Shown piece by piece: positions 1 through 64,000 of a DNA stretch of 64,000 bases. Made by a program: the position numbers and the translations under genes. Each line of letters starts with the position of its first letter. The stretch's first letter is position 1. The DNA is from Betaproteobacteria bacterium RIFCSPLOWO2_02_FULL_63_19 (GTDB lineage Bacteria > Pseudomonadota > Gammaproteobacteria > Burkholderiales > SG8-39). Location of the stretch: NCBI GenBank assembly GCA_001770415.1, contig MEQX01000069.1, forward strand, positions 9,185 to 73,184. Direction: 5' to 3'. The notes below the pieces were generated by a model that saw only the letters and a list, made by a program, of their open reading frames with translations, made no database searches and was not told where the DNA came from.

Positions 1-143
1 AGCAGGCCATACAGCGCCATGAGCATGCCTACGGTATATGGCGCGGCGTGAAGCTGAATCGCATACAGTGATACCGTCACCCGACTGCCGAGGTACGCCG
101 ACAGGTTGAGGACGGTAAAAAGAGTCAGCGCGTAGACGGTCAC
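1..143 (-). CDS. MFS transporter, N-terminal part (runs off the window edge)
   Basis: Hand translation from GTG at 143 gives VTVYALTLFTVLNLSAYLGSRVTVSLYAIQLHAAPYTVGMLMALYGL, a typical MFS TM1-TM2. Not in the ORF track; start uncertain. Confidence 0.6.
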   Translation of the reverse strand, partial: MTVYALTLFTVLNLSAYLGSRVTVSLYAIQLHAAPYTVGMLMALYGL

Positions 144-382
144 CGGCGGTAAGCGCCAGAGGGGGCCGCCGGCCTGGCAGCGGCCGGCGGGGGTGAACCG
201 TGTCTATTCACGATCAATCCGGATGCCGTGCGACGGATCATTCGGGCGCCGGGCGCCGGCCGGGACGACGAGACGATTGCAGTGTCCACGAACGCAATGG
301 CGTTAGCGCTTTCCTGCCGCGGAGGCATCGTTCCCGAGGGTTGGCACATACGGACGGCGTACTCCAGCGTCGCCCACACTGC

Positions 383-889
383 CTAAGGGTTGCCCAGATA
401 GTCGCGCTTGCCGATTTCGACACCATTGTGGCGCAGGATGTTGTACGCAGTGGTGACATGAAAATAGAAATGCGGGATTGCGTTGCCGAGCAGATATTGC
501 ATTCCCGTTAACGTGGTGTCCCGGCCGTGGCGCTTGAGTCTGATGTCCTTGTCTTCGGTGCCGTCGATCTGCTCGGGCCTTATCGACTGGACGAATTCGA
601 TCGCCTTGGCGATTCGTGCCTTCAACTCAGGGAATGTTTGTTCGGTGTCTTCGTAAGTGGGGACCTCCACGCCCGCGAGATGCGCGACCGCCGCTACCGC
701 CCGATCGCATGCGATCTGTACTTGTCGCGCCAGCGGGTACATGTCGGGGTACAGCCTGTACGTGGTCAGCGCAGCAGGGTCGATCTTCCTGGATTCGACG
801 TGGGCCTGCGCCTTGTCGAGAATCGTGGAAAGGTTGGTCAAGATGTTGGCGAAGCGCGGCGCGCTTGCCTGATACATTGAAATGTTCAT
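383..889 (-). CDS. DUF1993 family (DinB-like) protein
   Basis: MNISMYQASAP...RLYPDMYPLARQVQIACD...HFYFHVTTAYNILRHNGVEIGKRDYLG signature. Confidence 0.9.
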   Translation of the reverse strand: MNISMYQASAPRFANILTNLSTILDKAQAHVESRKIDPAALTTYRLYPDMYPLARQVQIACDRAVAAVAHLAGVEVPTYEDTEQTFPELKARIAKAIEFVQSIRPEQIDGTEDKDIRLKRHGRDTTLTGMQYLLGNAIPHFYFHVTTAYNILRHNGVEIGKRDYLGNP

Positions 890-1274
890 GGCAAATCCTG
901 GAAGTGGAAAAGAGGTCACCTGGACACGCATATTTTATCGGTTGGCGTGTTGAAACGTGGATTGCGTTCCAATCAGACGCACCGATGGCGATTCCCGTCA
1001 TGGGCGCCTGTCACCATCGGGAATCAACGCGTAAACTGGAATAGCTCCATGAATCCTGGGAGGCTTCCCGCGGGGATCATGTCGGCATAACATCGCCATA
1101 GTGCATGGATTTCGGTACGCCGGGATGCGCGGCATTACCTGGAGCCGCGATCGGCGGTGATAGAGATGACGAGTCCGCCAACGGGTAACGAAGCATGGGG
1201 TACTTGGAAGGCCGGCCTACCCGAACTGATCGGACGGCAGCCGGTTATGTCCTGCAACGCAACGTTGCGCTGAA

Positions 1275-1442
1275 ATGAGAAGGGGAAAGTTCTTGAAACA
1301 CAAAATTGCCAAGGATTACCTCTTGTACGATCAGCGGAGTTATGAATTGGGCTGGTCTAACGGACGTCTGCACGGATTTCTTGAAGCTACCGGCATCGCT
1401 TTGGTGATCGTATTGCTGTGGCGCTTCGTACCGTGGTTCTAG
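1275..1442 (+). CDS. Small membrane protein (55 aa, or 49 aa from TTG at 1293)
   Basis: Hand-translated ORF ...KHKIAKDYLLYDQRSYELGWSNGRLHGFLEATGIALVIVLLWRFVPWF* with a C-terminal hydrophobic helix; purine-rich AAGGGGA upstream of the TTG. Confidence 0.4.
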   Translation: MRRGKFLKHKIAKDYLLYDQRSYELGWSNGRLHGFLEATGIALVIVLLWRFVPWF

Positions 1443-1454
1443 TCGCGGCAGGCC

Positions 1455-1733
1455 TCATTTCCGTACGATAGTGTCGGACCCGCCGCCGCCTATGGTGCGC
1501 TCATAGACACCGTCGCCTGCCTTCTTGTACTTGGTGAGTCCAAGCGCCCTGATCTGGCTATCGCTGGTCGAATATCTTCCTCCAATCGAGACAGCGCTTA
1601 TGACGCGCTCGACGGGCCGGTTGCAGGTCGGGCAGCGCTCCAGCCTGGCTTCGGCGATTCGCTGGTAGGCCTCGAAGCGTCCGGGGCACCTGTCACAGTG
1701 GCCGGATGCAGGCGCATATTCATAGAGGGGCAT
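1455..1733 (-). CDS. FmdB family zinc-ribbon protein
   Basis: MPLYEY...CDRC...FE...CPTC...VERVIS motif. Confidence 0.85.
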   Translation of the reverse strand: MPLYEYAPASGHCDRCPGRFEAYQRIAEARLERCPTCNRPVERVISAVSIGGRYSTSDSQIRALGLTKYKKAGDGVYERTIGGGGSDTIVRK

Positions 1734-2218
1734 GCAGCAAATCTCCAAGAATCCGCGTTTGGGCCCTTGGCCAGCGCCAGGTTTGTCGATCTGTCCTGGT
1801 GATTATCGGCTGTTGCTTGAATGTCTTTTTATATCACGGCTCGTCGAGCTTCGCTTGGTCTGGCGTTCGTGTCGTTGGCGAGACGCTCGCAGGCGCAGTG
1901 TTGAGCGACACAGGTTCCGGCAAGCGCACCGCGCGTGATCCACATCACAGCCTTGCACTGCCGTGAGTGCAGACTACACGCTTCTTTCGGAGGGGGCGTC
2001 AATACCGATCAGCGCAGTTCCAATGCTTTCGCAAGTCCTTTGACCTGCCGTGACTGCGCTACCCTCGCATCTACGTTTACGATTTAATGACGCAATGTTC
2101 GGCGGGACGGCAACGTACGAAGTCCGTTTGTATGCGGCCCCAGCAACAGCTGCATGCGACCGGTATCGGGCGCGCTGCTCCGTCTTTATTGACCGTTAAT
2201 TTATTGGAGGGAGAAACC

Positions 2219-3199
2219 ATGAAGCGTATCCTCAATGTTCTCTTGTCGGCCACCCTGCTTTCAGGGTTCGGCTTGATCAGCGAGGCCTTCGCGGCGTCCA
2301 AATTTCCCGTCAAACCGATCAGTCTCTACGTGGGGTTTGCGCCTGGAGGGTCCACCGATACGATAGCGCGGGGCCTGGTGGATGCGGCTGGGGAGGAACT
2401 GGGGGGAAAGGTTCTCGTCGTCAACAAACCGGGCGCCGGAGGTGCGGTCGCCGCAGCCCTGGTCGCCAAGGCGAAGGGGGATGGCTACACGTTGCAGATT
2501 TCCCCGGATACGCCGCTTACGAGGGCGCCTCATCTGAGAAAGCTGGCGTTCGATCCGATGAAGGACTTTACGTTCATTTCTCGGGTGGCGGTATGGAAAA
2601 ATGGCTACGTGGTTCTGGAAGACAGCCAATTCAAGACCTGGAAAGACGTTGTTCAATGGGCGAAAGCCAATCCCGGCCAGCTAAAGGTCGGTACACCTGG
2701 CGCCGGAACGACCCCCGACATACTGATGGCCGTAATTGCCAAGCGCGACGGCTTCACTTACCGCAGCACGCCTTTCAAGGGCGATTCCCCAAATATGGCT
2801 GCGTTGCTGGGCGGGCACATAACAGTTGCAGGTTCGGGATTGGGCGCCTGGTCCAAGTATGTAAAGGCCAAGAAGATGAGACTCATCATGGTGGAAGATG
2901 GCGTTACCGGGTTCGCCGATGCGCCGGATTACAAGAGTCTTGGTTATGACGTGTCCTCGCCCACGGCGGCCATCATATTTGGTCCAAAGGGAATTCCTAC
3001 GGAAATCGTGAACAAGCTGGGTGAAGCATTTGCAGCCGCAGCCAAGTCGGCGGCTTTCAAGACCGTATCTGATGCAATGGAATTGTCGGAAGTCAACAAT
3101 CCTCTATACGGTAAGGCGCTCGACACGTACGTGAGAAAAAATTACAACCTGTACAAGAAATACGTCGACGAAGGCGGGCTCGCGAAAAAGAAGAAGTAG
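2219..3199 (+). CDS. tctC: Tripartite tricarboxylate transporter substrate-binding protein (TctC/Bug)
   Basis: Signal peptide; FP.KPI.LYVGFAPGGSTD, NKPGAGG, PFKG...LLGGH motifs; GGAGG RBS. Confidence 0.92.
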   Translation: MKRILNVLLSATLLSGFGLISEAFAASKFPVKPISLYVGFAPGGSTDTIARGLVDAAGEELGGKVLVVNKPGAGGAVAAALVAKAKGDGYTLQISPDTPLTRAPHLRKLAFDPMKDFTFISRVAVWKNGYVVLEDSQFKTWKDVVQWAKANPGQLKVGTPGAGTTPDILMAVIAKRDGFTYRSTPFKGDSPNMAALLGGHITVAGSGLGAWSKYVKAKKMRLIMVEDGVTGFADAPDYKSLGYDVSSPTAAIIFGPKGIPTEIVNKLGEAFAAAAKSAAFKTVSDAMELSEVNNPLYGKALDTYVRKNYNLYKKYVDEGGLAKKKK

Positions 3200-3231
3200 A
3201 GGATGCCGGAAGGAGACTCGCCGGTTGACTT

Positions 3232-3267
3232 TCCAGGGTGTTCAGAAGGCTGAGTGAACACCCTGGA
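3232..3267 (+). other. Intercistronic stem-loop (13-bp perfect stem) between tctC and tctB
   Basis: TCCAGGGTGTTCA-N10-TGAACACCCTGGA, no U-tract. Confidence 0.7.
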
Positions 3268-3302
3268 CCATGGGTTTCCGCATTGCAGACGCGCGCATAT
3301 TC

Positions 3303-3776
3303 ATGAAACTGAATTCGGTTAAGCAGGACTTCTGGATCGCGGTCCTTCTGTTGTCTCTATGCCTGTCGGCGTATTTTTTCGTCATTCCGGCACAAGTCCA
3401 GGGTGAAATTCAGAGAGGAATGCCGCCCACCTTCTTCCCGAATCTTTCGGTGGTCTGGATCGGAGTTTTCAGTGTTCTGCTGCTCGTCCGGAGCTTTGTT
3501 CCCCAGACCGAGGCGGCGCAGGAATCGCGGGCGGATCGCAGATCGGGCCGTAATGGGGCGATGTTCACGATCGCCGCGGGCATTGCCTATCTGGTCTTGT
3601 GTTCGTTGTTCAGTTTTGTGATTTCGACGGTAGTGATCCTGGCCATTTTGATGTGGGCGCTGGGGGAGCGTCGCTGGCATTTCATCGTGAGCGCCACGCT
3701 CGTGACGACCTTGGGAATCTATGTCGTGTTCGATTGGTTGATGAGCGTCCAGTTTCCTGAAGGAATGTTGTTCTGA
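3303..3776 (+). CDS. tctB: TctB family small permease
   Basis: About 4 TM helices, P.FFP motif, C-terminal FPEG; lies between tctC and tctA (alternative start 3270). Confidence 0.88.
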   Translation: MKLNSVKQDFWIAVLLLSLCLSAYFFVIPAQVQGEIQRGMPPTFFPNLSVVWIGVFSVLLLVRSFVPQTEAAQESRADRRSGRNGAMFTIAAGIAYLVLCSLFSFVISTVVILAILMWALGERRWHFIVSATLVTTLGIYVVFDWLMSVQFPEGMLF

Positions 3777-3800
3777 ACCTGGTTATTTCTGGTGCCGGGA

Positions 3801-5318
3801 ATGTGGGAAAACCTTCTTAACGGGTTCCAGACCTGTCTGGATCCCGTAACGCTCGCATTGATCGTAGCGGGTGTCACGATTGGCGTGGTCGTGGGTGCCA
3901 TCCCCGGACTCACCGGCGCCATGGCGATTGCGCTGATCATCCCATTCACGTTCACGATGGACGCAGTCAATTCGATAAGCGTCCTGCTGGCCATTTATTG
4001 CGGCGGGATATACGGAGGTTCCATCACCGCTATTCTCATTCGAGCTCCCGGCAGCCCGGCCTCCGCGGCGACCGTATTTGACGGCTACGAGCTCGCCAAG
4101 CAGGGCAAGGCCGGCAAGGCCTTGAAGATGGCCATCAATGCATCGGTCATCGGCAATTACATCAGCGTATTGCTTTTGATCTTCGTCGCACCTCAGATTG
4201 CCGAACTGGCACTGAAGCTCGGGCCGACGGAAATCGCAAGCCTAATCATTTTTTCGTTGACCATCATCGCCTATGTCTCGGGCGCGTCCATTCTCCGCGG
4301 ACTGATTTCCGCTGGAATAGGCCTGTTCTTCTGTACGATCGGAATCGATCCGATTACCGCGACGCCACGTCTGGCGTTCGGGGTGCCGGAGCTGGAACGG
4401 GGAATTTCGCTCATCCCGATGTCGATCGGGCTGTTTGCCGTATCGGAGGTTTTCAAACAGGGAGAGAAAGCCTTTCAGGCGAAATTGATCGGGCGCGAGG
4501 CGACCCCGGTTCTGCCCAAGGCCGTGAACCCGGATGATGACAAGGTGACGATGAAGGAAATGTGGGCGTCCATGAGGACCATTATTCAGTCGGGATTGAT
4601 CGGTTCGTTCCTGGGGGCTGTTCCGGGAGTGGGTTCTCCGATTGCGTCGTTCATGGGCTATGGTCTCGGGAAACGGTTCTCGAAACACCCCGAGAAATAC
4701 GGCACCGGCTATGTCGAAGGCGTAGCGGCTTCGGAATCGGCCAATAACGGCGTCGTGGGAGCAAGCCTGATTCCGCTGCTTACGCTGGGGATCCCGGGCG
4801 ATTTGCCTACGGCAATCTTGCTGGGTGCGTTCCTGCTGCACGGGCTGATCCCGGGACCGTTGCTGTTTCAGGAACATCCCGGTGAAGTCTATTCGCTGTT
4901 CGCCGCCTTCCTGATCTCCGTCACCGCGCTGTATTTCGTTGCGAGGCAGGTGATCAAGGTGGCGCACGTCTTCACTTCGATTCCCAGGGCCGTGCTGTTT
5001 CCGGTCGTGCTTGTATTCTGCTTCATCGGAAGCTATGCGATCAACAGCAGCATGCTCGACGTCTGGGTGATGCTTCTCTTCGGGATTCTTGGGTATCTTC
5101 TAGAAAAATACGGCTTTGCGCTTGCTCCGCTGCTGATCGCCTTCCTGTTGGGCCCGATATTGGAGAGCAGCTTAAGGCAATCGATCATTCTGACCGGCGG
5201 CAGCATCGAGGAGTCGTTTACTTCGCCGGTGTCGCTGGTCTTGCTCATCTTGACCCTGATCGTCATTATCCAAGTCACCTATCGGGGATTCAAGGAGATA
5301 AGAAGACAGGCGCGATAG
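3801..5318 (+). CDS. tctA: TctA family large permease
   Basis: GAIPGLTGAMAIAL, YGGSITAILI..PG.PAS, EGVAASESANN, PLLTLGIPGD motifs. Confidence 0.95.
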   Translation: MWENLLNGFQTCLDPVTLALIVAGVTIGVVVGAIPGLTGAMAIALIIPFTFTMDAVNSISVLLAIYCGGIYGGSITAILIRAPGSPASAATVFDGYELAKQGKAGKALKMAINASVIGNYISVLLLIFVAPQIAELALKLGPTEIASLIIFSLTIIAYVSGASILRGLISAGIGLFFCTIGIDPITATPRLAFGVPELERGISLIPMSIGLFAVSEVFKQGEKAFQAKLIGREATPVLPKAVNPDDDKVTMKEMWASMRTIIQSGLIGSFLGAVPGVGSPIASFMGYGLGKRFSKHPEKYGTGYVEGVAASESANNGVVGASLIPLLTLGIPGDLPTAILLGAFLLHGLIPGPLLFQEHPGEVYSLFAAFLISVTALYFVARQVIKVAHVFTSIPRAVLFPVVLVFCFIGSYAINSSMLDVWVMLLFGILGYLLEKYGFALAPLLIAFLLGPILESSLRQSIILTGGSIEESFTSPVSLVLLILTLIVIIQVTYRGFKEIRRQAR

Positions 5319-5438
5319 GAAACGGCCGGCCGGGCGATCGAGTACCGTTCCCGGCTGCGCAGGGGCTGCCGTTGGCGGGTGGACTTGCACCAGACCCTTC
5401 GCCCCCGCCTGGGGTCCCCGGAGTCTGCCGTACGGCGA

Positions 5439-6395
5439 TCAATCGAAGGGGTAGACGCCCGGCTCTGGTTCGTACGCGTGCTCGATGCCGTGCACCCCTG
5501 AACGCAGCATCGCCTCCCAGGATTCGAGCGTTGTCGCCCCGATATGCGGTGATCCGAAGAAGTTCGGCAGCCTGAGCAACGGATTACCGTTTGCCGGTTC
5601 GATGTTGAACACATCGAACGCCGCACCCGCGATGGCGCCGGAATTCAGTCGCGCGGCGAGGGCTGCCTCGTCCACCATTCCGCCGCGCGCGCAGTTCACG
5701 AGGATCATGCCGGGTTTGAGCTTTGCGAGCACTTCGTCGGAATACATCCCTATGGTCGTCGCGTTCTTGGAGAGATGGATGGTCAGCACGTCTGAGCGCG
5801 CCCACAAAGTCTCGGCATCGACCTTTTCGACGTTGTCGAACTGCCGGTAGAAATCAGAGAAATCAACCCGATCGCAGGCGAGGATCCGTACGCCGTAAGG
5901 CTGCAACAGCTTTACCACTTCCTTGCCGATGTGCCCCACGCCGTGGACCCCGACAGTGCGGCCGCGCAGGTCGCCGCCGAAACCTATCGGCCCCTTCCAT
6001 TCGCCGCGCGCAAGAACCGAGGAGAAAAGCTGGAGCCTTCGAAGCGCAAACACCATGTAGCAGACCGCCAGTTCCGAAACCGAGATCCTGTTGATACCGG
6101 GAACCCACCACATTCTGATGCCGTGCTTCCTCAACACGGCCGGGTCGATGTGGTCGACCCCGGCCGAGCATAGCGATACAACCTTAAGATCCGGCAGAGC
6201 ATTGCACACGTCTTCGGTAAATCGGTTGAGCCCGATCACCGCGGTATCACAGCCCTTCACGAAATCGATCAGCGCCTCGCCCTGCAGCATTGGGCCGGGC
6301 CGCACGAACCGCGCACCAGGGTATTTTGCAGCCAGTTCGGACTTAAGACCGGGAAAGAAATCGAAATAGGGCAGTGTAACGGCGAGTTTGGTCAT
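5439..6395 (-). CDS. D-isomer-specific 2-hydroxyacid dehydrogenase (SerA-like)
   Basis: GVHGVGHIG, LVNCARGGMVDE, AAFDVF..EP, SPHIGATT. Confidence 0.9.
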   Translation of the reverse strand: MTKLAVTLPYFDFFPGLKSELAAKYPGARFVRPGPMLQGEALIDFVKGCDTAVIGLNRFTEDVCNALPDLKVVSLCSAGVDHIDPAVLRKHGIRMWWVPGINRISVSELAVCYMVFALRRLQLFSSVLARGEWKGPIGFGGDLRGRTVGVHGVGHIGKEVVKLLQPYGVRILACDRVDFSDFYRQFDNVEKVDAETLWARSDVLTIHLSKNATTIGMYSDEVLAKLKPGMILVNCARGGMVDEAALAARLNSGAIAGAAFDVFNIEPANGNPLLRLPNFFGSPHIGATTLESWEAMLRSGVHGIEHAYEPEPGVYPFD

Positions 6396-6571
6396 TACGC
6401 GTTTCTCCGATTCATGTTCCTCTATTGAAGCATAATGCCGAATCAGAATGCGCTGTGTGGACCAGAGGGCCGCGCAACGGAAACGAAGCTGCGGAACGCT
6501 GGAGCAATATTTGGACCAACGAATACAGCGCTTGCAGAACATTTCAGAACCGAGGAACAAGGGTCGTCGCC

Positions 6572-7648
6572 ATGCTGATTCTGACCAATGAGGATATCGA
6601 GACGCTGATCGACATGCCGGCGTGCGTGGCGACGCTTGAGGCCGCGTACCGCGATTTCGGGACAGGGGAAGCGGTGGACATTCCGCGTCAGGACGGCTTG
6701 GTGGCGAATTCGCGGCCGGGTGCGGTGCATGCTTTCAAGACCATGTCGGGAAGCTGGCCGCGGGCGGGAATCGCTGCGCTGCGCCTTAATTCCGATATCG
6801 TGCACTGGCCTGTCGTGGGGGACTCGCCGAGGCGGGTCAAGATTCCATGCTCAGCAGGCGCGCGCTATAACGGCATGGTGCTGCTGTTTTCGACCGACAC
6901 GGGGCAGCTTCTGTGCACGTTCAATGACGGCTTGGCGCAAAAGACAAGGGTTGGCGCGTCGAGTGGCGTGGCGGCCAAATACCTGGCGCGCGAAGATGCG
7001 CGAATTTTGGGGCTCCTTGGTACAGGCTGGCAGGCCGAGGCGCAAGTGGAAGCGATGTGCGCGGTGCGCCGATTCGATTTGGTGAAGGTCTACAGTCCGA
7101 CGGCTGCAAACCGCGAAAAGTTCGCCGCGATGTTCGCCAGAAAGTTGGGCACCGACATTCGCCCGGTTGCCACTGCCGCGGAGGCGGCCCATGGCGCCGA
7201 CATCCTGGTTTCGGCCACCAATTCCATGACGCCCACGATCAAACCAGAGTACCTACGTCCAGGCATGCATATCACCAGCGTCCGCGGTAGCGAGATTCCG
7301 CTCGAGGTGCTGCGCAGGGTGGACCGGCTGGTGGTCAACACCCACGCGCCGGTAAGCGCTTTCCCCGCTCGAGGCTGGCCTTCCGAGGTACCGGAATTCA
7401 CCAATGGCGATTACAGCCGTCCGGACATCGGCCTCATCGCGTATGAAAAGGTGCCCGAGCTCAAGGACGTGGTTGCCCGGACCGTACCAGCGCGGGTGAG
7501 CCCGCAGGAAATCACCTGTTTTCACAACTACAAAGGGTTGGGCCTTCAGTTTGCAGCGATTGGCAGCCTGATTTACGCGTCCGCTCGCAAACGCGGATTG
7601 GGGATCACGGTCGAGGATCGCTACTTCACTCAAACCGTCCATCCGTGA
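6572..7648 (+). CDS. Ornithine cyclodeaminase / mu-crystallin family protein
   Basis: MLILTNEDI, RVGASSGVAAKYLAREDA, GTGWQA, GLGLQFAA. Confidence 0.9.
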   Translation: MLILTNEDIETLIDMPACVATLEAAYRDFGTGEAVDIPRQDGLVANSRPGAVHAFKTMSGSWPRAGIAALRLNSDIVHWPVVGDSPRRVKIPCSAGARYNGMVLLFSTDTGQLLCTFNDGLAQKTRVGASSGVAAKYLAREDARILGLLGTGWQAEAQVEAMCAVRRFDLVKVYSPTAANREKFAAMFARKLGTDIRPVATAAEAAHGADILVSATNSMTPTIKPEYLRPGMHITSVRGSEIPLEVLRRVDRLVVNTHAPVSAFPARGWPSEVPEFTNGDYSRPDIGLIAYEKVPELKDVVARTVPARVSPQEITCFHNYKGLGLQFAAIGSLIYASARKRGLGITVEDRYFTQTVHP

Positions 7649-7755
7649 CGAACGGCCGGACCTCGACGATCGTGGGTAGGCCGATTTACGAGTAGAATAT
7701 GATACTATTATGATATTATTATCAATATTATATTTCATATATCTAAAGTGTAATA

Positions 7756-8454
7756 TCAAGTATAACCCGGACCTTGGCCACGTGCTTCCCTGACTCGAAT
7801 TGCCTGCACCCTGACGCGCGCGAGGCCTTTTCTGTAAAACCCGAGCCGCCTGGCAGCGCCCATGGACAGATCGATGATCCGTTGTCCCGACTTGGCATTG
7901 TGTACGCTTGGGAAGGGCCCCCGGTCGTTTACCCTCACGATGATTGACTTCCCGTTTTCCAGGCTCGTGACCTGCACGAACATCGGAATCGGCAGGTGCT
8001 TGTGTGCCGCGGAAAGCCCGTCCGGATTGAACGCCTCGCCGTTTGCAGTCATCCTGCCACTCTCGTCGCCATACCACGACGCCAGACCCTCTTCCCGGTA
8101 TTCCTTCGCCTTCGCGGGCGATATAGGAACGTAACGAATTCCCCCGACCACGTAGGCTGACGATTTCACTCTGCCCCTGCGGATCGCCTCCCTGACCGGA
8201 AGGCCGTCGACGCTCTGGATTTCTTCGTGGGTCAATGCCCACTCGATGGGTGCTTTGACGACCTCATAGGTGAACTCGCCGATCCTGTAAATGGTTGTCG
8301 CCGTGCCCTTGGCGACGGCATAGGTTGTCGTGACGACCCATACGCCGCCCTCCACCATGTTCTTTGCGGCGCGATAGGGAGCGGTGATCGCGGCACAGCC
8401 CGCGGCAAACGATATGACTGCCGCACAGACCAGAGCCGCCATGGGTCTGAGCAT
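7756..8454 (-). CDS. rlpA: RlpA family (DPBB) lytic transglycosylase lipoprotein, no SPOR domain
   Basis: Lipobox FAAGC; EEGLASWYG, TANGE, AAHKHLP, VRVNDRGP, RIIDLS. Confidence 0.88.
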   Translation of the reverse strand: MLRPMAALVCAAVISFAAGCAAITAPYRAAKNMVEGGVWVVTTTYAVAKGTATTIYRIGEFTYEVVKAPIEWALTHEEIQSVDGLPVREAIRRGRVKSSAYVVGGIRYVPISPAKAKEYREEGLASWYGDESGRMTANGEAFNPDGLSAAHKHLPIPMFVQVTSLENGKSIIVRVNDRGPFPSVHNAKSGQRIIDLSMGAARRLGFYRKGLARVRVQAIRVREARGQGPGYT

Positions 8455-8657
8455 GCCTTCTCGTCGGGTCACCGCATCCGCTGTGCCGCCGAGAACCGCG
8501 GCGCGCAAATGGGAAGCGACTCGCACAAGCCGCTTTGCAGGCGAACAGACATCATATCCGGTGGGATCCCGCGTCTTGGCCGCCTTCGTCTTGATCATCC
8601 GTGCGCAATTCTTATGCAATTTGAGCTATGCTTTTACCATTCCGCTGACGAGGTCAA

Positions 8658-9032
8658 ATGCCGAGAATTCTGGTCATCGACGACGACCCGACCATGCGGC
8701 AGCTGCTGCGCATGCATCTTGGCGCGCTGCACCATTCGGTCGACCTCGCGGCGGACGCCTCGGAAGCAATACGTTCCATATTGGTGAAGACCCCGGACCT
8801 CATTATTTCCGATCTGAACATGCCGTACATGAACGGATTGGAGCTGTTGCATGCCTTGCGTGGCGACGAAATTACCAAGAACGTGCCGGTCATCATGCTC
8901 ACCGGATCTACAAGTGACGAGAACTGGATGGAAGCGATGAAGCTGGGCGTGACTCGTTACGTCATAAAACCCGTGCAGCTGGAAGACTTGATAAAAGAAA
9001 TAGATCTGGCGCTGAAGCGCCCGGCCAGGTAA
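8658..9032 (+). CDS. Single-domain response regulator (CheY-like)
   Basis: ILVIDDD, PDLIISDLNMP, PVIMLTG, KP. Confidence 0.92.
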   Translation: MPRILVIDDDPTMRQLLRMHLGALHHSVDLAADASEAIRSILVKTPDLIISDLNMPYMNGLELLHALRGDEITKNVPVIMLTGSTSDENWMEAMKLGVTRYVIKPVQLEDLIKEIDLALKRPAR

Positions 9033-9174
9033 TCCGCGCTGGCGGTACCGACATCGCAGAAGAGGCGATATGTGCGCGGTTCCGCATCAATTCCGCTCGG
9101 CGCCCCACTCCCGCGGCCAGGCGGTACGCTTCAGGATCGTTTGCCCGGGCATCCCGCCCCCTCGGCTCGACCCG

Positions 9175-10332
9175 CTATTCCCGCGCCAATTCGCGTGACG
9201 GGGCAGGGCTCCGCCGGCCCATGGTCGCATGCGTCGGCGACGCCATTGACTCGCCCGTTTCATGCCGGGCGCAGTAGACCTTGTAGGCTAGCATCGTAAT
9301 CAAGAACAACAGCAGCGCAGCGCCGCCGTTGTGTGCCACGGCGAGCAGCAACGGCCAATGAAGCAGGACCAGAGAAATACCTGCGGTGAATTGCAGTGCG
9401 GTCACGCTCAACAGCCAATAGGCGGTTCGTTGCAATCCTTTGGTGTTCAAGGCCCGCAGCGCGACCCAAGTGATATACACGGCCACGATAATGGCGCCCA
9501 CACGGTGCGTCCAGTGGATCGCGACCAAAGCCTCGTGGGGAATCGGCTTGCCATCCGCGGTCATATGCAAATTTCGCCAGAGTGTAAATCCATTGGAAAA
9601 ATCCATACTCGGGAAAGCGGATCCGACGCACAGCGGCAGGTCTGGGCACGCCCAGGCGGCGTAGTTGCTGCTGACCCAGCCGCCCAGCGCAATCAGAGTC
9701 ACCAGCAGTGCGAGCGCCACGACCACTGGAATGCGCAGCGTAGCGGCCGAAGGTTCGACGGGCGGATGGTCGGTCTGCCGTGCACCGAGCCAGGTCAACA
9801 GCGCCAGCAGTGCCATACCTAACATAAGGTGAGTGGTGACGATGAACGGGTGCAATAACATCGTCACTGTCCATGCACCGAATGCCCCCTGCAGGCAGAC
9901 GAATACGAACAGCGCCGTGGGAAACGCCGGCAGGAATTTCCTGTTGCGTCCTCGTGACTTGATCCACCTGTGCCAAGCGATAAGCATCAGCGCAGTGATC
10001 AGAACGCCGATCCCGATCGCAAAATAGCGATGAATCATTTCAATCCACGCTTTAAATACCGTCACGGGGCCATGCGGATCTGCCCGCTCGGCAGCGGAAA
10101 TGTCGGCGTGCGCCTCGATCGGAGTGGATCGACTGTAACAACCGGGCCAGTCGGGGCAGCCAAGTCCTGAATCGGTGAGCCGCGTGAATGCGCCGAACAT
10201 GATCAGATCAAAGGTGAGAAAAAGCGTGATCCATACCAACTTGCGGTACTTGTCGGGATTGTCGGACACCCACACCATCGTCAGGGGTAACAACGCGATA
10301 AGTAGGCCATACGACGCAAGCTTGATTAACAT
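9175..10332 (-). CDS. ctaA: Heme A synthase (COX15/CtaA family)
   Basis: [47 protein letters not shown]. Confidence 0.93.
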
Positions 10333-10497
10333 GACGGGTGTCCCGGCTCCGAACCTGACGCGAGCAAGAGAATAGCTCGAAGCGCCTCGACGCGCACATT
10401 CAAATAATTTGTGCCGAGAACACGCTCAAGATGGCCGCGGCACGCGGAGGGGCCTTGCGCTACCATGTGCTGCGAATCAACGAGAAGGAGACTAGCC

Positions 10498-11265
10498 ATC
10501 AAAGTTCTCGGGATCGACGTCGGTGGCTCCGGTATAAAAGGGGCGCCAGTGGACACGGCACGCGGCGAATTGCTCGAGGAGCGCATTCGTATTGCGACGC
10601 CGCGGCCGGCAACGCCGAGAGCGCTGGCGCGTGTGATCGGTCGAATCGCGAGGCACTTCGACTGGAAAGGCCCCATCGGCTGTGCCGTACCTGCCGTCGT
10701 CAAGGACGGTTGCCTGCGTACCGCGGCAAATATATCCGGCACCTGGATCGGCGTCGACGCTACGGCGCTCTTCGCCGTCGCGACGAAATGCCGTGTCGGC
10801 GTCATCAACGACGCAGACGCCGCCGGTTACGCAGAGATGCACTTCGGAGCGGGTCGAAGGCGGCGCGGCCTGGTGATCATGGTGACGCTCGGAACCGGGA
10901 TCGGCACGGCGCTTTTCATTGACGGATACCTCGTACCGAATACCGAACTCGGCCATCTTACGCTGCGAGGGCGTGATGCCGAAAAGTGGGCTGCCGCAAG
11001 CGTGAGAGAAGAGGGGGGCTTGAGTTGGACCGCTTGGACGCGGCGGCTCGACGCCTATCTGCACTTGATGCACGGATATTTCTGGCCCGATTTGTTCATT
11101 ATCGGCGGTGGCATTAGCAGGAAGGCCGACAGATTTCTGCCGCTGCTGACCGTGCCTACGCCGGTCGTGCCGGCAAAGCTGAAAAACGATGCCGGGATCA
11201 TCGGTGCGGCACTGGCCTATGCGCCCGCGCGAGCGCGCCGGAAACCGCGCAAGACGCCTCGTTGA
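10498..11265 (+). CDS. ppgK: ROK family polyphosphate glucokinase
   Basis: [57 protein letters not shown]. The apparent start codon reads ATC after AAGGAG. Confidence 0.88.
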
Positions 11266-11331
11266 CCCGCGGAAGCTTGCGCTCGTCGCACGGGTCAATG
11301 GTACTGAAAGTCCTGTCTGCATTGGAGTCGA

Positions 11332-12399
11332 ATGCGCATGATCGATAATTTTGTATTCCAGTCCCCCGCGCCGCGGGTACTGTTCGGCCGGGGAACCGTT
11401 GGTGCCGTTGCGGAGGAACTGAGGCTTCACGGTATCTCGCGTGCATTCGTTCTGTGCACGGGTTCCGGAACGACACTGGCGCAGCGCATCGCCGCGTCGG
11501 TGCCTGCTGGGGCCGGCATCGACGTGTTGCGGCTCGCCGATCCCGGCATCACGACCAATGATTTCAATAGGGTGAGCGCCCATGCCGAAAAGACCGGCGC
11601 CAACGGATTCATCACGGTGGGCGGCGGTACGCCCATCGGAATGGCGAAGGCGGTCGCGGCCAGCACGGGGCTTCGCTATCTGGCGGTCATTACCACCTAT
11701 TCCGGCTCCGAGATGGCTTCAAACTGGTCTTACGGCGAGGGAAAAGGGGCGCGCAGCGGCAGCAGTCTTGCCGCATTGCCATCGACGACCATCTACGATC
11801 CCGATCTCACGCTCGGGCTTCCGGCTACGATCTCCGCGCAGAGCGGAATGAACGCGATGGCGCATGCGCTGGAATCGCTTTACGGCGTGGATCGAAGTCC
11901 GGCCGTGGAAGAACTCGCCGAGACTGCGGTGCGTTATCTGGGCGCGAGCCTGCCGCGCGTGGTCGCCAAGCCTGAAGACATCGACGCGCGAACCGACGCG
12001 CTGTATGGCGCGTGGCTTGCGGCGGCATTCCGTTCGCCGGCCGGCATCGAGCACGCGATCGCCCAGACCGTACGGCGACGCTGCGGCCTCAGTCACGCGG
12101 GCACGCACGCAGTCGTCGTGCCTTATGCGATCGCGTTCAACCGGGTGGCTGCGAGATCGGCGATGGAAAGGATCGAGCGTGCGTTGAACGTGAAGGACGC
12201 CGGCCTGGGTCTCTACGACTTGAACGTACGCCTGAGGATTCCCGCCAGCTTGAAGGACCTCGGAATGAAAGAATCGGACATCGAAACGGCGGTGGATCTG
12301 TTGGGTGCAAAATCCATCGTCAATCCGCGGCCCGCATCGCGCGCGGACCTGGTTGAAATCATTACCCAGGCCTATCACGGAGCGCCTCCGCGGTTCTAG
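11332..12399 (+). CDS. Maleylacetate reductase-like protein (iron-containing alcohol dehydrogenase family)
   Basis: RVLFGRG, GGGTPIGMAKA, TTYSGSE, IYDPDLT, SGMNAMAHA. Confidence 0.85.
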   Translation: MRMIDNFVFQSPAPRVLFGRGTVGAVAEELRLHGISRAFVLCTGSGTTLAQRIAASVPAGAGIDVLRLADPGITTNDFNRVSAHAEKTGANGFITVGGGTPIGMAKAVAASTGLRYLAVITTYSGSEMASNWSYGEGKGARSGSSLAALPSTTIYDPDLTLGLPATISAQSGMNAMAHALESLYGVDRSPAVEELAETAVRYLGASLPRVVAKPEDIDARTDALYGAWLAAAFRSPAGIEHAIAQTVRRRCGLSHAGTHAVVVPYAIAFNRVAARSAMERIERALNVKDAGLGLYDLNVRLRIPASLKDLGMKESDIETAVDLLGAKSIVNPRPASRADLVEIITQAYHGAPPRF

Positions 12400-12469
12400 T
12401 CGAGTCGTTTCGGGTATCGAAATCGTAGAGAGACATTCGTTCCGTGCAACCGGCGATCGGGAATCACGC

Positions 12470-13015
12470 CTAGGAAAGACCGTGTAAATCTATGCCGCGC
12501 TTTTCCATTTCCTCGAGTGCGCGCATGAACCAGTAGGTATATTTCCCTGGGGAATTCAGGACGTCTGCACGAAGCTCGCCGATTTTCACCCATTTCCAGT
12601 CATCGGCTTCTTCTGGATTCAGAATCGGGTCGCCACGGTATCTCCCGACCAAGACGTGATCGATCTCATTCTCCTGCAAGCCGTTTTCGAGAACGATACT
12701 GTAGGAAAACACGAAACTCTCGCGGAGGACGCAATCGAATCCCATTTCCTCCCGTAGCCTGCGGTGAGCCGCAAGAAGCAGTTCTTCGCCGTCTCTCGGA
12801 TGACCGCAGCAGGTATTTGTCCACAGTCCGCCGCAGTGGTATTTGCCGGTGGATCTTTTCTGCAGCATGATTTCGCGTCTGTCGTTTCCGACGAAAATCG
12901 AAAACGCACGGTGAAGCAGTCCCTTTCGGTGCGTTTCCAACTTGCCCATAGCGCCGATCTGTACGTCGTTGTTGTCAACGAGAATCAGCTGTTCCTCGTC
13001 CATGGCGTTCTCCAT
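12470..13015 (-). CDS. idi: Isopentenyl-diphosphate delta-isomerase type 1
   Basis: HRAFS, LQKRS..KY, WTNTCCGHP, RRLREEMG, ENEIDHV. Confidence 0.95.
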   Translation of the reverse strand: MENAMDEEQLILVDNNDVQIGAMGKLETHRKGLLHRAFSIFVGNDRREIMLQKRSTGKYHCGGLWTNTCCGHPRDGEELLLAAHRRLREEMGFDCVLRESFVFSYSIVLENGLQENEIDHVLVGRYRGDPILNPEEADDWKWVKIGELRADVLNSPGKYTYWFMRALEEMEKRGIDLHGLS

Positions 13016-13279
13016 CCGTAACGGGCCCGGCGACGCGCCCGACCAATCGGCGAGTCATCGAATCACGAAGGTGCGCAGCGATGGTTTTCCGGACAATGCC
13101 GCGCGAATATCGTAACAGGTCGCCTTTCGGAGCACTTCGTCCGCACTTTGAAGCCGAAAGGTGAGGCGAACTGCTTCTTCGTCTGGCGAACTGCAGTGTT
13201 GGGTTGTCACCATGATAACTCTTGCGTAAGGTGTAACCCCGTGCAAGACAAGCGACCAGGATCGACTGCAAAGGACCCG

Positions 13280-14467
13280 ATGCGATGGCGGATGCTGATA
13301 CTCGCATCGATGGCCTATGGATGCTTCGGACTCGCATTGTCATCCATACCCCCGCTCGTCGATCCCATTATCGAGGACCTGTCCATGACTTCCGGACAAA
13401 TGGGACTGGTCCTCGGCGTGTGGCAACTGGTTTTCATAGGCACATCTTCACCGTTGGGATCTCTTGTCGACCGTTGGGGCGCACGTCGGGCGCTCACGCT
13501 GGGCCTGAGCCTGATATTGCTGTCGTTATTGTTGCGAGGGCTCGCCACTGATTTCATCACTTTGTCGCTGGCGGTGGCTTTGCTGGGGGCCGGCGGACCG
13601 ATTATCGCCGTGGGCATGCCCAAAATAGTGGCCCAGTGGTTCTCGGGCAACGATCGTGGGCCCGCCACCGGAATCTATGTCGTAGGTCGCGACACTGGTT
13701 CGGTCTTCGCGCTGGCCACGGCGGCGAGCTTCGTGATTGCACTGACCGGTTCGTGGCGCGGCATTGCGATCGTGTACGGCGCAATTACGCTGGCGGTGAT
13801 CGTTTTATGGATCGCTTTCAGCAGGGATTCCGGGGCTGTTGCGACGGCTCACGCGCCCGATAGCACTGAACGCGATGATGCTCCGGGAAAGGGGGGAGTG
13901 ACCGGCCTGCTCAGAATTCGGAACGTCCAACTGGTATTGGTGCTTGGGTTCGTCGCGTTCTTTATGAATCATGCGCTCGGAGCTTGGCTGCCTACGGTCC
14001 TTCGGGAGGGCGGAATTCCGCTCGCGGCATCGGGTCGCTGGGTCGCTGCCGGCATTGCCTTGGCGATGCTTTCCAATTTTGCCGTTCCTTCATTGGCGCG
14101 CAAGGGGCTACGCTCGCGCTGGCTGTTCGTCATGCTTCTGGGCGGAGCACTTACGACAGCGGGACTCGCTTGGTTCAGCGGGCCGGCGTTGATCGCAATG
14201 GTGCTCCTGGGAACGGTCATTCGTTCGCCGGCGATGCAGGTGCTTACGCTGGTATTGATGGAAACACCGGGCGTGGGCGCCAAGCGGGTCGGCAGCGCCG
14301 CAGGCGTGTTTTTCGCGGTGGCCGAAATCGGGGGATTTACCGGTCCGTTGACGATGGGCATGGTTCGCGATTCGACCGGCAGCCTTACCACCGGATTGTG
14401 GATCATTGTCGCGATCACGGCTGTCGCGGCAGCACTTCCGCTTCTTATCCGGGAGCGGGGCGCCTGA
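13280..14467 (+). CDS. MFS transporter (CynX-like)
   Basis: About 12 TM helices; GSLVDRWGARR motif A. Confidence 0.85.
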   Translation: MRWRMLILASMAYGCFGLALSSIPPLVDPIIEDLSMTSGQMGLVLGVWQLVFIGTSSPLGSLVDRWGARRALTLGLSLILLSLLLRGLATDFITLSLAVALLGAGGPIIAVGMPKIVAQWFSGNDRGPATGIYVVGRDTGSVFALATAASFVIALTGSWRGIAIVYGAITLAVIVLWIAFSRDSGAVATAHAPDSTERDDAPGKGGVTGLLRIRNVQLVLVLGFVAFFMNHALGAWLPTVLREGGIPLAASGRWVAAGIALAMLSNFAVPSLARKGLRSRWLFVMLLGGALTTAGLAWFSGPALIAMVLLGTVIRSPAMQVLTLVLMETPGVGAKRVGSAAGVFFAVAEIGGFTGPLTMGMVRDSTGSLTTGLWIIVAITAVAAALPLLIRERGA

Positions 14468-14537
14468 CAGTCAAGCCGGCCGCCGCGCGCCGATCGCGCG
14501 ATAATGTGCGCTGGCATAAGCAGTAAAGCAAATCGTG

Positions 14538-16910
14538 ATGAGCGTAGACGAAGCGATGATAGGGGCGTCGATCCTGCGCAGAGAGGATCAACGTTTTCTC
14601 ACGGGGCGGGGGCGCTACAGTGCCGATTTTCAGGTGCCGGGCGAAGCGCGCGCCGTGTTCGTGCGTTCGGCACACGCGCACGCCGAGGTGAAGAACATCG
14701 ATGTTTCGCCGGCGCTCGCGCTGCCGGGGGTAGTGGCCGCCTACGTCGGCGCAGAACTGCGGGCCGAGGGCGTCGGCGTGGTTGAGCTTGACTTCATCAC
14801 GCGCAACCATGACGGCAGGCCGATGGCGCTGCCTGAGCGCTACGCGCTGTCCGCGGGTCGCGTGCGCTACGTGGGCGAACCGCTCGCCATCGTCGTCGCC
14901 GATTCCGAGGACGCCGCGCGGGACGCGGCGGAAGCCGTCGAAGTGACGTACGAGGAGTTGCCCGCGGCCGGCGATCTGCGCACTGCGCTCGCTCCCGGCG
15001 CCGTTCAACTCTGGCCCGAGGCACCGGGAAATATCGCCTGCGAGACGCGCTATGGAACCTGGAGCGAGGTAGAGCGAGCCTTTGCCGTGGCGGCTCACCG
15101 CGTGAGGCTCGAACTGGTGAATAACCGGATCGCGGTGAATCCGATCGAGCCGCGTGCCGCGATCGCGCGCTTCGACGAAATGGATGGGCGTTACACGCTC
15201 ATTACCAGTCATCAAATGCCGTTTCCGTTGCGCACCGCACTTTCGGAGTCCCTGAAGGTCCCGGAGTTGAAGGTGCACGTGATCTCGCCGGACGTTGGCG
15301 GTGCGTTCGGCGTGAAGGGGCCTAACTACCCCGAGGAACTGGCGCTGCTGTGGGCCGCCCGGCGCTGCCGGCGTCCGTTGAAATGGGTGTGCGAACGAAG
15401 CGAGGCCTTCTGTTCGGACACGCAGGCGCGTGACCGAGTCACCGTGATCGAACTGGCGCTCGACGCCGAGGCCCGGTTCCTCGCGGTGCGTGTGGACGAC
15501 CATGCAAATCTCGGCGCGTTCGTTTCCAGCTTCGGCGCCGGGCCCCCGATTCTCGGCCAGATGGGGCTGATCGCCGGGCCCTATCGCACCCCGCTGATCG
15601 CCGGCCGGGTTCGCATGGTGTTCAGCAATACCGCTCCGATCGATGCTTATCGCGGGCCGGGGCGCGCCGAGTGTTGCCACATGCTCGAGCGGGTCGTCGA
15701 CCTCGCTGCGCGCGAGCTGGGCATTTCGCCGGTCGAGATCCGACGCCGCAACATGATTCCCGCCGAGGCGATGCCGTGGAAAGCGCCTACCGGGAGGCTG
15801 TACGATAGCGGCGACTTTGCAGCGGTTTTCGAGCGCGCTCTCGCAAGAGCAGACTGGCCGGGGTTCGAAGCACGTCGTGCGGGCGCGCGCAGCCGCGGGC
15901 AGCTTAGGGGTTTCGGCGTTTCCTATTACCTTGATCACACCGGGATCGGCCCGTCCGACATGATCCTTTCGCGCGGAATGAAGATGCCGACCTACGAATC
16001 GGCCCATGTGCGCCTGAACCGCGAGGGCGGTGTCACTGTGGTCACCGGCACGCACACCCACGGGCAGGGCCTGGAAACCGCGCTCGCCCAGATTGTCGCC
16101 GCGCGCCTTGGCGTCACCGTCGAGGAGGTCGAGGTGCTGCACGGTGACACCCAGGACATCGGTTACGGGCGCGGCACCGTGGGTGCCCGATCGCTGCTCG
16201 TGGGCGGGGCGGCGCTCGATGTTGCCCTGACCAAGATCGTCGATAAAGGGCGGCGCATCGCGGCGCATCTGCTCGAATGCGCTGCCGCCGATATCGGCTT
16301 CGAGCGTGGCCGTTTCGCGGTGCAGGGCACCGACCGCGGCGTGACCCTTGCCGAGGTGGCGCACGCCGCCTACTTCCCACTGCGGTATCCGTTGAAGGAA
16401 CTGGAACCGGGGCTGGAAGAGTCGGGCTACTGGGATCCTAAGGTGGTGGCGTTCCCGAACGGCTGCCACGCGTGCGAAGTGGAAATCGACATGGACACCG
16501 GAGTACTTTCGGTACAGTGCTACGTCTCAGTCGATGACTTCGGAAATGTGGTCAATCCGCTTCTCGTCGCGGGTCAGGTCCACGGCGGTATTGCGCAGGG
16601 GCTCGGACAGGCACTGCTCGAACACAGCATCTATGATCCGGGGAGTGGTCAGTTGCTAACCGGGTCGCTCGTCGATTATTGTCTGCCGCGCGCGGACGAC
16701 GTGCCCTTTATTGCGCACGAAACCTATCCCGGCCATCCCTGCACTACCAATCCTCTCGGTGTGAAAGGCTGTGGCGAGGCCGGCGCGATAGGCGCGCCAC
16801 CGGCGCTGGTAAATGCCGTCGTCGATGCGCTCGGTCACTTGGGCGTGCGTCACGTCGATATGCCGGTTAAACCGCAGTCGCTTTGGCGATTGATGCACCG
16901 GCGTGCCTGA
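14538..16910 (+). CDS. Xanthine dehydrogenase family molybdopterin-binding subunit (CoxL form II-like)
   Basis: RREDQRFLTG.GRY, DVGGAFG.K, AYRGPGR, HGQG, GQVHGG..QG.G, GVKGCGEAG. Confidence 0.93.
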   Translation: MSVDEAMIGASILRREDQRFLTGRGRYSADFQVPGEARAVFVRSAHAHAEVKNIDVSPALALPGVVAAYVGAELRAEGVGVVELDFITRNHDGRPMALPERYALSAGRVRYVGEPLAIVVADSEDAARDAAEAVEVTYEELPAAGDLRTALAPGAVQLWPEAPGNIACETRYGTWSEVERAFAVAAHRVRLELVNNRIAVNPIEPRAAIARFDEMDGRYTLITSHQMPFPLRTALSESLKVPELKVHVISPDVGGAFGVKGPNYPEELALLWAARRCRRPLKWVCERSEAFCSDTQARDRVTVIELALDAEARFLAVRVDDHANLGAFVSSFGAGPPILGQMGLIAGPYRTPLIAGRVRMVFSNTAPIDAYRGPGRAECCHMLERVVDLAARELGISPVEIRRRNMIPAEAMPWKAPTGRLYDSGDFAAVFERALARADWPGFEARRAGARSRGQLRGFGVSYYLDHTGIGPSDMILSRGMKMPTYESAHVRLNREGGVTVVTGTHTHGQGLETALAQIVAARLGVTVEEVEVLHGDTQDIGYGRGTVGARSLLVGGAALDVALTKIVDKGRRIAAHLLECAAADIGFERGRFAVQGTDRGVTLAEVAHAAYFPLRYPLKELEPGLEESGYWDPKVVAFPNGCHACEVEIDMDTGVLSVQCYVSVDDFGNVVNPLLVAGQVHGGIAQGLGQALLEHSIYDPGSGQLLTGSLVDYCLPRADDVPFIAHETYPGHPCTTNPLGVKGCGEAGAIGAPPALVNAVVDALGHLGVRHVDMPVKPQSLWRLMHRRA

Positions 16911-17000
16911 AGGGAAGGCGGAAATGATTCGACGGCTGCCGCGTGTCCCGACCGAGGCCGAACGGAACAGCGGTGGCCGGCAGGCTTTACGCGGGGGCGA

Positions 17001-17642
17001 TCACCGAGTGGGCATCTCCCCGGTTTCCAGCCAGTGCTCCGCGGCGCGGTAGAACACCTTCAGGAGATCCGGACGGTCATCACCGAGTTCGTCGTTGGTC
17101 ACGCGGTACCCGCGCCTTGACATCATGTATGCCCAGATCCGGTAGGACGGGCGGAAACGTTTCAGCTCCGTCCAGTCGATAGGCAGCGCCTGCGCCGGGT
17201 CGACCGGCATGATCACGTCCTTGTGATAGATGCCATCGAAACTCGCAAGGCGCCAGCCCGCGCGGGTACGGCGCACGCGCGAGAAGAAACGACCGTACAT
17301 GACCGTATCGACTTCGACGCCTTCGATTTCGCTGCGGTTGTGGATCTCCATCAGGCTCTCGACGAGCGCCCGATCGCCATTGACGCGTATATGCGTGGGG
17401 GTGATGAGGTGCGTGCTTAGCCGCCCCTTTTCGGCCATTTCCCGCGAGGCCTCGGCAAATTCCTTTCCGGTGCCTTCGAACCACGTCGTTTTCACCCGAG
17501 AATCGTCTGTGTGGCACTCCGCGAGCTTGTCCCATTCGCCGCGGTCGCGCCAGAACCTCTCAAGCCGGACGAGTTCGGCGATTGCGAGCTTGTCGATGAA
17601 TTCGGTCGAAGCGTCTCCGCGGGACGCGGTGCGGCTGGACAT
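17001..17642 (-). CDS. SnoaL-like / NTF2 family protein
   Basis: DKLAIAELV..ERFWRD.G.W, W.EGTG.EF, V.GDRA, RF...V.R....WRL. Confidence 0.85.
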   Translation of the reverse strand: MSSRTASRGDASTEFIDKLAIAELVRLERFWRDRGEWDKLAECHTDDSRVKTTWFEGTGKEFAEASREMAEKGRLSTHLITPTHIRVNGDRALVESLMEIHNRSEIEGVEVDTVMYGRFFSRVRRTRAGWRLASFDGIYHKDVIMPVDPAQALPIDWTELKRFRPSYRIWAYMMSRRGYRVTNDELGDDRPDLLKVFYRAAEHWLETGEMPTR

Positions 17643-17835
17643 GGTTCCTCCAACGAAAGGTGGTTTTGGAACGAAGCTGCGTCGCCCGGTGACGCTATCC
17701 GAGGCGCCCGGGACGTGTCAACGGCGAGTTGGTAGAAGCATGCGGTCGCGCCGGCGAGCCCCAATTCTCAGCGCGGTCTGACGCGACCTCCTCGGAGGAC
17801 GTCGCGGTGGGGCCGGTTTTTCAGTCGGGCAAGAC

Positions 17836-18135
17836 TCAGGCGGCTTTGTTATGCAAGGTCTTCAATCCCGTTGTCGCCGCGGAACCGTTAGATCTCGCAC
17901 GTAGCTTGCGTACCAGAGCGGCGCCAAAGGCTTTCAAATTTTGGGCGATCCATGCGCTTTGCGCGGCACGGGCCTGCCATTCGATTTCCGCCAGATCGAG
18001 TCCCGTTTCGCGGGTGTTCGGCGCGAACATGTCGCAGCGGATGACTGGATCCCAGGACTTCGCGGCAATATTCCCGGAATCGGTTTCCCTGTGTGCGATA
18101 CTGTGGCTCGAATAGGTGTCGGCGTGGAGTTTCAT
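17836..18135 (-). CDS. Small hypothetical protein (resembles the RSP_7527/DUF1127-associated type)
   Basis: GAGG RBS; EIEWQARAAQSAWIA motif; LysR-like AT-rich upstream region. Confidence 0.55.
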   Translation of the reverse strand: MKLHADTYSSHSIAHRETDSGNIAAKSWDPVIRCDMFAPNTRETGLDLAEIEWQARAAQSAWIAQNLKAFGAALVRKLRARSNGSAATTGLKTLHNKAA

Positions 18136-18188
18136 ATTGACGTCCTCGGATTATCTTGTTGGAACCAGCGGCAACAAATCGCTGGCTG

Positions 18189-18261
18189 AGATAAGCATAG
18201 AGTTTCAATCGCTATTAATCCAATAGCTTGTTCGGATGGACTTAATTGGTAGTTGTTATAC
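18189..18261 (-). promoter_or_regulatory. Putative LysR-regulated promoter region
   Basis: AT-rich stretch (ATAAGCATAGAG...CTATTAAT...TTAATTGGTAGTTGTTAT) laid out like LysR-controlled promoters. No LysR gene is adjacent. Confidence 0.35.
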
Positions 18262-18589
18262 TGGGTCTAAGTGGCTGGCGCGGCGCAGCAAATTAGTCTC
18301 ATGGCAGGATTGGCGGGTACTCGGCCCAGGGCGGTTTTCTGTTTCCCCGCTCGCGGGTGCGGATCGGCGCGGGTTGTTGACGAACCCCTATCGGCATCGG
18401 GTCAACGCAGCCGTTTGCCAGATCAATGACACTGCGGCCAGGTCGCTTCGCCAAAGGACCTTGCGGGAAGTTGGATGCCCTTGTACCTTTTGAGCCGGCA
18501 GGCAGCGAGCATCGAAAGGGGTTTCCAGTCGGCCGATTTTGAACTGGAACGTTAACAAGAATGTCCAAGCAGTTCAGGAGGTATATGAA

Positions 18590-19063
18590 ATGAATCTATC
18601 GAGAATAATATTCGCCGGTGTGACGACGGTCGCGCTGTCTTCGTTTTCCCACGCGCAAACCCAGGAGGTGGGGCAAGTGCTGCGCACCGAGCCTCTGGTC
18701 GAGCGCGTCGCGGTCCAAAATCAGGTCTGCGACCAGGCTACTCCTGCCGCACCAAAGGAACGAGGCGTTGCCGGTGCGATCCTGGGTGGAGTGGCTGGTG
18801 CCGTGGTCGGCAGCCGTTTCGGGAAAGGGCATGGCAAGGACGCAATGACCGTCGCCGGTGCCGTCGGTGGAGCGATCGCCGGCGACAGAATTCAAAATTC
18901 AGACGTGGCGGCCCAGCCCGTGTGCCGGCAGGTGACCACGTACCAGGATCGAGTCAACGGATACCGTGTGACGTTCCGGTATGCCGGACGTGATTACACT
19001 CAGGTTCTGCCTAGGGACCCTGGTCCTACCGTTCCGTTGTCGGTGACCGTTACCGCGCATTAA
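18590..19063 (+). CDS. Glycine zipper 2TM protein (YcfJ-like)
   Basis: GAILGGVAGAVVGSRFGKGHGKDAMTVAGAVGGAIAG; C-terminal GYRVTFRYAG. Confidence 0.9.
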   Translation: MNLSRIIFAGVTTVALSSFSHAQTQEVGQVLRTEPLVERVAVQNQVCDQATPAAPKERGVAGAILGGVAGAVVGSRFGKGHGKDAMTVAGAVGGAIAGDRIQNSDVAAQPVCRQVTTYQDRVNGYRVTFRYAGRDYTQVLPRDPGPTVPLSVTVTAH

Positions 19064-19132
19064 CGGGGCACGAAACCGGCCCGGCGGTTATCGCCGGTTC
19101 GGGCGAAGTCCCAGAATCCGCAGGGACGGGGC

Positions 19133-20383
19133 TTATGCCGGGGCTGGCGCGGCCGCCATTCTCGCGGTGGGTCTTGCATCCATGAACATCTGCCCGATGC
19201 CAGCCATCAATCCGATGGCAACCCCGATCTTCCACGCAAGATCATAGGATCCCATCGCATCGAACAGCAGTCCGCCGCCCCACGCGCCGACGAACGATCC
19301 CAGCTGGTGGCTGAAGAACGCGACCCCCGACAGCGTCGCCATGTAGCGAAGCCCGAAAATATGTCCGATCAGTCCGCTCACCAGCGGCGCGGTTCCCAGC
19401 CACAGCAGGCCCATCGCTGCGGAGAAGATTACGGTAGAGGCCGGGGTGGGCCAGGACATGAAATAGGCAATGATGATCAGCGATCGCAGTATGTACACGC
19501 CTCCGAGCAGGTGCTGTTTGGGCAGCCGTCCACCGAGCCAGCCAAGTAGGTAGCAGCCGATCGCGTTGAATCCGCCGATGACGGCCAGCGCGGTGGCCGA
19601 CAGCGCGGGCGACTGGCCGCAGAGCGCTAGATAGGCGGGCAGGTGAGTCGTCAGGAATACCAGCTGCAGGCCGCATACGAAGAACGCCACGGCCATGGTG
19701 ATGTAGCCGCGGTGACGCGCGGCCTCCGCGAGCGCGCCTTTCAGCGACAGCCCAGCGTCAGTCGAACCAATTTGCTGGCGCGGCGCTATCTTGTCGCCGG
19801 CCCCGATGAAAAACGCCCCGGGAAGCATGATGACGCACAGCCCGAGAAATCCGACGATAGCGGCTTTCCAGCCGTAGGCGACGAGCAGGTGCTGCGCGAG
19901 CGGAGCCGCGATGAATGCGCCGATGGACCCGAGGGCGGAAACCGTCCCCAGCGTGAGGCTGCGCTTGGCGGGCGATACCACCTTGGCGCTGGCGGCGAGC
20001 GCGAGGCTGAGCGACACGCAAGACATCGCCAGCCCAATCATCAACCCCATGCCGATGAGCAGCGCGATGGGCCCGGTCGCTATCATCGTCACCGCGAGTC
20101 CTGCGGCAAACAGGAACGACCCGGATATCGTAACCGCGCGGCAACCGAAACGGTCCGCGATCGCTCCAGTGAGCGGTTGCGTCAATCCCCAGACGATGTT
20201 TTGCACCGCGAGCGCAAAGGTAAAGTCGGCCACCGAGACGCCGACGTCCGCGGTGATCGGTCTGACGAACAGGCCAAAGCTCTGCCGCATGCCCATGCTC
20301 ATGGTCAGCATCAGGCTGGCCCCTAGCAAAACGGCAACGGTGACGGCACGGTTGTTCGCGCTGGCTTGCGCCTGATCATTCAT
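19133..20383 (-). CDS. MFS transporter
   Basis: MGMRQSFGLF, GAIADRFG, FFVCGLQLVFLTTHLP, FSHQLGSF.GAWGGG. Confidence 0.92.
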   Translation of the reverse strand: MNDQAQASANNRAVTVAVLLGASLMLTMSMGMRQSFGLFVRPITADVGVSVADFTFALAVQNIVWGLTQPLTGAIADRFGCRAVTISGSFLFAAGLAVTMIATGPIALLIGMGLMIGLAMSCVSLSLALAASAKVVSPAKRSLTLGTVSALGSIGAFIAAPLAQHLLVAYGWKAAIVGFLGLCVIMLPGAFFIGAGDKIAPRQQIGSTDAGLSLKGALAEAARHRGYITMAVAFFVCGLQLVFLTTHLPAYLALCGQSPALSATALAVIGGFNAIGCYLLGWLGGRLPKQHLLGGVYILRSLIIIAYFMSWPTPASTVIFSAAMGLLWLGTAPLVSGLIGHIFGLRYMATLSGVAFFSHQLGSFVGAWGGGLLFDAMGSYDLAWKIGVAIGLMAGIGQMFMDARPTARMAAAPAPA

Positions 20384-20954
20384 CGTTGTTGCACCTTGAG
20401 GCAGACGAACGGAGCGGAATTGTACCTAGTTTGGGCGGCTTCCGGCAGCGTGCCGGGAAGGCGCGGCGCGCCCTGTGGGCGGGTGTAGAATCAAATCGGC
20501 GCGGTCACGCCTGGTGAGGATTGTGGTTTCGGCGACGTCGCGGTCCGCGATCGGACGGTCATGCAGGGAGAAGAACGATACCAGGGCGGCGCCGGGGCAG
20601 AGTCCTCGGAGATGACGTATTTGAACTGACCGTCAAAGTGCAGATGAACGAGATCGCGCTGCATTCACTCGCCGGATCGGGCGGAACTTTCGGTTACACG
20701 ACGTCGGGGAACGCCGCCCGGGCAATGGAATTTGCGTTGGAGCCGTTTGTTGTGGGCGAAACGGTTCCGGAGGCGATGCGCGATCCGCTGTCATCGATGC
20801 TCGATCGGCTAAGTAAGGCCGCCGAGGCGCCTGACAGACCCCGGTCCCATCGCGCCGATTCGATCGATGGCTGCTGGACGATCCGAACACCGGTGTAGGG
20901 AGTCAATCGCAATGCGCCGGCTCGGAGGACCGATTTTGGAGGAAGGATACGCAT

Positions 20955-22886
20955 ATGATCTATGGATATGCCGGCAAGATTGCGAAGATTGACCTTTCCA
21001 GCGGAGCCGTGATTGAAGTTCCGACGCAGGGGTATGCCGCTTCGTTCATCGGCGGCCAGGGCATGGCGTCGCGCCTTTATTGGGAGGATGTCCCGCCGGA
21101 TATTCACGCCTTCGATCCCGAAAATCGCTTAATTTTTGCGACCGGGCCCTGTGCCGGTTTTCAGGGTCTGTCCGGGGCCCGCTGGGTCGTCTGCGGCAAA
21201 TCGCCGGCGACGAGCCCCCACTATTTCACTCATTCGAATTTGGGAGGCAGCTGGGGTGTCGAGCTCAAAGCCGCCGGATTCGACGGCCTGCTCGTAAATG
21301 GGCGGGCGGAGACGCCGGTCTGCATCCTGATTGAAGACGGTGCAGTCAGGATCGAGTCTGCTTCGGGCCTGTGGGGTAAAGGTGCCGTGCAGGCGCGTCA
21401 AATTCTCAAGAGCAGGCACGGCAGTTCACACCGTGTCGTCGCGATCGGCCCTGCGGGGGAGAACATGACGGCACTGGCCACCCTTCAGGCCGATAACGAC
21501 TCCAGCGGTTCCGGGGCGCTGGGGGGCGTAATGGGCTCGAAACGGCTCAAGGCGATCATAGTCAGGGGGACCGGCCGGGTGCCAGCCGCTCGGCCCGCTC
21601 AGCTTCAGGAATTGCTGGAGCATATCGCTGCATTGAGGAAAGACTTTCCGCGCACGGACACGGGAGCCGGCCGAGGCGGCACGACAGACCACTGTGCCGG
21701 ATGCACCGATGAATGCACACGCGGCCTGTATGTGGCCGCGGACGGCAGCAAAGGCAAGTTCATGTGCCAGAGCGCTGCGTCATACAAGGAATGGGCCGAA
21801 AAATATTATGGGAAACCGACGGACGTGCCCTTTTTCGCTAACCGGCTTGCCGATGACTGCGGAATAAGTACGAAAGCCGTGGCGCCGATGGTTGCCTGGC
21901 TCGACCGGTGCTATCGAGCGGGCGTCCTGAAGGATTCGGATGTGGGTCTCCCTCTGTCCAAGATCGGGAGTTTGGAGTTTATGCAAGTCCTCTTGGAAAA
22001 TGTCGCTCATCGCCAGGGTTTCGGCGAACTCCTCTCCGAGGGAGTTCACAGGGCCGCGGCCTCGATCGGCGGTCGCGCCGAAGAACTGCTTAAGGACGCC
22101 GTCACCGGCGCCGGCGAGCAGATGAGCTACGTGCCCAAGGCCTATCTCACGACCGGCCTTCTTTACGCATTGAATCCAAGACAGCCCATTCAGCAGCTCC
22201 ACGAGGTAAGCCGTCTGGGAATGCAGTGGGTGCAATGGGCAAACGGAGTGCCGAATGCCAATCTGTCTAGCACCGCGCTGCGCGCGATCGCCGGCCGGTT
22301 CTGGGGAAGTGAAATCGCAGCAGATTTCTCCACATACGAGGGTAAAGCACTCGCGGCGAAGATGGTTCAGGACCGTCAGCTCGCGAAGGATTGTCTCATC
22401 CTTTGCGACAACGTATGGCCGCTCACCTATGTAGAACATTCGGACGATCACGTGGGCGATCCCACGCTGGAGAGCCAGGTCTTTTCCGCGATTACCGGCA
22501 GGGATATGTCCGAGGAGGGGCTCTACCGCGTGGGCGAGCGAGTCTTCAACCTGCAACGGGCGATCACGTCCCGCGAGGGGCGGCGTGGCAGGCTTGACGA
22601 TACCCTTCCGGAGTCGTGTTTCACGGTTCCGCTGGAGAACGAGCGGTTGAATCCCGGCTGCATTTTCCCGGGTAAGAATGGGGAGACGATATCCCGGAAG
22701 GGCGCATTATTCGAAAAGGACAAGTTCTTCGCGATGCGCGACGAATATTACGGGCTTCGTGGTTGGGATAGGGAAACCGGGTTGCAGACCCAAGCCGGGT
22801 TGGAAGGCCAGGGACTCAGTGATGTTGCCGTCGATCTTGCGAAGCGGGTCATGCTCGCGCGTCCGCGAGAAGCTAATGCCGAATGA
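20955..22886 (+). CDS. Aldehyde:ferredoxin oxidoreductase family (W/Mo-pterin) protein
   Basis: GYAGKI..IDLS, IGGQG, KSP, GG.WG.ELK.AGFD, IGPAGE, GVMGSKRLKAI, CxxCxxxC, EYYGLRGWD. Confidence 0.92.
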   Translation: MIYGYAGKIAKIDLSSGAVIEVPTQGYAASFIGGQGMASRLYWEDVPPDIHAFDPENRLIFATGPCAGFQGLSGARWVVCGKSPATSPHYFTHSNLGGSWGVELKAAGFDGLLVNGRAETPVCILIEDGAVRIESASGLWGKGAVQARQILKSRHGSSHRVVAIGPAGENMTALATLQADNDSSGSGALGGVMGSKRLKAIIVRGTGRVPAARPAQLQELLEHIAALRKDFPRTDTGAGRGGTTDHCAGCTDECTRGLYVAADGSKGKFMCQSAASYKEWAEKYYGKPTDVPFFANRLADDCGISTKAVAPMVAWLDRCYRAGVLKDSDVGLPLSKIGSLEFMQVLLENVAHRQGFGELLSEGVHRAAASIGGRAEELLKDAVTGAGEQMSYVPKAYLTTGLLYALNPRQPIQQLHEVSRLGMQWVQWANGVPNANLSSTALRAIAGRFWGSEIAADFSTYEGKALAAKMVQDRQLAKDCLILCDNVWPLTYVEHSDDHVGDPTLESQVFSAITGRDMSEEGLYRVGERVFNLQRAITSREGRRGRLDDTLPESCFTVPLENERLNPGCIFPGKNGETISRKGALFEKDKFFAMRDEYYGLRGWDRETGLQTQAGLEGQGLSDVAVDLAKRVMLARPREANAE

Positions 22887-22902
22887 AACAATGGTGCAAT
22901 TG

Positions 22903-23250
22903 ATGAAACCGATCTCGTGCATTGTGCTGATGTGCATTGCTTGGTCGCTGTCGAGCGAAGCGGCGAAGGCTGGGGTATTCGTCCGAGGCGTCCCGACGTG
23001 CAGCGAATGGTCGGCCGCGCGAGAACTCGCGGCAGAAGACCGATTCCGGGACGAGCGCATGCGGACATGGCTGCTCGGTTTTCTTTCCGGATTGGCGATA
23101 GGCCAAAACAAGGAGTTCTGGGGCGACGCGAATGCGCTCGACAATGATTCCGTGTATCAGTGGGTCGATAATTACTGCCTAACAAATTCGGCCAAGGGCC
23201 TGGATGATGCCGGAGCGATGCTTTTCATCGAGCGGACCCGCGGAAAGTGA
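22903..23250 (+). CDS. Small exported disulfide-containing protein (HdeA/Rap1a-like fold possible)
   Basis: Signal peptide; TCSEW...WLLGFLSG...WVDNYC pattern. Confidence 0.65.
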   Translation: MKPISCIVLMCIAWSLSSEAAKAGVFVRGVPTCSEWSAARELAAEDRFRDERMRTWLLGFLSGLAIGQNKEFWGDANALDNDSVYQWVDNYCLTNSAKGLDDAGAMLFIERTRGK

Positions 23251-23427
23251 CTCCTGGCGTGCATCGTCTTGCGAGTCCGATGAAAGGGCGTCGGAGTTCA
23301 ACGAATTTCGATCGGCCGGAGGCGCTGCAACCGCGATCGGCTTGAAGTGACACCGAACTCGGGTATTATCGGCCCTCTGGAGCTTCGGCTTTGAACATCA
23401 TGATGGCATCAGGAAAGTAGCGCAACT

Positions 23428-23988
23428 ATGGACGCGGCCCTCGATAAGCGCCCCAACGCACAGATCACACATGTGGGCATTTTCGTGCGCGACATGGACG
23501 TGATGATCGCGTTCTACACTCGCATCCTGGGACTGGTTCTGACGGACAGGGGACCGTATTATCGAGGCGGGGAAATATGCTTTCTCAGCCGCAGTCCCGT
23601 CGAGCATCATCAGGTGGTGTTCGCCTCCGGGAGGTCCGATCAGGCGGCGTCGACGATCAACCAGATTTCGTTCTTCGTCGAAGACCTGGAGACGCTCATA
23701 CAGTATCACGCGATACTGAAGGAGCAGGGCGTCGCCGGGCTCGACCCGATAAATCACGGCAACGCATGGAGCCTGTATTTCCCGGATCCGGAAGGCAACC
23801 GCCTCGAGTTGTACACGGTTTCACCCTGGCACGTGCAGCAGCCGTTCGCGGACAAACTCGACCTCAACGAAACGGCAAACGTGATCCGGACCAAGACGCT
23901 GGCGATGATCGAATCCGATCCGACCTATGGTCCCAGGGAAGAGTGGTCCGCCGGGCTTCGCGCCAAGATAGAGCAGCGGCAAATTTGA
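23428..23988 (+). CDS. VOC family protein (glyoxalase / extradiol dioxygenase-like)
   Basis: HVGIFVRD, FYTRILGL, EHHQ, HGNAWSLYFPDPEGNRLE. Confidence 0.9.
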   Translation: MDAALDKRPNAQITHVGIFVRDMDVMIAFYTRILGLVLTDRGPYYRGGEICFLSRSPVEHHQVVFASGRSDQAASTINQISFFVEDLETLIQYHAILKEQGVAGLDPINHGNAWSLYFPDPEGNRLELYTVSPWHVQQPFADKLDLNETANVIRTKTLAMIESDPTYGPREEWSAGLRAKIEQRQI

Positions 23989-24205
23989 CCGCATTGGTCT
24001 GCTGTTCCGGGGTCGTGGCGGACCGGTCGAGAATCCGACGTCCGCAGGGCGCGTACATATCCGGCCGCGGCCGGTGAATTGCACCACCCGAAGGGATCTG
24101 GCGAAACGCTCGTTCGCGAGCGCCTATGCATCCGCTCACGGACAGAAGCTTTTCCACCACGACGTTGTGTATGAAGAGCATCTGGCTCTCCATTGCCGTG
24201 CGGAG

Positions 24206-25477
24206 CTAGAAGCGGAGAATTCCGCGCAGCGCCTTTACCCCTTCCTCGACAGCGTCCGCGGGGGAAGGAGGCTTGGGCTGGTCGGCTTCGCGCTGCGGTG
24301 CCGGTTCGCTCGCCCGTTCGGGCGCGGATTCCGGCGAGCGGTCGCCCGGAGTATCGTGCATGGGAGCTGCGCGCCTTCGGGTCGCTTCGCTCTGCGCGAG
24401 CATGGTCATCGCCGTTGACTTGAGCCGTAGTTTTACCGCCCACACCTGCTCCCAGACCTGCTTCGGGTCCTTCGGGCGCTGCGGATGCACAAGGTTCAGT
24501 TCGTTTCCATAGGCGATGAAATTCAACATCGATCCCTCGCCCTTGAAGATTCCGGCGGGCACGGTGCATTCGGTCGTCTGAGGCGACATGACGACTTTTT
24601 CGCGTATCAGACGGCCGACTTCGCCCGGCGAAATGTAGTCCATCAGCGCCTGGCCCATCACCTGGTCTTCGCTCGACGACCACATGACGATGTCGGCCTC
24701 GCCGTCACCGCGGCCCGTCGCCGTAGCAAAGTAGCCGGTCGCCGTCGATACCGGTCTCCACTTGACGGCGTACGCGTCGCCCGCGGTCTTGCGCACCGCT
24801 TCGAAGGCGACGGCCTCCATGAAGTCATGGCGCCCGCCGATCGTAAAGCGGATCCCGGGCGAGTAGTTTCCGCTTATCACATGTTCACCGATCAGAGATG
24901 CGTTTGCAGGCACGGGACGCGGATCCTCCTGGTTGGGCCAGGTACCGTAGCTGCGGCTGCGCCCCGGCGCCGGACCGCGCGGACGCGAGATAGCGCGGCT
25001 GCGGAAGGCGCGCGAGACATCCTGCGGGGCCATGTTGGCGAAGTCCAAGATCACCGGCTGGCCGGCGCGCACTTTTTCGCCGCAGCCCCAGTAGATCAGC
25101 ATCCGGCCCTTGGGGCGTTCGAACCCCGGCTCACCATCGTCGCGCTCGCGAACGGCCGGGCGCTCGATGCGGGGAGTCACGAGCGGCAGGCTTTGCCCCA
25201 TTGATAGGCCCGGCGGAACGGCATGGGCGGCACGCGGGTCGCCGCTCGCCGCCTGCGACGAGTCGAGGTCGAGCTTCATTCTTCTCCCTCCTGCCATGCC
25301 GGGCGGCAGCATGCCGCTCATGCCCGGCGGCAGTCCCATGCCCATTCCCACGCCACTGGACGTTTCGACGCTCATCCAGTACAGCGCAATCGGCGGCCGG
25401 ACCTGTTGCTGTGCCTGTGCCAGGGCTGCAAACGAAAATGCCGCGGCGACTGCGGCGACGAGGATACGGGTTATCAT
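24206..25477 (-). CDS. Secreted hypothetical protein
   Basis: Clear signal peptide, 423-aa ORF, PKGRMLIYWGCGE motif, low-complexity C-terminus. Confidence 0.8.
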   Translation of the reverse strand: MITRILVAAVAAAFSFAALAQAQQQVRPPIALYWMSVETSSGVGMGMGLPPGMSGMLPPGMAGGRRMKLDLDSSQAASGDPRAAHAVPPGLSMGQSLPLVTPRIERPAVRERDDGEPGFERPKGRMLIYWGCGEKVRAGQPVILDFANMAPQDVSRAFRSRAISRPRGPAPGRSRSYGTWPNQEDPRPVPANASLIGEHVISGNYSPGIRFTIGGRHDFMEAVAFEAVRKTAGDAYAVKWRPVSTATGYFATATGRGDGEADIVMWSSSEDQVMGQALMDYISPGEVGRLIREKVVMSPQTTECTVPAGIFKGEGSMLNFIAYGNELNLVHPQRPKDPKQVWEQVWAVKLRLKSTAMTMLAQSEATRRRAAPMHDTPGDRSPESAPERASEPAPQREADQPKPPSPADAVEEGVKALRGILRF

Positions 25478-25794
25478 TGGATCAGCTTTCGAGTCTTAAG
25501 AAGAATCCGAATTGTGCATCTTCGCACGGTTTTCAGGTTGGCTCGGGCATACACTGGTCTCGGTCCCGCTGCGGGTTGGCGCTCGGCTATGCGCAAGGCA
25601 TTGTTTTCGGATATTGCGTGTTCGCGCCAACTGTGTGCTCGAGTTCACGTCCAGGGACTGGGTAAGGCATTGGATCTGGGGACAATGACGCGTTTCTGCA
25701 CGTCGTTTGCTCCTTGATCTGCACCCGGGAGGGCGGTCTGCGAGCGCGGCAGCAGGTGCCTTGCAACGGATGTACATCGCGGAAGGAGGACACG

Positions 25795-26001
25795 ATGCGT
25801 ACTCTGATCATTATCATAATCGTCGCCGCCGCAGGATATTACGCCTACCAGGAAATATTTTCTGGCGGCGGCGACGCGCCCTCGTGCAAGCAGGCATTCC
25901 AGTCGTGCAGCACGAAATGCCGGCAAACGACAACCGAGACGGCGCCGTACAACGCCTGCTTGAAGACGTGCCAAAGCGATCTCGAAGCGTGTGGGCAGTA
26001 G
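25795..26001 (+). CDS. Small membrane-anchored or secreted Cys-rich protein (68 aa)
   Basis: AGGAGG RBS; N-terminal hydrophobic helix; CX6CX3C-X12-CX3CX6C. Confidence 0.7.
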   Translation: MRTLIIIIIVAAAGYYAYQEIFSGGGDAPSCKQAFQSCSTKCRQTTTETAPYNACLKTCQSDLEACGQ

Positions 26002-26033
26002 CGGCTTATCGACCACCGAGCAATCTCTGCCAG

Positions 26034-26534
26034 ATGTCAAAAAGACGGCAAATCGTCCAGACCCTATTGGCTGATCTGACCAATCAGGCGCATGCGGATG
26101 CCGTCGTGTATCTGCTGAACGAATACGCGCAGGATGAAATGGGCGGTGGTTCGGGACTTTCCGATTTCGCCACACAGAATCTGGTGCGCGAACTCAAGAA
26201 GCGTAAGGGGATTCATCCGGTCATTGCGTTCGTGCGGGACAAGCCTGTGGGTCTGGCTCTGTGCATCGAGGGGTTTTCCAGTTTCGCCTGCAGGCCGCTC
26301 CTGAACGTGCACGACATGGTTGTCGCCAGACGGTACAGGGGCCGCGGTATTTCGAAGCGCTTGCTGGAAAAAGTTGAGGAGATCGCAAAGGAGCTCGGTT
26401 GCTGCAAGCTGACTCTCGAGGTGCTGGAAGGCAACAGGATTGCTCAGGCAGCGTACAAGGCCTATGGGTTTGACGGCTACGAGCTCGATCCGAAATTTGG
26501 CAAGGCGTTGTTCTGGCATAAGAACATTACCTGA
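26034..26534 (+). CDS. GNAT family N-acetyltransferase
   Basis: LLNEYA.D.MGGG, GFSSFACRPLLNVHD, YRGRGI, CCKLTLEVLEGN. Confidence 0.92.
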   Translation: MSKRRQIVQTLLADLTNQAHADAVVYLLNEYAQDEMGGGSGLSDFATQNLVRELKKRKGIHPVIAFVRDKPVGLALCIEGFSSFACRPLLNVHDMVVARRYRGRGISKRLLEKVEEIAKELGCCKLTLEVLEGNRIAQAAYKAYGFDGYELDPKFGKALFWHKNIT

Positions 26535-26694
26535 CTCCGCAGTTTCTCATGGTCGGTGATCGCGCCGCAGGGAGCCGGTCGAGAAGTGAAACGCATGGGG
26601 GCTGTTCGGTGACGGGGCCAGGCACGATGCGCATGCGCTAGCGCGGGAGTCCTGTGCGACCTGTTGCGCGCGTCGGATCGTCTGACGCATTCGG

Positions 26695-27408
26695 CTAATT
26701 CTCGTTCTCGAGGTCAACCACGAAGATCTTGACCAGCGCTTCGACCTGCTTTTCAGGTCGAACGAAGCGAACCCCTGAACGATTTGCGAGAGCGCCATCG
26801 TCGAGCTGCACGGGCTTTGTGTAGCACACCTCGATGTCGACCAGGACCGGCTCGTGTTCTGGGACGACGATTCGGCAGTCAATAAGGACCGTTCCAGGCG
26901 GGAGGCGGATTCCAGCGTCGTAGACGATCGCTCCGAGACCCCCAAGACTGATATCGCTGATGCGCGCCTCAAACGGCATGACCCCCCCGGAATCGGCGAC
27001 GCAGCGCAGCGAAACATCGGCCGGGACGCGATAGCGTGGAAACCGGCGCCGCTGTATTTGGGCGAGCACCGACGGGAATGCGAACCGGATTGCCGGCTTG
27101 TCGTCGTGAACGGTGTCACACGGATGCGACGCGGAAAATTCGACGCGTGTCTGCCGGACGTTCCCCCGGAAGACCACGGTCTCATCTCCCAGAAGCGCGT
27201 CGTTGGCTTGTTTTTCGTCGCTGAACGCGATCAGGAAGTATCCGGCGTCGAGATCGACGTGAACGACGCGCGTAATGTAGAGGCGCTCGCCGTTGGCGAC
27301 ATGCGCCGATACCATGCTGCCCTCGCGCTCGAGAAGGCGCAGAACGCGCGCGATCTCGATCTGCGAGCGGTATAAAACGTTGGTCAAGCTTGCGCGGGTC
27401 GAGGCCAT
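26695..27408 (-). CDS. YcgR-like flagellar brake protein (PilZ domain)
   Basis: QRRRFPR (RxxxR) and DISLGG (DxSxxG) c-di-GMP motifs after a YcgR-N-like domain. Confidence 0.88.
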   Translation of the reverse strand: MASTRASLTNVLYRSQIEIARVLRLLEREGSMVSAHVANGERLYITRVVHVDLDAGYFLIAFSDEKQANDALLGDETVVFRGNVRQTRVEFSASHPCDTVHDDKPAIRFAFPSVLAQIQRRRFPRYRVPADVSLRCVADSGGVMPFEARISDISLGGLGAIVYDAGIRLPPGTVLIDCRIVVPEHEPVLVDIEVCYTKPVQLDDGALANRSGVRFVRPEKQVEALVKIFVVDLENEN

Positions 27409-27477
27409 GCGGTTCGGGAATATCGCTCCGTGACCACGATTCCAGGGCCGAGGCGCCGAACATTCCGCGGGCGCTGT

Positions 27478-28374
27478 TCAGTTCGCTCCCTGCCGTTTGA
27501 TGGACGCGGAAGTTGAATCCTCGAACCGAGGCGACGTGCAGTGGAAAATGCATGCACCGCAGTGCGGCACGAAAGCGTGCTGGTTCAATCCGGCGTCGAA
27601 CGGATGCTGCTTCGTCGTCGCCTGCACCGAACGCCAGTCGTCGTCTGTGGGATTTTCCGGCATGGGAACCTTGGTGCGACGGTAGCCCCTTTCGGCGTAA
27701 AGCCACTTGCACTTGACGCCCTTCAACTTTGCGTACTCGAAGGTTTCGTCGCCGATGTTAACGGACGTCTTGCCTGTCATCGCCTTGGTCGGGCACACCT
27801 TGATGCAGGCGTAGCCGCACGCATTCGGTTGGCATAGAGCGGCCGCGTCATACATCGGCGATGCCGTCAGCGGCGCATCGGTGATGATAGAGACCAGCCT
27901 TTGCCGAGGTCCGAATTCGGGGGTCAGGAGCAGTCCGCTAAAGCCGAACTGTCCCAAGCCGGCCGCCACCGCGGCGTGCCGGTGCGAGAAGTCCCCCACG
28001 GTACCGTACTTGTAGAGGACTCCAGTCGGCGGAAACGGGAGGGCCTTGAATCCCTTCGCCTCGAGAAATCTCGCCACGCGGTTCGCTGCCGAGGACAAAT
28101 CCCAGTTCAGCGTGACATACCCGTACCACATGTACGGGCCGAGCGTCTTGCCCGGCTCGTCGTAGCGTCCCGCGACGTCAATCGTCGTATCGGGGATCTT
28201 GGCCGCGCAGACCACCACGGACTTCGCATTCGGTAGGTAGTCCGTTGGGCGCCTTCCCTCCGGAGCCTCGGCGAGGCGGTGCACGGGCGCGACGCCGAAC
28301 AGATCGACCCCCATTCGTTCAAGCGCAAGTTCGCGTGCGGCTTCGGTCAGATCGGTTTCAGCTGCCATGGACAT
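27478..28374 (-). CDS. QueG / reductive-dehalogenase-like Fe-S protein
   Basis: G.DLFGVA, P.DYLP.AKSVV, FSHRHAAVAAGLG, LLTPEFGPRQRL, C..CIKVCP, CGAC. Confidence 0.85.
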   Translation of the reverse strand: MSMAAETDLTEAARELALERMGVDLFGVAPVHRLAEAPEGRRPTDYLPNAKSVVVCAAKIPDTTIDVAGRYDEPGKTLGPYMWYGYVTLNWDLSSAANRVARFLEAKGFKALPFPPTGVLYKYGTVGDFSHRHAAVAAGLGQFGFSGLLLTPEFGPRQRLVSIITDAPLTASPMYDAAALCQPNACGYACIKVCPTKAMTGKTSVNIGDETFEYAKLKGVKCKWLYAERGYRRTKVPMPENPTDDDWRSVQATTKQHPFDAGLNQHAFVPHCGACIFHCTSPRFEDSTSASIKRQGAN

Positions 28375-28585
28375 GACTTCCTCCCCATCGTGCGATGTTG
28401 CGTCCCGTCGCGGCAGGTCGGCCGGGTGTTTGAAGCGGCAACCGATCTCGAAGATTCACGTTGGCGAAACAATTATTTCGACACCCTGAAAGCGCGCGAC
28501 GCGCGTGGACGAAATCTACCCGATGGTCACGAACTTGTCATTTGTTCAACGAACCGAAGACCCGGGACGCGCGCCCTGCGGACGT

Positions 28586-29056
28586 TCAGCCGGCCGCGCG
28601 CAGCAGCAGACCGATCACCTGTTCCGCATAGGTCCGAGCGCCGGTGTGGCCGGACTCACGGGGCCCGGCGACGTTGAGTATTCGGATCGCGTGCGAGCTG
28701 ACGAAGGCGGCGGCTTTGCTTGCAGCGGCATCAGGAGCAAGCGCGTTTCCATCCAGTACCACGACAGGTTTCCCGAAGCGGTCGCAGAACTCGACGGTCT
28801 TGAGCGTGCCACCGGAAAGTTCACCGAAGCAGATTACAACGGTGCCGTCGGAACCGATGACGTTCTGGCGGGTGCGCTCGAGGTAGTTGGCCCCGGGCAG
28901 CGTGGTCACCGGGTATCGGTCGGGAATCGCGCCGTCCTCCGCTTCGCGCCCTTGCGGGCACCATCCTCCACAAGGGAACCCGGCTGCCAGGGCTGCATCC
29001 AGCGCGCCGCGGTCGACGCCGGTCTGGCCACCGGAAACGATTCTTTGCAGGGTCAT
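28586..29056 (-). CDS. Putative molybdenum carrier (SLOG family) protein
   Basis: IVSGGQTGVDRGALD, GGWCP.GR.AEDG, RT..NV..SDGT, LNVAGPRES. Confidence 0.9.
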   Translation of the reverse strand: MTLQRIVSGGQTGVDRGALDAALAAGFPCGGWCPQGREAEDGAIPDRYPVTTLPGANYLERTRQNVIGSDGTVVICFGELSGGTLKTVEFCDRFGKPVVVLDGNALAPDAAASKAAAFVSSHAIRILNVAGPRESGHTGARTYAEQVIGLLLRAAG

Positions 29057-29377
29057 GTCACGCACGCAAAGTTCAAGTCCGGTTACGCCGGGCGTCCGTT
29101 GTCCCATTCCAGTTTCCTCGGTGTTGTGAATGTTCAAATATTAACGCGAGCCGTCGCGCTCCAGTGCTCATGTCACCGTGGACGCAGCGCAGATGATTTA
29201 CAGAATGAAACAATTGATTACGCCTTGTATCGAGATATCTTGTTAGTCTGACCTCGGAAGCAGCGGTTGCCATGCGGTGCGGTCTTCGCGACGGGACATT
29301 GATTGAACTGGCACAGGCAGCACCGACCGGATGTCGCCGCTATCGAGCTTGGGTGTTTTGCGCTTTGGAGGTGAACC

Positions 29378-30103
29378 ATGAACTGCTCAAAAGCGTTGCT
29401 GTTGGCTTCAGCATTGCTCGCATTTCCCGGTGTATCAACCGCGCAACAGTATCTGGCCTATACGACCAATACGGTGCTCCTGCGGGCGGGGCCGGCCCGC
29501 GAGTTTCCGGTGGTTGCAGTCCTGCAGAATGGCGATGCGGTGGCCGTCCAGGGATGCCTTCAGGACTACAGTTGGTGTGACGTCGTCGCGGGCCCGAACA
29601 GGGGCTGGCTGGATGCGCGTTACATTGCCTATCCGTACCAGGGAGCGACGGTTCCGGTGATCGATTACGGGGCGGCCGTGGGCATCGGTGTTGTCACCTT
29701 CATCATCGGCAGTTACTGGCACGATCACTACGTTGCCCGGCCCTGGTACAGGCAACTGCCGCACTGGAGCCACCGGCCGCAGAGAGCAGGCGTACGAGCA
29801 CCGTATGCTCATCGGCCTGGGCACAGACCGCCGCGTCCAGCCATCCATCCGAGACCGCCCCACAAGGTGGTACGCGCGGTCAAGGTGCGGCCGGTTCCGG
29901 TGATACGTCCCCTCGAACGGCCGCCGCGCGTACTGGTACCGCAGAGACCGCTGAAGATGGGTGTGGCGCCGGGGCGAAGGGTGTTTGGATCAGCGCAGAG
30001 TCCAACACCGGTTTTCCTCGCGCCTGGACGCTCGCCAACTTCGGTTGTCAAGCCCATGGGCACACGCAACGCGGGTGTAAGACCTGACCGCCGGAATCAC
30101 TGA
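29378..30103 (+). CDS. SH3-domain exported protein with Pro/Arg-rich tail
   Basis: Signal peptide; LRAGP...FPVV, GC...YSWCDV....RGW; YW..HY..RPWY. Confidence 0.85.
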   Translation: MNCSKALLLASALLAFPGVSTAQQYLAYTTNTVLLRAGPAREFPVVAVLQNGDAVAVQGCLQDYSWCDVVAGPNRGWLDARYIAYPYQGATVPVIDYGAAVGIGVVTFIIGSYWHDHYVARPWYRQLPHWSHRPQRAGVRAPYAHRPGHRPPRPAIHPRPPHKVVRAVKVRPVPVIRPLERPPRVLVPQRPLKMGVAPGRRVFGSAQSPTPVFLAPGRSPTSVVKPMGTRNAGVRPDRRNH

Positions 30104-30672
30104 GAAAAGAACGTTGCCTTGCTGCCCCGCTCACGGGAAGAACGCGTTCGCAGAATTTTCTGGAAGAACAGATTATTCGGTATTTGCAGAAATTGAGGCG
30201 TCTCCCCCTCGGCCGGCTCGGAAGGTTCGATACGCAACGTCGTAAACATCAAATTCACATCGACGACGCGCCCCCCGATCGCTGTACCGTTTGGCTCGAC
30301 AAGTTCCACGGTGTCGTCGAGGCGGAACGGGCGGAATGTGAGTATGAGCAGTGCAGCAGTCGCATTGCTGAGCATGCTCCAGGAAGCCACGAAGCCTACG
30401 GCCAACGCGGCCAGACCTGCCGAAATCAGCGCCCAGGCGCTGCCGAACACGCCCACGGCCTGCATTAGGATCAGGACAGTGACGGACAAGATCGTCCAGC
30501 GCCGGAACGTCTGCAGGCGCCTGGCCATGACCGGTGCCAGATGATTGAAGGCGCGCAGCCGGTCGATGAGCCGCCGCAAGATCAGCGATACGAGAAACGC
30601 GGCGAGGACAATTACGGCCCCCGCCACCAGTTCGTGGGCGAACTTGGCCAGCATGGGGAGGTATTCGTGCAT
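30097..30672 (-). CDS. Short MscS-family mechanosensitive channel domain protein
   Basis: 3 TM helices; RPFRLDD.VE, GRVVDVNL.FT, IPNNLFFQ. Confidence 0.85.
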   Translation of the reverse strand: MHEYLPMLAKFAHELVAGAVIVLAAFLVSLILRRLIDRLRAFNHLAPVMARRLQTFRRWTILSVTVLILMQAVGVFGSAWALISAGLAALAVGFVASWSMLSNATAALLILTFRPFRLDDTVELVEPNGTAIGGRVVDVNLMFTTLRIEPSEPAEGETPQFLQIPNNLFFQKILRTRSSRERGSKATFFSQ

Positions 30673-30954
30673 GACGCTGTTCCTGCTGCCGAAAATACTA
30701 AAATAGCATAGTACCGTTCCGCGCCCTTCAACAGCCAACGGTCACGCGATGAGTCTTGCGTGCGCAACCGATTCACGCGAGTCGACGCTGTCTGGAAGTC
30801 ACTGTCGTTGACGCTCAGTTGCCATGTCCGACCCGGATCGGAATGATCTTCCTGTTGCGCAGGAGTCCTTGATCCTCGGCTACGCTCGTGTCGATTTCGT
30901 GCCGGGTCTTCTGTAGTGTTCGGACCGGGCGCGAAGAATTCGAATGGAGATGTG

Positions 30955-31944
30955 ATGCGAAAACACGACGACGCTTTGATCCTCGCGGCAATTCTTGACG
31001 GCGCGGGTGGTGCGCGCGAACTGCGCTGGGATGATATCGACTGCTGGCGCGTTGAGGACGGGGTGCTCTGGCTGCACTTTTACCTCGACGAGCCGCAAGC
31101 ACAAGAATGGCTGGTTCAGCGCAGCGGGCTGGACCCGATCGTGTGCAACGCGCTGCTCATGCCTGAAACGCGGCCTCGCGCTGTCGTCATCGGCGATGGC
31201 CTGTTGTTGATGTTACGCGGAGTGAACCTCAATCCCGGCGCGGAGCCCGAGGACATGGTCTCGGTGCGCGTCTGGGCTGACGCGCAGCGGGTCATTACCG
31301 TTCGGCGGCGCAAGCTGATGGGCATGCAGGATCTGATCGATGACTTCGCCGTGCAGGCCGGTCCCCGCAACGCGGCGGAGTTCGTGGTGAAACTCTCCGA
31401 GCACATCACGACACGAATGGCGCCGGTGATTGCGCAAATCCACGAGAATCTCGATTCGATCGAGGAGGAGGTTCTTACGCGACGGGACGCGGAGATCCGC
31501 GGTCGGCTTTCGGAGATCCGCCGGCGCGTCATTCGCCTGCGCCGGTTCATCGGTCCGCAGCGCGACACACTCACGCAGATGGTGCGCGAGCGCTTGACGT
31601 GGTTCGGTCCCGACGATATGACGGCCATGCGGGAGGTCGCTTTCGCGATCACGCGCCATCTCGAGGACCTGGACGTCGCGCGCGAGCAGGCCATCGTCAC
31701 GCACGACGAACTGACGGCGTACGTCGGAGAGCAGCTGGGGCGCACGATGTATTTTCTTGCGCTGGTAACGACGTTCTTCCTGCCGATCACGTTCCTCACC
31801 GGGCTGCTGGGCATGAACATTGGCGGGTTGCCTGGAGTGCCTGCGGAGCAGCATCCAGATGCGTTTGCACTGACGATAGCAGCCATGGTCGCGATCATCG
31901 GATTTCAGCTTTGGATCTTCCGGCGCTGGCACTTGATGAAATGA
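30955..31944 (+). CDS. zntB: Zinc transporter ZntB (CorA family)
   Basis: WLH, ETRPR, LRGVNLNPGAEPEDMVSVRVW, FLTGLLGMNIGG. Confidence 0.92.
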   Translation: MRKHDDALILAAILDGAGGARELRWDDIDCWRVEDGVLWLHFYLDEPQAQEWLVQRSGLDPIVCNALLMPETRPRAVVIGDGLLLMLRGVNLNPGAEPEDMVSVRVWADAQRVITVRRRKLMGMQDLIDDFAVQAGPRNAAEFVVKLSEHITTRMAPVIAQIHENLDSIEEEVLTRRDAEIRGRLSEIRRRVIRLRRFIGPQRDTLTQMVRERLTWFGPDDMTAMREVAFAITRHLEDLDVAREQAIVTHDELTAYVGEQLGRTMYFLALVTTFFLPITFLTGLLGMNIGGLPGVPAEQHPDAFALTIAAMVAIIGFQLWIFRRWHLMK

Positions 31945-31995
31945 CGCGCAGGAAGATTCATGAAGCGGCATTCGGCCCGACGCGGCGCCGGTGTG

Positions 31996-32367
31996 TTACG
32001 CCCCGCGCACGCGGTCCAGCATGGCGGGCGGATCTGAAGGCTCGCTGTCGGCGCGCCACGCGACGTGACCGTCGGGGCGGACCAGGACCAGGCGGCGTTC
32101 ATAGACCTCGGCTGCTTCGGACTCGGTCACTGTGACGACATCGAGCGGGTAGTCGGCCGGGAACGGACAGCTATCGACATCTGCCGTGATTCCCCAGCGC
32201 CGGCAGAATTCCATCGAGCGGATGTTGACTTCGTTCATCTTCGGCGTGCCGACGACGCCGTCGCCTTGCTCTACGAGAAGGCAGGAGACGCCGCGCCAGC
32301 CGAGGTCGCAGGCGAGCGCGAGTCCGACCGGGCCGCCGCCGACGATAAGGACCGGAATGTCAGTCAT
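31996..32367 (-). pseudogene. FAD-dependent monooxygenase remnant with a large in-frame internal deletion
   Basis: N-terminal PVLIVGGGPVGL...RSMEFCRRWG is joined directly to the C-terminal LVLVRPDGHVAWR; only 123 aa. Confidence 0.85.
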
Positions 32368-32545
32368 GATCGATGCGTTGCTTGCGGGTCGTCTGCACGT
32401 TGATCTGCCACCACGCTGGCGATGGAGCACGGATGGAAGTCCGCCATCGCATGCCCGGTCGCGTGTGTTCGGGCAGTCCAGCATGCATAATACTGCGCGA
32501 AGCGGCGTGGTGTTACCGGACAACGAACCAACGAAGGGAAAAACG

Positions 32546-33010
32546 ATGCCGAATATCGCTGTAACGCTCAGACAGGAAATAACGCGGCTTGCCCGCAAGG
32601 AAATCAAACGGGAAGCCCGGGTGTTGCGCAAAGCATCGGCACAATACCGAAGACTCATCGCTGAGCTGAGACGCGAGACCAGGCGCCTGCGGTCGGATGT
32701 TCTCCGCTTCGCGCTGCAGGCCGGCAGAGATGCGCCACCGGGCGCTCTCGATGCGGATTCAAAGCGAGTCCGCTTTTCCGCAAAGAGCGTGACTGCGCAG
32801 CGCAAACGCCTGGGGCTCTCGGCCGCAGACTACGGCAAGCTCGTCGGCGTGACCGGCCACACGATCTATAAATGGGAGCACGGCGCGTCGCGCCCGCGTC
32901 GGGCGCAGATCAACGCGCTGGCGTCGTTTCGTACGCTGGGCAAGAGGGAAGCTGTCGCGCGGCTTGAACGGATCAACGCTCCGAAGAAAAGGCGAAAGGG
33001 CGGGCGATAA
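32546..33010 (+). CDS. XRE-type helix-turn-helix protein
   Basis: MPNIA..LR.EI.RLARKE coiled coil; RKRLGLSAADYGKLVGV...TIYKWE.G. Confidence 0.88.
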   Translation: MPNIAVTLRQEITRLARKEIKREARVLRKASAQYRRLIAELRRETRRLRSDVLRFALQAGRDAPPGALDADSKRVRFSAKSVTAQRKRLGLSAADYGKLVGVTGHTIYKWEHGASRPRRAQINALASFRTLGKREAVARLERINAPKKRRKGGR

Positions 33011-33027
33011 GAAGCGTCGGAAGCGCG

Positions 33028-34320
33028 ATGCGGAAAGCTGTGCGAATGAACGGCACCGTGGTTTCCGGCACCGCCGGACCGACTGTTCGAGAACGTCGCA
33101 GGTTCCGGGCCAGATTCGTCGCCGGTTACGCGCTTAGCTATGTGACCGACACCATATTGCTGTTCCAGTTCGTCTCGATTGGGACGATCGCGATTTGGGT
33201 GCCGATCGCGTACTTCGCCGCGGGAATAACCATAGGCGCCGTCTTCGGTGCGCTTGTACTGTTTGGTATCAGAGAGAGCGGGAAAGACCCCTACTTCAGC
33301 ATCTGGCAGGTATTCGTATCGGGCGCAGCCATGCTGGTGTTTCTCGCGCTCGCCCCCGAGCTGGGAGGGCTCTTCCTGTGCAATCTGATTCTCGTTTTCG
33401 GATTCGGCGGTTTGCGAATGTCCTGGCGCGAAGCGCTTTTGTCCTTCGGGCTCATTGCGCTGGGTACGGGCCTGATCTTGTATCACGCGTCCGAAGTCTC
33501 CTTGTTGCCGTATTCGACGCCGTTCGAGAGAGCACTGGTCTGGATAGGATTCGTGCTGATTCTGGGCAAAGTGGTCGCCCTCGGACTGGTCGGAAGTTCA
33601 TTGCGGCTTCGGGCGGTGAGGGCCTATCGTGACTCCAAGGCATTGAATGCCGCCCTTCAAGCGCGGACGTCGGAACTTGTTGATGCAGAGGAACACCTGA
33701 GAGCGTCGATTCGCGGCAAGGAGCTGTTGCTGCGTGAGGTACACCACGCCGTCAAGAACAACCTTCAGATAGTCGCAAGCATGCTGCAGCTCGGGGCCGA
33801 GTCGGCAACGAACGAGACGGTGGTTTCGACACTGAATGCGAGTTGCGATCGGGTCCTGGCCATCGGGCTTGTGCACGAACAAGCCTACGGCGAGGAGAAT
33901 CTGGCGGCGGTGGACTTGCGCCGCTACCTGGAGTCGTTGACGGAGAACCTGGGGCGATCGCTGCAGCCCGACGGCAACGTGGTGGCGCTTCAGACGGCCC
34001 TGGAGGACATGACGCTGGGCGCGGATCGCGTGGTCCCCCTGGGGCTGATCGTCAACGAGCTGGTCACCAATGCTTTCAAGCATGCGTTCCCGGAACAGCG
34101 GAACGGAACCATCCTTGTCTCGCTGCATCGCCGGGCTGACGGGATGGCAGAACTTGTCGTCGAAGATGATGGCGTAGGATTGCCGGCGGGCGTAGATTGG
34201 CGCAGCCTGCCGACCGTGGGGCTGGGCCTGGTCAACGGTTTGGCGAGGCAGTTGGGCGCCGAAATCTCGCTCGATGGCCGGGAGCGAACACGATTCTGCG
34301 TGCGCTTCAGGGAAACCTAG
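33028..34320 (+). CDS. Membrane sensor histidine kinase (HisKA_2 type)
   Basis: About 6 TM helices; LLREVHHAVKNNLQ, LIVNELVTNAFKHAF, DDGVG, GLGLV. Confidence 0.9.
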   Translation: MRKAVRMNGTVVSGTAGPTVRERRRFRARFVAGYALSYVTDTILLFQFVSIGTIAIWVPIAYFAAGITIGAVFGALVLFGIRESGKDPYFSIWQVFVSGAAMLVFLALAPELGGLFLCNLILVFGFGGLRMSWREALLSFGLIALGTGLILYHASEVSLLPYSTPFERALVWIGFVLILGKVVALGLVGSSLRLRAVRAYRDSKALNAALQARTSELVDAEEHLRASIRGKELLLREVHHAVKNNLQIVASMLQLGAESATNETVVSTLNASCDRVLAIGLVHEQAYGEENLAAVDLRRYLESLTENLGRSLQPDGNVVALQTALEDMTLGADRVVPLGLIVNELVTNAFKHAFPEQRNGTILVSLHRRADGMAELVVEDDGVGLPAGVDWRSLPTVGLGLVNGLARQLGAEISLDGRERTRFCVRFRET

Positions 34321-34321
34321 C

Positions 34322-35389
34322 ATGGCGAAGATACTGATTGCGGAGGATGAATACGTCATCGCGAAGGGAATCCAGTCCAAGCTGGAGAGCTGGGGGCACG
34401 AGGTGGCCGGGATTGCTGCGTCCGGAGAGCAGGCGATACGCGACGCGAATATCGATACGCCTGATCTGGTGCTGATGGACATAATGCTGAAGGGCGAAAT
34501 GAACGGAATCGCCGCGGCAGCCAGGATCCGCGAACGGGCCGGCATCCCCGTCATTTATGTGACCGCGTATGGAAGTGACGAATCGGTGCGCGAAGCCGCG
34601 CTCACCAATCCTTACGGGTTCATCGTCAAGCCCTTCAACGATGAAACGCTACGCAATGCCATCAACAGCGGTTTGCTGAAAAAAGAATGCGAGCAAGCGC
34701 GTGATCTTCTTGTAAGGCGCCTGGAGTCGTATTCCGGACGGCTGCTTACTGCCAAAGGAATCGAGCGTAGGCGCATCGCCTATGGACTGCACGAGGAGAT
34801 GGCCCGCATCTTGGCGGCGCTGAACATGCGAAGATCGTCGTTGAGGACAACGGGTGGAACGAACGCAGCGGCGCCATTGCGGACGATGGCGACGCTGCTC
34901 ACGGAGCAAACCGCGGAGCAGGCGCACCGCATGGTCCGGGAGCTGTGTCCGGTACAACTGGAGAACCTGGAGCTGTCCGTCGTGCTGCGACTGTACGCCG
35001 CAGCACAGGCCGAGCTGGCAGGCTGGAAGGTCCATATCGACGCCCGTGAAGAAGGCAGACGAGCGCCGCCCAACGTTGAAATCGCCTGTTTCTATGTGTT
35101 TCAGGAGGCGCTGGTCAATATCCTGTGTCATGCCAATGCAACCGATGTCGGGATCGTGCTGCGACGCAACGCCGAGGAACTGGATCTCAAGATAACCGAC
35201 AATGGTCCCGGCTTCGACCTCCAGAGCGCGCGGCGGAAGGCGGGAGGCAGGACAAACGGGCTGCTCGACATGGAGCGGCGGGTGAAATACGCCGGTGGGC
35301 GGCTGGAAATAAGTTCCGCCCCGGGCACCGGAACCCGGATAAGGGCGTATTTTTGGTTGCAGATTGCCGCACCGCGAAGACCGCGCTGA
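34322..35389 (+). CDS. Receiver domain fused to a HisKA_3-type histidine kinase
   Basis: ILIAEDE...PDLVLMDI...KPF; ERRRIAYGLHE, QEALVN...HA, DNGPGF, PGTGT. Confidence 0.88.
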   Translation: MAKILIAEDEYVIAKGIQSKLESWGHEVAGIAASGEQAIRDANIDTPDLVLMDIMLKGEMNGIAAAARIRERAGIPVIYVTAYGSDESVREAALTNPYGFIVKPFNDETLRNAINSGLLKKECEQARDLLVRRLESYSGRLLTAKGIERRRIAYGLHEEMARILAALNMRRSSLRTTGGTNAAAPLRTMATLLTEQTAEQAHRMVRELCPVQLENLELSVVLRLYAAAQAELAGWKVHIDAREEGRRAPPNVEIACFYVFQEALVNILCHANATDVGIVLRRNAEELDLKITDNGPGFDLQSARRKAGGRTNGLLDMERRVKYAGGRLEISSAPGTGTRIRAYFWLQIAAPRRPR

Positions 35390-35490
35390 TTTCGGACGGC
35401 CATCATCGTCGAAGGATTATCGCGCGCCAACCGCCCGGAACCCGCACCTCGGTCGCAATGCGTATGCTGGTGTCTTGGATATCGGGCGTG

Positions 35491-36258
35491 CTACTGGCAG
35501 CCCGAGGTCGCAAGCCAGGTCGATAGCGGACCCAGGTCAAGCAGTTCATTGGCGGAAATCGGTCCCAGATAGTAGACGTGGTTATCGACCGACGACGTAC
35601 CCACGTAGGCATTGGTCTGCGTGTAATGTCGGTAATAGTAGTCCGCGGAGTTGTACGCGGTGGTAGCGGACGCGGCAGGAGGCGCGAGCAATTCCGGGTA
35701 GGTGCTTTCGGCCCAGTTGAACAGGCAATCGACATTGCTCATGCCGGTCCCGGGGGTCGAGCGTTCGTAGGAGAATCCGGTCCCGCTGGCCGGCCGCACG
35801 GACCAGGACAGGAATTTGATGTCGAGGTAGATGTCGTCGGTTTTCAGGTGCAACACCGCGTTGACCCCGACCGTGGCCGGAGGGCCGGGGGGGGATCCGA
35901 CGCTCTTGGCCCAGGTTTCCCAATTGGTGTAGGTGAGCGAGGCGTAGTTCGCCGTGGTGCCGGTGGCCCACTCGGTGTCGGCCGGGCTGAGGTTATGGCT
36001 GAAGGAGTTTTCCCGCGCGGCGTTGTAGAGACCTTGGCTGCCCCCGCGGGTCAGCCAGACGTTGGAGGTCAGTCGATCCTGATTGGCCGCCTGTTTCGAA
36101 TCGGTGCCGTCGGCCTTCGTGAAGACCACCCGCGGACCGGTCCACACCGTGGCCGCCTGCGTGGCGAGCGGCGCTCCCAGGCAGAGCACCAACAGCCAGA
36201 CAGGGATTCGCACCGCGTGCCGCCGGACCGGCCGCGAACGTCGGGCAAGGAAAGTCAT
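35491..36258 (-). CDS. Secreted two-domain protein
   Basis: Signal peptide ending ATQA; WTGP..VFTK...QDRLT..VWLTRG domain; C-terminal DCLFNWAE..YP...YYRHY domain. Confidence 0.8.
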   Translation of the reverse strand: MTFLARRSRPVRRHAVRIPVWLLVLCLGAPLATQAATVWTGPRVVFTKADGTDSKQAANQDRLTSNVWLTRGGSQGLYNAARENSFSHNLSPADTEWATGTTANYASLTYTNWETWAKSVGSPPGPPATVGVNAVLHLKTDDIYLDIKFLSWSVRPASGTGFSYERSTPGTGMSNVDCLFNWAESTYPELLAPPAASATTAYNSADYYYRHYTQTNAYVGTSSVDNHVYYLGPISANELLDLGPLSTWLATSGCQ

Positions 36259-36416
36259 GGTCGTCCCCCTTTGGCACTGAACTGACAGGCAAACAGTTCC
36301 TTGGACGAATTATTCCGTCGTATGCGCTCCATCGACAGCGATGTCGGCGCTGTCCGGCGAGCGTCGCGCAAGTCCGTCCGGAAGCTGAAAGCCGCGAGGG
36401 TCGAGCCGCATGCCGC

Positions 36417-39400
36417 TCAGGGCGTGCTGGGCACCCATTCGCTGATCGAGGGTTCGGTAAGGGCTCCGACCGGTGTGAGCTTTTCGTAGTTCAGGCTGTA
36501 GACATTGCGGAACAGATCGACGGTGAGTTTTCCGGCGTTGATCCCGCTGGTGCTGCTGACGTAATTGCCCTGCGGGCCGTAGATGTCCAGCGTGTAGACG
36601 TTGGAGGAATTCACCCACAGAACGTAGATGTACCCCACGAACTCCATCTGCACGTCGAGGAACGTCGCGCCTGTGCTCGCCGCGCGCAAGGGCATGATCG
36701 ATGAACCGTTGTTCGAGAAGATGCGCACCGGATTGGCGCCGGTGTCGAACGCCTGAATCCGGTTGTTGGTCTGCTCGATCACCAGAATTTCGCCTCTGGG
36801 CGTGACCGCCATGCAGGCCGGCCCCTTCAGCAGGCCCTCGCGGGTGCCCGGGCCGGCATAGGCCTGGGCGAGCGGCGCCGCGCTGTCCGCGACGGGGGTT
36901 GACGCGGGAACCAGCACCTCGAATTTCGCCAGTGCCGTATTGATGCTGATGAGCTTGCCGGTGGGATGGATCAGGAACGCGTCAGAGGCGAAGTTGAATT
37001 TGCCCACGGCAAGATTCGAATTGGGCAGGTCGATCGCCGGCGGCACGTCCACCTTGCTCAGCGTAATGCGTCGCACGATATTGCTGCCGCCGGAAGTATC
37101 GATGTAGAAATTCCGGCTGGTCGGGCTCGATCGGCTGTAGGCAAGCCGCGCCGGCGTGAGAAAGCCGCCGCCCGAGGTCTTGTAGCCGCTCTCGGGCGTC
37201 GCGGTAAACGATAGATTCGCGAACTGATACAACTGGCCGCCTGCCCCGGAGGCGAAATCGGTCACCCCCGCGCTCGAGGCCTTCCACGCGTAGCCGATCG
37301 CACCGAACGGCTCGCTCAACGTGATGCCGACCAACTCGCACAGGTTACCCGGGGCGTTGGCGCAGACAGCGGGTTGCACCGTCGGTGCCGTCGGAGTCGC
37401 CTGCCAGACATGCTTGCCCGAGCCGTCTAGAACGATTTTCTGCTTGTGTCCGTAGGTGGTATTGCTCGTGAGCGGCACTCGGGATTCCGTGATCGTGATC
37501 GAAGCCGTGTCGACAGTGTTGTCGATCGGACCCGTGGTCCCGGTTCCTGCAAGCCAGCCATCGTTCGAGTAGAAGCACACCGACACGTTGACCTTGCCGC
37601 CGAGTGGTATTCCTTTGAACGCATGGCTGAGCGGTGCGGTCGTTGTCCCCGCCGGCATCGGGATGATGCCGGAGTCGCGCGGCGAACTGCCGTCGCAAAC
37701 CGCCGCGAGCCGGTAATGCGTCGCGGTCGCGGGAAATCCCGCCACATCGAGCGGATCGTGGCTGATGCTGACGGTCAGATCATGCGTCGAACTCACTTCC
37801 GTCACGTAGGTCCACGGGGATTGGGCAACCTCGGCACTGGTCTCGGCGATCGTCGCAATCAGTCCCAGGGCGGCGACGGCCTGCAGCGCCACGCCTATGC
37901 CGAAGGGCAGCGTGTCCTCCGCGACGCCTTCGGCCTCGCCTGCCGCGAGGCTTGCCTGGACTTCGGCCCAGAATGCCGGCGCGGCTTTGACCATCGTGAA
38001 GAACACCGGCGCGCCGAGCGTCTTGAACACGGCGGGATCATTGTAGAAGCCGGCCAGCGCGGTATCGACGATCGCCTGCATGAATATCTGCGCGGTGCCG
38101 ATCAGTAGTTTGGTCGCGGTGGTCATCTTGGCGGCAAATGCCGGAAACGCGGCCGTTGCCGCCAGCGCGAGAAACAGCCCCGGAAGTGCAAGGTCGACGA
38201 CCACGGTCATCACCTCGCCGGGGCGCGTCGTTTCGGGATAGCTGTTGGTTCCGCTCCCCAGACCGCCCGACAGAATCTGAATCGACGCCGCGCTTTCGGG
38301 CACCCGTACGGTGAATGACCAGTGGTTCTCCGCCACAACCGGTATTTCCGGAAACGGTATTCCCATGACTGCGAACGGTTGGTTCAGCAATGTCAGAAAA
38401 CCGTCGTAGGTTCCGTTGAAGCCGGTCGAAAACTGCCCGTGGATGTCGGCGGGCAGCTCCGCGAGCGCGATGGGCCTGCCGTCGCCGTCGAGAAAGCGGA
38501 CATAGAGTCCCAGATAACGCAGCCACGTGTTGTAAACGGTGAAGCTGAGCGTGCGCGAGAGCGCGTTGGTCGCAGTGTCGAGGCTCGATGTCCCCGTGAC
38601 ATCGGTGACGCGGTACCCGTTGCCCGAGGACAGATCGCGTGGCGTCCAGGTCACGCCAGGTGGCGACGCCGCGAACGACGCCGGGCGCGCGCTGGGCGTC
38701 GCGACGGATGCGGGCGGCGCGGCGCTGTTGACGACCCATAGCTTGCCTTTCAGCACCTGATTGTCCCGGGTATTGGTTTGCATGCCGGCAACGTTCCCGC
38801 CGAGCACCGGGTCATTCTTGATCTTGGGCAGAATGCTTTGGATCGCGGCACCGGTGAGGCGCAGGGTTTCCTCGGAGTGGTGGGTGAAATACAGCTTGTG
38901 GCCATTGGACGCGAGCTTGGGCTGGCCGGTGTCGGGGTCGATGCACGGGACCTGCGTGGCCCAGCCGCCTGTCTCCGTGGCCGGACCCTGGCGGTACAGC
39001 GACTGCGCCAGCGCGAGGATGTTGGCGTCGGCGCAGACGATGACCTGCTGCACGTAGCTCAGCGTGGCCGCATCGAACGAACAGATCTCGGGATGGTTGC
39101 AGACCAGCGACACGGCGTGATCAAAATAGCTCTTGTAGCGCAGGTAGATGCCGCCCGCGCAGTATCCGCCGGACGTTGTCGGGAGTTCCCGCTGCCGCAT
39201 TGCCGGCGCCGCTGGGCCCACGCAGGTACTGAACTCTCCGAGGAACGTACCGTCGCCGGCGCTCGCGCAGGATATCGCCAGCGCCTGGCTTACATTCGCG
39301 GCAGCGGTTGAAGGCACGTGGTAGAACATGCCGTGCATCGACCAAGCGGTTGCGCTTCCCGCTTTGGGCATTCCTTTCACGTACAGCAGCTGCGGGCCGT

Positions 39401-39746
39401 TCGCTGGCAGTGGGATGTTCTGCGCGCCGTGGGTGATGTTCGCGTCGCTGATCTGGGCGAGTCCCGGTTCAGCCGACTTCAGCGCCGCGAGCTGTGCATC
39501 GGTGATGGCCGATACCGGATGATGCTTCGTGCCCGCCACCAGAAAGAAGTTCGTGTTCGGGTCGGCGTTGGAAAGGTCGAAATAGTAGTCGCGCCACTCG
39601 GCGCTGGTCTCGGCCCGCGGATCGCTGCCGATGATGCCGCAGCTCGCGAGCCACGGACCGACGCCGGCGATCAGGCCGGTGCCTGCGGCCTGCTTGAGGA
39701 AACGCCGGCGCTGCGGCCTGTAAGGATCGTTCCGGTTCCGCATCAT
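36417..39746 (-). CDS. Large Tat-exported lipoprotein (1109 aa) with a hydrophobic helical core and a C-terminal NHL-type propeller
   Basis: GGAGG RBS; QRRRFLK Tat motif and WLASC lipobox; PACMAVTPRGEILVIEQTNNRIQAFD NHL repeat. Confidence 0.85.
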   Translation of the reverse strand: MMRNRNDPYRPQRRRFLKQAAGTGLIAGVGPWLASCGIIGSDPRAETSAEWRDYYFDLSNADPNTNFFLVAGTKHHPVSAITDAQLAALKSAEPGLAQISDANITHGAQNIPLPANGPQLLYVKGMPKAGSATAWSMHGMFYHVPSTAAANVSQALAISCASAGDGTFLGEFSTCVGPAAPAMRQRELPTTSGGYCAGGIYLRYKSYFDHAVSLVCNHPEICSFDAATLSYVQQVIVCADANILALAQSLYRQGPATETGGWATQVPCIDPDTGQPKLASNGHKLYFTHHSEETLRLTGAAIQSILPKIKNDPVLGGNVAGMQTNTRDNQVLKGKLWVVNSAAPPASVATPSARPASFAASPPGVTWTPRDLSSGNGYRVTDVTGTSSLDTATNALSRTLSFTVYNTWLRYLGLYVRFLDGDGRPIALAELPADIHGQFSTGFNGTYDGFLTLLNQPFAVMGIPFPEIPVVAENHWSFTVRVPESAASIQILSGGLGSGTNSYPETTRPGEVMTVVVDLALPGLFLALAATAAFPAFAAKMTTATKLLIGTAQIFMQAIVDTALAGFYNDPAVFKTLGAPVFFTMVKAAPAFWAEVQASLAAGEAEGVAEDTLPFGIGVALQAVAALGLIATIAETSAEVAQSPWTYVTEVSSTHDLTVSISHDPLDVAGFPATATHYRLAAVCDGSSPRDSGIIPMPAGTTTAPLSHAFKGIPLGGKVNVSVCFYSNDGWLAGTGTTGPIDNTVDTASITITESRVPLTSNTTYGHKQKIVLDGSGKHVWQATPTAPTVQPAVCANAPGNLCELVGITLSEPFGAIGYAWKASSAGVTDFASGAGGQLYQFANLSFTATPESGYKTSGGGFLTPARLAYSRSSPTSRNFYIDTSGGSNIVRRITLSKVDVPPAIDLPNSNLAVGKFNFASDAFLIHPTGKLISINTALAKFEVLVPASTPVADSAAPLAQAYAGPGTREGLLKGPACMAVTPRGEILVIEQTNNRIQAFDTGANPVRIFSNNGSSIMPLRAASTGATFLDVQMEFVGYIYVLWVNSSNVYTLDIYGPQGNYVSSTSGINAGKLTVDLFRNVYSLNYEKLTPVGALTEPSISEWVPSTP

Positions 39747-39801
39747 GTCTTCCCTCCGTTTCGCACAGCGTTTCCCATTGATCGCGCCTCGCGGTCGGCT
39801 T

Positions 39802-42618
39802 TTACCAGCAGGTGTTGAGCGGCACGGCGAAGCCGTCGCACAGCGGGTTGACCGTGCAGCTCGAATTGGTGTGGCTCGAATTTGCGAGCGGCGTGATCGG
39901 CGAGATCCAGGCCGCATCGCTGCACGGCCCGGCAGCGCCGTTCGGGCAGCCGTTGCTCGCGTCCGTTGCCGGACGGTGCGCGCTCGCGTACACGTACTGA
40001 ATGCAGGTCGGCGCGAACTGCGTGCCGGCGACGCACGCGCCGCTCGCGTTGGCGACCGTCAGTCCCGGAAAGCCCGTGTATTCGTTGTTCAGGTTGGTCT
40101 GGATGCAACTCGCGCTGGGGTCGCTATCGACGTACGCGCTGGTGAAATTCGCGTTCTGCACCTGGGCGTTGGTGAAGTCCGCGCCCTGCAGGAAGGCGAA
40201 GCTGAAATCGGTCGCGGCGCCGGTGGCCGCATTGCGATTGAGGTTGGCGTCCCTGAACGAGGTGCCAAAGAGCAGGGCGCCGGAGAAGCTCGCGCCGTTG
40301 GCGCGGGTGCCACTCATGTCCACGCCGGCCAGGTAGGCGTTGGCGAAGCGGGTGCTGTCCATGCTCGCGCGGTAGGCGCTCGCGCAGGTGGGCTTGGCGT
40401 AGGTGTCGCACGCCGGTTGGCAGGACTGTGGCGTTGCGCTGTAGAAGCTCGCATAGCTGAAATCCGAACCATCGAGGTTGGCGCCGGACAGGTTGGCATT
40501 CTTCAAGTGGGCGCCCGAGAGGCTGGCCGCAACGCCCAAGTTGCTCGCGTTGAGCGTCGCGTGGCACAGGTTCGCGGATTCGAGGTTGGCGTAATTCAGC
40601 TTCGCGCCCTGCAGCGTCGCGAAGCGCAGGTCGGCGTTGCTCAGGTTCGAATTCGACAACTGCGCGCCCGTCAGGTTGGCGTGCTGCAGCTTGACGCCTG
40701 CGGACAGATCGAGCTTCTGCATATCGACACCGGCCAGGTTGCAGTATTCGCAGCGGTCGGTTTGAGTCAGAATGGTTACCGAATCCGTGCCTAGGCGGAT
40801 GGAACCCGGCGCGAAATTGGCGTCGGCGAAACGTACACAGCCCGACTGGTTGAATAGGTGTGAGGTGCCTTGGTATTCGTAGCCGGTGTAGACCGTTGCA
40901 GTGGTTTGCGGGCCAAGTTGTAGCGAGTTCATGAATCCGCCGAGAATGGACAACTGGTCGATCGGGACCGTGGGTTGCGGATAGGGCAGGCTGATGCCTT
41001 CTGAAACCATCGCCGCGCCGGTGCAATTGGCGCCGGAGAACATCGCCATTTCGCCGACTGCCAGCTTCCAGGCTCCGCCCGAATCGGCCATGGAGGCGGG
41101 CATGCCATTCGGAAAATAGCGAAAACCTACGCGTATCTCAGGCGGCTGATAAAATCCCCATATCCCGACGTCGTACGCACTCGTGAGTTGAGTCAGGAGT
41201 GCAGGCGACAGCCCATAAATTATCTGGGACGAAAGCAGTTGGATGCTGTTGTCCGAGGGATTCGACGTCCTGTCCGAGTAGCTCGCGATCGACAGTGTGA
41301 TCGGCGTGAACTGGCCGGCGTCGGCGATCTGCGACTGCGCAGGATTGCTCGGGTTGAACGCCAGCGGTGCGACCCAGAGCGGCTCCGGCCAGGGCTGCGA
41401 GACTTCGAGCGATACTCTGCCCCCGCGGTAGGTTTGATAGTCCAGCGCATAGGTATGATGCTGCGGATCGACAGATTTGCCGGAGCCATCTGAGGCCGGC
41501 GAGGTGGTGCAGTAGTACGGCAGTCCGAAAGTACTGAGCGATCCGTCGCCGTATCGCGTGACCTCGAAAAAGTTCGCGGCATCGAACAGGTAGCGCGTCC
41601 GCGTCGTACTGTCCCACGGCCAGAAGTAGGGAGAAATCTGGGCGACTGGCTGGATCTGGCCCCTGCACCCGAATGCGACCCGGTATCCTGAAGTCGGGTC
41701 CACGTTCCCGCCGATATCATTGGCGCCGGTGAAACTCAGATAATTGCCGCTGCGCGTGTCATACACGGCCCAGTATTCCGGGTGGCTCGGGTCGGAGGCG
41801 GCTCGCACGCGCGGTGCGGCCGCACGCGCGGAGGCGAGCATCGGGACAGGGGGCGGCGCTGCGTGATGTACGAAGATCGTTCGCTTCGATCCCGAACCGC
41901 CGTAGGTGTGCCGCATGGTGTAGATGCCTGTGCTTGCGCCGAAATCGATGCAGGGGGCGCCCGCTTTCAGGCTGAACACCTCTTGGCCGGCGGCATCGAG
42001 CAGCTGCAGCGTGTCCGCGCCTACGTCCTGCGCGTCCATGCAGAACTTGTACGTCTTGGTGGCAAGCTGCAGCGGAAAGCTCTGCGTGCCGGTTTCCGGC
42101 GCTGACCGCAGAACAACATGATGGGATTCGGTTGCGACCAGGCTGGAATTGGCCTTGAAATCCTTCAGCGTCAGCGCCGACAGCTCCTGCAGCACGGTTT
42201 CCCAGGCCCAGGAATCGCCGCTCAGGTGCAGTACGACGTCGCCGTAGACCCTGGTGTCGATGTGCAGCCGGGATATCCTGATCCTCGCGTCGGCGGGGCG
42301 CCAGTCGGACGTGATGGTCGCGTTCACCGGGCTCAACAGCGCCGCCTTCAGGAAATCTTCACGCGTCACCGAGCGCCGGAGGCCGACCGATTCAACATTC
42401 CAGCGGCCGCTTTTTCGCAACAGCAGCACGACGTCGGGATAGACCTGGTCGCCCACCTGCAGGCCCGGAAGCGCAAGGCGCTCCGCATCGCTCTGGAACG
42501 TCAGGATGGAGTCCGCGATCGGCGGCGAAGAGTACGTCCCTGACGAGCCTGTAAAGCCGCAGGAAGCGACGTAAAGGGTGATCGCTGCAATGAGCAGCCC
42601 GGGCGCGGTTTTCGGCAT
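39802..42618 (-). CDS. Lipoprotein with beta/gamma-crystallin-like and pentapeptide-repeat domains
   Basis: AGGAGG RBS; VASC lipobox; MFSGANCTG...NSLQLG...VYTGYEYQG; long A(N/D)LxG repeats starting CEYCNL; Cys-rich end. Confidence 0.85.
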   Translation of the reverse strand: MPKTAPGLLIAAITLYVASCGFTGSSGTYSSPPIADSILTFQSDAERLALPGLQVGDQVYPDVVLLLRKSGRWNVESVGLRRSVTREDFLKAALLSPVNATITSDWRPADARIRISRLHIDTRVYGDVVLHLSGDSWAWETVLQELSALTLKDFKANSSLVATESHHVVLRSAPETGTQSFPLQLATKTYKFCMDAQDVGADTLQLLDAAGQEVFSLKAGAPCIDFGASTGIYTMRHTYGGSGSKRTIFVHHAAPPPVPMLASARAAAPRVRAASDPSHPEYWAVYDTRSGNYLSFTGANDIGGNVDPTSGYRVAFGCRGQIQPVAQISPYFWPWDSTTRTRYLFDAANFFEVTRYGDGSLSTFGLPYYCTTSPASDGSGKSVDPQHHTYALDYQTYRGGRVSLEVSQPWPEPLWVAPLAFNPSNPAQSQIADAGQFTPITLSIASYSDRTSNPSDNSIQLLSSQIIYGLSPALLTQLTSAYDVGIWGFYQPPEIRVGFRYFPNGMPASMADSGGAWKLAVGEMAMFSGANCTGAAMVSEGISLPYPQPTVPIDQLSILGGFMNSLQLGPQTTATVYTGYEYQGTSHLFNQSGCVRFADANFAPGSIRLGTDSVTILTQTDRCEYCNLAGVDMQKLDLSAGVKLQHANLTGAQLSNSNLSNADLRFATLQGAKLNYANLESANLCHATLNASNLGVAASLSGAHLKNANLSGANLDGSDFSYASFYSATPQSCQPACDTYAKPTCASAYRASMDSTRFANAYLAGVDMSGTRANGASFSGALLFGTSFRDANLNRNAATGAATDFSFAFLQGADFTNAQVQNANFTSAYVDSDPSASCIQTNLNNEYTGFPGLTVANASGACVAGTQFAPTCIQYVYASAHRPATDASNGCPNGAAGPCSDAAWISPITPLANSSHTNSSCTVNPLCDGFAVPLNTCW

Positions 42619-42896
42619 GTCCATCCTCCTGGCAAGAAGCTCATGCCCGAACGTTCCCGTCTGCGCGGGGTACCTCCGAATATCACTAGCACGTCTATTG
42701 CGCCGCTTTCTTGTCGTTAGCGTGGAATCGTCCGTTCGATTCCACGCTATTATCCCGCGGCGGATCGTCTTATTGCGCGATCCTGCATGCTGCGAAGCAG
42801 GGGTCGCTTTATCCGATGGCTACCTTACTCCCCTCGAACGCGTGGCACAATGGTTTGAGCGCCCGGACGGCGCCGGATCGCTCGATCCAATTCCGT

Positions 42897-43865
42897 TCAG
42901 GCATGGCGCGCCGACACTCGAGTCGGTGCCGGCGACGATGCGTGCGACCCGGCAAGAATGTCCGGCTGGAAGCGAAGATCGAGGAAATCCGTCGCCTGTA
43001 TGCCATCGCGGATGCCGCCGAGTTCGCGCTGCAATGCGACCGAGCGCTCGAATCCGGGCATGTCGATCCGGCAGTCGAGCTGGAAATGCGGCCGCTCGCG
43101 CTCGACCGCGCGCCGCGCCGCCGCCTCGGTGGTGCGGTACTGGCGCGCGGCGAAGGCGACCCATTCATCGACATGGTCGACCGCGTAATGCGCAGAGCGC
43201 TGCGCGCCGCGCAGCACCGCGCGGATCAGCTCCGGATCGCGCGCGATCAGCTCGTTGCGGGCGACGCGGACGATCCACTGATAGTCCGGCAGGTAGGGCT
43301 CGACGAAGGCCGGGGTCCAGTAGTTCAGCAACCCGCGCTCCTCGCCGATGGCGATATTGGGTTCGCTGACCAGGCACGCGTCGATCCTGCCGTCGGCGAG
43401 GAAATCGATCACGCGCGGGTAGTCGTCGAGCAGCGGCACGAAGGTGACATCGGTGTCCGGGTTCAGGCCCTCGCAGATCAGGATCCGGCGCATGATCCAG
43501 TCGGGGCAGCTGCCCAGGCCGAGCATACCGATGCGCCTGCCCTTCAGTGCCTGATAGTCTTTAACCGGAATGTCCTTGGCCGCGCCGAAGAACATGTGCG
43601 CCTTCTGGCGGCAGCCGCTGGCGACGATGCGGAACGCCTTGCCGGCGGCGATGGCGTTGATCGCCGGCGGCGACCCCATTTCGCCGATCTCCAGCGCGCC
43701 GCTGTCGTAAGCGGCGGCGATCTCAGGTCCGCCGAACACCACTCTGACCGAAAGATCGAGCCCTTCGTCCTCGAAGAAACCTCTTTCGATGCCGATGCGC
43801 AGCGCGACCGCGCATTTGTCGGTGGGCGTGCCGTAGACCACTTTGCACAACCCGGGCATGGTCAT
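42897..43865 (-). CDS. SsuA/NMT1/THI5-like substrate-binding-fold protein
   Basis: GIERGFFEDEGLDL, GGPE, LKGRRIG, GL.P..DV; AGGAG RBS; no signal peptide and no ABC partners adjacent. Confidence 0.85.
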   Translation of the reverse strand: MTMPGLCKVVYGTPTDKCAVALRIGIERGFFEDEGLDLSVRVVFGGPEIAAAYDSGALEIGEMGSPPAINAIAAGKAFRIVASGCRQKAHMFFGAAKDIPVKDYQALKGRRIGMLGLGSCPDWIMRRILICEGLNPDTDVTFVPLLDDYPRVIDFLADGRIDACLVSEPNIAIGEERGLLNYWTPAFVEPYLPDYQWIVRVARNELIARDPELIRAVLRGAQRSAHYAVDHVDEWVAFAARQYRTTEAAARRAVERERPHFQLDCRIDMPGFERSVALQRELGGIRDGIQATDFLDLRFQPDILAGSHASSPAPTRVSARHA

Positions 43866-44019
43866 TCTCCTGTTGGCTTTGGATGTCCGGCGCATTATAA
43901 CGGGATGAAGCCCACCGATTCCGCCGAACGCAGTAATCTGACCGGCATCGCAAACCATTGCGCCTGGACATCTTTCACATGATCCGCGGCAAACGAAATG
44001 GCCAAGTGAAGGAGGGGCT

Positions 44020-44556
44020 GTGAGCTGTCGATGGGTTGTTCGCCTCGCGCTTTCGCTGATCGCGATCGTCGGCGCAACGGCATCGGTCGCGGCCGAACTG
44101 GACATTCCGGATCTTTCGCTCGACGTCGCCACGCGACGGCAGGAGGACGGTCGGGTCGGCAAATGGATCCATGAATTCCGGCTCCGGTGCGAAGCGGGAA
44201 CCTGCAATCTGACGGTCATGACGCTCAACCAATGCGTCGAAAGTGTCCCCGGGGCGCCGATCAACGTGCAGATCTACCGGCAGGAGGTCGGCGAACTGCG
44301 CGTCTCGCGTCGGGACAGCGATACATTGGTCGTGGAATTCGACCACCTGTCGGGAACCTCGCGACTGAGAATCGGTTTCGAACGGGTTCAGGTCGGCGCC
44401 TATCTGCGCGGCAAGGTTACCTCCTTCAGCGGCGGGTACATCGACCGCTCCGCGCGGCCGGGCCGTATGGCATTTGTGGAGTACGTGCCGTTGCAAGGGC
44501 GCTACAGCAACGTGACGCTGGACTGCAAGCTCGAGCTGCCGGGGATCGAGAAATAG
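44020..44556 (+). CDS. Exported hypothetical protein
   Basis: GGAGG RBS and GTG start; signal peptide; beta-rich, 4 Cys in the mature part. Confidence 0.7.
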   Translation: MSCRWVVRLALSLIAIVGATASVAAELDIPDLSLDVATRRQEDGRVGKWIHEFRLRCEAGTCNLTVMTLNQCVESVPGAPINVQIYRQEVGELRVSRRDSDTLVVEFDHLSGTSRLRIGFERVQVGAYLRGKVTSFSGGYIDRSARPGRMAFVEYVPLQGRYSNVTLDCKLELPGIEK

Positions 44557-44850
44557 CGCTCGGTGATGCGCCGGCGGATCACCGGACGCGCAGACGATAC
44601 TGTTGACGAATCCGGCGAGGACCGTGTGCCGCGTAATGCGGATAATCCCGCTGCGGTCTTCTGGCACCGCGCTCCCTGAATTTCCGTTGCCCTCGGCGAA
44701 CGCGGCGGCGTTCGCGCAACGAGCGGGTGCAATGGATAGCACAACGATGACCCGAAGTCCGTGGCCACTGCGCATTCGCGCCGTGGGCTTTCCCAGTCGC
44801 GCTCGCTTCGGAGAGAGTAAGCTATCATCCCAATCGGAGGCACGACTTCG

Positions 44851-46679
44851 ATGGCTTATGTGACTGACCTGTATTTCATCGGCGGCAGCGTAATCTATCT
44901 GGTCTGCGTGAGCCTCCTGATCGCCGCCATGCGCGGCGGCTGGTTCAATCGGCTGACCAGCGGCTATCGGTGGACGTTGATTCTGTCGATCGCGCTGATC
45001 GGCGTCGGTTCGACGCTCGTGGTCAGCGTGTGGGCTTATTCCGCCGCGAGAGATCTGCTGTATCGGGAAATCGTCACGGAACTCGACAACGTCGGCCGTG
45101 TCATCGACCAGCAAGTCGAGCGGGAGGTCGCGTTGGCGACTGCTCAGATGGTCGACCTGTCGAGGGCAGTGACCATGGCGATGGCGCGCGACACCGCAGC
45201 CCAACTCCGCGAGGACGTTGCAGCCGTTCAGGTCGTCAACCCGCGCCTGCTTCAGCTGCGGCTCGTCGACCCGCGAATGTCCGTCATTGCCGAGAGCAGT
45301 GTCACGGGTGTGCTCGATCCGATGGGCCGGCTGGCGGTCGGCACGGCACTGGATGACCGGCGATTTGTCTCCGACCCGTTCTTTCCGGAAGCCTTCAAGA
45401 AGTTCGTACTCAGAATTGACGTTCCGGTGAAATCCCGCGAAGGAACGATCATCGGCGTACTCGGTGCACGTTACGACATACAGGAGGCGCTGCAGACGCT
45501 GGCAAATACCGCGCGCTTCAATGCCAACGGCTATGCGGTGGTGGTCGATCACACGGGACGAGTCATTGCCCATCCGGATCCGAAGCGCATCAACGACGAC
45601 CTCTCCGGCTATCCCGCGGTGAAGGCCGGGCTCGAGGGCAAGAGCGGATCGCTGACGGCGCGCAACAAGGCGGGGATCTCGAGGCTGTTTTTCTATCGCC
45701 CGCTGAAGGGCCCGGCGAGCGCGGATCCGAAGCGCATGGTTCTGCTCACCGAAATCGACAGCAACGAAGTGGCGGGCCTGCTGCAAGGGCTGCAGAACCG
45801 ATTTGTGATCGCGGCGGTGGCCGTGATCGTCATCTGTTTGATATTGACCCGGCTGCTTGCCGGGGGCATCGAAACGCCCCTCCGCCAGATGATGAGTGCG
45901 GCGAAGAAGATCGAGGAGGGCGATCTCACGGTGGAGATCGAGCGCAGGGGCGTCGACGAGTTCGGGCGGCTTCTGGTGCGGTCAATTCCATGGTCCGCGG
46001 TCTGCGCGAACGGGAACCCATCAAGCAGGTCTTCGGCCAGTACGTGGCCGCCCACGTCTCGGAAAAGGTGCTGCGCGGGGAAGTCGCCCTCGAAGGCGAG
46101 GCGCGCCGGGTCACGGTGCTCTTTTCGGATATCCGCAACTTCACCTCCATGGCGGAAAAACTGTCTCCGCTCGAGGTGGTCAGGTTTCTGAACGATTACT
46201 TTTCAGAGATGGTCGATGCCGTCTTCGAAAACGAGGGGATGCTGGACAAGTTCATCGGTGACGGCCTGATGGCCATCTTCGGCGCGATCGCGGATGCGCC
46301 GGACCATGCCCACAAGGCGGTACGCACCGGCCTGCGCATGAAAGCGCTGGTGGCGAAGATCAACGGCACCCGCGACATCGGCGGCCTGCCCCCGATCGCC
46401 ATAGGCATCGGCGTGCATACCGACAACGTCATCCTGGGCAACATCGGATCGCGCAAGCGGCTGCAATATACGGCGATCGGCGACGGCGTAAATACCTGCT
46501 CGAGGATCGAGTCGCTGAACAAGGAGTTCGGAACCACGCTGCTGGTGACCGAGGCGACCTACGAACTGACCAAGGACGCATTCGAGTTCGGCCCCGCGCA
46601 GAAAGCCACGATCCGCGGCAAGAGCGAACCGGTCATGTGCTACGAGGTGTTGAGCGAGCGGGCCTCCGCCGTCGGATAG
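44851..46679 (+). CDS. Class III adenylate cyclase with dCache and HAMP domains; 1-nt frameshift near 45972
   Basis: ORFs 44851-46191 and 45990-46679 join if one T is added (CTT[T]CT). Catalytic motifs VLFSDIRNFT, DKFIGDG and YTAIGDGVN..SR are intact. Confidence 0.88.
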
Positions 46680-46768
46680 AGGTACCCGCCCGCCTGGCGT
46701 GTGTTCACTCTGGCCGAGGGCCCGTAGCTGGCGGATGGTCCGGTGCGCGTACGCCCAGGCGAACCCGC

Positions 46769-46875
46769 CGGCCCGGCCGCATGGCGTTCGTCGAATACGT
46801 GCCGCTGGTGGGGCGGTACAACAACGTGACGCTGGACTGCAGGGTCCAGCTGCCGGGCGTCGAGAAATAGCGCTC
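46769..46875 (+). repeat. Diverged copy of the 3' end of the 44020-44556 gene (other copy 44455-44561)
   Basis: Hand alignment: 17 mismatches in 107 nt, 9 of them synonymous; shared stop codon and trailing CGCTC. Confidence 0.85.
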
Positions 46876-46985
46876 AGCGTTGCCGCTCAGCCGATCGATT
46901 TGGTCCGCGGACGCCCGGAATCGGGAACGTCTCAGGGCGCTGCAACCGCAAGCATTCTTGCTTGCGGCCGCAGCGCACCGGTTCG

Positions 46986-49900
46986 CTATTTGACGGTGTA
47001 GATCAGGTTATACCTGCCATTAATCAGCATTTCATTCCACGGCACGGTGACGCCAGAATCGACCGTGCCGAGGCCGTAGCCTGCATACACCTGCGCGCCG
47101 ATGAGCGTGCTTAGATTCAGCTCACCTGCGATGTCGATGGTAATTGTCCCTAGAGTGACGGGTGAGGCGAAATAAGCGGGGTTCTGCGGATCATACGGCA
47201 CCCAGGTCCCGCCGGAGTTCTTGAGGTAAACGGCGTTCCCGTACTGCGCCGGAAGCACGACCGCAACGTATATCGTCCCCACTTTACTTTGATCATTTCC
47301 CGAGGCAACGATCGTTCCGACAACGGTCTTGGAAGTGATGTCGCCTGTCGCCGTACCCGACGCGCTGGCGTTTGTGTTGGCAGTCGCGGTGACGGTGCAG
47401 TTCTGGCTGATCGCGCCGGTGGTGAATGTCTTGCCGTCGGCGCCGAGCGTGCCGGAACAGCCGCTCACGCTGTTCACGACGTAGCCGCTCGCGGGAGTGA
47501 CGGTGAAGCTGGTTGTTCCGCCTGAGGCGACCGTCACCGGGCTGGTCTTGTCATAGGTAACGCGGTCGCCGCCGAGCGTGACCTCGTAGCCGCGCGGGGC
47601 CGAACATTGCGCACTGGCGCCGAGCGCACTCTGGCAACTCCAGGTGTACTTGTCGGTGGCGCTGGTGACTTGCGACGGCGTTGCACCGTCCGCGCAAAGT
47701 TGGCCCTCTGGTGTGCCGAAGAATTGCACCTCGGAGAGCCCCGCCCAGGTAGCGGAACCATAGGTTGAGAGCACTTTGAACGTGATAAACCGTCCCTTTC
47801 CGCTGACCGAATAGGCTTTGCCTAGGCCGTCGCTTTCTTCTGCGAACGTAGTTTTCACCGTGCTCGAAACGGTGGAGCCGTCATCGCCCAAGAACAAAAC
47901 ATCCACGTCTTTTATGCCGCGTGTTGTATACAAGGTCTGGCCGTCAAACTCAAAGTAATTCCATACATGAATGGAAGTCACGTTATGAACGCTGCCGAGG
48001 TCGAAGGTGATTGTGAGCGACCCGGCCCCAGTCGTAAAGCTGCCTAACCACATATGGCTAGCAATCTTGTCATGTGTTGATCCTGTTAATCCAATTCCTC
48101 CGATGGCCGCATTCGCGGGTCGCGACGAAAGCTCATGATTCGCACTGGCTTTGACCACTGAAATCATTCCCGATGTGTTGTTGTTGCCTTCCGGGGCGCT
48201 CAGTAGCGGCTCGCTGCCGCTCGCCGGTCCGCACAAGGACGCAGCGTCGCCTCCGACGGTGTGCACCAGTTTAAAGGTGCCGTTCTTCAGCATGTCGTTC
48301 CATGGGGCGACAGCGCTGGTATCCGGCGCACCAATGCCGTAGCCGAGATAAATCTGCGTACCCGCCAGAGCGCTCAAGTTGAGGCCGGTTACGACATCGA
48401 CGCTGTGCTGTCCCAGAGTGACGGCACCGGCGTAAAACGCTGGATTCGCCGCGTCGAATTTCACCCAGCCACCGCTCGCGTTCTTGAGGTAGACGCGATC
48501 GGGCGTGTCCAACGGCGAATCGGCTGCGAACCCCGAGGGCAGGACCGCGGCGACATAGATGGTTCCTGTCTTGCCTTGATCGCTCCCCGAGGCGGTGATT
48601 TCTGCCGTTATGGTCCGGGAGGTGATCTCTCCAGTTGCTGTCGCTTTGAAGCCTGCGGGACGGATGATGGCAGACGCGGTGACGGTGCAGTTCTGGCTGA
48701 TCGCGCCGGTGGTGAAGGTCTTGCCGTCGGCGCCGAGCGTGCCGGAACAGCCGCTCACGCTGTTGACGACGTAGCCGCTCGCGGGAGTGACGGTGAAACT
48801 GGTTCCATCTGAGGTGACCGTCACCGGGCTGGTCTTGTCAAAGGTCACATTTGCGCCGGCGAGCGTGACGGAATAGCCGCGTTTGGCGGAACAAACCGCT
48901 GTGGTGCCGCCGTTTGAACCTTGGCAACTCCAGTTGTACTGGCTTGTAGTGTCCGTGACCTGCGTGGGGTTGCCGCTCGCGCAGAGGTTGTCTGCCGGCG
49001 CGCTCGTCCACAGCGGTGGGTTATCCGGGTTGCTACCGTGATATCTGTCCGCCGAGCCGCAGGCGCCGTAGACGGGGACGGCTGCGACATTCGTGTTTAC
49101 CCCAATGCAGGACACGTCCGACTTGTTATTGGACGCATCCTCCGCCATCAGGCAGACGGTATACACGGGATTCGAAAACGTGCTCGCCGACAGTCCAGCG
49201 ATGGAGAAATTCGTCGGGGTATTGGCGGTCATCGTCCCGCTGCCCGAGGACAGTCCATCCTGGCCAAGTTTGACTTGATCCGCGGATACGCTTGATTGCG
49301 GTAAGGGATACGGAGCGACAAACACGATCCAGTATCCCGTTGCGTTCTCATTACTGGTGCTTGTCAGCATGGTGCTTGTCAGCGTGGTGCCGGTGCTGGT
49401 CGTGGCCGATACGTCAGTACCGCTCAGCGAGGGCGCTGTCGTGTCTGGGGCGGCAGTCGTGGTGAACGCAACGCAGCTCACGCTCGACTGGTTCGTGGAT
49501 CCATCCTCTGCCATCAGGCAGACGGTGTAGCCGGTACTCGCCGACAGTCCAGTGATCGAAAAATTCTTGGGCGTGCTGGCGGTCATCGCGCCGCTGCCCG
49601 AGGTTACGCCGGCGCTCCCGGTGCTGTTCTGCCCCGCTTTGACCTGCGCCTTCGATGGCGCCGTGGCGCCGGTACCCGACAACACGACCCAGTAGCCCGT
49701 TGCGTTCTCATCGCTGGTGCTTGTCAGCGTGGTGCCGCTGCTGCTCGTTGCCGACACGCCGGTGCCGCTCAGCGTGGGCGCGGTGGTGTCTGCGGCGGCG
49801 GTCGTGGTGACATCGACGCAACTGACGCTTGAGAGGTTCGGGATCCCGTCCTCGGCCATGATGCACAGCGTGTAGCCGGTGCTCGCAGAGAGCCCCGTGA

Positions 49901-50719
49901 TCGAAATATCGGTCGGAACAGCGGGGATCATCGGCGCGTTGCCGGAGGCTAGCGCTGCCCCACCGATGCTGTCGAGACCCGCCTTGACCTGCGCGGCGCT
50001 TGGCGCTGTCGCGCCGGTTCCCGCCAGCTCGACCCAGTAGGCGACAGCCAGCTGGTCGCTGGTGCTCGAGAGCGTCGTGCCGCTGCTGGTCGTCCCCGAA
50101 ACCCCGGTGCTGCTCAGTACCGGCGCGTAGGGGTCGGAAAACACCAGGTTGTCGATGACGATGTCGGACCACGCCCCGCCGCCTTGCTTGGTTACCGTAA
50201 ATCCCGTGACCCCGGTCCAAGGGGTTCCGCCGGTGAAGCTGACGCTCGTGCCGCCAGTTGTCGCGGTGGCATCGACGGTGCTACCGCTTCCGCCGATCTG
50301 GGTGAACGTGAACGTATCGCACGTGGTCCGGCACCCCAATACCAGCGATTGCAGATCGATCTTGGTATCGAACGCGAAGGTAAGCGTTGGGGGGAAGGAT
50401 TGATGAAATCGGTGAGATCGTTGGCCAGATTATTGGTGCCGTTCATCCCCCAGTCGCTTACCAGCAGATTGGCGCCGGTGTCGAGGGTAGCGCCCAATGT
50501 GACACCGAAGGCGGTATCGTTGACTTCGGCCGATCCGCCGCCGATCGCCGATTCGAAGGTGAACGTCGGTGAGACGACGGCCCGGGCGAGCGGAGCCGCG
50601 CCGAGCAGGGAAAGAACCAGAACCGCGAAAAGAAAACGCGCCCGATGAACCAGAAACGCGCGGATTACCGACGAAAATTGCCCGCTGCAACGATGCATCA
50701 AACGCACGCCGTTCGACAT
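46986..50719 (-). CDS. Large repetitive surface protein / adhesin; frameshift at the C6 tract (50389-50394)
   Basis: AGGAG RBS and signal peptide; 3 FN3-like repeats, 2 Cys-containing modules each followed by a beta repeat, a discoidin-like domain and a duplicated C-terminal domain. The two ORFs join if C6 becomes C7. Confidence 0.85.
47385..48797. repeat. Near-identical intragenic repeat (47385-47507 and 48675-48797)
   Basis: About 123 nt at offset 1290 with about 2 mismatches, encoding FTVTPASGYVVNSVSGCSGTLGADGKTFTTGAISQNCTVTA. Confidence 0.9.
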
Positions 50720-51223
50720 TTCACTCTCCTGGTGAATATTCTAATAATTCGCGCGTCGGAACTTTGCTCCTCCAGGCGCGATGTCCTTCCTGCAACCGCA
50801 TTGCACAGCCGGCCGACCGCTTCGCAAACAACGGCCGAGCCTACTCACAAAGTGGGGTAGTACGGGACTATCTTGTTGCTGCGAACGCCTTATATCAGAA
50901 ACGGCCGGCAGCGTCACTTGCCGCGTGTCGAAAATGACGTTGTCATGCAATGGGTTGTGCCCGGTTGACGGGCGACGTGCCGTTCCGATTTCGCCGAGCG
51001 CTGGCCAGACCGGAGCGTGGCCGACGGCGCGCGTACGGAGTCCTCGATCCGATTGCGCACGTGATGTAAATCACACCGCGTCACCGCGGGTGGTCCATGA
51101 TTGCATCTTCCCGCCGGAGGAGGACTGCACGCGGCACCGATCGATCGCCGCCACCAGCGTCGAGGTTGCACGGGTCCGGCGATGCGAATACGTTTCCGTT
51201 CACCAATCAGGAGAATGCATACC

Positions 51224-52240
51224 ATGGCAACGCACATTGTGAAAATCGGGGCCGTGCTGCGGACCTTGGCCGTGACGACTCTGCTTGCGGCCGCCGCCGT
51301 CGGCACGGCTGCGCAGGCGCAGACCGCAGGCGGCCCGCCGAAAGACCGGATCTTCCTCACGATCAACAGCGGTCCGCAGGGCTCGGGCTGGTACGTGGTC
51401 TCGGGGCTGATCGCCGAGCAGATCGAGAAGACGTTCCCGAACGCACGCGTGACCAACACGCCGGGTCAGCCGGTCGCCAATACCCGCGCCGTCGACGCGA
51501 AGCGGGCGGACATGGGCACCGAATTCGGCTGGCTGGCGCTCACCGCGATGGAGGGAACGAAGCCTTACAAGAAGCCGGTACACAACGTTGCGGCGATCTC
51601 CGGCCTGTACCCGACGCACTTTCAACTGTTCGCGCGCGCCGATTCGGGCATCAAGTCCTACGCCGATCTCGCCAACAAACGCATCGCCGTGGGCACCGCT
51701 GGAACCTCCGGGGACCGGATGACGCAGCGGATCCTCGCGTTCTACGGACTCAATTACGACAAGATCCGTCAGAACGGCGGCAGCGTCTCGTTCAGCGCGT
51801 ACAACGACGCCAAGCAGTTGATGAGCGACGGCCACCTCGACGCGTTCACGATCTCCTCGACCAAGCCGAACACCCAGGCCGTGGAACTGCAGCTCACGCA
51901 GGACATCCGGCTCATCCCGCTGGAGGAGAAGATCGTCGACCAGTACGTCAAGAAATTCCGCGGTTTCGGCAAGAGCCAGATCGCCGCAGGAACCTACAAG
52001 AACCAGCCGCAGGCCGTCTGGGCGATCAGCGTCCCAGCACTCATCACCGTGCGCAAGGACCTGCCCGAAAACGTGGTCTATTGGATCACCAAGGCGTGGT
52101 GGGACCACGCGAGTCAGATCGGCAAGGCCTACAGCATGGTCAAGGACGATATGGTCGCGAACGTCGCGCTCAAGGATCTCGTGGTGCCGCTGCATCCGGG
52201 CTCCGCGCGGTACTTCAAGGAGATCGGTGTCCTGAAGTAG
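51224..52240 (+). CDS. TAXI family TRAP transporter solute-binding protein
   Basis: Signal peptide; SGPQGSGWY, LYP...Q, IKS.ADL..KRIAVG..G, I.AGTY, VPLHPG..RYFKE. Confidence 0.92.
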   Translation: MATHIVKIGAVLRTLAVTTLLAAAAVGTAAQAQTAGGPPKDRIFLTINSGPQGSGWYVVSGLIAEQIEKTFPNARVTNTPGQPVANTRAVDAKRADMGTEFGWLALTAMEGTKPYKKPVHNVAAISGLYPTHFQLFARADSGIKSYADLANKRIAVGTAGTSGDRMTQRILAFYGLNYDKIRQNGGSVSFSAYNDAKQLMSDGHLDAFTISSTKPNTQAVELQLTQDIRLIPLEEKIVDQYVKKFRGFGKSQIAAGTYKNQPQAVWAISVPALITVRKDLPENVVYWITKAWWDHASQIGKAYSMVKDDMVANVALKDLVVPLHPGSARYFKEIGVLK

Positions 52241-52329
52241 GCTAGACTCGCCCTTCGTGACGACGATGTTTCCTGCGCTCTGGGCGGGCGCCGCCCGGAG
52301 CGCGAGCCGTTGAAGGACGTGGATAGTTC

Positions 52330-54231
52330 GTGCCGGAGCTGACCCAGGAAGCGAAGAAGGGCGCTGAGGAATCCGCGCTCAGCCGCGGATTCACCGCGGT
52401 GTTCCGCACCCTGCTGATCGCCACCTCGCTGTTCCATCTGTGGACCGGCGTCATGGGGCCGTTGGAGAGCTGGCTGCACCGCTCGCTGGCGCTGTCGATC
52501 TATCTTTCGCTGCTGTTCCTGCTGCCGTTCTACAAGAAGCCGGTCACCTGGCTGGCGCTCGTGCGAGTGGCGCCGCTGGTGCTCGCCAGCATCGCCATCG
52601 GCGCCTACATCTGGGTGATCTACGACGATCTTCCCGACAAGCTAGGCAACCTGAACAACTTCGACATGGCGTTCGGCGGCCTGCTGATCGTCGTCGTGCT
52701 GATCGCCGTCAAGCGCGCGATGGGATGGTCGCTGGTCATTCTGGCCCTGGCCTTCCTGATCTACACCCGATACGGCCCCTATTTCCCCGGCATTTTCGGC
52801 CACCGCGGCCTGCCGCTCGCCGCCATCGTCGAGATCATCTTTTTCAACATGGACGGCATCTACGGATTCCCGATCGGAATCATGTCCACGTTCGTATTTC
52901 TGTTCATCCTGTTCGGCGCGTTCTTCGAGAGCATCGGCCTCACCGATCTGCTCGCAAGCCTTGCGCGGTACGTGGCGCAGAGGGTGACCGGCGGGGCGGC
53001 GGTGGCCGCCGTGTTGGCCAGCGCGATCGTCGGCAGCGTTTCGGGCAGCGCGATCTCCAATGTGATGGTCACCGGCGCGTTCACGATTCCGATGATGCGG
53101 CGGGCCGGCTACAGGCCGGAAATGGCGGCGGCGATCGAAGCATCGGCCTCCACGGGCGGGCAGATCATGCCGCCGGTCATGGGCATCGCCGCCTTCGTCA
53201 TGGCCGAGGTCATCGGCATTCCCTACGTCCAGGTCGTGGTCCTGGCCCTGGTGCCGGCGCTGCTGTACTTCCTGGGGGTCGGCTGGAGCGTCTATTTCGC
53301 GGCCAAGCGCGCAGGCATAGGCATCGACCGCGAAAGCGCGCCCGAATCGCTGGGGCGGATCATGCGCTCCAAGGGATTTCTGATCCTGCCGTTGATCGCG
53401 GTCGTGTTGGCGCTGATGACGGGAGCCAGCCTGATGCGCGTCGCGATGGTGGGCATCGTCGCGTCCGTACTCGTCGGGCTGGTCAATCCGCACAAACGCT
53501 TTCGCCTGCGGGAGTTCCTGGACTCGCTCGAGAAGGGGGCCGAGGTCGCCGTTTCGATGGGCGCGGTGCTGGCATGGGTCGGTTTGACGGTGGGGCTGAT
53601 CGCCGCCAGCGGTTTCGGTTCACTGGTGGCAGGGACGCTCGTGCGGTCGGTCGGAGAAAACCTGATTGCAATTCTGCTGATCACCATGCTGATCAGTCTG
53701 GTGCTCGGCATGGGGATGACCACGGTCGCGGTATACGTGACCCTCGCGATCACGGTAGTTCCCGGCCTGGTCGAACTCGGCGTCAACCCCTACGTCGCCC
53801 ACTTTTTCGCGTTCTATTTCGGCGTACTGTCGTTCGTGACCCCGCCGGTCTGCATCGCCACCTACGCGGCGGCCGGCCTTGTCGGTGCCAACCCGACCAA
53901 GGCCGGGTGGGAAGGACTCGCGCTGACCGCGTCGGGGTTTCTGGTACCGTTTGCAGCCGTCTATCAGCCCGCGCTGATGCTGCAGGGAAGCGCGGTGGAA
54001 GCCGTCTCCGCGATCGGCACCGCATTCTTCGGCGTCGTCGCGCTCAGTGCCGGGCTGCAGGGGTATTTCTTCAGCAGAGCAGGAAAGTGGGAACGCGTGG
54101 CGCTGGCCGTGGCGGGCATTCTATTGATCGTTCCGAACCTGGCCGTTTCGGCGGTGGGCGCGTGCCTGTTCGCCGGCATCGGCTGGCTGCAGTACCGCTC
54201 GTTGCGCCGCCGCGCGGTGCCGACGAATTGA
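52330..54231 (+). CDS. TRAP transporter 4TM/12TM fused permease
   Basis: GIYG.P, FILFGAF, SGSAISNV..TG.FTIPMM, EASASTGGQIMPPVMG, LGMG, TPPV. Confidence 0.94.
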   Translation: MPELTQEAKKGAEESALSRGFTAVFRTLLIATSLFHLWTGVMGPLESWLHRSLALSIYLSLLFLLPFYKKPVTWLALVRVAPLVLASIAIGAYIWVIYDDLPDKLGNLNNFDMAFGGLLIVVVLIAVKRAMGWSLVILALAFLIYTRYGPYFPGIFGHRGLPLAAIVEIIFFNMDGIYGFPIGIMSTFVFLFILFGAFFESIGLTDLLASLARYVAQRVTGGAAVAAVLASAIVGSVSGSAISNVMVTGAFTIPMMRRAGYRPEMAAAIEASASTGGQIMPPVMGIAAFVMAEVIGIPYVQVVVLALVPALLYFLGVGWSVYFAAKRAGIGIDRESAPESLGRIMRSKGFLILPLIAVVLALMTGASLMRVAMVGIVASVLVGLVNPHKRFRLREFLDSLEKGAEVAVSMGAVLAWVGLTVGLIAASGFGSLVAGTLVRSVGENLIAILLITMLISLVLGMGMTTVAVYVTLAITVVPGLVELGVNPYVAHFFAFYFGVLSFVTPPVCIATYAAAGLVGANPTKAGWEGLALTASGFLVPFAAVYQPALMLQGSAVEAVSAIGTAFFGVVALSAGLQGYFFSRAGKWERVALAVAGILLIVPNLAVSAVGACLFAGIGWLQYRSLRRRAVPTN

Positions 54232-54248
54232 ACCGGAAAGGAGCGCCG

Positions 54249-54779
54249 ATGTCCGCGCCCGACGACGAGATCGCCTATCACCTGAGCTTCCGCGATGTCA
54301 TCCGCGTGCTGCAACTGGTCGACGCGAGCCCGTTCCTCGACCTGAAGCTGGAGATCGGGGCGCTGAAAGTGCATGTGACGCGCGAGCGGGGCGGGGAGGC
54401 GCCTGCGCCGTCCGCCGCAGCCGACACCGCGCAGTCGAAGGGCGCGCGTGGCGAGTTCGCCGAATCGCCGGCGGAACCGCTCGCCCCGGAGCGTCGCGAG
54501 GTGCCGGAGGGCACCCCTGTCGTCGCGCCGCTCGCCGGCACGTTCTACCGCGCGCCGTATCCGGGCCAGCCTCCGTTCGTGGAAGTCGGATCGGCCGTCG
54601 AAAAAGGTGCCGTGGTGGGCATACTCGAAATCATGAAGCTGATGAATAACGTGCTCGCGCCGTGCGCCGGGGTGATCGCGGCGATCTGCGCCGAGAACGA
54701 GGCGTTCGTCGAAGTCAATCAGGTACTGGCGATCGTCGCGCCGCGCGACCAAGCACGTGGGTCGGAGGGGGCGCGTTGA
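54249..54779 (+). CDS. Biotin carboxyl carrier protein (AccB-like)
   Basis: APLAGTFYRAP.PG.PPFVEVG; EIMKLMN biotinylation site. Confidence 0.93.
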   Translation: MSAPDDEIAYHLSFRDVIRVLQLVDASPFLDLKLEIGALKVHVTRERGGEAPAPSAAADTAQSKGARGEFAESPAEPLAPERREVPEGTPVVAPLAGTFYRAPYPGQPPFVEVGSAVEKGAVVGILEIMKLMNNVLAPCAGVIAAICAENEAFVEVNQVLAIVAPRDQARGSEGAR

Positions 54780-56257
54780 AGCCGCTGCGCGTTCTCGACG
54801 AGAGCCTGCGCATGGGCCAGCAGGCGCTTTGGGCCACGCGCATGAAGACGAAATGGATGCTGCCGATCGCGCCGGTCATGGACCGCGCGGGTTTTTACCA
54901 GGTGGCGGCCATGGCGCCGGTGTCGTTCGAGACCGCGGCGATGTATCTGTACGAGAATCCCTGGGAGCGGCTTCGGCTGCTGCGCCGGCACATGCCGCAT
55001 ACCAGTTTCGACTTCCTGGTGCGCTCGAGAAACGTGGTCGGGTGGGATCTGAAATCCAACGACGTGGTGGAACTTTTTCTGCAGACGCTCTACGCGACCG
55101 GCATTCACGGCATCAAGGTGTTCGATGGCCTGAACGACTACCGGAACGTCGCTTTTCACCTGCAGAAAGGCAAGGAACTCGGCTTTCACGTCAAAGGGCT
55201 GCTGACATTTACCGTAAGCCCGGTGCACACGGACGAGTATTTCGTGGGCAAGGCCCGCGAGCTGGAAGCGCTGGGCGTGGACGCCGTCATCATCGCAGAT
55301 CCCTGCGGCGCCATGCTGCCGGATCGGGCCCGCACGCTGATCGGCCGCGTGCGTGCCGAATTGCCGGCGATGGAACTGCACTTCTCAACGCACCCCAACA
55401 GCGGCGTTTCCACGCCCTGCTATCGGGAGGCCATCCGGCAGGGCATCGACGTGCTGTGGGGAGCATGTACGCCTTTGGCGAACGGACACTCGTTTCCGCC
55501 GCACGCGACGATCGTGCAACTGGCCGCGGAAGAAGGCCGTGCGATCGAACTCGACGAACGCTGCCTGCGGGAAATGGATGACTGGTTCTACTGGGCTGCC
55601 TATCAGGAGCATCGACCGATCGGCAAACCGGCGGAGTTCGATCCCGTCGCCTACGAGCGAACCATCGCCCATCAGATCCCCGGCGGCATGATGTCCAACC
55701 TGGAGAGCCAGTTGGCCGGGCTCGGCATGGCGCACCGGATGCCCGAAGTGCTCGAAGAGGCGGCGCGCGTCAGGGAGGAACTCGGCTACCCGGTCATGGT
55801 CACGCCGTTTTCGCAGTTTGTCGGCGTTCAGGCGACACTGAACGTCGTGACCGGGGACCGGTATTCGTCGGTGCCGCGCGAAATGGTGCTGTATTGCCGG
55901 GGGCACTACGGCCAGTCGCCGGGGCCGATCGATCCGAATGTGCTGGACCGGGTCGTGGGTGATCTGCCGCCGATCGACCCGACCGCGCATTATCACGACA
56001 ACACGATCGAGAAAGCTCGCGCCGCGAGGGGCGATCTGACCGACGAAGAGCTGCTGACGACCTTGTTTCTGAGCCCTGCCGCGCTGGAGACATTCACCAA
56101 GAACAGAAAGCCCATCGAGTGGGACGCGGGCGCCCGCGCGCCTCTGCTGGCCCTGATCGAACAGTTGTGCAGACGACCGAAGCTGCGCGGGGTCGAGGTC
56201 CGCTACGCGGACGTCAGCCTGACGCTGTCCACCGAATCCGGCGGTCCGGCGAGCTGA
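54776..56257 (+). CDS. Pyruvate carboxylase B / oxaloacetate decarboxylase alpha-like carboxyltransferase with a non-canonical active site
   Basis: ATRM, E.PWERLR, FDGLND, SPVHT, HQIPGGMMSNL, VREELGYPVMVTPFSQFVG. The TTG start overlaps the carrier gene stop (TTGA). Confidence 0.9.
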   Translation: MKPLRVLDESLRMGQQALWATRMKTKWMLPIAPVMDRAGFYQVAAMAPVSFETAAMYLYENPWERLRLLRRHMPHTSFDFLVRSRNVVGWDLKSNDVVELFLQTLYATGIHGIKVFDGLNDYRNVAFHLQKGKELGFHVKGLLTFTVSPVHTDEYFVGKARELEALGVDAVIIADPCGAMLPDRARTLIGRVRAELPAMELHFSTHPNSGVSTPCYREAIRQGIDVLWGACTPLANGHSFPPHATIVQLAAEEGRAIELDERCLREMDDWFYWAAYQEHRPIGKPAEFDPVAYERTIAHQIPGGMMSNLESQLAGLGMAHRMPEVLEEAARVREELGYPVMVTPFSQFVGVQATLNVVTGDRYSSVPREMVLYCRGHYGQSPGPIDPNVLDRVVGDLPPIDPTAHYHDNTIEKARAARGDLTDEELLTTLFLSPAALETFTKNRKPIEWDAGARAPLLALIEQLCRRPKLRGVEVRYADVSLTLSTESGGPAS

Positions 56258-56319
56258 TCCCGGTCGACGAGCCGGCCGGATAATAATCTGCACTGATACC
56301 CGAAAAAAGGATACCGACC

Positions 56320-57348
56320 ATGCTGGAACAGTACGTGTCACCCGCAAACAAGATCGTCGATCTGGTTGCGTCGCTGCAGTTTCCGTTCGCCAACGTGAGA
56401 CCAGGCGAAAACGTCATGATCGTGACCGATACCAACATGGACCCTTTGATCTGGCAAGCGATGATGGCCGTGATCCGCTCCAGGGGCGCCGACCCGACGC
56501 TGATGATGTATACGCCGCGCGCGCATCACACGGCCGAACCGACGGCGCCGGTGGCGCACGCGTTGAAGGGATGCGACATCTGCGTTTTCCTGACGACGAC
56601 CGCACTGGCGCACTCGGATTTCTCCGAGAATCGCGGCAACGTCGGCGTGCTGCTTATGGAGGAGGCGAACGTCGAGATACTCACCTCTCCCGGATGTCAG
56701 TTGAACGACGAGGACATGCAGCGGATCCTCGCGAGCGAGCGCTGGGTGCGCGAGTTCTGGATGGAAGGCGGCGATGTCCACGTCGTCACACCGGCCGGCA
56801 CGGATCTGCGGGCCGCGCTGGTGCCCGGCACGAAGCGCAGCGCCTACATCCGCAGGGGCATCCTGGTCCCGGAGGCGGAGAAACGCGGCGTCGGAACCTG
56901 GCCGTTCGGCGAATGCCGGGTCACTCCGCTCGAGGGCAGCGGCGAAGGCCGCGTCGTCTGGGACATCTGCGGCCACGCGCCGCCGGGACGCTATCGCAAA
57001 CCCGTGTCCCTGACCGTGAAGGCCGGGCGCGTGGTCAAGATCGAGGGCGATGGCGAGGCCGACGAGGTCAGGCGGTATCTGGAAACGCACGGCGACGAAA
57101 ACTCCTACGCCGCGCCGGCGGAAATCTCGGTGGGCCTCAATCACAAGGCCACGATCCTGGGCACGGTGCGCAACGACAAGAAGGCCCTGGGCACGGCGCA
57201 CATCGCCATCGGCCGCAGCGACATCGGCGGCAGCATCGTCAGCGCCACGCATTTCGACGGACTGATGGCGCGGCCGACGATCACCGTCAACGGCAAGGCG
57301 CTGATCAGGGAGGGCGTGCTGCAGTTCCCGCCGGGATGGACGCCGTGA
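56320..57348 (+). CDS. M29 aminopeptidase / NicX-like metalloprotein
   Basis: V.PGENVMIVTD, TPAGTDL, WP.GE, AEISVGLN, GTAHIAIG, HFDG...PTITVNG. Confidence 0.85.
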   Translation: MLEQYVSPANKIVDLVASLQFPFANVRPGENVMIVTDTNMDPLIWQAMMAVIRSRGADPTLMMYTPRAHHTAEPTAPVAHALKGCDICVFLTTTALAHSDFSENRGNVGVLLMEEANVEILTSPGCQLNDEDMQRILASERWVREFWMEGGDVHVVTPAGTDLRAALVPGTKRSAYIRRGILVPEAEKRGVGTWPFGECRVTPLEGSGEGRVVWDICGHAPPGRYRKPVSLTVKAGRVVKIEGDGEADEVRRYLETHGDENSYAAPAEISVGLNHKATILGTVRNDKKALGTAHIAIGRSDIGGSIVSATHFDGLMARPTITVNGKALIREGVLQFPPGWTP

Positions 57349-57390
57349 CCAACACGTCCGTGCGCCGCTCGTCCGCGCGTGTCGCGGGCT

Positions 57391-59049
57391 CTAGCCCGCT
57401 CCGGGAATGACCGGGACCAGCAGATGCGAGTCATACCGCCCGCCGCCGCGCACGATATGCCGGCCGGTGTTGCGCAACGGACCGTGCGCGATCATCGGGC
57501 CCTTAGGGGTCAGCTTGTAGAAATCCCGTCCCTGGATCACTGCGCGCAGGCTCTCGCCCTTGTGGAACAGCGTGCTCGAGACCAGGATCTCGATGTCGAT
57601 CGGTACGAACTCGCCGGGGTTCAGGCGCAGCTCGCGCTGGTGCAGCAGCCACGGCTGGTAGTCGGTGGAGCGCACCGGATCGAGCTCGCGGTGAGACACG
57701 CGCAGCCAGCCCAGCGCGACGGGACCGTCGTCGTAGACGGCAAAGAACGCGAACGGCACCTGCTCGCCGGCGGCATCCAGCTTGTGGATCGCGACGAAAA
57801 GGTCCATGTCGTCCCCCTCGCTGGTGGCCACCCACAGCCGCAGTTTCATGTGGCCGGTCAGCTCGGTTTCCTCGGCGAAACGGTGGTCGAACATCGCCCG
57901 GCCTTCGCGCGGGTCGTATTCCACGTCCGCTGGAGAGCTCGTCGCCGACGCGACGAGGGTGCATTCGGCGCAGTCGAGAAACAGCTTCGTATAGCGCGTG
58001 CGCGCAAGCGGAAACTCGTCTTCTGCGCGCATCGTGCCGACATAATGGCGTTCGCGCACCTCGATGTTGACCGTTGGCCAGTCGAGCACTTCGTTCCGCG
58101 TTTCCTTGAGGAAGTGGTCGAAGAACGCCCGTTGTTTTTCGACCATGTCCGGCCGAAGAAAGTACTCCCACTTGTTGCGGCCGTGCACTTCGAGCCACTT
58201 CTGTTTCGAAGACATCTGCTTGAAGCCCTCGACGGTACCTCGCGTGTGCAGGCCCTGGTCTCCCCAGCTGGCGACGACGTAGGCGGGCACCTCGATCAAC
58301 GGGAGATCGGGCGCCTTGCTCTTCCAGTAGGCGTCGAAGAACGGATGCAGGTCTATCATGGCCATCACGTCCTCGACTTCGGTGCTGGAGTAGAGGGAAC
58401 GCTCCAGCCAGGTCGGCATGAACAGATTTTCCGGAATGCCGCCGTGCTTGGCGCGCTCCCGGTAGGAATCGCTGTATCCCTCCCACGGATTGATCGCAGC
58501 AAGATGGGGCGGACGCAATGCTGCGACCTGCCACTGCATGATGGCGAGGTACGAGACCCCCGAGCATCCGACTTTGCCGTTGCTCCACGGCTGCACGGCG
58601 ACCCACTCGATCAGGTCGTAGTAGTCCTTCGCTTCGTCGGCCGACCAGAACGTCGCCTTGCCTTCGGAATACCATGTACCCCGCGGATCGACGTTGATGA
58701 TCGCATAGCCGTGCCGCGTCCAGTACAGCGGATCAGGGGCTTCGAAGGCCGCATGGCGCGACACCCACTCGGGCCTGACGCCGCCGTTGTCGTGGAAACG
58801 CGCATAGGTGCCACGCGGGGAATGTTTTCCATAGGGGCCCCACGCGATCAAAGTGGGCAATCCCCCAGTCTTGTCGTCGGGCCGGAAGATATCCACGAAG
58901 ATGCGGACGCCGTCGCGCATCGGCACGGCCACGTCGCGCTCGATGCTCATCCCGTCTTCGCGGCTGACGCGGTATCCGCGCTCGGCATTCGCCAGCTTCC
59001 CCGGCGGCTTGCCGGGGCGGAAAATGTACTCGAAGGTCTCCTTCGACAT
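57391..59049 (-). CDS. CocE/NonD family hydrolase (peptidase S15)
   Basis: VPMRDGVRI..DIFRP, PYGK, VDPRG...SEG, QPWSNGKVG..GVSY, GWLRVSHR. Confidence 0.93.
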   Translation of the reverse strand: MSKETFEYIFRPGKPPGKLANAERGYRVSREDGMSIERDVAVPMRDGVRIFVDIFRPDDKTGGLPTLIAWGPYGKHSPRGTYARFHDNGGVRPEWVSRHAAFEAPDPLYWTRHGYAIINVDPRGTWYSEGKATFWSADEAKDYYDLIEWVAVQPWSNGKVGCSGVSYLAIMQWQVAALRPPHLAAINPWEGYSDSYRERAKHGGIPENLFMPTWLERSLYSSTEVEDVMAMIDLHPFFDAYWKSKAPDLPLIEVPAYVVASWGDQGLHTRGTVEGFKQMSSKQKWLEVHGRNKWEYFLRPDMVEKQRAFFDHFLKETRNEVLDWPTVNIEVRERHYVGTMRAEDEFPLARTRYTKLFLDCAECTLVASATSSPADVEYDPREGRAMFDHRFAEETELTGHMKLRLWVATSEGDDMDLFVAIHKLDAAGEQVPFAFFAVYDDGPVALGWLRVSHRELDPVRSTDYQPWLLHQRELRLNPGEFVPIDIEILVSSTLFHKGESLRAVIQGRDFYKLTPKGPMIAHGPLRNTGRHIVRGGGRYDSHLLVPVIPGAG

Positions 59050-59233
59050 GCTTTTCCTCCCCACCGTGCTGCGGCTCGCGAACTGAACCGGCCACCGCGA
59101 GCGCGCTCATGTTTTCCGGCACATCCGGTGCCGGGTGCACTGCATCTTATGCTATTTTCGAATGCCAATGCACCCGCTCGAAGGAGGCAGCGAAGCGGGT
59201 GATGGGCAGGCATCGGAGTCGAGGGATAGGGAC

Positions 59234-60100
59234 ATGCTCGTCGATATCGTGAGCGTGCAGACGCGGGACGGGATCACGCTGCACGGCAGTCACCGGGGCG
59301 CGCGCACCGGCGTGGTGTCGGCGCTGCCGATCGACGTGCTGGTGATGCACCACGGAGTCGCCGGCAACTTCTATGGCAGCGACCTGTTCGACGACCTGAG
59401 CGATCTGGTCGTGGCTGACGGCTGCGCGGTGATCCGGGCGAACAATCGTGGGCACGATCTGGCAAGCTGGGCCGTCGATGCCGTCGGGCGTACGCGCAGC
59501 GGTGCCGCATACGAGATCATGGCCGATTCGCTTCACGATTGGGATGCGTGGATCGGGTTTGCGGCAGATCTGGGGTACGAGCGCATCGGCGTGCTCGGCC
59601 ACAGCCTGGGCGCGACAAAGACGATCTGTTATTTCGGCAACCGCGGTGACGAGAGGGTGCGGCTGGCGGTCGCGCTTTCGCCGCCCCGGCTGTCGTACAG
59701 CGCGTTCCTGCGTTCTCCTGATGGAGCCGAATTCAGCAGGTACGTGGAGACGGCGCGCAAGCGGATCGAAACCGGAGATCGCAACGCGCTGATCGACGCG
59801 GCGCTGCCGATGCCGTTCCTGGGGTCCGCGGCGACGTATTACGATAAGTACGGACCCGAGGAGCGCGTCAACATGCTGAAGCACCTGCCCAACGTGAAGC
59901 TGCCGTTGCTTGCGATGCATGGAACGACGGAGGCCGCCACGGAACTGGCGATGCGCGGCGTGCCGGAGGAACTGATGCGGCTGGCCGACGAGATTCCCAA
60001 CTTCCACTACGCGGTCGTGCCCGAAGCCGATCACTTCTATACCGGGCTGCGTCCGAAGGCGTGGAGCATCGTCCGCGACTGGCTGATGAGCCAGTCGTAG
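59234..60100 (+). CDS. Alpha/beta hydrolase
   Basis: TRDGITLHG, HG..GNFY, NNRGHD, GHSLG nucleophile elbow, ADHFY. Confidence 0.88.
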   Translation: MLVDIVSVQTRDGITLHGSHRGARTGVVSALPIDVLVMHHGVAGNFYGSDLFDDLSDLVVADGCAVIRANNRGHDLASWAVDAVGRTRSGAAYEIMADSLHDWDAWIGFAADLGYERIGVLGHSLGATKTICYFGNRGDERVRLAVALSPPRLSYSAFLRSPDGAEFSRYVETARKRIETGDRNALIDAALPMPFLGSAATYYDKYGPEERVNMLKHLPNVKLPLLAMHGTTEAATELAMRGVPEELMRLADEIPNFHYAVVPEADHFYTGLRPKAWSIVRDWLMSQS

Positions 60101-60117
60101 GCGACCGCACTTGGACG

Positions 60118-60733
60118 GTACCTCAACCCGCGCCTGCTTTAGCTGCGACTCGTGGACCCGCACCTGTCCGTTCTCGCCGAGCGCAGCGTCACCGGTGTGC
60201 TCGATCCGATGAGCCGGCTCGCGGTCGGGACGGCTCTGGACGCCCGACAGTTCGTCTCCGATCCGTTCTTTCCTGACGCCTTCAAGAAGTACGTACTCAG
60301 AATCGACGTTCCGGTGAAATCCCGCCAGGAAAGCGTCATTGGCGTGCTCGGAGGACGTTACGACATACAGGAGGCGCTGCAATCGCTGGCAAATACCGCT
60401 CGCTTCAACGCCAGCGGCTACGCCGTGGTGGTCTCGCACACCGGCCGGGCGGTCGCACATCCCGACCCCAAGCGCGTCAACGACGACCTCTCCGGTGCGG
60501 TCAATGCCATGGTCCGCGGTCTGCGAGAAAGAGATACCATCAAGCAGGTGTTCGGCCAGTACGTCGCCGGCCACTACAAGCGGCCGGACCTGTTCAAGCT
60601 CATACTCGATATTCGCCAGCAAGCGCAATTCCGGCCCGCGGAGGATTCACTGAACGAGATTGCGAACGCAGGTCCCCTCGAGTTGCAGCCACCGGCGCCG
60701 GTGGCGAAGCGCATGAACTCCGCGTCCGAATAA
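60118..60733 (+). pseudogene. Chimeric remnant: deleted copy of the dCache cyclase fused to a nitrilase-like C-terminus
   Basis: Matches 45231-45608 then 45970-46054; CAG to TAG stop near 60140; ends GHYKRPDLFKL. Confidence 0.8.
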
Positions 60734-60825
60734 TGCGGACTTGATCGGCTCGGCCCTTCGCTTGTCGAGCATTCCGCCACGGTCAAGCGATTACCCGAAA
60801 CGTAGCAGATTGAATCGGAAGCCAT

Positions 60826-61818
60826 ATGAACGAAATCGACCTGACGATATCGACGTGGGACTACGACCGTGTGCGCGCGCTGATCGACGGGCGCGTCCGG
60901 GTCGAAGGTTGCCGCCTGAACTACATTGCACTGAGCCCGGAGGAGTGTTTCCACCGCGGTCATTTTTTCAAGGAGTTCGAGGCCACGGAAATCGGTTGCA
61001 GCTTCTACCTCAACGCGATTTCGATCGGCGACCTTTCCTACCGCGCAATTCCGGTCTTCCTTTCACGTACCTTCCGGCATTCCGGAATTTATGTCCGGAG
61101 CGACAGCGGAATCAAGACGCCCGGGGATCTGAGAGGTCGCCGGGTTGGAGTACCCGAGTACCAGATGACGGCGGCGATCTGGATTCGCGGCATGCTCAAG
61201 GACCAGTTTGGCGTCGACTACGCCGACATCAACTGGGTCGAAGGCGGGCTCGAGGAATGGGGCCGCAAGAGCAAGATCAAGCTGACGCTGCCGCCTGGAT
61301 TCCCGCTGGAACAATCGCCGCAGGGCCGGTCGCTGAACCAAATGCTTGTGGCGGGCGATCTCGATGCCGTGATCGGCGCGCGAGCCCCGTCGTGCTTCAT
61401 CGAAGGTGATCCGCGCGTGCGCCGCCTGTTCGATGACTTCAAGAGCGCTGAGAAGGAATATTTCGCGCAATCGGGGATATTCCCCATCATGCATTGCCTG
61501 GCCATCCGCGGTGACGTCGCCGACAGGCATCCCTGGCTCGCCACCAGCCTCTTGAAGGCATTCGAAGAAGCCAAACGCATAGCCGACCAAGACCTGGAAG
61601 AGGTGGCCGCGCTGAAAATCGGGCTACCGTGGCTGGCACAGGAACTGGCCGAGACCAAGGCGGTGATGGGCGAGAACTTCTGGTCCTACGGCGTGCCGGA
61701 CAACCGGAAAACGCTGGACGCGATGGTCCGCTACGCGTACGAGCAGGGCGTCGCGGCGCGCCCGCTCAAGATGGAAGAGGTGTTCATCGCTTCGACCGTG
61801 AACACCGCGAAGATCTGA
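60826..61818 (+). CDS. 4,5-dihydroxyphthalate decarboxylase-like protein (substrate-binding-protein fold)
   Basis: DYDRVRALIDGRV, IPVFLSR.FRHS, GVPEYQMTAA.WIRG, GIFPIMH, WSYG. Confidence 0.88.
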   Translation: MNEIDLTISTWDYDRVRALIDGRVRVEGCRLNYIALSPEECFHRGHFFKEFEATEIGCSFYLNAISIGDLSYRAIPVFLSRTFRHSGIYVRSDSGIKTPGDLRGRRVGVPEYQMTAAIWIRGMLKDQFGVDYADINWVEGGLEEWGRKSKIKLTLPPGFPLEQSPQGRSLNQMLVAGDLDAVIGARAPSCFIEGDPRVRRLFDDFKSAEKEYFAQSGIFPIMHCLAIRGDVADRHPWLATSLLKAFEEAKRIADQDLEEVAALKIGLPWLAQELAETKAVMGENFWSYGVPDNRKTLDAMVRYAYEQGVAARPLKMEEVFIASTVNTAKI

Positions 61819-62209
61819 CGGGCGGCGCTCCGCTTACTCCGCCGCCGCCGCTACCGGTCTTCGCCCGCGGCTTCGATCGTCTGCACAGGGTGCGGCTCCT
61901 GTCTGCTTCGAAGCAGATTTTCTGTTGAGCCTACTGGTACTTGCCAGACGCCAAGTTTTCCGCGACGGGCACACATGGCATCGTCGTTGCCCTGCGTGAC
62001 CGGTGTCGAGCGGCTCGCCCCACAGAAACGAGCGGGCCGCACCTCCTGCGGCGCATGCCGACAGGCCCTGGTCGGCACCGCTTGCTTACCGATGGTGTAG
62101 CCGGCAAATGATGGTCTTTAGCTTAGGCTCATCGGCCTTTCGACGGATCGCCGGACACTGACCTCAATTTCGGCGGTTGCCAATGCTGTCTAGCGGGTCC
62201 TAGCGGCCG

Positions 62210-64000
62210 TCATACGCGCGTCGAGATCGATCTTAGACGCATCAGTTTCGGCGAGATCGCGACCGCAGTCGCGCCTAGACCTGCAGCGGGGAAGACGATT
62301 CCCGGAGCGATCAACAAGAGGCCACCGGCCAGGACAACCAGTCGCTGAAACGAATTGAGCGAGCCGAAAAGATATCCCTGTATTCCCGCTGCGACCAGAG
62401 CCGAACCGACAAAGGCCGTTCCGCCGGCCAGGGCAACTTGGCCTACAGAGCCGTTCATCAACAGCCTGTCGTTGAAGACAAACGCGAACGGGATCAAATA
62501 GGCTGCAATGCCGATCCGCATTGCCTCCCAGCCAGTCTGCCACACCTTGCTGTTTGCGATGCTTGATGTGACGAAAACGGCGATGCAGGTCGGTGGCGTA
62601 TAGAAAGACGCGAGCCCCCAATAAATGACGTAGAGATGCGCCGCCATTTCCGAGACGCCCAGGCGCACTAATGCGGGTGCCATCAAGGTTGCGAGAGTCA
62701 CGTACGCCGGCGTCGCGTCGAGCCCCATACCAACGACCAGACTGACGAGCCCGACGAACACTAGGGTCAGAAGCAAATTGCCGCCCGCAAGTTCGACGAT
62801 GAAGCGAGAGACTTTTATTCCTACGCCAGAGAGTTCAAGCGCGCCGATCATGATTCCAACGGCCGCGGTAATCGACGCGACGGTGATCCAGCGATGAACT
62901 CCCTCGTCGAACGCCGATACGATTCTCCGCGGAGTCAACCAAAGCGAGGGGTCGCGCGAAACGAAGCTGGTTGCCACGACAAATCCGCACGCATAAATGC
63001 CGGCCATTCCGGGCGGATAAGAGCTGATGATCAGGAAATAGACCAGGGCAGCGACTGGAATCATGTAATACCAGCCGCGTCTGAATACCGGCCAGAAACG
63101 CGGCAGCTCGGCTTCTGCGAGCGCCTTTATCCCGGCTTTTTTCGCCTGCAGATGTACCGAAACGAAGACGATCAGAAAATAGAGGAAGGCCGGAACGAGC
63201 GCAGCCGCGACCACCGCGGAATAGGAAACCTCGATCCACTCCGCCATAAGGAAGGCCATCGCGCCCATGACCGGCGGAAGGATGATCCCGCCGGTAGACG
63301 CGACCGCCTCGACCGCTGCAGCGAAGGCGGGTGTATAGCCGATCGACTTCATCATCGGAATCGTGAAGACGCCGGTGGTGGCGGCATTGCTGGAAGGCGA
63401 CCCCGAAATCGAGCCGAACATGGCACTTGCCACAACCGCCGCCTTGGCGGGGCCTCCGCACAACCTTCCAGTGAGCGCCAGAGCCGTGTCCATGAACCAG
63501 CGGCTTGCGCCCGCGGCCTGCATCAGCGCGCCAAAGATGAGGAATACGATGATGATATTGGCGGCGATGCCGAGGGGAAGTCCGAATATGCCGGCGCTTC
63601 CGACGTAGGAACTGTAGAGCAGGCGATGGAGCGGATAGCCGCGGCCATACAAGAGCCCGGGCAGATATCTCTGGAAGATCGTAACTAAAACGAAAAAGAG
63701 AATAATGACCGGTAATGCCCATCCGGTCGTTCGCCGCACCGCCTCAAGCAGGGGAATTACCAGCATCATCGACAGGACCATGCCGGCTGTATCCAGATAG
63801 CCGTACTCGGCATAGTTCAGAATGCTCTGATAGGAGAATATGACGAAACACGTGCTGACGAGAGTAAAACCCAGCAGGAGATAGTCGTACCAACGCACCC
63901 GTGGTGGCCGCCGTTCGTCGTTGGCGCCACCTACCTGCCGCGCTCGATGCGCCGGCAGCGTCAGAAAGATCAACGTCATCGCCGCGCTGAGGCTAACGGC
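62210..64000 (-). CDS. TRAP transporter 4TM/12TM fused permease (5' end outside the window)
   Basis: GIFGLPL, GGPAKAAVVAS, EAVASTGG...PPVMGA, GMG, TPP. Confidence 0.93.
   Translation of the reverse strand, partial: AVSLSAAMTLIFLTLPAHRARQVGGANDERRPPRVRWYDYLLLGFTLVSTCFVIFSYQSILNYAEYGYLDTAGMVLSMMLVIPLLEAVRRTTGWALPVIILFFVLVTIFQRYLPGLLYGRGYPLHRLLYSSYVGSAGIFGLPLGIAANIIIVFLIFGALMQAAGASRWFMDTALALTGRLCGGPAKAAVVASAMFGSISGSPSSNAATTGVFTIPMMKSIGYTPAFAAAVEAVASTGGIILPPVMGAMAFLMAEWIEVSYSAVVAAALVPAFLYFLIVFVSVHLQAKKAGIKALAEAELPRFWPVFRRGWYYMIPVAALVYFLIISSYPPGMAGIYACGFVVATSFVSRDPSLWLTPRRIVSAFDEGVHRWITVASITAAVGIMIGALELSGVGIKVSRFIVELAGGNLLLTLVFVGLVSLVVGMGLDATPAYVTLATLMAPALVRLGVSEMAAHLYVIYWGLASFYTPPTCIAVFVTSSIANSKVWQTGWEAMRIGIAAYLIPFAFVFNDRLLMNGSVGQVALAGGTAFVGSALVAAGIQGYLFGSLNSFQRLVVLAGGLLLIAPGIVFPAAGLGATAVAISPKLMRLRSISTRV

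Follow-up and report, generated by a model that had tools for sequence, protein, structure and literature searches.

Positions 51224 to 57348 of the DNA analysed here appear to encode most of a conserved biotin enzyme module that is so far uncharacterised, namely three of its four parts: a biotin carrier, a carboxyltransferase (CT) and a NicX/M29-fold protein (hereafter the M29-like protein). The dedicated biotin carboxylase (BC) gene has been lost in this lineage, and the genes of an importer now abut the carrier gene. We somewhat favour the reading in which the module carboxylates an imported acid in an ATP- and biotin-dependent way, with its BC supplied in trans. No description of a BC-BCCP-CT-M29-like module was found in the literature searched. 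The window, that is the whole stretch under analysis, covers 64,000 nt of Betaproteobacteria bacterium RIFCSPLOWO2_02_FULL_63_19 (assembly GCA_001770415.1, contig MEQX01000069.1, here C69, positions 9,185-73,184, forward strand).

Gene layout and the importer

The five genes encode a TAXI-family TRAP solute-binding protein (338 aa, 51224..52240), a fused DctQM-type TRAP permease (633 aa, 52330..54231), an AccB-type biotin carboxyl carrier protein (BCCP; 176 aa, 54249..54779), a PycB/OadA-like CT (493 aa, 54776..56257) and the M29-like protein (342 aa, 56320..57348). All of them lie on the + strand with successive gaps of 89, 17, -4 and 62 nt, confirming the tight co-oriented unit recognised by the first-pass annotation, and they would form one accessory operon. 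The gap of -4 is the sequence TTGA, in which the TGA stop of the carrier is overlapped by the TTG start of the CT, and the homologues start at the same residue. Promoter-like hexamer pairs, weak consensus matches only, occur at 50713..50748 (+) in the 884-nt gap 5' of the TAXI gene. A scan of 50300-59300 gave 3 such sites, whereas shuffled sequence gave 1.4 ± 1.2, and they are treated as candidates only. Meanwhile, the permease-carrier junction is bridged over 53542-54820 by contigs from the run of a different study, and the same junction was seen in an independent metagenome contig (L111), where the carrier gene is immediately preceded by a permease C-terminus that is 75% identical. Thus the junction is not an assembly artefact.

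Both importer proteins exceed the curated cut-offs of the TAXI-TRAP families. The binding protein scored 207.2 bits against TIGR02122 (cut-off 84.35) and matched PF16868 at E=1e-59, while the permease scored 565.5 bits against TIGR02123 (cut-off 320.65) and matched PF06808 at E=3e-75. The binding protein starts with a signal-peptide-like stretch and has the TAXI proteins 1us4 and 8u79 as its nearest solved relatives (E about 2e-32). No orthologue of it was found among 25 related genomes, the top match being 34% identical. Together the two proteins would import an organic acid. The earlier proposal that the importer is tied to the enzyme genes was supported, as homologous loci adjoin TRAP, TTT or MFS acid importers. 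The neighbouring hydrolases, which had been assigned to the same substrate, fared differently: they are encoded outside the operon, either on the other strand or as a unit of their own, and their linkage to the module is not conserved, a CocE/NonD gene being found nearby only in one homologous locus (L116) at 34% identity.

The carrier, the carboxyltransferase and the M29-like protein

The carrier contains a biotinyl domain (PF00364 Biotin_lipoyl, E=3e-14), and the predicted biotinyl-lysine is K130 (codon 54636-54638) in the motif EIMKLMN, in agreement with the (A/V/I)MK(M/L) pattern. Its score against TIGR00531 was 94.3 bits, under the cut-off of 115.2. Residues 10-163 align to residues 19-175 of full-length E. 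coli AccB in the BC-BCCP complex entry (4hr7_B). It should be pointed out that this N-terminal AccB-type domain and motif are kept in BC-containing and BC-less loci alike.

The CT has the architecture of an HMGL-like TIM barrel followed by PYC_OADA, as indicated by PF02436 (E=1e-35) and by full-length alignment to 5ks8 and 2nx9; its score against PF00682 (HMGL-like) was 22.9 bits, under the cut-off of 29. None of the curated NCBIfam equivalog cut-offs was passed, neither NF006761 (395.8 vs 402), nor TIGR01108 for oadA (353.8 bits, cut-off 756.5), nor NF008984 for the 5S subunit (250.9 bits, cut-off 827). The active site was read from an alignment to 2nx9, 5ks8 and the eight paralogues of the same genome. 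At the metal-ligand positions, where the canonical residues are Asp, carbamylated Lys, His and His (which we take to be Asp17, Lys178, His207 and His209 in 2nx9), the window's CT carries M13, A174, S204 and H206. Three of the four canonical ligands are therefore absent, and H206 alone is retained. In addition, F345 occupies the position of the catalytic Thr (VTPFSQ vs VTPTSQ in 5ks8 and 2nx9). The description of this CT as rewired is thus justified by comparison with both structures and the paralogues. In PMC5895798, this Thr (Thr882 of R. etli pyruvate carboxylase) is given as catalytically essential.

The Lys is kept in 8/8 paralogues of the same genome. In a profile survey of 80 loci, it was kept in 33 and absent in 47, and the catalytic Thr was kept in 0/47 of the Lys-less loci. 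A BC was present within the fetched flank in 30/47 Lys-less loci (within 3 kb in 27/47) and a separate carrier in 35/47, so that Lys-less CTs are normally partners of a BC. The replacements are common to the whole subtype of the window's CT, BC-containing loci included, and hence they are older than the loss of the BC.

The M29-like protein matched no Pfam-A family, PF02073 included, in the Pfam copy searched, while its homologue in one distant locus (L036) gave a weak PF02073 match (E=6e-5) under the cut-off. It matched NicX (7cn3) at E=1e-6 with a single sequence and at 5e-12 with a profile. Foldseek similarly placed NicX at the top (TM 0.73), followed by PepS/AmpS/AmpT (0.57-0.63) and CgnE (0.48), and its neighbours in the Atlas bear PF26233 NicX. 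E198, E268 and H294 are invariant across 13/13 aligned sequences. H310 and D312 are present in the window's subtype and are Arg and Glu in the other subtype, so that the metal site differs between subtypes. The full set E/E/H/H/D presumably resembles the dinuclear metal ligands of M29 aminopeptidases more closely than those of NicX. This partner is always present in the window's CT subtype, where its gene lies 28-161 nt from the CT gene in the close loci. In the survey it stood beside the CT in 7/9 genome loci without the ligand Asp, the exceptions being L035 (short flanks) and L043, and beside 0/70 of the Asp-keeping CTs; the Asp position was unread in L102. No CT-M29 fusion was found among the best 150 of 3739 relatives, the longest of which was 426 aa.

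The biotin carboxylase in sister loci and in the genome

As the first-pass annotation had stated, the window contains no BC, OadB or OadG gene, since PF02785, OAD_beta and OAD_gamma had no match on the whole contig C69. A complete BC-BCCP-CT holoenzyme encoded at this locus was rejected accordingly. The absence of the BC is nonetheless not the defining feature that it had been taken for, because the common core in the closest loci is BC-BCCP-CT-M29-like. Close loci were those with a CT 73-87% identical, and 13 of them were informative, the window included. BC sequence was found directly upstream of the carrier in seven: it is full-length in L024, L105 and L114, cut by a contig end with >300 aa visible in L106 and L112, and visible as the C-terminus alone at a contig end in L118 and L119. 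One further locus (L116) has retained, behind an MFS gene, just the C-terminal domain of the BC (PF02785, E=3e-33), apparently a gene caught in the course of decay; in L115, which is closely related to it (dS 0.17), the BC is absent. No BC was found in 5/13, the window among them.

A distant subtype (NSHHF, 50% identical) shows the order M29-like-BCCP'-BC-BCCP-CT in 4/5 loci with full flanks, so the module is old, BC included. The BC was lost at least three times among loci with a TRAP, a metallophosphoesterase or a TPR-GT41 context upstream, and once more in the distant subtype (L036), in whose genome a single BC was seen in 2.3 Mb of sequence. Because most close and distant loci carry the BC, its absence is a derived condition of the four-part module that has arisen repeatedly. 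The first-pass annotation had named as refuting its proposal that homologous loci always carry accC, which would make this a truncated copy; most of them do, but five of the close loci lack it and one keeps a remnant. Of the five genes, the carrier, CT and M29-like trio is conserved, while the presence of the BC and the type of importer vary.

Purifying selection acts on the three genes that are left, and it was not relaxed after the loss of the BC. The dN/dS of the CT ranged from 0.07 to 0.14 over pairs, with 0.074 (window vs L111) and 0.10 (L108 vs L115) for BC-less pairs and 0.118 for the BC-containing pair L105/L106. That of the M29-like protein was 0.11-0.22, and that of the carrier 0.30-0.38 in BC-less and BC-containing pairs alike. 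In none of the BC-less loci examined is any of the three reading frames disrupted.

Elsewhere in the genome, PF02785 matched only on contigs C10, C58 and C63, OAD_beta only on C14 and C7, OAD_gamma only on C14, and Carboxyl_trans only on C22, C14, C3 and C64. With three BCs and two OadB-type genes available, absence from the window does not force the BC-free mechanism that had been deduced from it. With the BCs that accompany this CT family, the C58 BC shares 54-60% identity and AccC 46-51%. No cognate BC was found, as the best genome match to the L024/L105-type BC was only 54-55% identical; since the assembly is 92% complete, a cognate could be unassembled. The C14 OAD_beta adjoins genes for an OAD_gamma, a Carboxyl_trans protein and a small biotin protein, and therefore belongs to another enzyme, while the C7 OAD_beta has neither a carrier nor an alpha subunit as its neighbour. 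The genome encodes nine CTs of PycB type (eight besides the window's) against three BCs, and 6/9 have neither a BC nor a carrier nearby. It thus seems usual in this genome for partners to be shared in trans.

The proposed reaction and comparison with known systems

In the carboxylase reading, a BC from elsewhere, either the C58 BC or the housekeeping AccC, would carboxylate the biotin on K130 of the carrier with ATP and bicarbonate, and the CT would transfer the carboxyl group between this biotin and the acid taken up by the importer. The acid is probably neither pyruvate nor oxaloacetate, because the CT active site is without the usual metal centre and Thr. The M29-like metalloprotein may act on the same substrate or on the product. 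We infer the BC in trans, the reaction direction and the role of the M29-like protein; the BC of the sister loci and of the distant subtype, the unrelaxed selection, the AccB-type N-terminal domain kept on the carrier of BC-less loci, the three BCs of the genome and the usual partnership of Lys-less CTs with a BC speak for this reading. Against it, the genome shows no cognate BC, a CT without its metal site might not catalyse carboxyl transfer, and easy, repeated BC loss would also fit a BC-independent module.

In such a BC-independent decarboxylase, the CT would move CO2 from the imported acid onto biotin, with discharge possibly via one of the two OadB-type membrane subunits of the genome, in which case the decarboxylase would pump Na+. 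The repeated BC loss that left an intact and constrained trio, the solitary C7 OAD_beta and the six paralogues with no BC or carrier nearby all fit this scheme, but the ancestral and commoner form has the BC in the operon, the C14 OAD_beta serves another enzyme, no OadB lies near any homologous locus examined with Pfam, and the carrier is AccB-type and unfused whereas that of OadA is fused to the CT. We consider it unlikely. Still less likely is that the trio is a self-sufficient biotin enzyme, with its chemistry at the M29-like centre or at a new site formed by E9, D175 and H206, which would run without BC as a decarboxylase or carboxyl shuttle of an imported acid; if true, the repeated shedding of the BC would thereby be explained. 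A related idea, to which we give slightly less credit again, is that the CT has become a biotin-docking scaffold while the M29-like metal centre performs the lost chemistry, both forming one active unit. The restriction of the M29-like gene to the neighbourhood of CTs without the ligand Asp, its short distance from the CT gene and the invariant E198, E268 and H294 agree with this idea, whereas the lack of a fusion among the relatives inspected and the Arg/Glu replacement of H310/D312 do not.

That the CT exchanges CO2, by way of the carrier, with another carboxyltransferase from a different part of the genome appears very improbable. A transcarboxylase needs no BC, and four Carboxyl_trans matches and eight other PycB-like CTs are available in the genome, yet neither the window nor any of the close homologous loci contains a second CT, and sister loci have a BC instead. 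We attach just as little weight to a trio decaying without function after BC loss. The missing BC, the eroded operon of L116 and the replaced catalytic residues could be taken as its signs, but the frames are intact, dN/dS is no higher than for pairs with a BC, and the replacements predate the BC loss.

Beyond the carboxylase reading of this locus, CTs related to that of pyruvate carboxylase are believed to depend on a carbamylated-lysine metal centre and a proton-shuttling threonine, and both are missing in a large and widespread set (47/80 surveyed loci). Because most Lys-less CTs travel with a BC and a carrier, they are probably functional enzymes that differ in their mechanism or in the class of their substrate. 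The window's subtype is the furthest altered, with one of four ligands left, and is linked to acid importers. The recurrent BC loss also raises the question of how freely BCs are shared between carriers in one cell (here nine CTs and three BCs).

Compared with PycB (5ks8) and OadA (2nx9), the CT has the same TIM-barrel and PYC_OADA domains over about 400 residues (5ks8_C E=3e-82, 2nx9 E=6e-72) and likewise has a biotin carrier as its partner, joined by a BC in the sister loci. It differs in having Met/Ala/Ser/His for Asp/Lys/His/His and Phe for Thr, a separate AccB-type carrier rather than a fused domain and a NicX/M29-fold partner, and in missing all equivalog cut-offs. A Na+-translocating oxaloacetate decarboxylase was rejected, as OadB and OadG are not encoded with the CT and neither is on C69. 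Methylmalonyl-CoA:pyruvate transcarboxylase similarly combines a BC-free PycB-like CT with a small carrier (1.3S), and its 5S subunit (1rqb) matched at E=9e-62; in contrast to it, a 12S-type CT is missing from the window and the homologous loci, sister loci carry a BC and the active-site residues are replaced.

By structure and sequence, the nearest relative of the M29-like protein is NicX (2,5-dihydroxypyridine 5,6-dioxygenase, 7cn3). PMC7910607 lists His265, Ser302, His318 and Asp320 as Fe(II) ligands and His105, Glu177 and His189 as substrate residues. Measured against that list, His318 and Asp320 are kept as H310 and D312, whereas His265 is Glu, Ser302 is Ala, Glu177 is Arg and His189 is Thr. 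A NicX dioxygenase was thus rejected on the listed ligand set (here Glu, Ala, His, Asp) despite the shared fold (TM 0.73). Finally, although the CT fold differs from that of urea amidolyase and allophanate hydrolase is unrelated in sequence, the module recalls the logic of that enzyme, by analogy only, in joining biotin-dependent carboxylation and a hydrolase-like partner in one self-contained module.

The five-gene operon and its surroundings

Five plus-strand genes are packed at 51224-57348, with intergenic gaps of 89, 17, -4 and 62 nt. A solute-binding protein of the TAXI family is encoded by the first and a fused TRAP permease by the second, each scoring well over its NCBIfam cut-off. The third encodes a 176-aa AccB-type biotin carrier (BCCP) with the biotinylation motif EIMKLMN (K130) and an AccB-like N-terminal domain; this protein aligns with full-length E. 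coli AccB (entry 4hr7, the E. coli BC-BCCP complex). The fourth gene, encoding a 493-aa carboxyltransferase (CT) related to PycB, OadA and the transcarboxylase 5S subunit, starts at a TTG overlapping the TGA stop of the carrier gene, and the product of the fifth is an M29-like protein matching NicX by sequence and fold.

On the 5' side, a gap of 884 nt separates the operon from a divergent gene (46986-50339, minus strand) for a repetitive protein of 1117 aa. This protein is rich in Thr, Ser and Gly, contains long internal repeats, has no Pfam match over cut-off, and is probably secreted or surface-exposed. On the 3' side, a CocE/NonD hydrolase gene is convergent with the operon. A separate plus-strand unit opens with the alpha/beta hydrolase gene at 59135-60100. 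Therefore, the unit consists of the five genes only and the hydrolases lie outside it. The first-pass annotation had proposed that these hydrolases act on the operon's substrate; their convergent orientation or separate unit, and the absence of conservation with the module, led to their rejection as parts of the system. An alternative ORF at 59147-60628 (minus strand) was rejected, as coding GC3 and Pfam matches favour the alpha/beta hydrolase ORF and a Cache fragment at 60152-60733 on the plus strand. The latter is a truncated Cache-domain copy; translated from the opposite strand, it matches the region near 45211-45609 at 62% identity over 133 aa. At 44851-46679, Cache-HAMP domains and an adenylate/guanylate cyclase domain lie in two overlapping ORFs, possibly the result of a frameshift or of a gene split in two.

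Contigs from a run of another study span the permease-carrier-CT junctions (53542-54820) with 14 differing letters, and those of a second run span 53800-54344. Hence, the arrangement is not chimeric. All four runs compared show a roughly 30-fold increase in summed contig depth at 52989-53209, probably reflecting a conserved TRAP permease segment common to many other organisms in the samples. No orthologue of the M29-like gene was detected in 40 related genomes (best match 31%) and none of the TAXI gene in 25 (best match 34%), the relatives searched including three same-genus genomes that are 80-97% complete. The five genes form an accessory operon, which was probably acquired. The window also encodes a molybdenum hydroxylase large subunit (14535-16910) and an aldehyde:ferredoxin oxidoreductase (20955-22886). 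Glutaconyl-CoA decarboxylase-like parts and selenocysteine synthase, encoded elsewhere in the source genome, suggest that the organism degrades aromatic or heterocyclic acids anaerobically or facultatively so.

Biotin carboxylase in homologous loci

As the first-pass annotation had observed, the window contains no biotin carboxylase (BC), OadB or OadG. A 12S-type transferase is absent as well, and the domain matches fall on other contigs of the source genome. The annotation's further proposal that the absence of BC is intrinsic to the system is not supported by the sister loci, as most informative ones carry BC sequence. The close subtype was sampled in 18 loci plus the window, with CTs 73-87% identical to the window CT. 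Six loci (L025, L104, L107, L109, L113 and L117) were uninformative, their contigs beginning in or at the carrier or CT. BC sequence lies immediately 5' of the carrier in 7 of the 13 informative loci (window counted): it is full-length in L024, L105 and L114, whereas the contig end truncates it in the other four, leaving more than 300 aa visible in both L106 and L112 but the C-terminal part alone in L118 and L119. All that is left of BC in L116 (3009-3443) is the C-terminal domain (PF02785, E=3e-33), with an MFS gene on one side and the carrier gene on the other, and L115, a close relative, has no trace of BC. The informative loci without BC number five. Upstream of the carrier, L111 and the window have a TRAP permease, the near-identical pair L108 and L110 a metallophosphoesterase, and L115 a TPR-GT41 gene on the opposite strand.

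A similar picture was obtained for the NSHHF subtype, whose CTs are about 50% identical to the window CT. The order M29-like-BCCP'-BC-BCCP-CT occurs in four of the five loci with full flanks; the exception, L036, is missing BC alone, its two carrier genes are adjacent, and one BC was found in the 2.3 Mb of its genome examined. The second, shorter biotinyl-domain gene of this subtype (L026:7464-7910, L034:7785-8140, L036:9196-9564) sits between the M29-like gene and BC, and in L036 next to the other carrier gene. Because BC is present in most informative close loci and in four of five NSHHF loci, the conserved core is BC-BCCP-CT-M29-like. Loci without BC represent a derived state, which has arisen in at least three different contexts within the close subtype; upstream contexts were counted in place of loss events, because the CT tree has an unresolved backbone, with 6 of its 12 inner forks open.

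The transferase active site and its M29-like partner

The window CT matches PycB (5ks8, E=3e-82), OadA (2nx9, 6e-72) and transcarboxylase 5S (1rqb, 9e-62). The metal ligands of 2nx9, which we take to be Asp17, carbamylated Lys178, His207 and His209, correspond to Met13, Ala174, Ser204 and His206 in the window CT when aligned to 2nx9 and 5ks8. Meanwhile, the Thr of the VTPTSQ motif is replaced by Phe345; PMC5895798 describes the equivalent of this Thr, Thr882, as essential for catalysis. All 19 of the closest database proteins covering the positions share the altered pattern. The Lys is also missing in CT relatives of about 50% identity from many phyla, and a profile-based survey found Lys-less CTs in 47 of 80 genome loci, none of the 47 keeping the Thr. 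Thus, the changes are neither a local accident nor decay. Among residues newly conserved in the family, E9 is nearly invariant and D175 and H206 are invariant, and these three might form a replacement site. The loss of both the metal site and the Thr would imply a substrate or mechanism other than pyruvate enolate chemistry. The idea that the CT C-terminus mimics the AccB N-terminal motif was dropped after BLASTP gave zero alignment.

The Lys-less survey loci include L027-L033, L042 and L048, among others. Three of other subtypes were annotated, namely L028 (Bacillus), L042 (Caenimonas) and L048 (a delta proteobacterium). A thiolase and a CoA-transferase of family III accompany the CT in all three, joined by an SDR in L042 and L048, and such surroundings would suit beta-keto acid formation or removal.

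The M29-like protein had no Pfam-A match in the copy searched. Its structure model (mean pLDDT 74) resembles NicX (TM 0.73), M29 aminopeptidases (0.57-0.63) and CgnE (0.48), the last described as a peptide-binding protein of the crocagin system with the same fold. Residues E198, E268 and H294 are kept in all 13 M29-like sequences, and H310/D312 in the window's subtype. In our alignment, the protein has no equivalents of the NicX ligands His265 and Ser302 or of the substrate residues Glu177 and His189 (roles as given in PMC7910607). Therefore, 2,5-dihydroxypyridine dioxygenase activity was rejected, and a metallohydrolase-like enzyme is more likely. The M29-like gene stands beside the CT at seven of nine genome loci whose CT has no ligand Asp (the exceptions being L035, with short flanks, and L043) and at none of 70 loci whose CT retains it, which hints at functional coupling between the two proteins. 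Complex prediction for the pair scored 0.10 against a mark of 0.32, which counts neither for nor against contact, and no fusion was found among the best 150 of 3739 relatives in a representative database search for fused or longer forms.

Candidate reactions and relation to known systems

The source genome encodes eight further CT paralogues of about 490 aa, 32-36% identical to the window CT, on contigs C10, C26 (two copies), C41, C58 (two copies), C89 and C105 (loci L122-L127). All eight retain Asp/Lys/His/His and have lost the Thr. In total, nine PycB-like CTs of this size face three BCs and five small biotin carriers besides pyruvate carboxylase. One BC lies beside accB (C10), one is flanked by two CT paralogues and a carrier (C58), and one is part of a full pyruvate carboxylase (C63). 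Six of the nine CTs have neither BC nor carrier nearby, and several adjoin TRAP importers, UbiD decarboxylases or CoA-transferases. Of the two OAD_beta genes, the one at C7:31786-32904 (L120:5709-6914) is preceded only by a 66-aa ORF, with neither an alpha subunit nor a carrier in its vicinity; a flavoprotein gene flanks it on one side, molybdopterin oxidoreductase and UbiD genes on the other.

Reading frames are intact throughout the BC-less trio of carrier, CT and M29-like protein. CT dN/dS was 0.074 for window/L111 and 0.10 for L108/L115, as against 0.118 for a BC-containing pair; values were 0.11-0.22 for the M29-like protein and 0.30-0.38 for the carrier, the carrier range holding for BC-containing and BC-less pairs alike. 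BC-less carriers also retain the AccB-type N-terminal domain. By every test run, the BC-less trio is thus alive, and this selection contradicts decay of the trio.

We propose that an organic acid would enter through the operon's importer. The importers of sister loci are of the TctC, DctPQM, TAXI or MFS kinds, indicating carboxylates as substrates. The system would then most likely act as an ATP-dependent carboxylase with BC provided in trans, as suggested by the structure of the ancestral operon, the AccB type of the carrier and the presence of BC inside the fetched flank of 30 of the 47 Lys-less loci. The trans-acting BC could be that of C58, 54-60% identical to the family's linked BCs, or AccC itself (46-51%). 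A decarboxylase working without BC, possibly using the orphan C7 OAD_beta, could also account for repeated BC loss, but nothing links that gene to the operon. Carboxyl exchange by a transcarboxylase would need a second transferase, which is absent from every locus. An ATP-dependent carboxylase with BC supplied in trans is the reading we prefer.

A literature search that covered few subscription journals found no description of a BC/BCCP/PycB-like/M29 or NicX cluster, and the biotin passages of PMC2996986 concern an ordinary transcarboxylase. Three features seem undescribed in the literature searched: the radiation of PycB-like transferases without the Lys and the Thr, the constant association of two subtypes from this radiation with a NicX/M29-fold protein, and the recurrent shedding of BC. 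Every part falls in an established superfamily, and the way in which BC, BCCP and CT work together is classical.

Follow-up and report, generated by a model that had tools for sequence, protein, structure and literature searches.

Within a 64,000-nucleotide stretch of the genome of Betaproteobacteria bacterium RIFCSPLOWO2_02_FULL_63_19 (hereafter, the window), we found a carboxyltransferase-like (CT) subunit in which three of the four residues that usually bind the metal are gone. Its phylogeny places it in a large and conserved branch of stand-alone biotin-enzyme carboxyltransferases that probably do without the usual metal centre and act on a substrate other than the textbook one. To our knowledge, a cation held by an Asp, a carbamylated Lys, and two His residues polarises the substrate carbonyl in every solved carboxyltransferase of the pyruvate carboxylase (PC)/OadA/5S type. 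In the numbering of R. etli PC, we take D549, carbamylated K718, H747, and H749 to be the metal ligands, and R548, Q552, and R621 to handle substrate and biotin. The explanation that we favour, with a probability of roughly one in two, is that the CT works without the canonical Asp/carboxy-Lys/His/His site as the active carboxyltransferase subunit of a multi-subunit biotin carboxylase, the substrate of which would be a carbonyl acid other than pyruvate that is taken up by import. This explanation builds on direct observations, namely the residue changes, the intact predicted fold, the clade structure, the linkage of the genes, and the purifying selection.

Ligand losses in an intact carboxyltransferase gene

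The CT reading frame starts with a TTG codon, which shares bases with the TGA that ends the biotin carboxyl carrier protein (BCCP) gene upstream (TTGA), and its N-terminus agrees with homologues starting MKxLRVLDES. The protein scored 123.5 bits against the PYC_OADA "conserved carboxylase" domain (PF02436; cut-off, 27) and 22.9 bits against the Pfam HMGL-like TIM barrel, i.e., under the cut-off of 29. Its AF2 model (pLDDT, 90.8) displays an intact fold, for which Foldseek returned a TM score of 0.83 to 5ks8, 1rqb, and 2nx9, with an rmsd of 2.5 A on transcarboxylase 5S (1rqb). The match to NCBIfam NF006761 (pyruvate carboxylase subunit B) covers model positions 2-445 of 591, leaving no fused C-terminal BCCP domain, and reached 395.8 bits, below the curated cut-off of 402; the score against TIGR01108 (OadA) was 353.8 bits, versus a cut-off of 756.5. 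By curated thresholds, the CT is neither a pyruvate carboxylase nor an OadA. The true pyruvate carboxylase of the same genome (contig C63) retains D/K/H/H.

HMMER/phmmer was used to align the CT to three solved relatives, namely the beta subunit of a two-subunit PC (5ks8_C), OadA (2nx9_A), and transcarboxylase 5S (1rqb_A), and the phmmer alignments contained no gaps around the motifs. They set LRMGQQ opposite LRDGHQ/LRDAHQ, with Met13 (ATG, 54812-54814) in place of the Asp ligand and Gln15 in place of His; IIADPCG opposite IKDMA, with Ala174 replacing the carbamylated Lys; and HFSTHPNSG opposite HLHAHATSG/HLHCHSTAG, with Ser204 (TCA, 55385-55387) replacing the first His. H206 is the sole ligand that remains of the canonical cation site. 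The initial annotation had proposed this loss of D/K/H, which the three alignments bear out as M13/A174/S204 at exactly the codons it named (54812, 55295, and 55385). It was also right that the substrate- and biotin-handling set (Arg, Gln, Arg, and the catalytic Thr) is preserved: the alignments to 5ks8, 2nx9, and 1rqb identify R12, Q16, R83 (LVRSRN opposite LLRGQN), and T343 (VTPFSQ opposite VTPTSQ). Over 69 sequences, no variation occurs at T343, R83, or Q16, and R12 is conserved to at least 90%; two family alignments show H206 and D175 unchanged throughout.

The small residue of the biotin pocket (Ala; A49 in MfPC, A610 in HsPC) is missing, its position being occupied by Val49 both in the clade of the window CT, termed here the MASH clade after its residues at the four ligand positions, and in the sister clade. 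According to the respective reports, the cation of L. lactis PC is bound by Asp534, carboxylysine 703, His732, and His734 (PMC9581989), Thr882 is termed catalytically essential (PMC5895798), and the A49T variant of MfPC has essentially no activity, reportedly owing to blocked biotin (PMC5059739). Given Val49, the canonical biotin pose may not fit the CT.

Table 1. Features of the CT locus and its flanks (window positions)
Feature	Position	Strand	Evidence or remark
Promoter-like sites upstream of TAXI gene, possible operon start (weak)	50713..50748	+	3 sigma-70-like matches
TAXI-family TRAP solute-binding protein	51101..52240	+	Pfam NMT1_3, 1.4e-59; related to TAXI structures 1us4, 8s4j
TRAP transporter fused permease (DctM type)	52330..54231	+	DctM, 2.9e-75
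Stand-alone BCCP, 176 aa, biotinyl-Lys motif LEIMKLMN	54249..54779	+	Biotin_lipoyl, 3e-14
CT-like TIM-barrel subunit, 493 aa	54776..56257	+	Only one of four canonical metal ligands left; PYC_OADA, 123.5 bits
E9 codon	54800..54802	+	Acidic residue specific to Lys-less branch; Val in Lys-containing relatives
R12-M13-G14-Q15-Q16	54809..54823	+	Asp ligand to Met, neighbouring His to Gln; R12, Q16 retained
V49 codon, position of MfPC A49/human PC A610, biotin pocket	54920..54922	+	MAPVSFE vs GGAVFD
R83-S84-R85	55022..55030	+	Substrate Arg retained, plus additional branch-defining Arg
A174 codon (GCA), carbamylated-Lys position	55295..55297	+	Alignment, codon comparison
S204-T205-H206	55385..55393	+	First His ligand to Ser, second His retained
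T343 codon, equivalent of catalytic Thr (R. etli Thr882)	55802..55804	+	Alignment
M29/NicX-like protein, 342 aa, with E198, E268, H294, H311, D313	56320..57348	+	Conserved partner gene
CocE/NonD (S15) family hydrolase, convergent neighbour	57391..59064	-	Uncertain link to CT system

Each of the three ligand changes requires at least two base changes, and contigs from a soil metagenome of a different study (X3) and from another groundwater run (X4) show no difference at the three codons. Fifteen related loci encode the same residues with differing synonymous codons (Ala GCA/GCG/GCC; Ser TCA/TCC/TCG), the tally over related loci being 16/16 for M, 16/16 for A, and 15/15 for S. Among 20 protein-database members with at least 73% identity, M occurs in all 18 with data, A in 19 (one has G), and S in 18 (two have A). 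The median NG86 dN/dS of the CT gene is 0.107 (55 pairs). These data agree with the earlier statements that the gene is intact and that single sequencing errors are unlikely, and they answer a check proposed at that stage: M/A/S does mark a clade under purifying selection (dN/dS, ~0.11). That the changes stem from an error of sequencing or assembly, or that the gene is a pseudogene in decay, is refuted by the frame that stays open over 493 codons, the concordant independent contigs, the 15 further loci, and the strong purifying selection, and we give it practically no weight.

Known relatives and the Lys-less branch

The best match to the CT in both sequence and fold is PycB of Methylobacillus flagellatus (5ks8; phmmer, 3.2e-82; Foldseek TM, 0.83; 34% identity). 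The two proteins share a TIM barrel plus funnel and the R, Q, R, and T residues, and PycB works with a separate biotin carboxylase (BC). PycB, however, has D/Kcx/H/H and a fused C-terminal BCCP domain (~600 aa in total), whereas the window CT reads M/A/S/H, carries Val where PycB has A49, and lacks a BCCP domain. OadA of Vibrio cholerae (2nx9) and transcarboxylase 5S (1rqb) likewise have their domain family and fold in common with the CT but, unlike it, carry a full metal site in the alignments.

None of the best 120 of 2,964 database matches (at least 48% identity), which are spread over Proteobacteria, Actinomycetota, Bacillota, and others, has Lys at the carbamyl-Lys position. A tree of 205 sampled sequences, with the PC of the source genome as its root, groups the 152 Lys-less ones in a single clade (support, 0.908). 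The residue two positions past the substrate Arg is Arg (R85) in all 151 Lys-less sequences with data, and it is non-Arg (mostly Q; also K, T, and other) in 52 of the 53 Lys-containing ones; the sole exception, which reads R, is a poorly aligned paralogue from the source genome. Position 9 is E in 99% of the 152 Lys-less sequences, compared to V in 72% of the 53 Lys-containing ones, and T343 is T in 100% of the Lys-less set.

The tree places the loss of the Lys at the base of this larger monophyletic branch, along with the Gln-to-Arg change two residues past the substrate Arg, and places the loss of the Asp later, only in the MASH clade and some relatives. The first His is replaced across most of the Lys-less branch, but the sister N-S-H-H clade has it. 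The idea of a coordinated ligand loss, put forward in the initial annotation, does not hold in the sense of one event. Each clade has its own fixed set of residues at the former ligand positions (MASH, NSHH, TSFH, DAVH, DYNH, DEQH, and others).

At the loci of the Lys-less branch, a BCCP gene is adjacent in most cases and a BC gene in many. In other Lys-less clades, the neighbourhood comprises an SDR, a thiolase, and a CoA ligase or CoA-transferase, as one would expect of a pathway in which carboxylation yields a beta-keto acid. Our literature search found no description of a PC-type CT without the carbamylated Lys, nor of one paired with an M29 protein.

Operon context and the M29/NicX-like partner

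The order of the operon in the window is TAXI-TRAP transporter, BCCP, CT, and M29-like gene (Table 1). The three sigma-70-like matches upstream of the TAXI gene compare to a shuffle mean of 1.0, no internal terminator signal above chance was found in the operon, and the stop of the fused permease lies 18 nt upstream of the BCCP start. An Rfam scan of positions 50000-57700 returned no match, so there is no riboswitch to name a ligand. Comparison of the TAXI binding protein to the PDB returned distant TAXI structures only, and we infer no ligand from them.

The BCCP scored 94.2 bits against TIGR00531, under the cut-off of 115.2. The motif LE[IV]MKLMN occurs in 14/14 clade loci, including those that have no BC, and the median dN/dS of the gene is 0.31. 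A tblastn search of the window locus (48-61 kb) found no BC; BC is also absent from five related loci (L096, L098, L099, L103, and L014) and reduced to a C-terminal remnant in L104, and a cis BC is present in 7 of the 13 assessable loci of the MASH clade. Since none is encoded in cis, ATP-dependent carboxylation at the window locus would need a trans BC, and the source genome holds two candidates, i.e., AccC (contig C10) and a second BC (contig C58). No OadB/OadG, 12S partner, or second carboxyltransferase was found among the annotated neighbours. The CocE/NonD hydrolase gene also lies downstream in L104 and is absent from the other loci.

In the MASH and NS(T)HH clades, every one of the nine genome loci carries the M29-like gene, compared to none of 68 other loci. 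The gene lies downstream of the CT gene in the window and in 11 of the 12 other clade loci with a downstream flank; in L092, a 1.8-kb contig, the 278 nt that follow the CT contain no such frame. The median dN/dS of the gene is 0.13. The protein has no match at E <= 0.01 in the Pfam library searched, and a profile comparison matched it to NicX (E = 1.6e-24) and weakly to AmpT and PepS; in the Atlas, it falls into PF26233 NicX clusters (TM, 0.85). Its likeness in sequence and fold is to NicX (2,5-dihydroxypyridine dioxygenase, 7cn3) and to M29 aminopeptidases (AmpT, 2ayi; PepS, 4icq). E198, E268, and H294 align with the AmpT motifs PTEE, GEV, and SHIAFG, and these three residues are conserved in the MASH clade together with H311 and D313. 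Judged by what we take to be the ligand residues of AmpT, AmpS, and NicX, this E, E, H, H, D set resembles the M29 peptidase site and not that of NicX. We know of no other M29/NicX family member that is the partner of a biotin enzyme, and a literature search returned none.

In the sister clade, H311 and D313 are R and E. A takeover of the CT metal by the partner was considered on these grounds; the pattern is suggestive only and the idea was not adopted. CgnE, a peptide-binding NicX-family protein of crocagin biosynthesis, was set aside as not relevant. A search for fusions among longer M29-like homologues yielded one PAS-GGDEF fusion and none with a CT or BCCP. A complex prediction for the CT and the M29-like protein (69-row alignments) gave a score of 0.01, which is not evidence for or against contact.

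The window system can also be likened to the (phospho)aryl methyl ketone carboxylases HpeCBA, XccBCA, and AcvCDE (PMC9618137). HpeCBA carboxylates the acetyl group of 4-phospho-acetophenone; these enzymes consist of separate BCCP, CT, and BC proteins, as would the window system (with its BC not in cis); they act on non-pyruvate substrates, with carboxylation of a carbonyl beside an anionic handle. The gene neighbourhoods of several Lys-less clades fit the same pathway logic, in which carboxylation precedes activation with CoA and cleavage. The PycB-like CT of Hpe-like clusters on Rhodococcus plasmids also has no Lys (D-E-H-H); it is ~35% identical to the Lys-less member L064 and has no R85. 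The window locus differs from the Hpe type in having the M29-like partner instead of kinase, phosphatase, CoA ligase, and thiolase: no CoA ligase or thiolase gene is present at the window locus, and no kinase (HpeHI-type) or phosphatase (HpeD-type) gene was found among the window neighbours or the clade loci.

Proposed function and its alternatives

In the explanation that we favour, an anionic organic compound would be imported by the TAXI-TRAP system, and the dedicated BCCP would be biotinylated and then carboxylated by a BC, here in trans by the housekeeping AccC or the C58 BC. Carboxybiotin would enter the TIM-barrel CT, where T343 would relay the proton and where R12, Q16, and R83 would hold the carbonyl and the anionic group of the substrate, in the manner of pyruvate carboxylase. 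The branch-specific R85, possibly paired with E9, may have assumed the charge role that the carboxy-Lys/metal centre had before it was lost; the role of R85 is suggested by correlation and sequence position. The four former ligand positions (here M13, A174, and S204) would line the pocket and set specificity, in which case the substrate would not be pyruvate. The M29-type protein, with its full M29-like ligand set, would process the product or prepare the substrate, and the whole would form a carboxylate-then-process module. Counting against an active CT are the missing cis BC, Val49, the changed H15, and the HMGL-like score under the cut-off.

The initial annotation had offered two possibilities, namely a metal-independent enzyme with a non-pyruvate substrate and a non-catalytic binding subunit. 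For the former, the lost canonical site and the non-pyruvate substrate stand as the best reading, based on the purifying selection, the M/A/S clade, and the sub-threshold PC/OadA scores; metal independence of the CT is inferred. A bolder form of the proposal is tentative: an Arg-for-metal swap (R85, perhaps with E9) would define a previously unrecognised metal-free DRE-TIM branch in which the former ligand positions set specificity, and the MASH clade would have joined it to an M29-type dinuclear hydrolase in a "carboxylate-then-cleave" module that acts on an imported carbonyl acid and borrows a housekeeping BC. An example of such a substrate would be an acyl compound or amino-ketone that, once carboxylated, mimics an N-terminal peptide bond.

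The non-catalytic alternative, in which the CT is a pseudo-enzyme that transfers no carboxyl group and serves, for instance, as a scaffold or regulator through binding of BCCP or a ligand, would account for the loss of three of four ligands, for Gln at H15, for Val at a site where an A-to-T change kills PC, and for the missing cis BC. We regard it as improbable, because the catalytic and substrate residues are conserved across the branch, residues at the former ligand positions do not vary within clades, the CT gene has a dN/dS of 0.11, and the operon holds no canonical CT to regulate; moreover, a dedicated BCCP with the biotinyl-Lys motif lies beside the CT, relatives have a cis BC, and the catabolic operons of sister clades need a carboxylated product. 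A slightly better, although still low, chance is given to a module that works without BC, in which the CT would move CO2 from a carboxylated substrate to biotinyl-BCCP, as an OadA-like decarboxylase or shuttle, followed by a discharge possibly aided by the M29-type protein. OadA is among the closest solved relatives, and the missing BC in the window and at least five related loci, with a decaying one in L104, fits such a module; the BC directly beside BCCP in 7 of 13 assessable clade loci and in most loci branch-wide, the two candidate trans BCs in the genome, and the lack of an OadB-like subunit or second carboxyltransferase among annotated neighbours do not.

It is also conceivable, though unlikely, that the CT has the role proposed above and is still a metalloenzyme, with a site rebuilt from H206, D175, and branch acidic residues (E9) or from the substrate's own groups. 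The invariance of H206 and D175 and the restriction of E9 to the Lys-less branch (99% E versus mostly V) are in line with such a site, as are the sister clades with more ligands (N-S-H-H) or with Glu at the Lys position (DEQH and DEHH) and the D-E-H-H arrangement of the Hpe-like CT from the Rhodococcus plasmid. However, only one of the four canonical ligands is left in the MASH clade, Met, Ala, and Ser bind Zn or Mn poorly or not at all in such geometry, and the correlation between loss of Lys and gain of Arg85 suits charge replacement better than re-ligation.

A large branch under selection appears to have dispensed with the cation centre of the PC/OadA/5S carboxyltransferases. If the Lys-less enzymes are active, carboxyl transfer on a TIM barrel would not require a metal, and the substrate range of biotin carboxylases would extend far beyond the textbook list. 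The labels "pyruvate carboxylase subunit B" and "oxaloacetate decarboxylase alpha" would then be wrong for the best 120 matches, and probably also for numerous others among the 2,964. The strict pairing of a CT with an M29/NicX-like protein would represent a new enzyme partnership, and the sister-type module carried on plasmid pDSM109990_c of the cultured Sulfitobacter dubius DSM 109990 makes direct testing feasible.

Metal-site residues of the carboxyltransferase

The gene for the carboxyltransferase-like subunit (CT) begins at a TTG codon that shares bases with the stop codon of the preceding gene (TTGA). Its product matches the Pfam PYC_OADA domain (123.5 bits), with a sub-threshold HMGL-like match (22.9 vs 29). 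The NCBIfam models PycB, OadA, 5S, and PC all match it below their curated cut-offs, with NF006761 at the top (395.8 vs 402). The top PDB relatives identified by phmmer were the two-subunit pyruvate carboxylase (PC) beta chain 5ks8_C (3.2e-82), OadA 2nx9, and transcarboxylase 5S 1rqb. The motif regions of these alignments are gap-free, with LRMGQQ opposite LRDGHQ/LRDAHQ, IIADPCG opposite IKDMA, and HFSTH opposite HLHAH/HLHCH, and therefore the ligand Asp corresponds to M13, the carbamylated Lys to A174, and the first His to S204. According to excerpts of the respective papers, the cation of L. lactis PC is held by Asp, carboxy-Lys, and two His, with the cation-bound water touching pyruvate (PMC9581989), and Thr882 of R. 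etli PC is termed catalytically essential (PMC5895798). The initial annotation had described three replaced metal ligands alongside kept substrate and biotin residues, and the alignments bear out both points as well as its exact codon positions: D, K, and H are not restored, and R12, Q16, R83 (LVRSRNVVGW opposite LLRGQNLLGY), T343 (VTPFSQ opposite VTPTSQ), and the second His (H206) are retained.

The residue changes are real. Contigs from a soil metagenome of a different study and from another groundwater run cover the three altered codons and show no difference there; neighbouring sites do differ. Across the window and 15 related loci from genomes and metagenomes, M (16/16), A (16/16), and S (15/15) are invariant, while synonymous codons vary (Ala GCA/GCG/GCC, Ser TCA/TCC/TCG). 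Of the 20 nearest database proteins, all at 73% identity or more, 18/18 with data carry M, 19/20 carry A (the other has Gly), and 18/20 carry S (Ala in the remaining two). Pairwise NG86 comparison of 11 full-length genes (55 pairs) gave a median dN/dS of 0.107 (maximum 0.143), in keeping with strong purifying selection on the gene, and M/A/S is not unique to this genome. In addition, AlphaFold2 predicts the fold with high confidence (pLDDT 90.8), and the model superposes on 5S, OadA, and PC structures at TM 0.81-0.84. The bona fide PC of the same genome (contig C63) reads D/K/H/H.

A carboxyltransferase branch without the carbamylated lysine

We searched a collection of 5.8 billion proteins, and Lys is absent from the carbamyl-Lys position in each of the best 120 matches (48-100% identity, ~490 aa, without a BCCP domain). 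A genome-collection scan returned 80 loci, and the CT could be read in 78 sequences (the window and 77 loci), of which 34 are Lys-less and 44 retain Lys (43 D-K-H-H and one D-K-V-H; letters denote the Asp, Lys, first His, and second His positions). We inferred a tree of 205 sequences with FastTree, taking the genome's own PC as root, and in it the 152 Lys-less sequences form a single clade (support 0.908). Thus, the annotated ligand loss in an intact gene stands as to the gene, and the loss itself is a family trait instead of a private event. Arg85, two residues past the substrate Arg, occurs in 151/151 Lys-less sequences with data; among 53 Lys-containing sequences, position 85 is non-Arg in 52 (Gln in 40) and Arg in one poorly aligned paralogue. 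E9, W90, G89, K159, T343, and S346 are likewise fixed and specific to the branch.

Residues at the former ligand positions are constant inside clades and vary between them: MASH (the window's clade, 21 leaves), its sister NS(T)HH, TSFH, DAVH, DYNH, DGSH, DEQH/DEHH, and others. Such a pattern would be expected if these positions shape a substrate pocket and not a cation site. Since early-branching clades keep Asp, Lys was lost first, with the gain of R85, and Asp changed to Met later in the window's lineage. Our literature searches found no description of a Lys-less carboxyltransferase branch.

Operon, partner protein, and biotin carboxylase supply

[quoted passage not shown] BCCP adjoins CT in most of the 77 genome loci and biotin carboxylase (BC) in many. 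The conserved set of the window's clade comprises a carboxylate-type transporter (TAXI-TRAP, DctPQM, or TctC), BCCP, CT, and the M29-like protein, with or without BC and often with a GntR/FCD regulator; CoA enzymes are not conserved. A sample of 400 further genomes from the same order gave no CT match at E <= 1e-120, the nearest genome-collection relative (73% identical) lies in a MAG labelled Ideonella sp., and the cluster genes (51101-60100) have GC3 of 0.79-0.86 vs 0.73-0.80 for most other window ORFs. The cluster was likely acquired horizontally. Nearby, an 1117-aa protein rich in Thr, Ser, and Gly, with conspicuous internal repeats and only a weak DUF4457 match, is probably secreted or surface-located, and a second binding protein and permease lie a few kb downstream of the operon.

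Features of the window and of related loci and contigs
Feature	Location	Strand	Remark
Thr/Ser/Gly-rich protein	46986-50339	-	1117 aa
Promoter-like cluster	50713-50748		sole one
TAXI binding protein	51101-52240		
Fused TRAP permease	52330-54231		
BCCP	54249-54779		biotinyl motif LEIMKLMN
CT	54776-56257	+	open frame, 493 codons
M29/NicX-like protein	56320-57348		342 aa
CocE/NonD hydrolase			convergent, after the 342-aa protein gene
Second NMT1/TAXI-like binding protein	60826-61818	+	
Second DctM-type fused permease	62210-63979	-	
BC remnant	L104:2895-3458		187 aa
Extra small biotinyl/lipoyl-domain proteins	L015:6464-6910; L018:6648-7091; L112:6768-7124		sister clade
PYC_OADA paralogues, own genome	C10:18996-20558; C26:28348-31619; C41:23524-24915; C58:4154-5701 and 9671-11209; C89:35160-36623; C105:4241-5725		C26, two adjacent

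The 342-aa protein has no match in the Pfam library searched. A single-sequence search matches it to NicX (7cn3) at 1.3e-6 and a profile search at 1.6e-24; matches to aminopeptidases T and PepS are weak, and the Atlas assigns it to PF26233 (NicX) clusters (TM 0.85). All 9 genome loci from the MASH and NS(T)HH clades carry a relative, against 0/68 other loci; the gene follows CT in the window and in 11/12 other clade loci with flanking sequence, the exception being L092, a 1.8-kb contig. Its median dN/dS is 0.13. E198, E268, and H294 are invariant, opposite the AmpT motifs PTEE, GEV, and SHIAFG. H311/D313 (THFDG), which we take to be an M29/NicX ligand pair, is conserved with the M-A-S-H CT, and Arg/Glu replaces it with the N-S-H-H CT, which keeps two His (window, L014-L034). 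The metal sites of CT and its partner may thus co-vary.

Seven loci of the window's clade (L012, L093, L094, L100, L102, L106, and L107) have BC immediately ahead of BCCP. Within the DNA available for each, none was found in the window, L096, L098, L099, and L103 of this clade or in L014 of the sister clade. L104, a close relative of L103, carries directly upstream of BCCP-CT-M29-like a remnant with only the C-terminal domain (the last ~145 BC residues), apparently a BC in the course of decay. Whether or not BC is present, 14/14 loci keep an intact BCCP biotinyl motif. The window's genome (92% complete) carries three BCs, namely accC (C10, in an aroQ-accB-accC-prmA cluster), a second on C58 flanked by two further CT-like paralogues, and PC itself, and we read the module's BC as supplied in trans. 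A BC-independent, decarboxylase-type module, which the missing BC in cis beside an intact biotinyl motif would also allow, is a live though less probable alternative. In sister-clade (N-S-H-H) modules, an extra biotinyl/lipoyl-domain protein (118-148 aa) lies between the M29-like gene and BC, besides the normal BCCP.

Proposed function and candidate ketone carboxylation pathways

Because the clade's conserved set consists of transporter, BCCP, CT, and M29-like protein, without conserved CoA enzymes, the best reading of these sequences is a self-contained module that would carboxylate an imported anionic carbonyl compound using a CT lacking the canonical metal site. The transporter would import the compound, R12, Q16, and R83 would bind it, T343 would relay a proton, and the carboxylated product would pass to the M29-type metallohydrolase. 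R85, possibly with E9, may stand in for the charge of the lost metal centre, as its perfect co-variation and its place in the sequence suggest. A metal site rebuilt from H206, D175, and E9 is conceivable. Caveats to this reading are Val at position 49, equivalent to A49 of MfPC, whose A49T variant is inactive (excerpt of PMC5059739), Gln in place of H15, and the lack of BC in cis. Of the two options initially annotated, the non-pyruvate enzyme without a canonical metal site is favoured, the non-catalytic subunit being improbable.

A second divergent CT subfamily is present in the same genome: eight more PYC_OADA paralogues (~460-590 aa) retain D/K/H/H without the Arg motif that binds pyruvate. 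The two on C26 adjoin a TAXI and fused TRAP transporter, and the two on C58 stand on either side of a dedicated BC and a thiolase-like gene.

The sole characterised ketone-carboxylating biotin enzyme with three subunits that we found is Rhodococcus HpeCBA, which carboxylates 4-phospho-acetophenone and 4-phospho-acetovanillone at 1 ATP per turnover and has the homologues XccBCA and AcvCDE (PMC9618137). Hpe-like clusters on two Rhodococcus plasmids (L111, R. pyridinivorans pA; L114, R. oxybenzonivorans pRB98) comprise a PEP-utilising/PPDK-like kinase, BCCP, BC, CT, OB-fold, thiolase, phosphatase, and AMP-binding enzyme. The CT in both is PycB-like and reads D-E-H-H (Glu at the carbamyl-Lys position), without R85. 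Other Lys-less clades (L037, L039, L041, L042, L064, L028, and L033) adjoin SDR, thiolase, and DUF35/OB-fold genes together with a CoA ligase or family-III CoA-transferase gene, neighbourhoods that fit the logic of alcohol to ketone to carboxylated beta-keto acid, followed by activation and cleavage. These Lys-less loci, from Burkholderiales, Actinomycetota, and Desulfobacteraceae-type MAGs, may encode pathways for biotin-dependent carboxylation of ketones.
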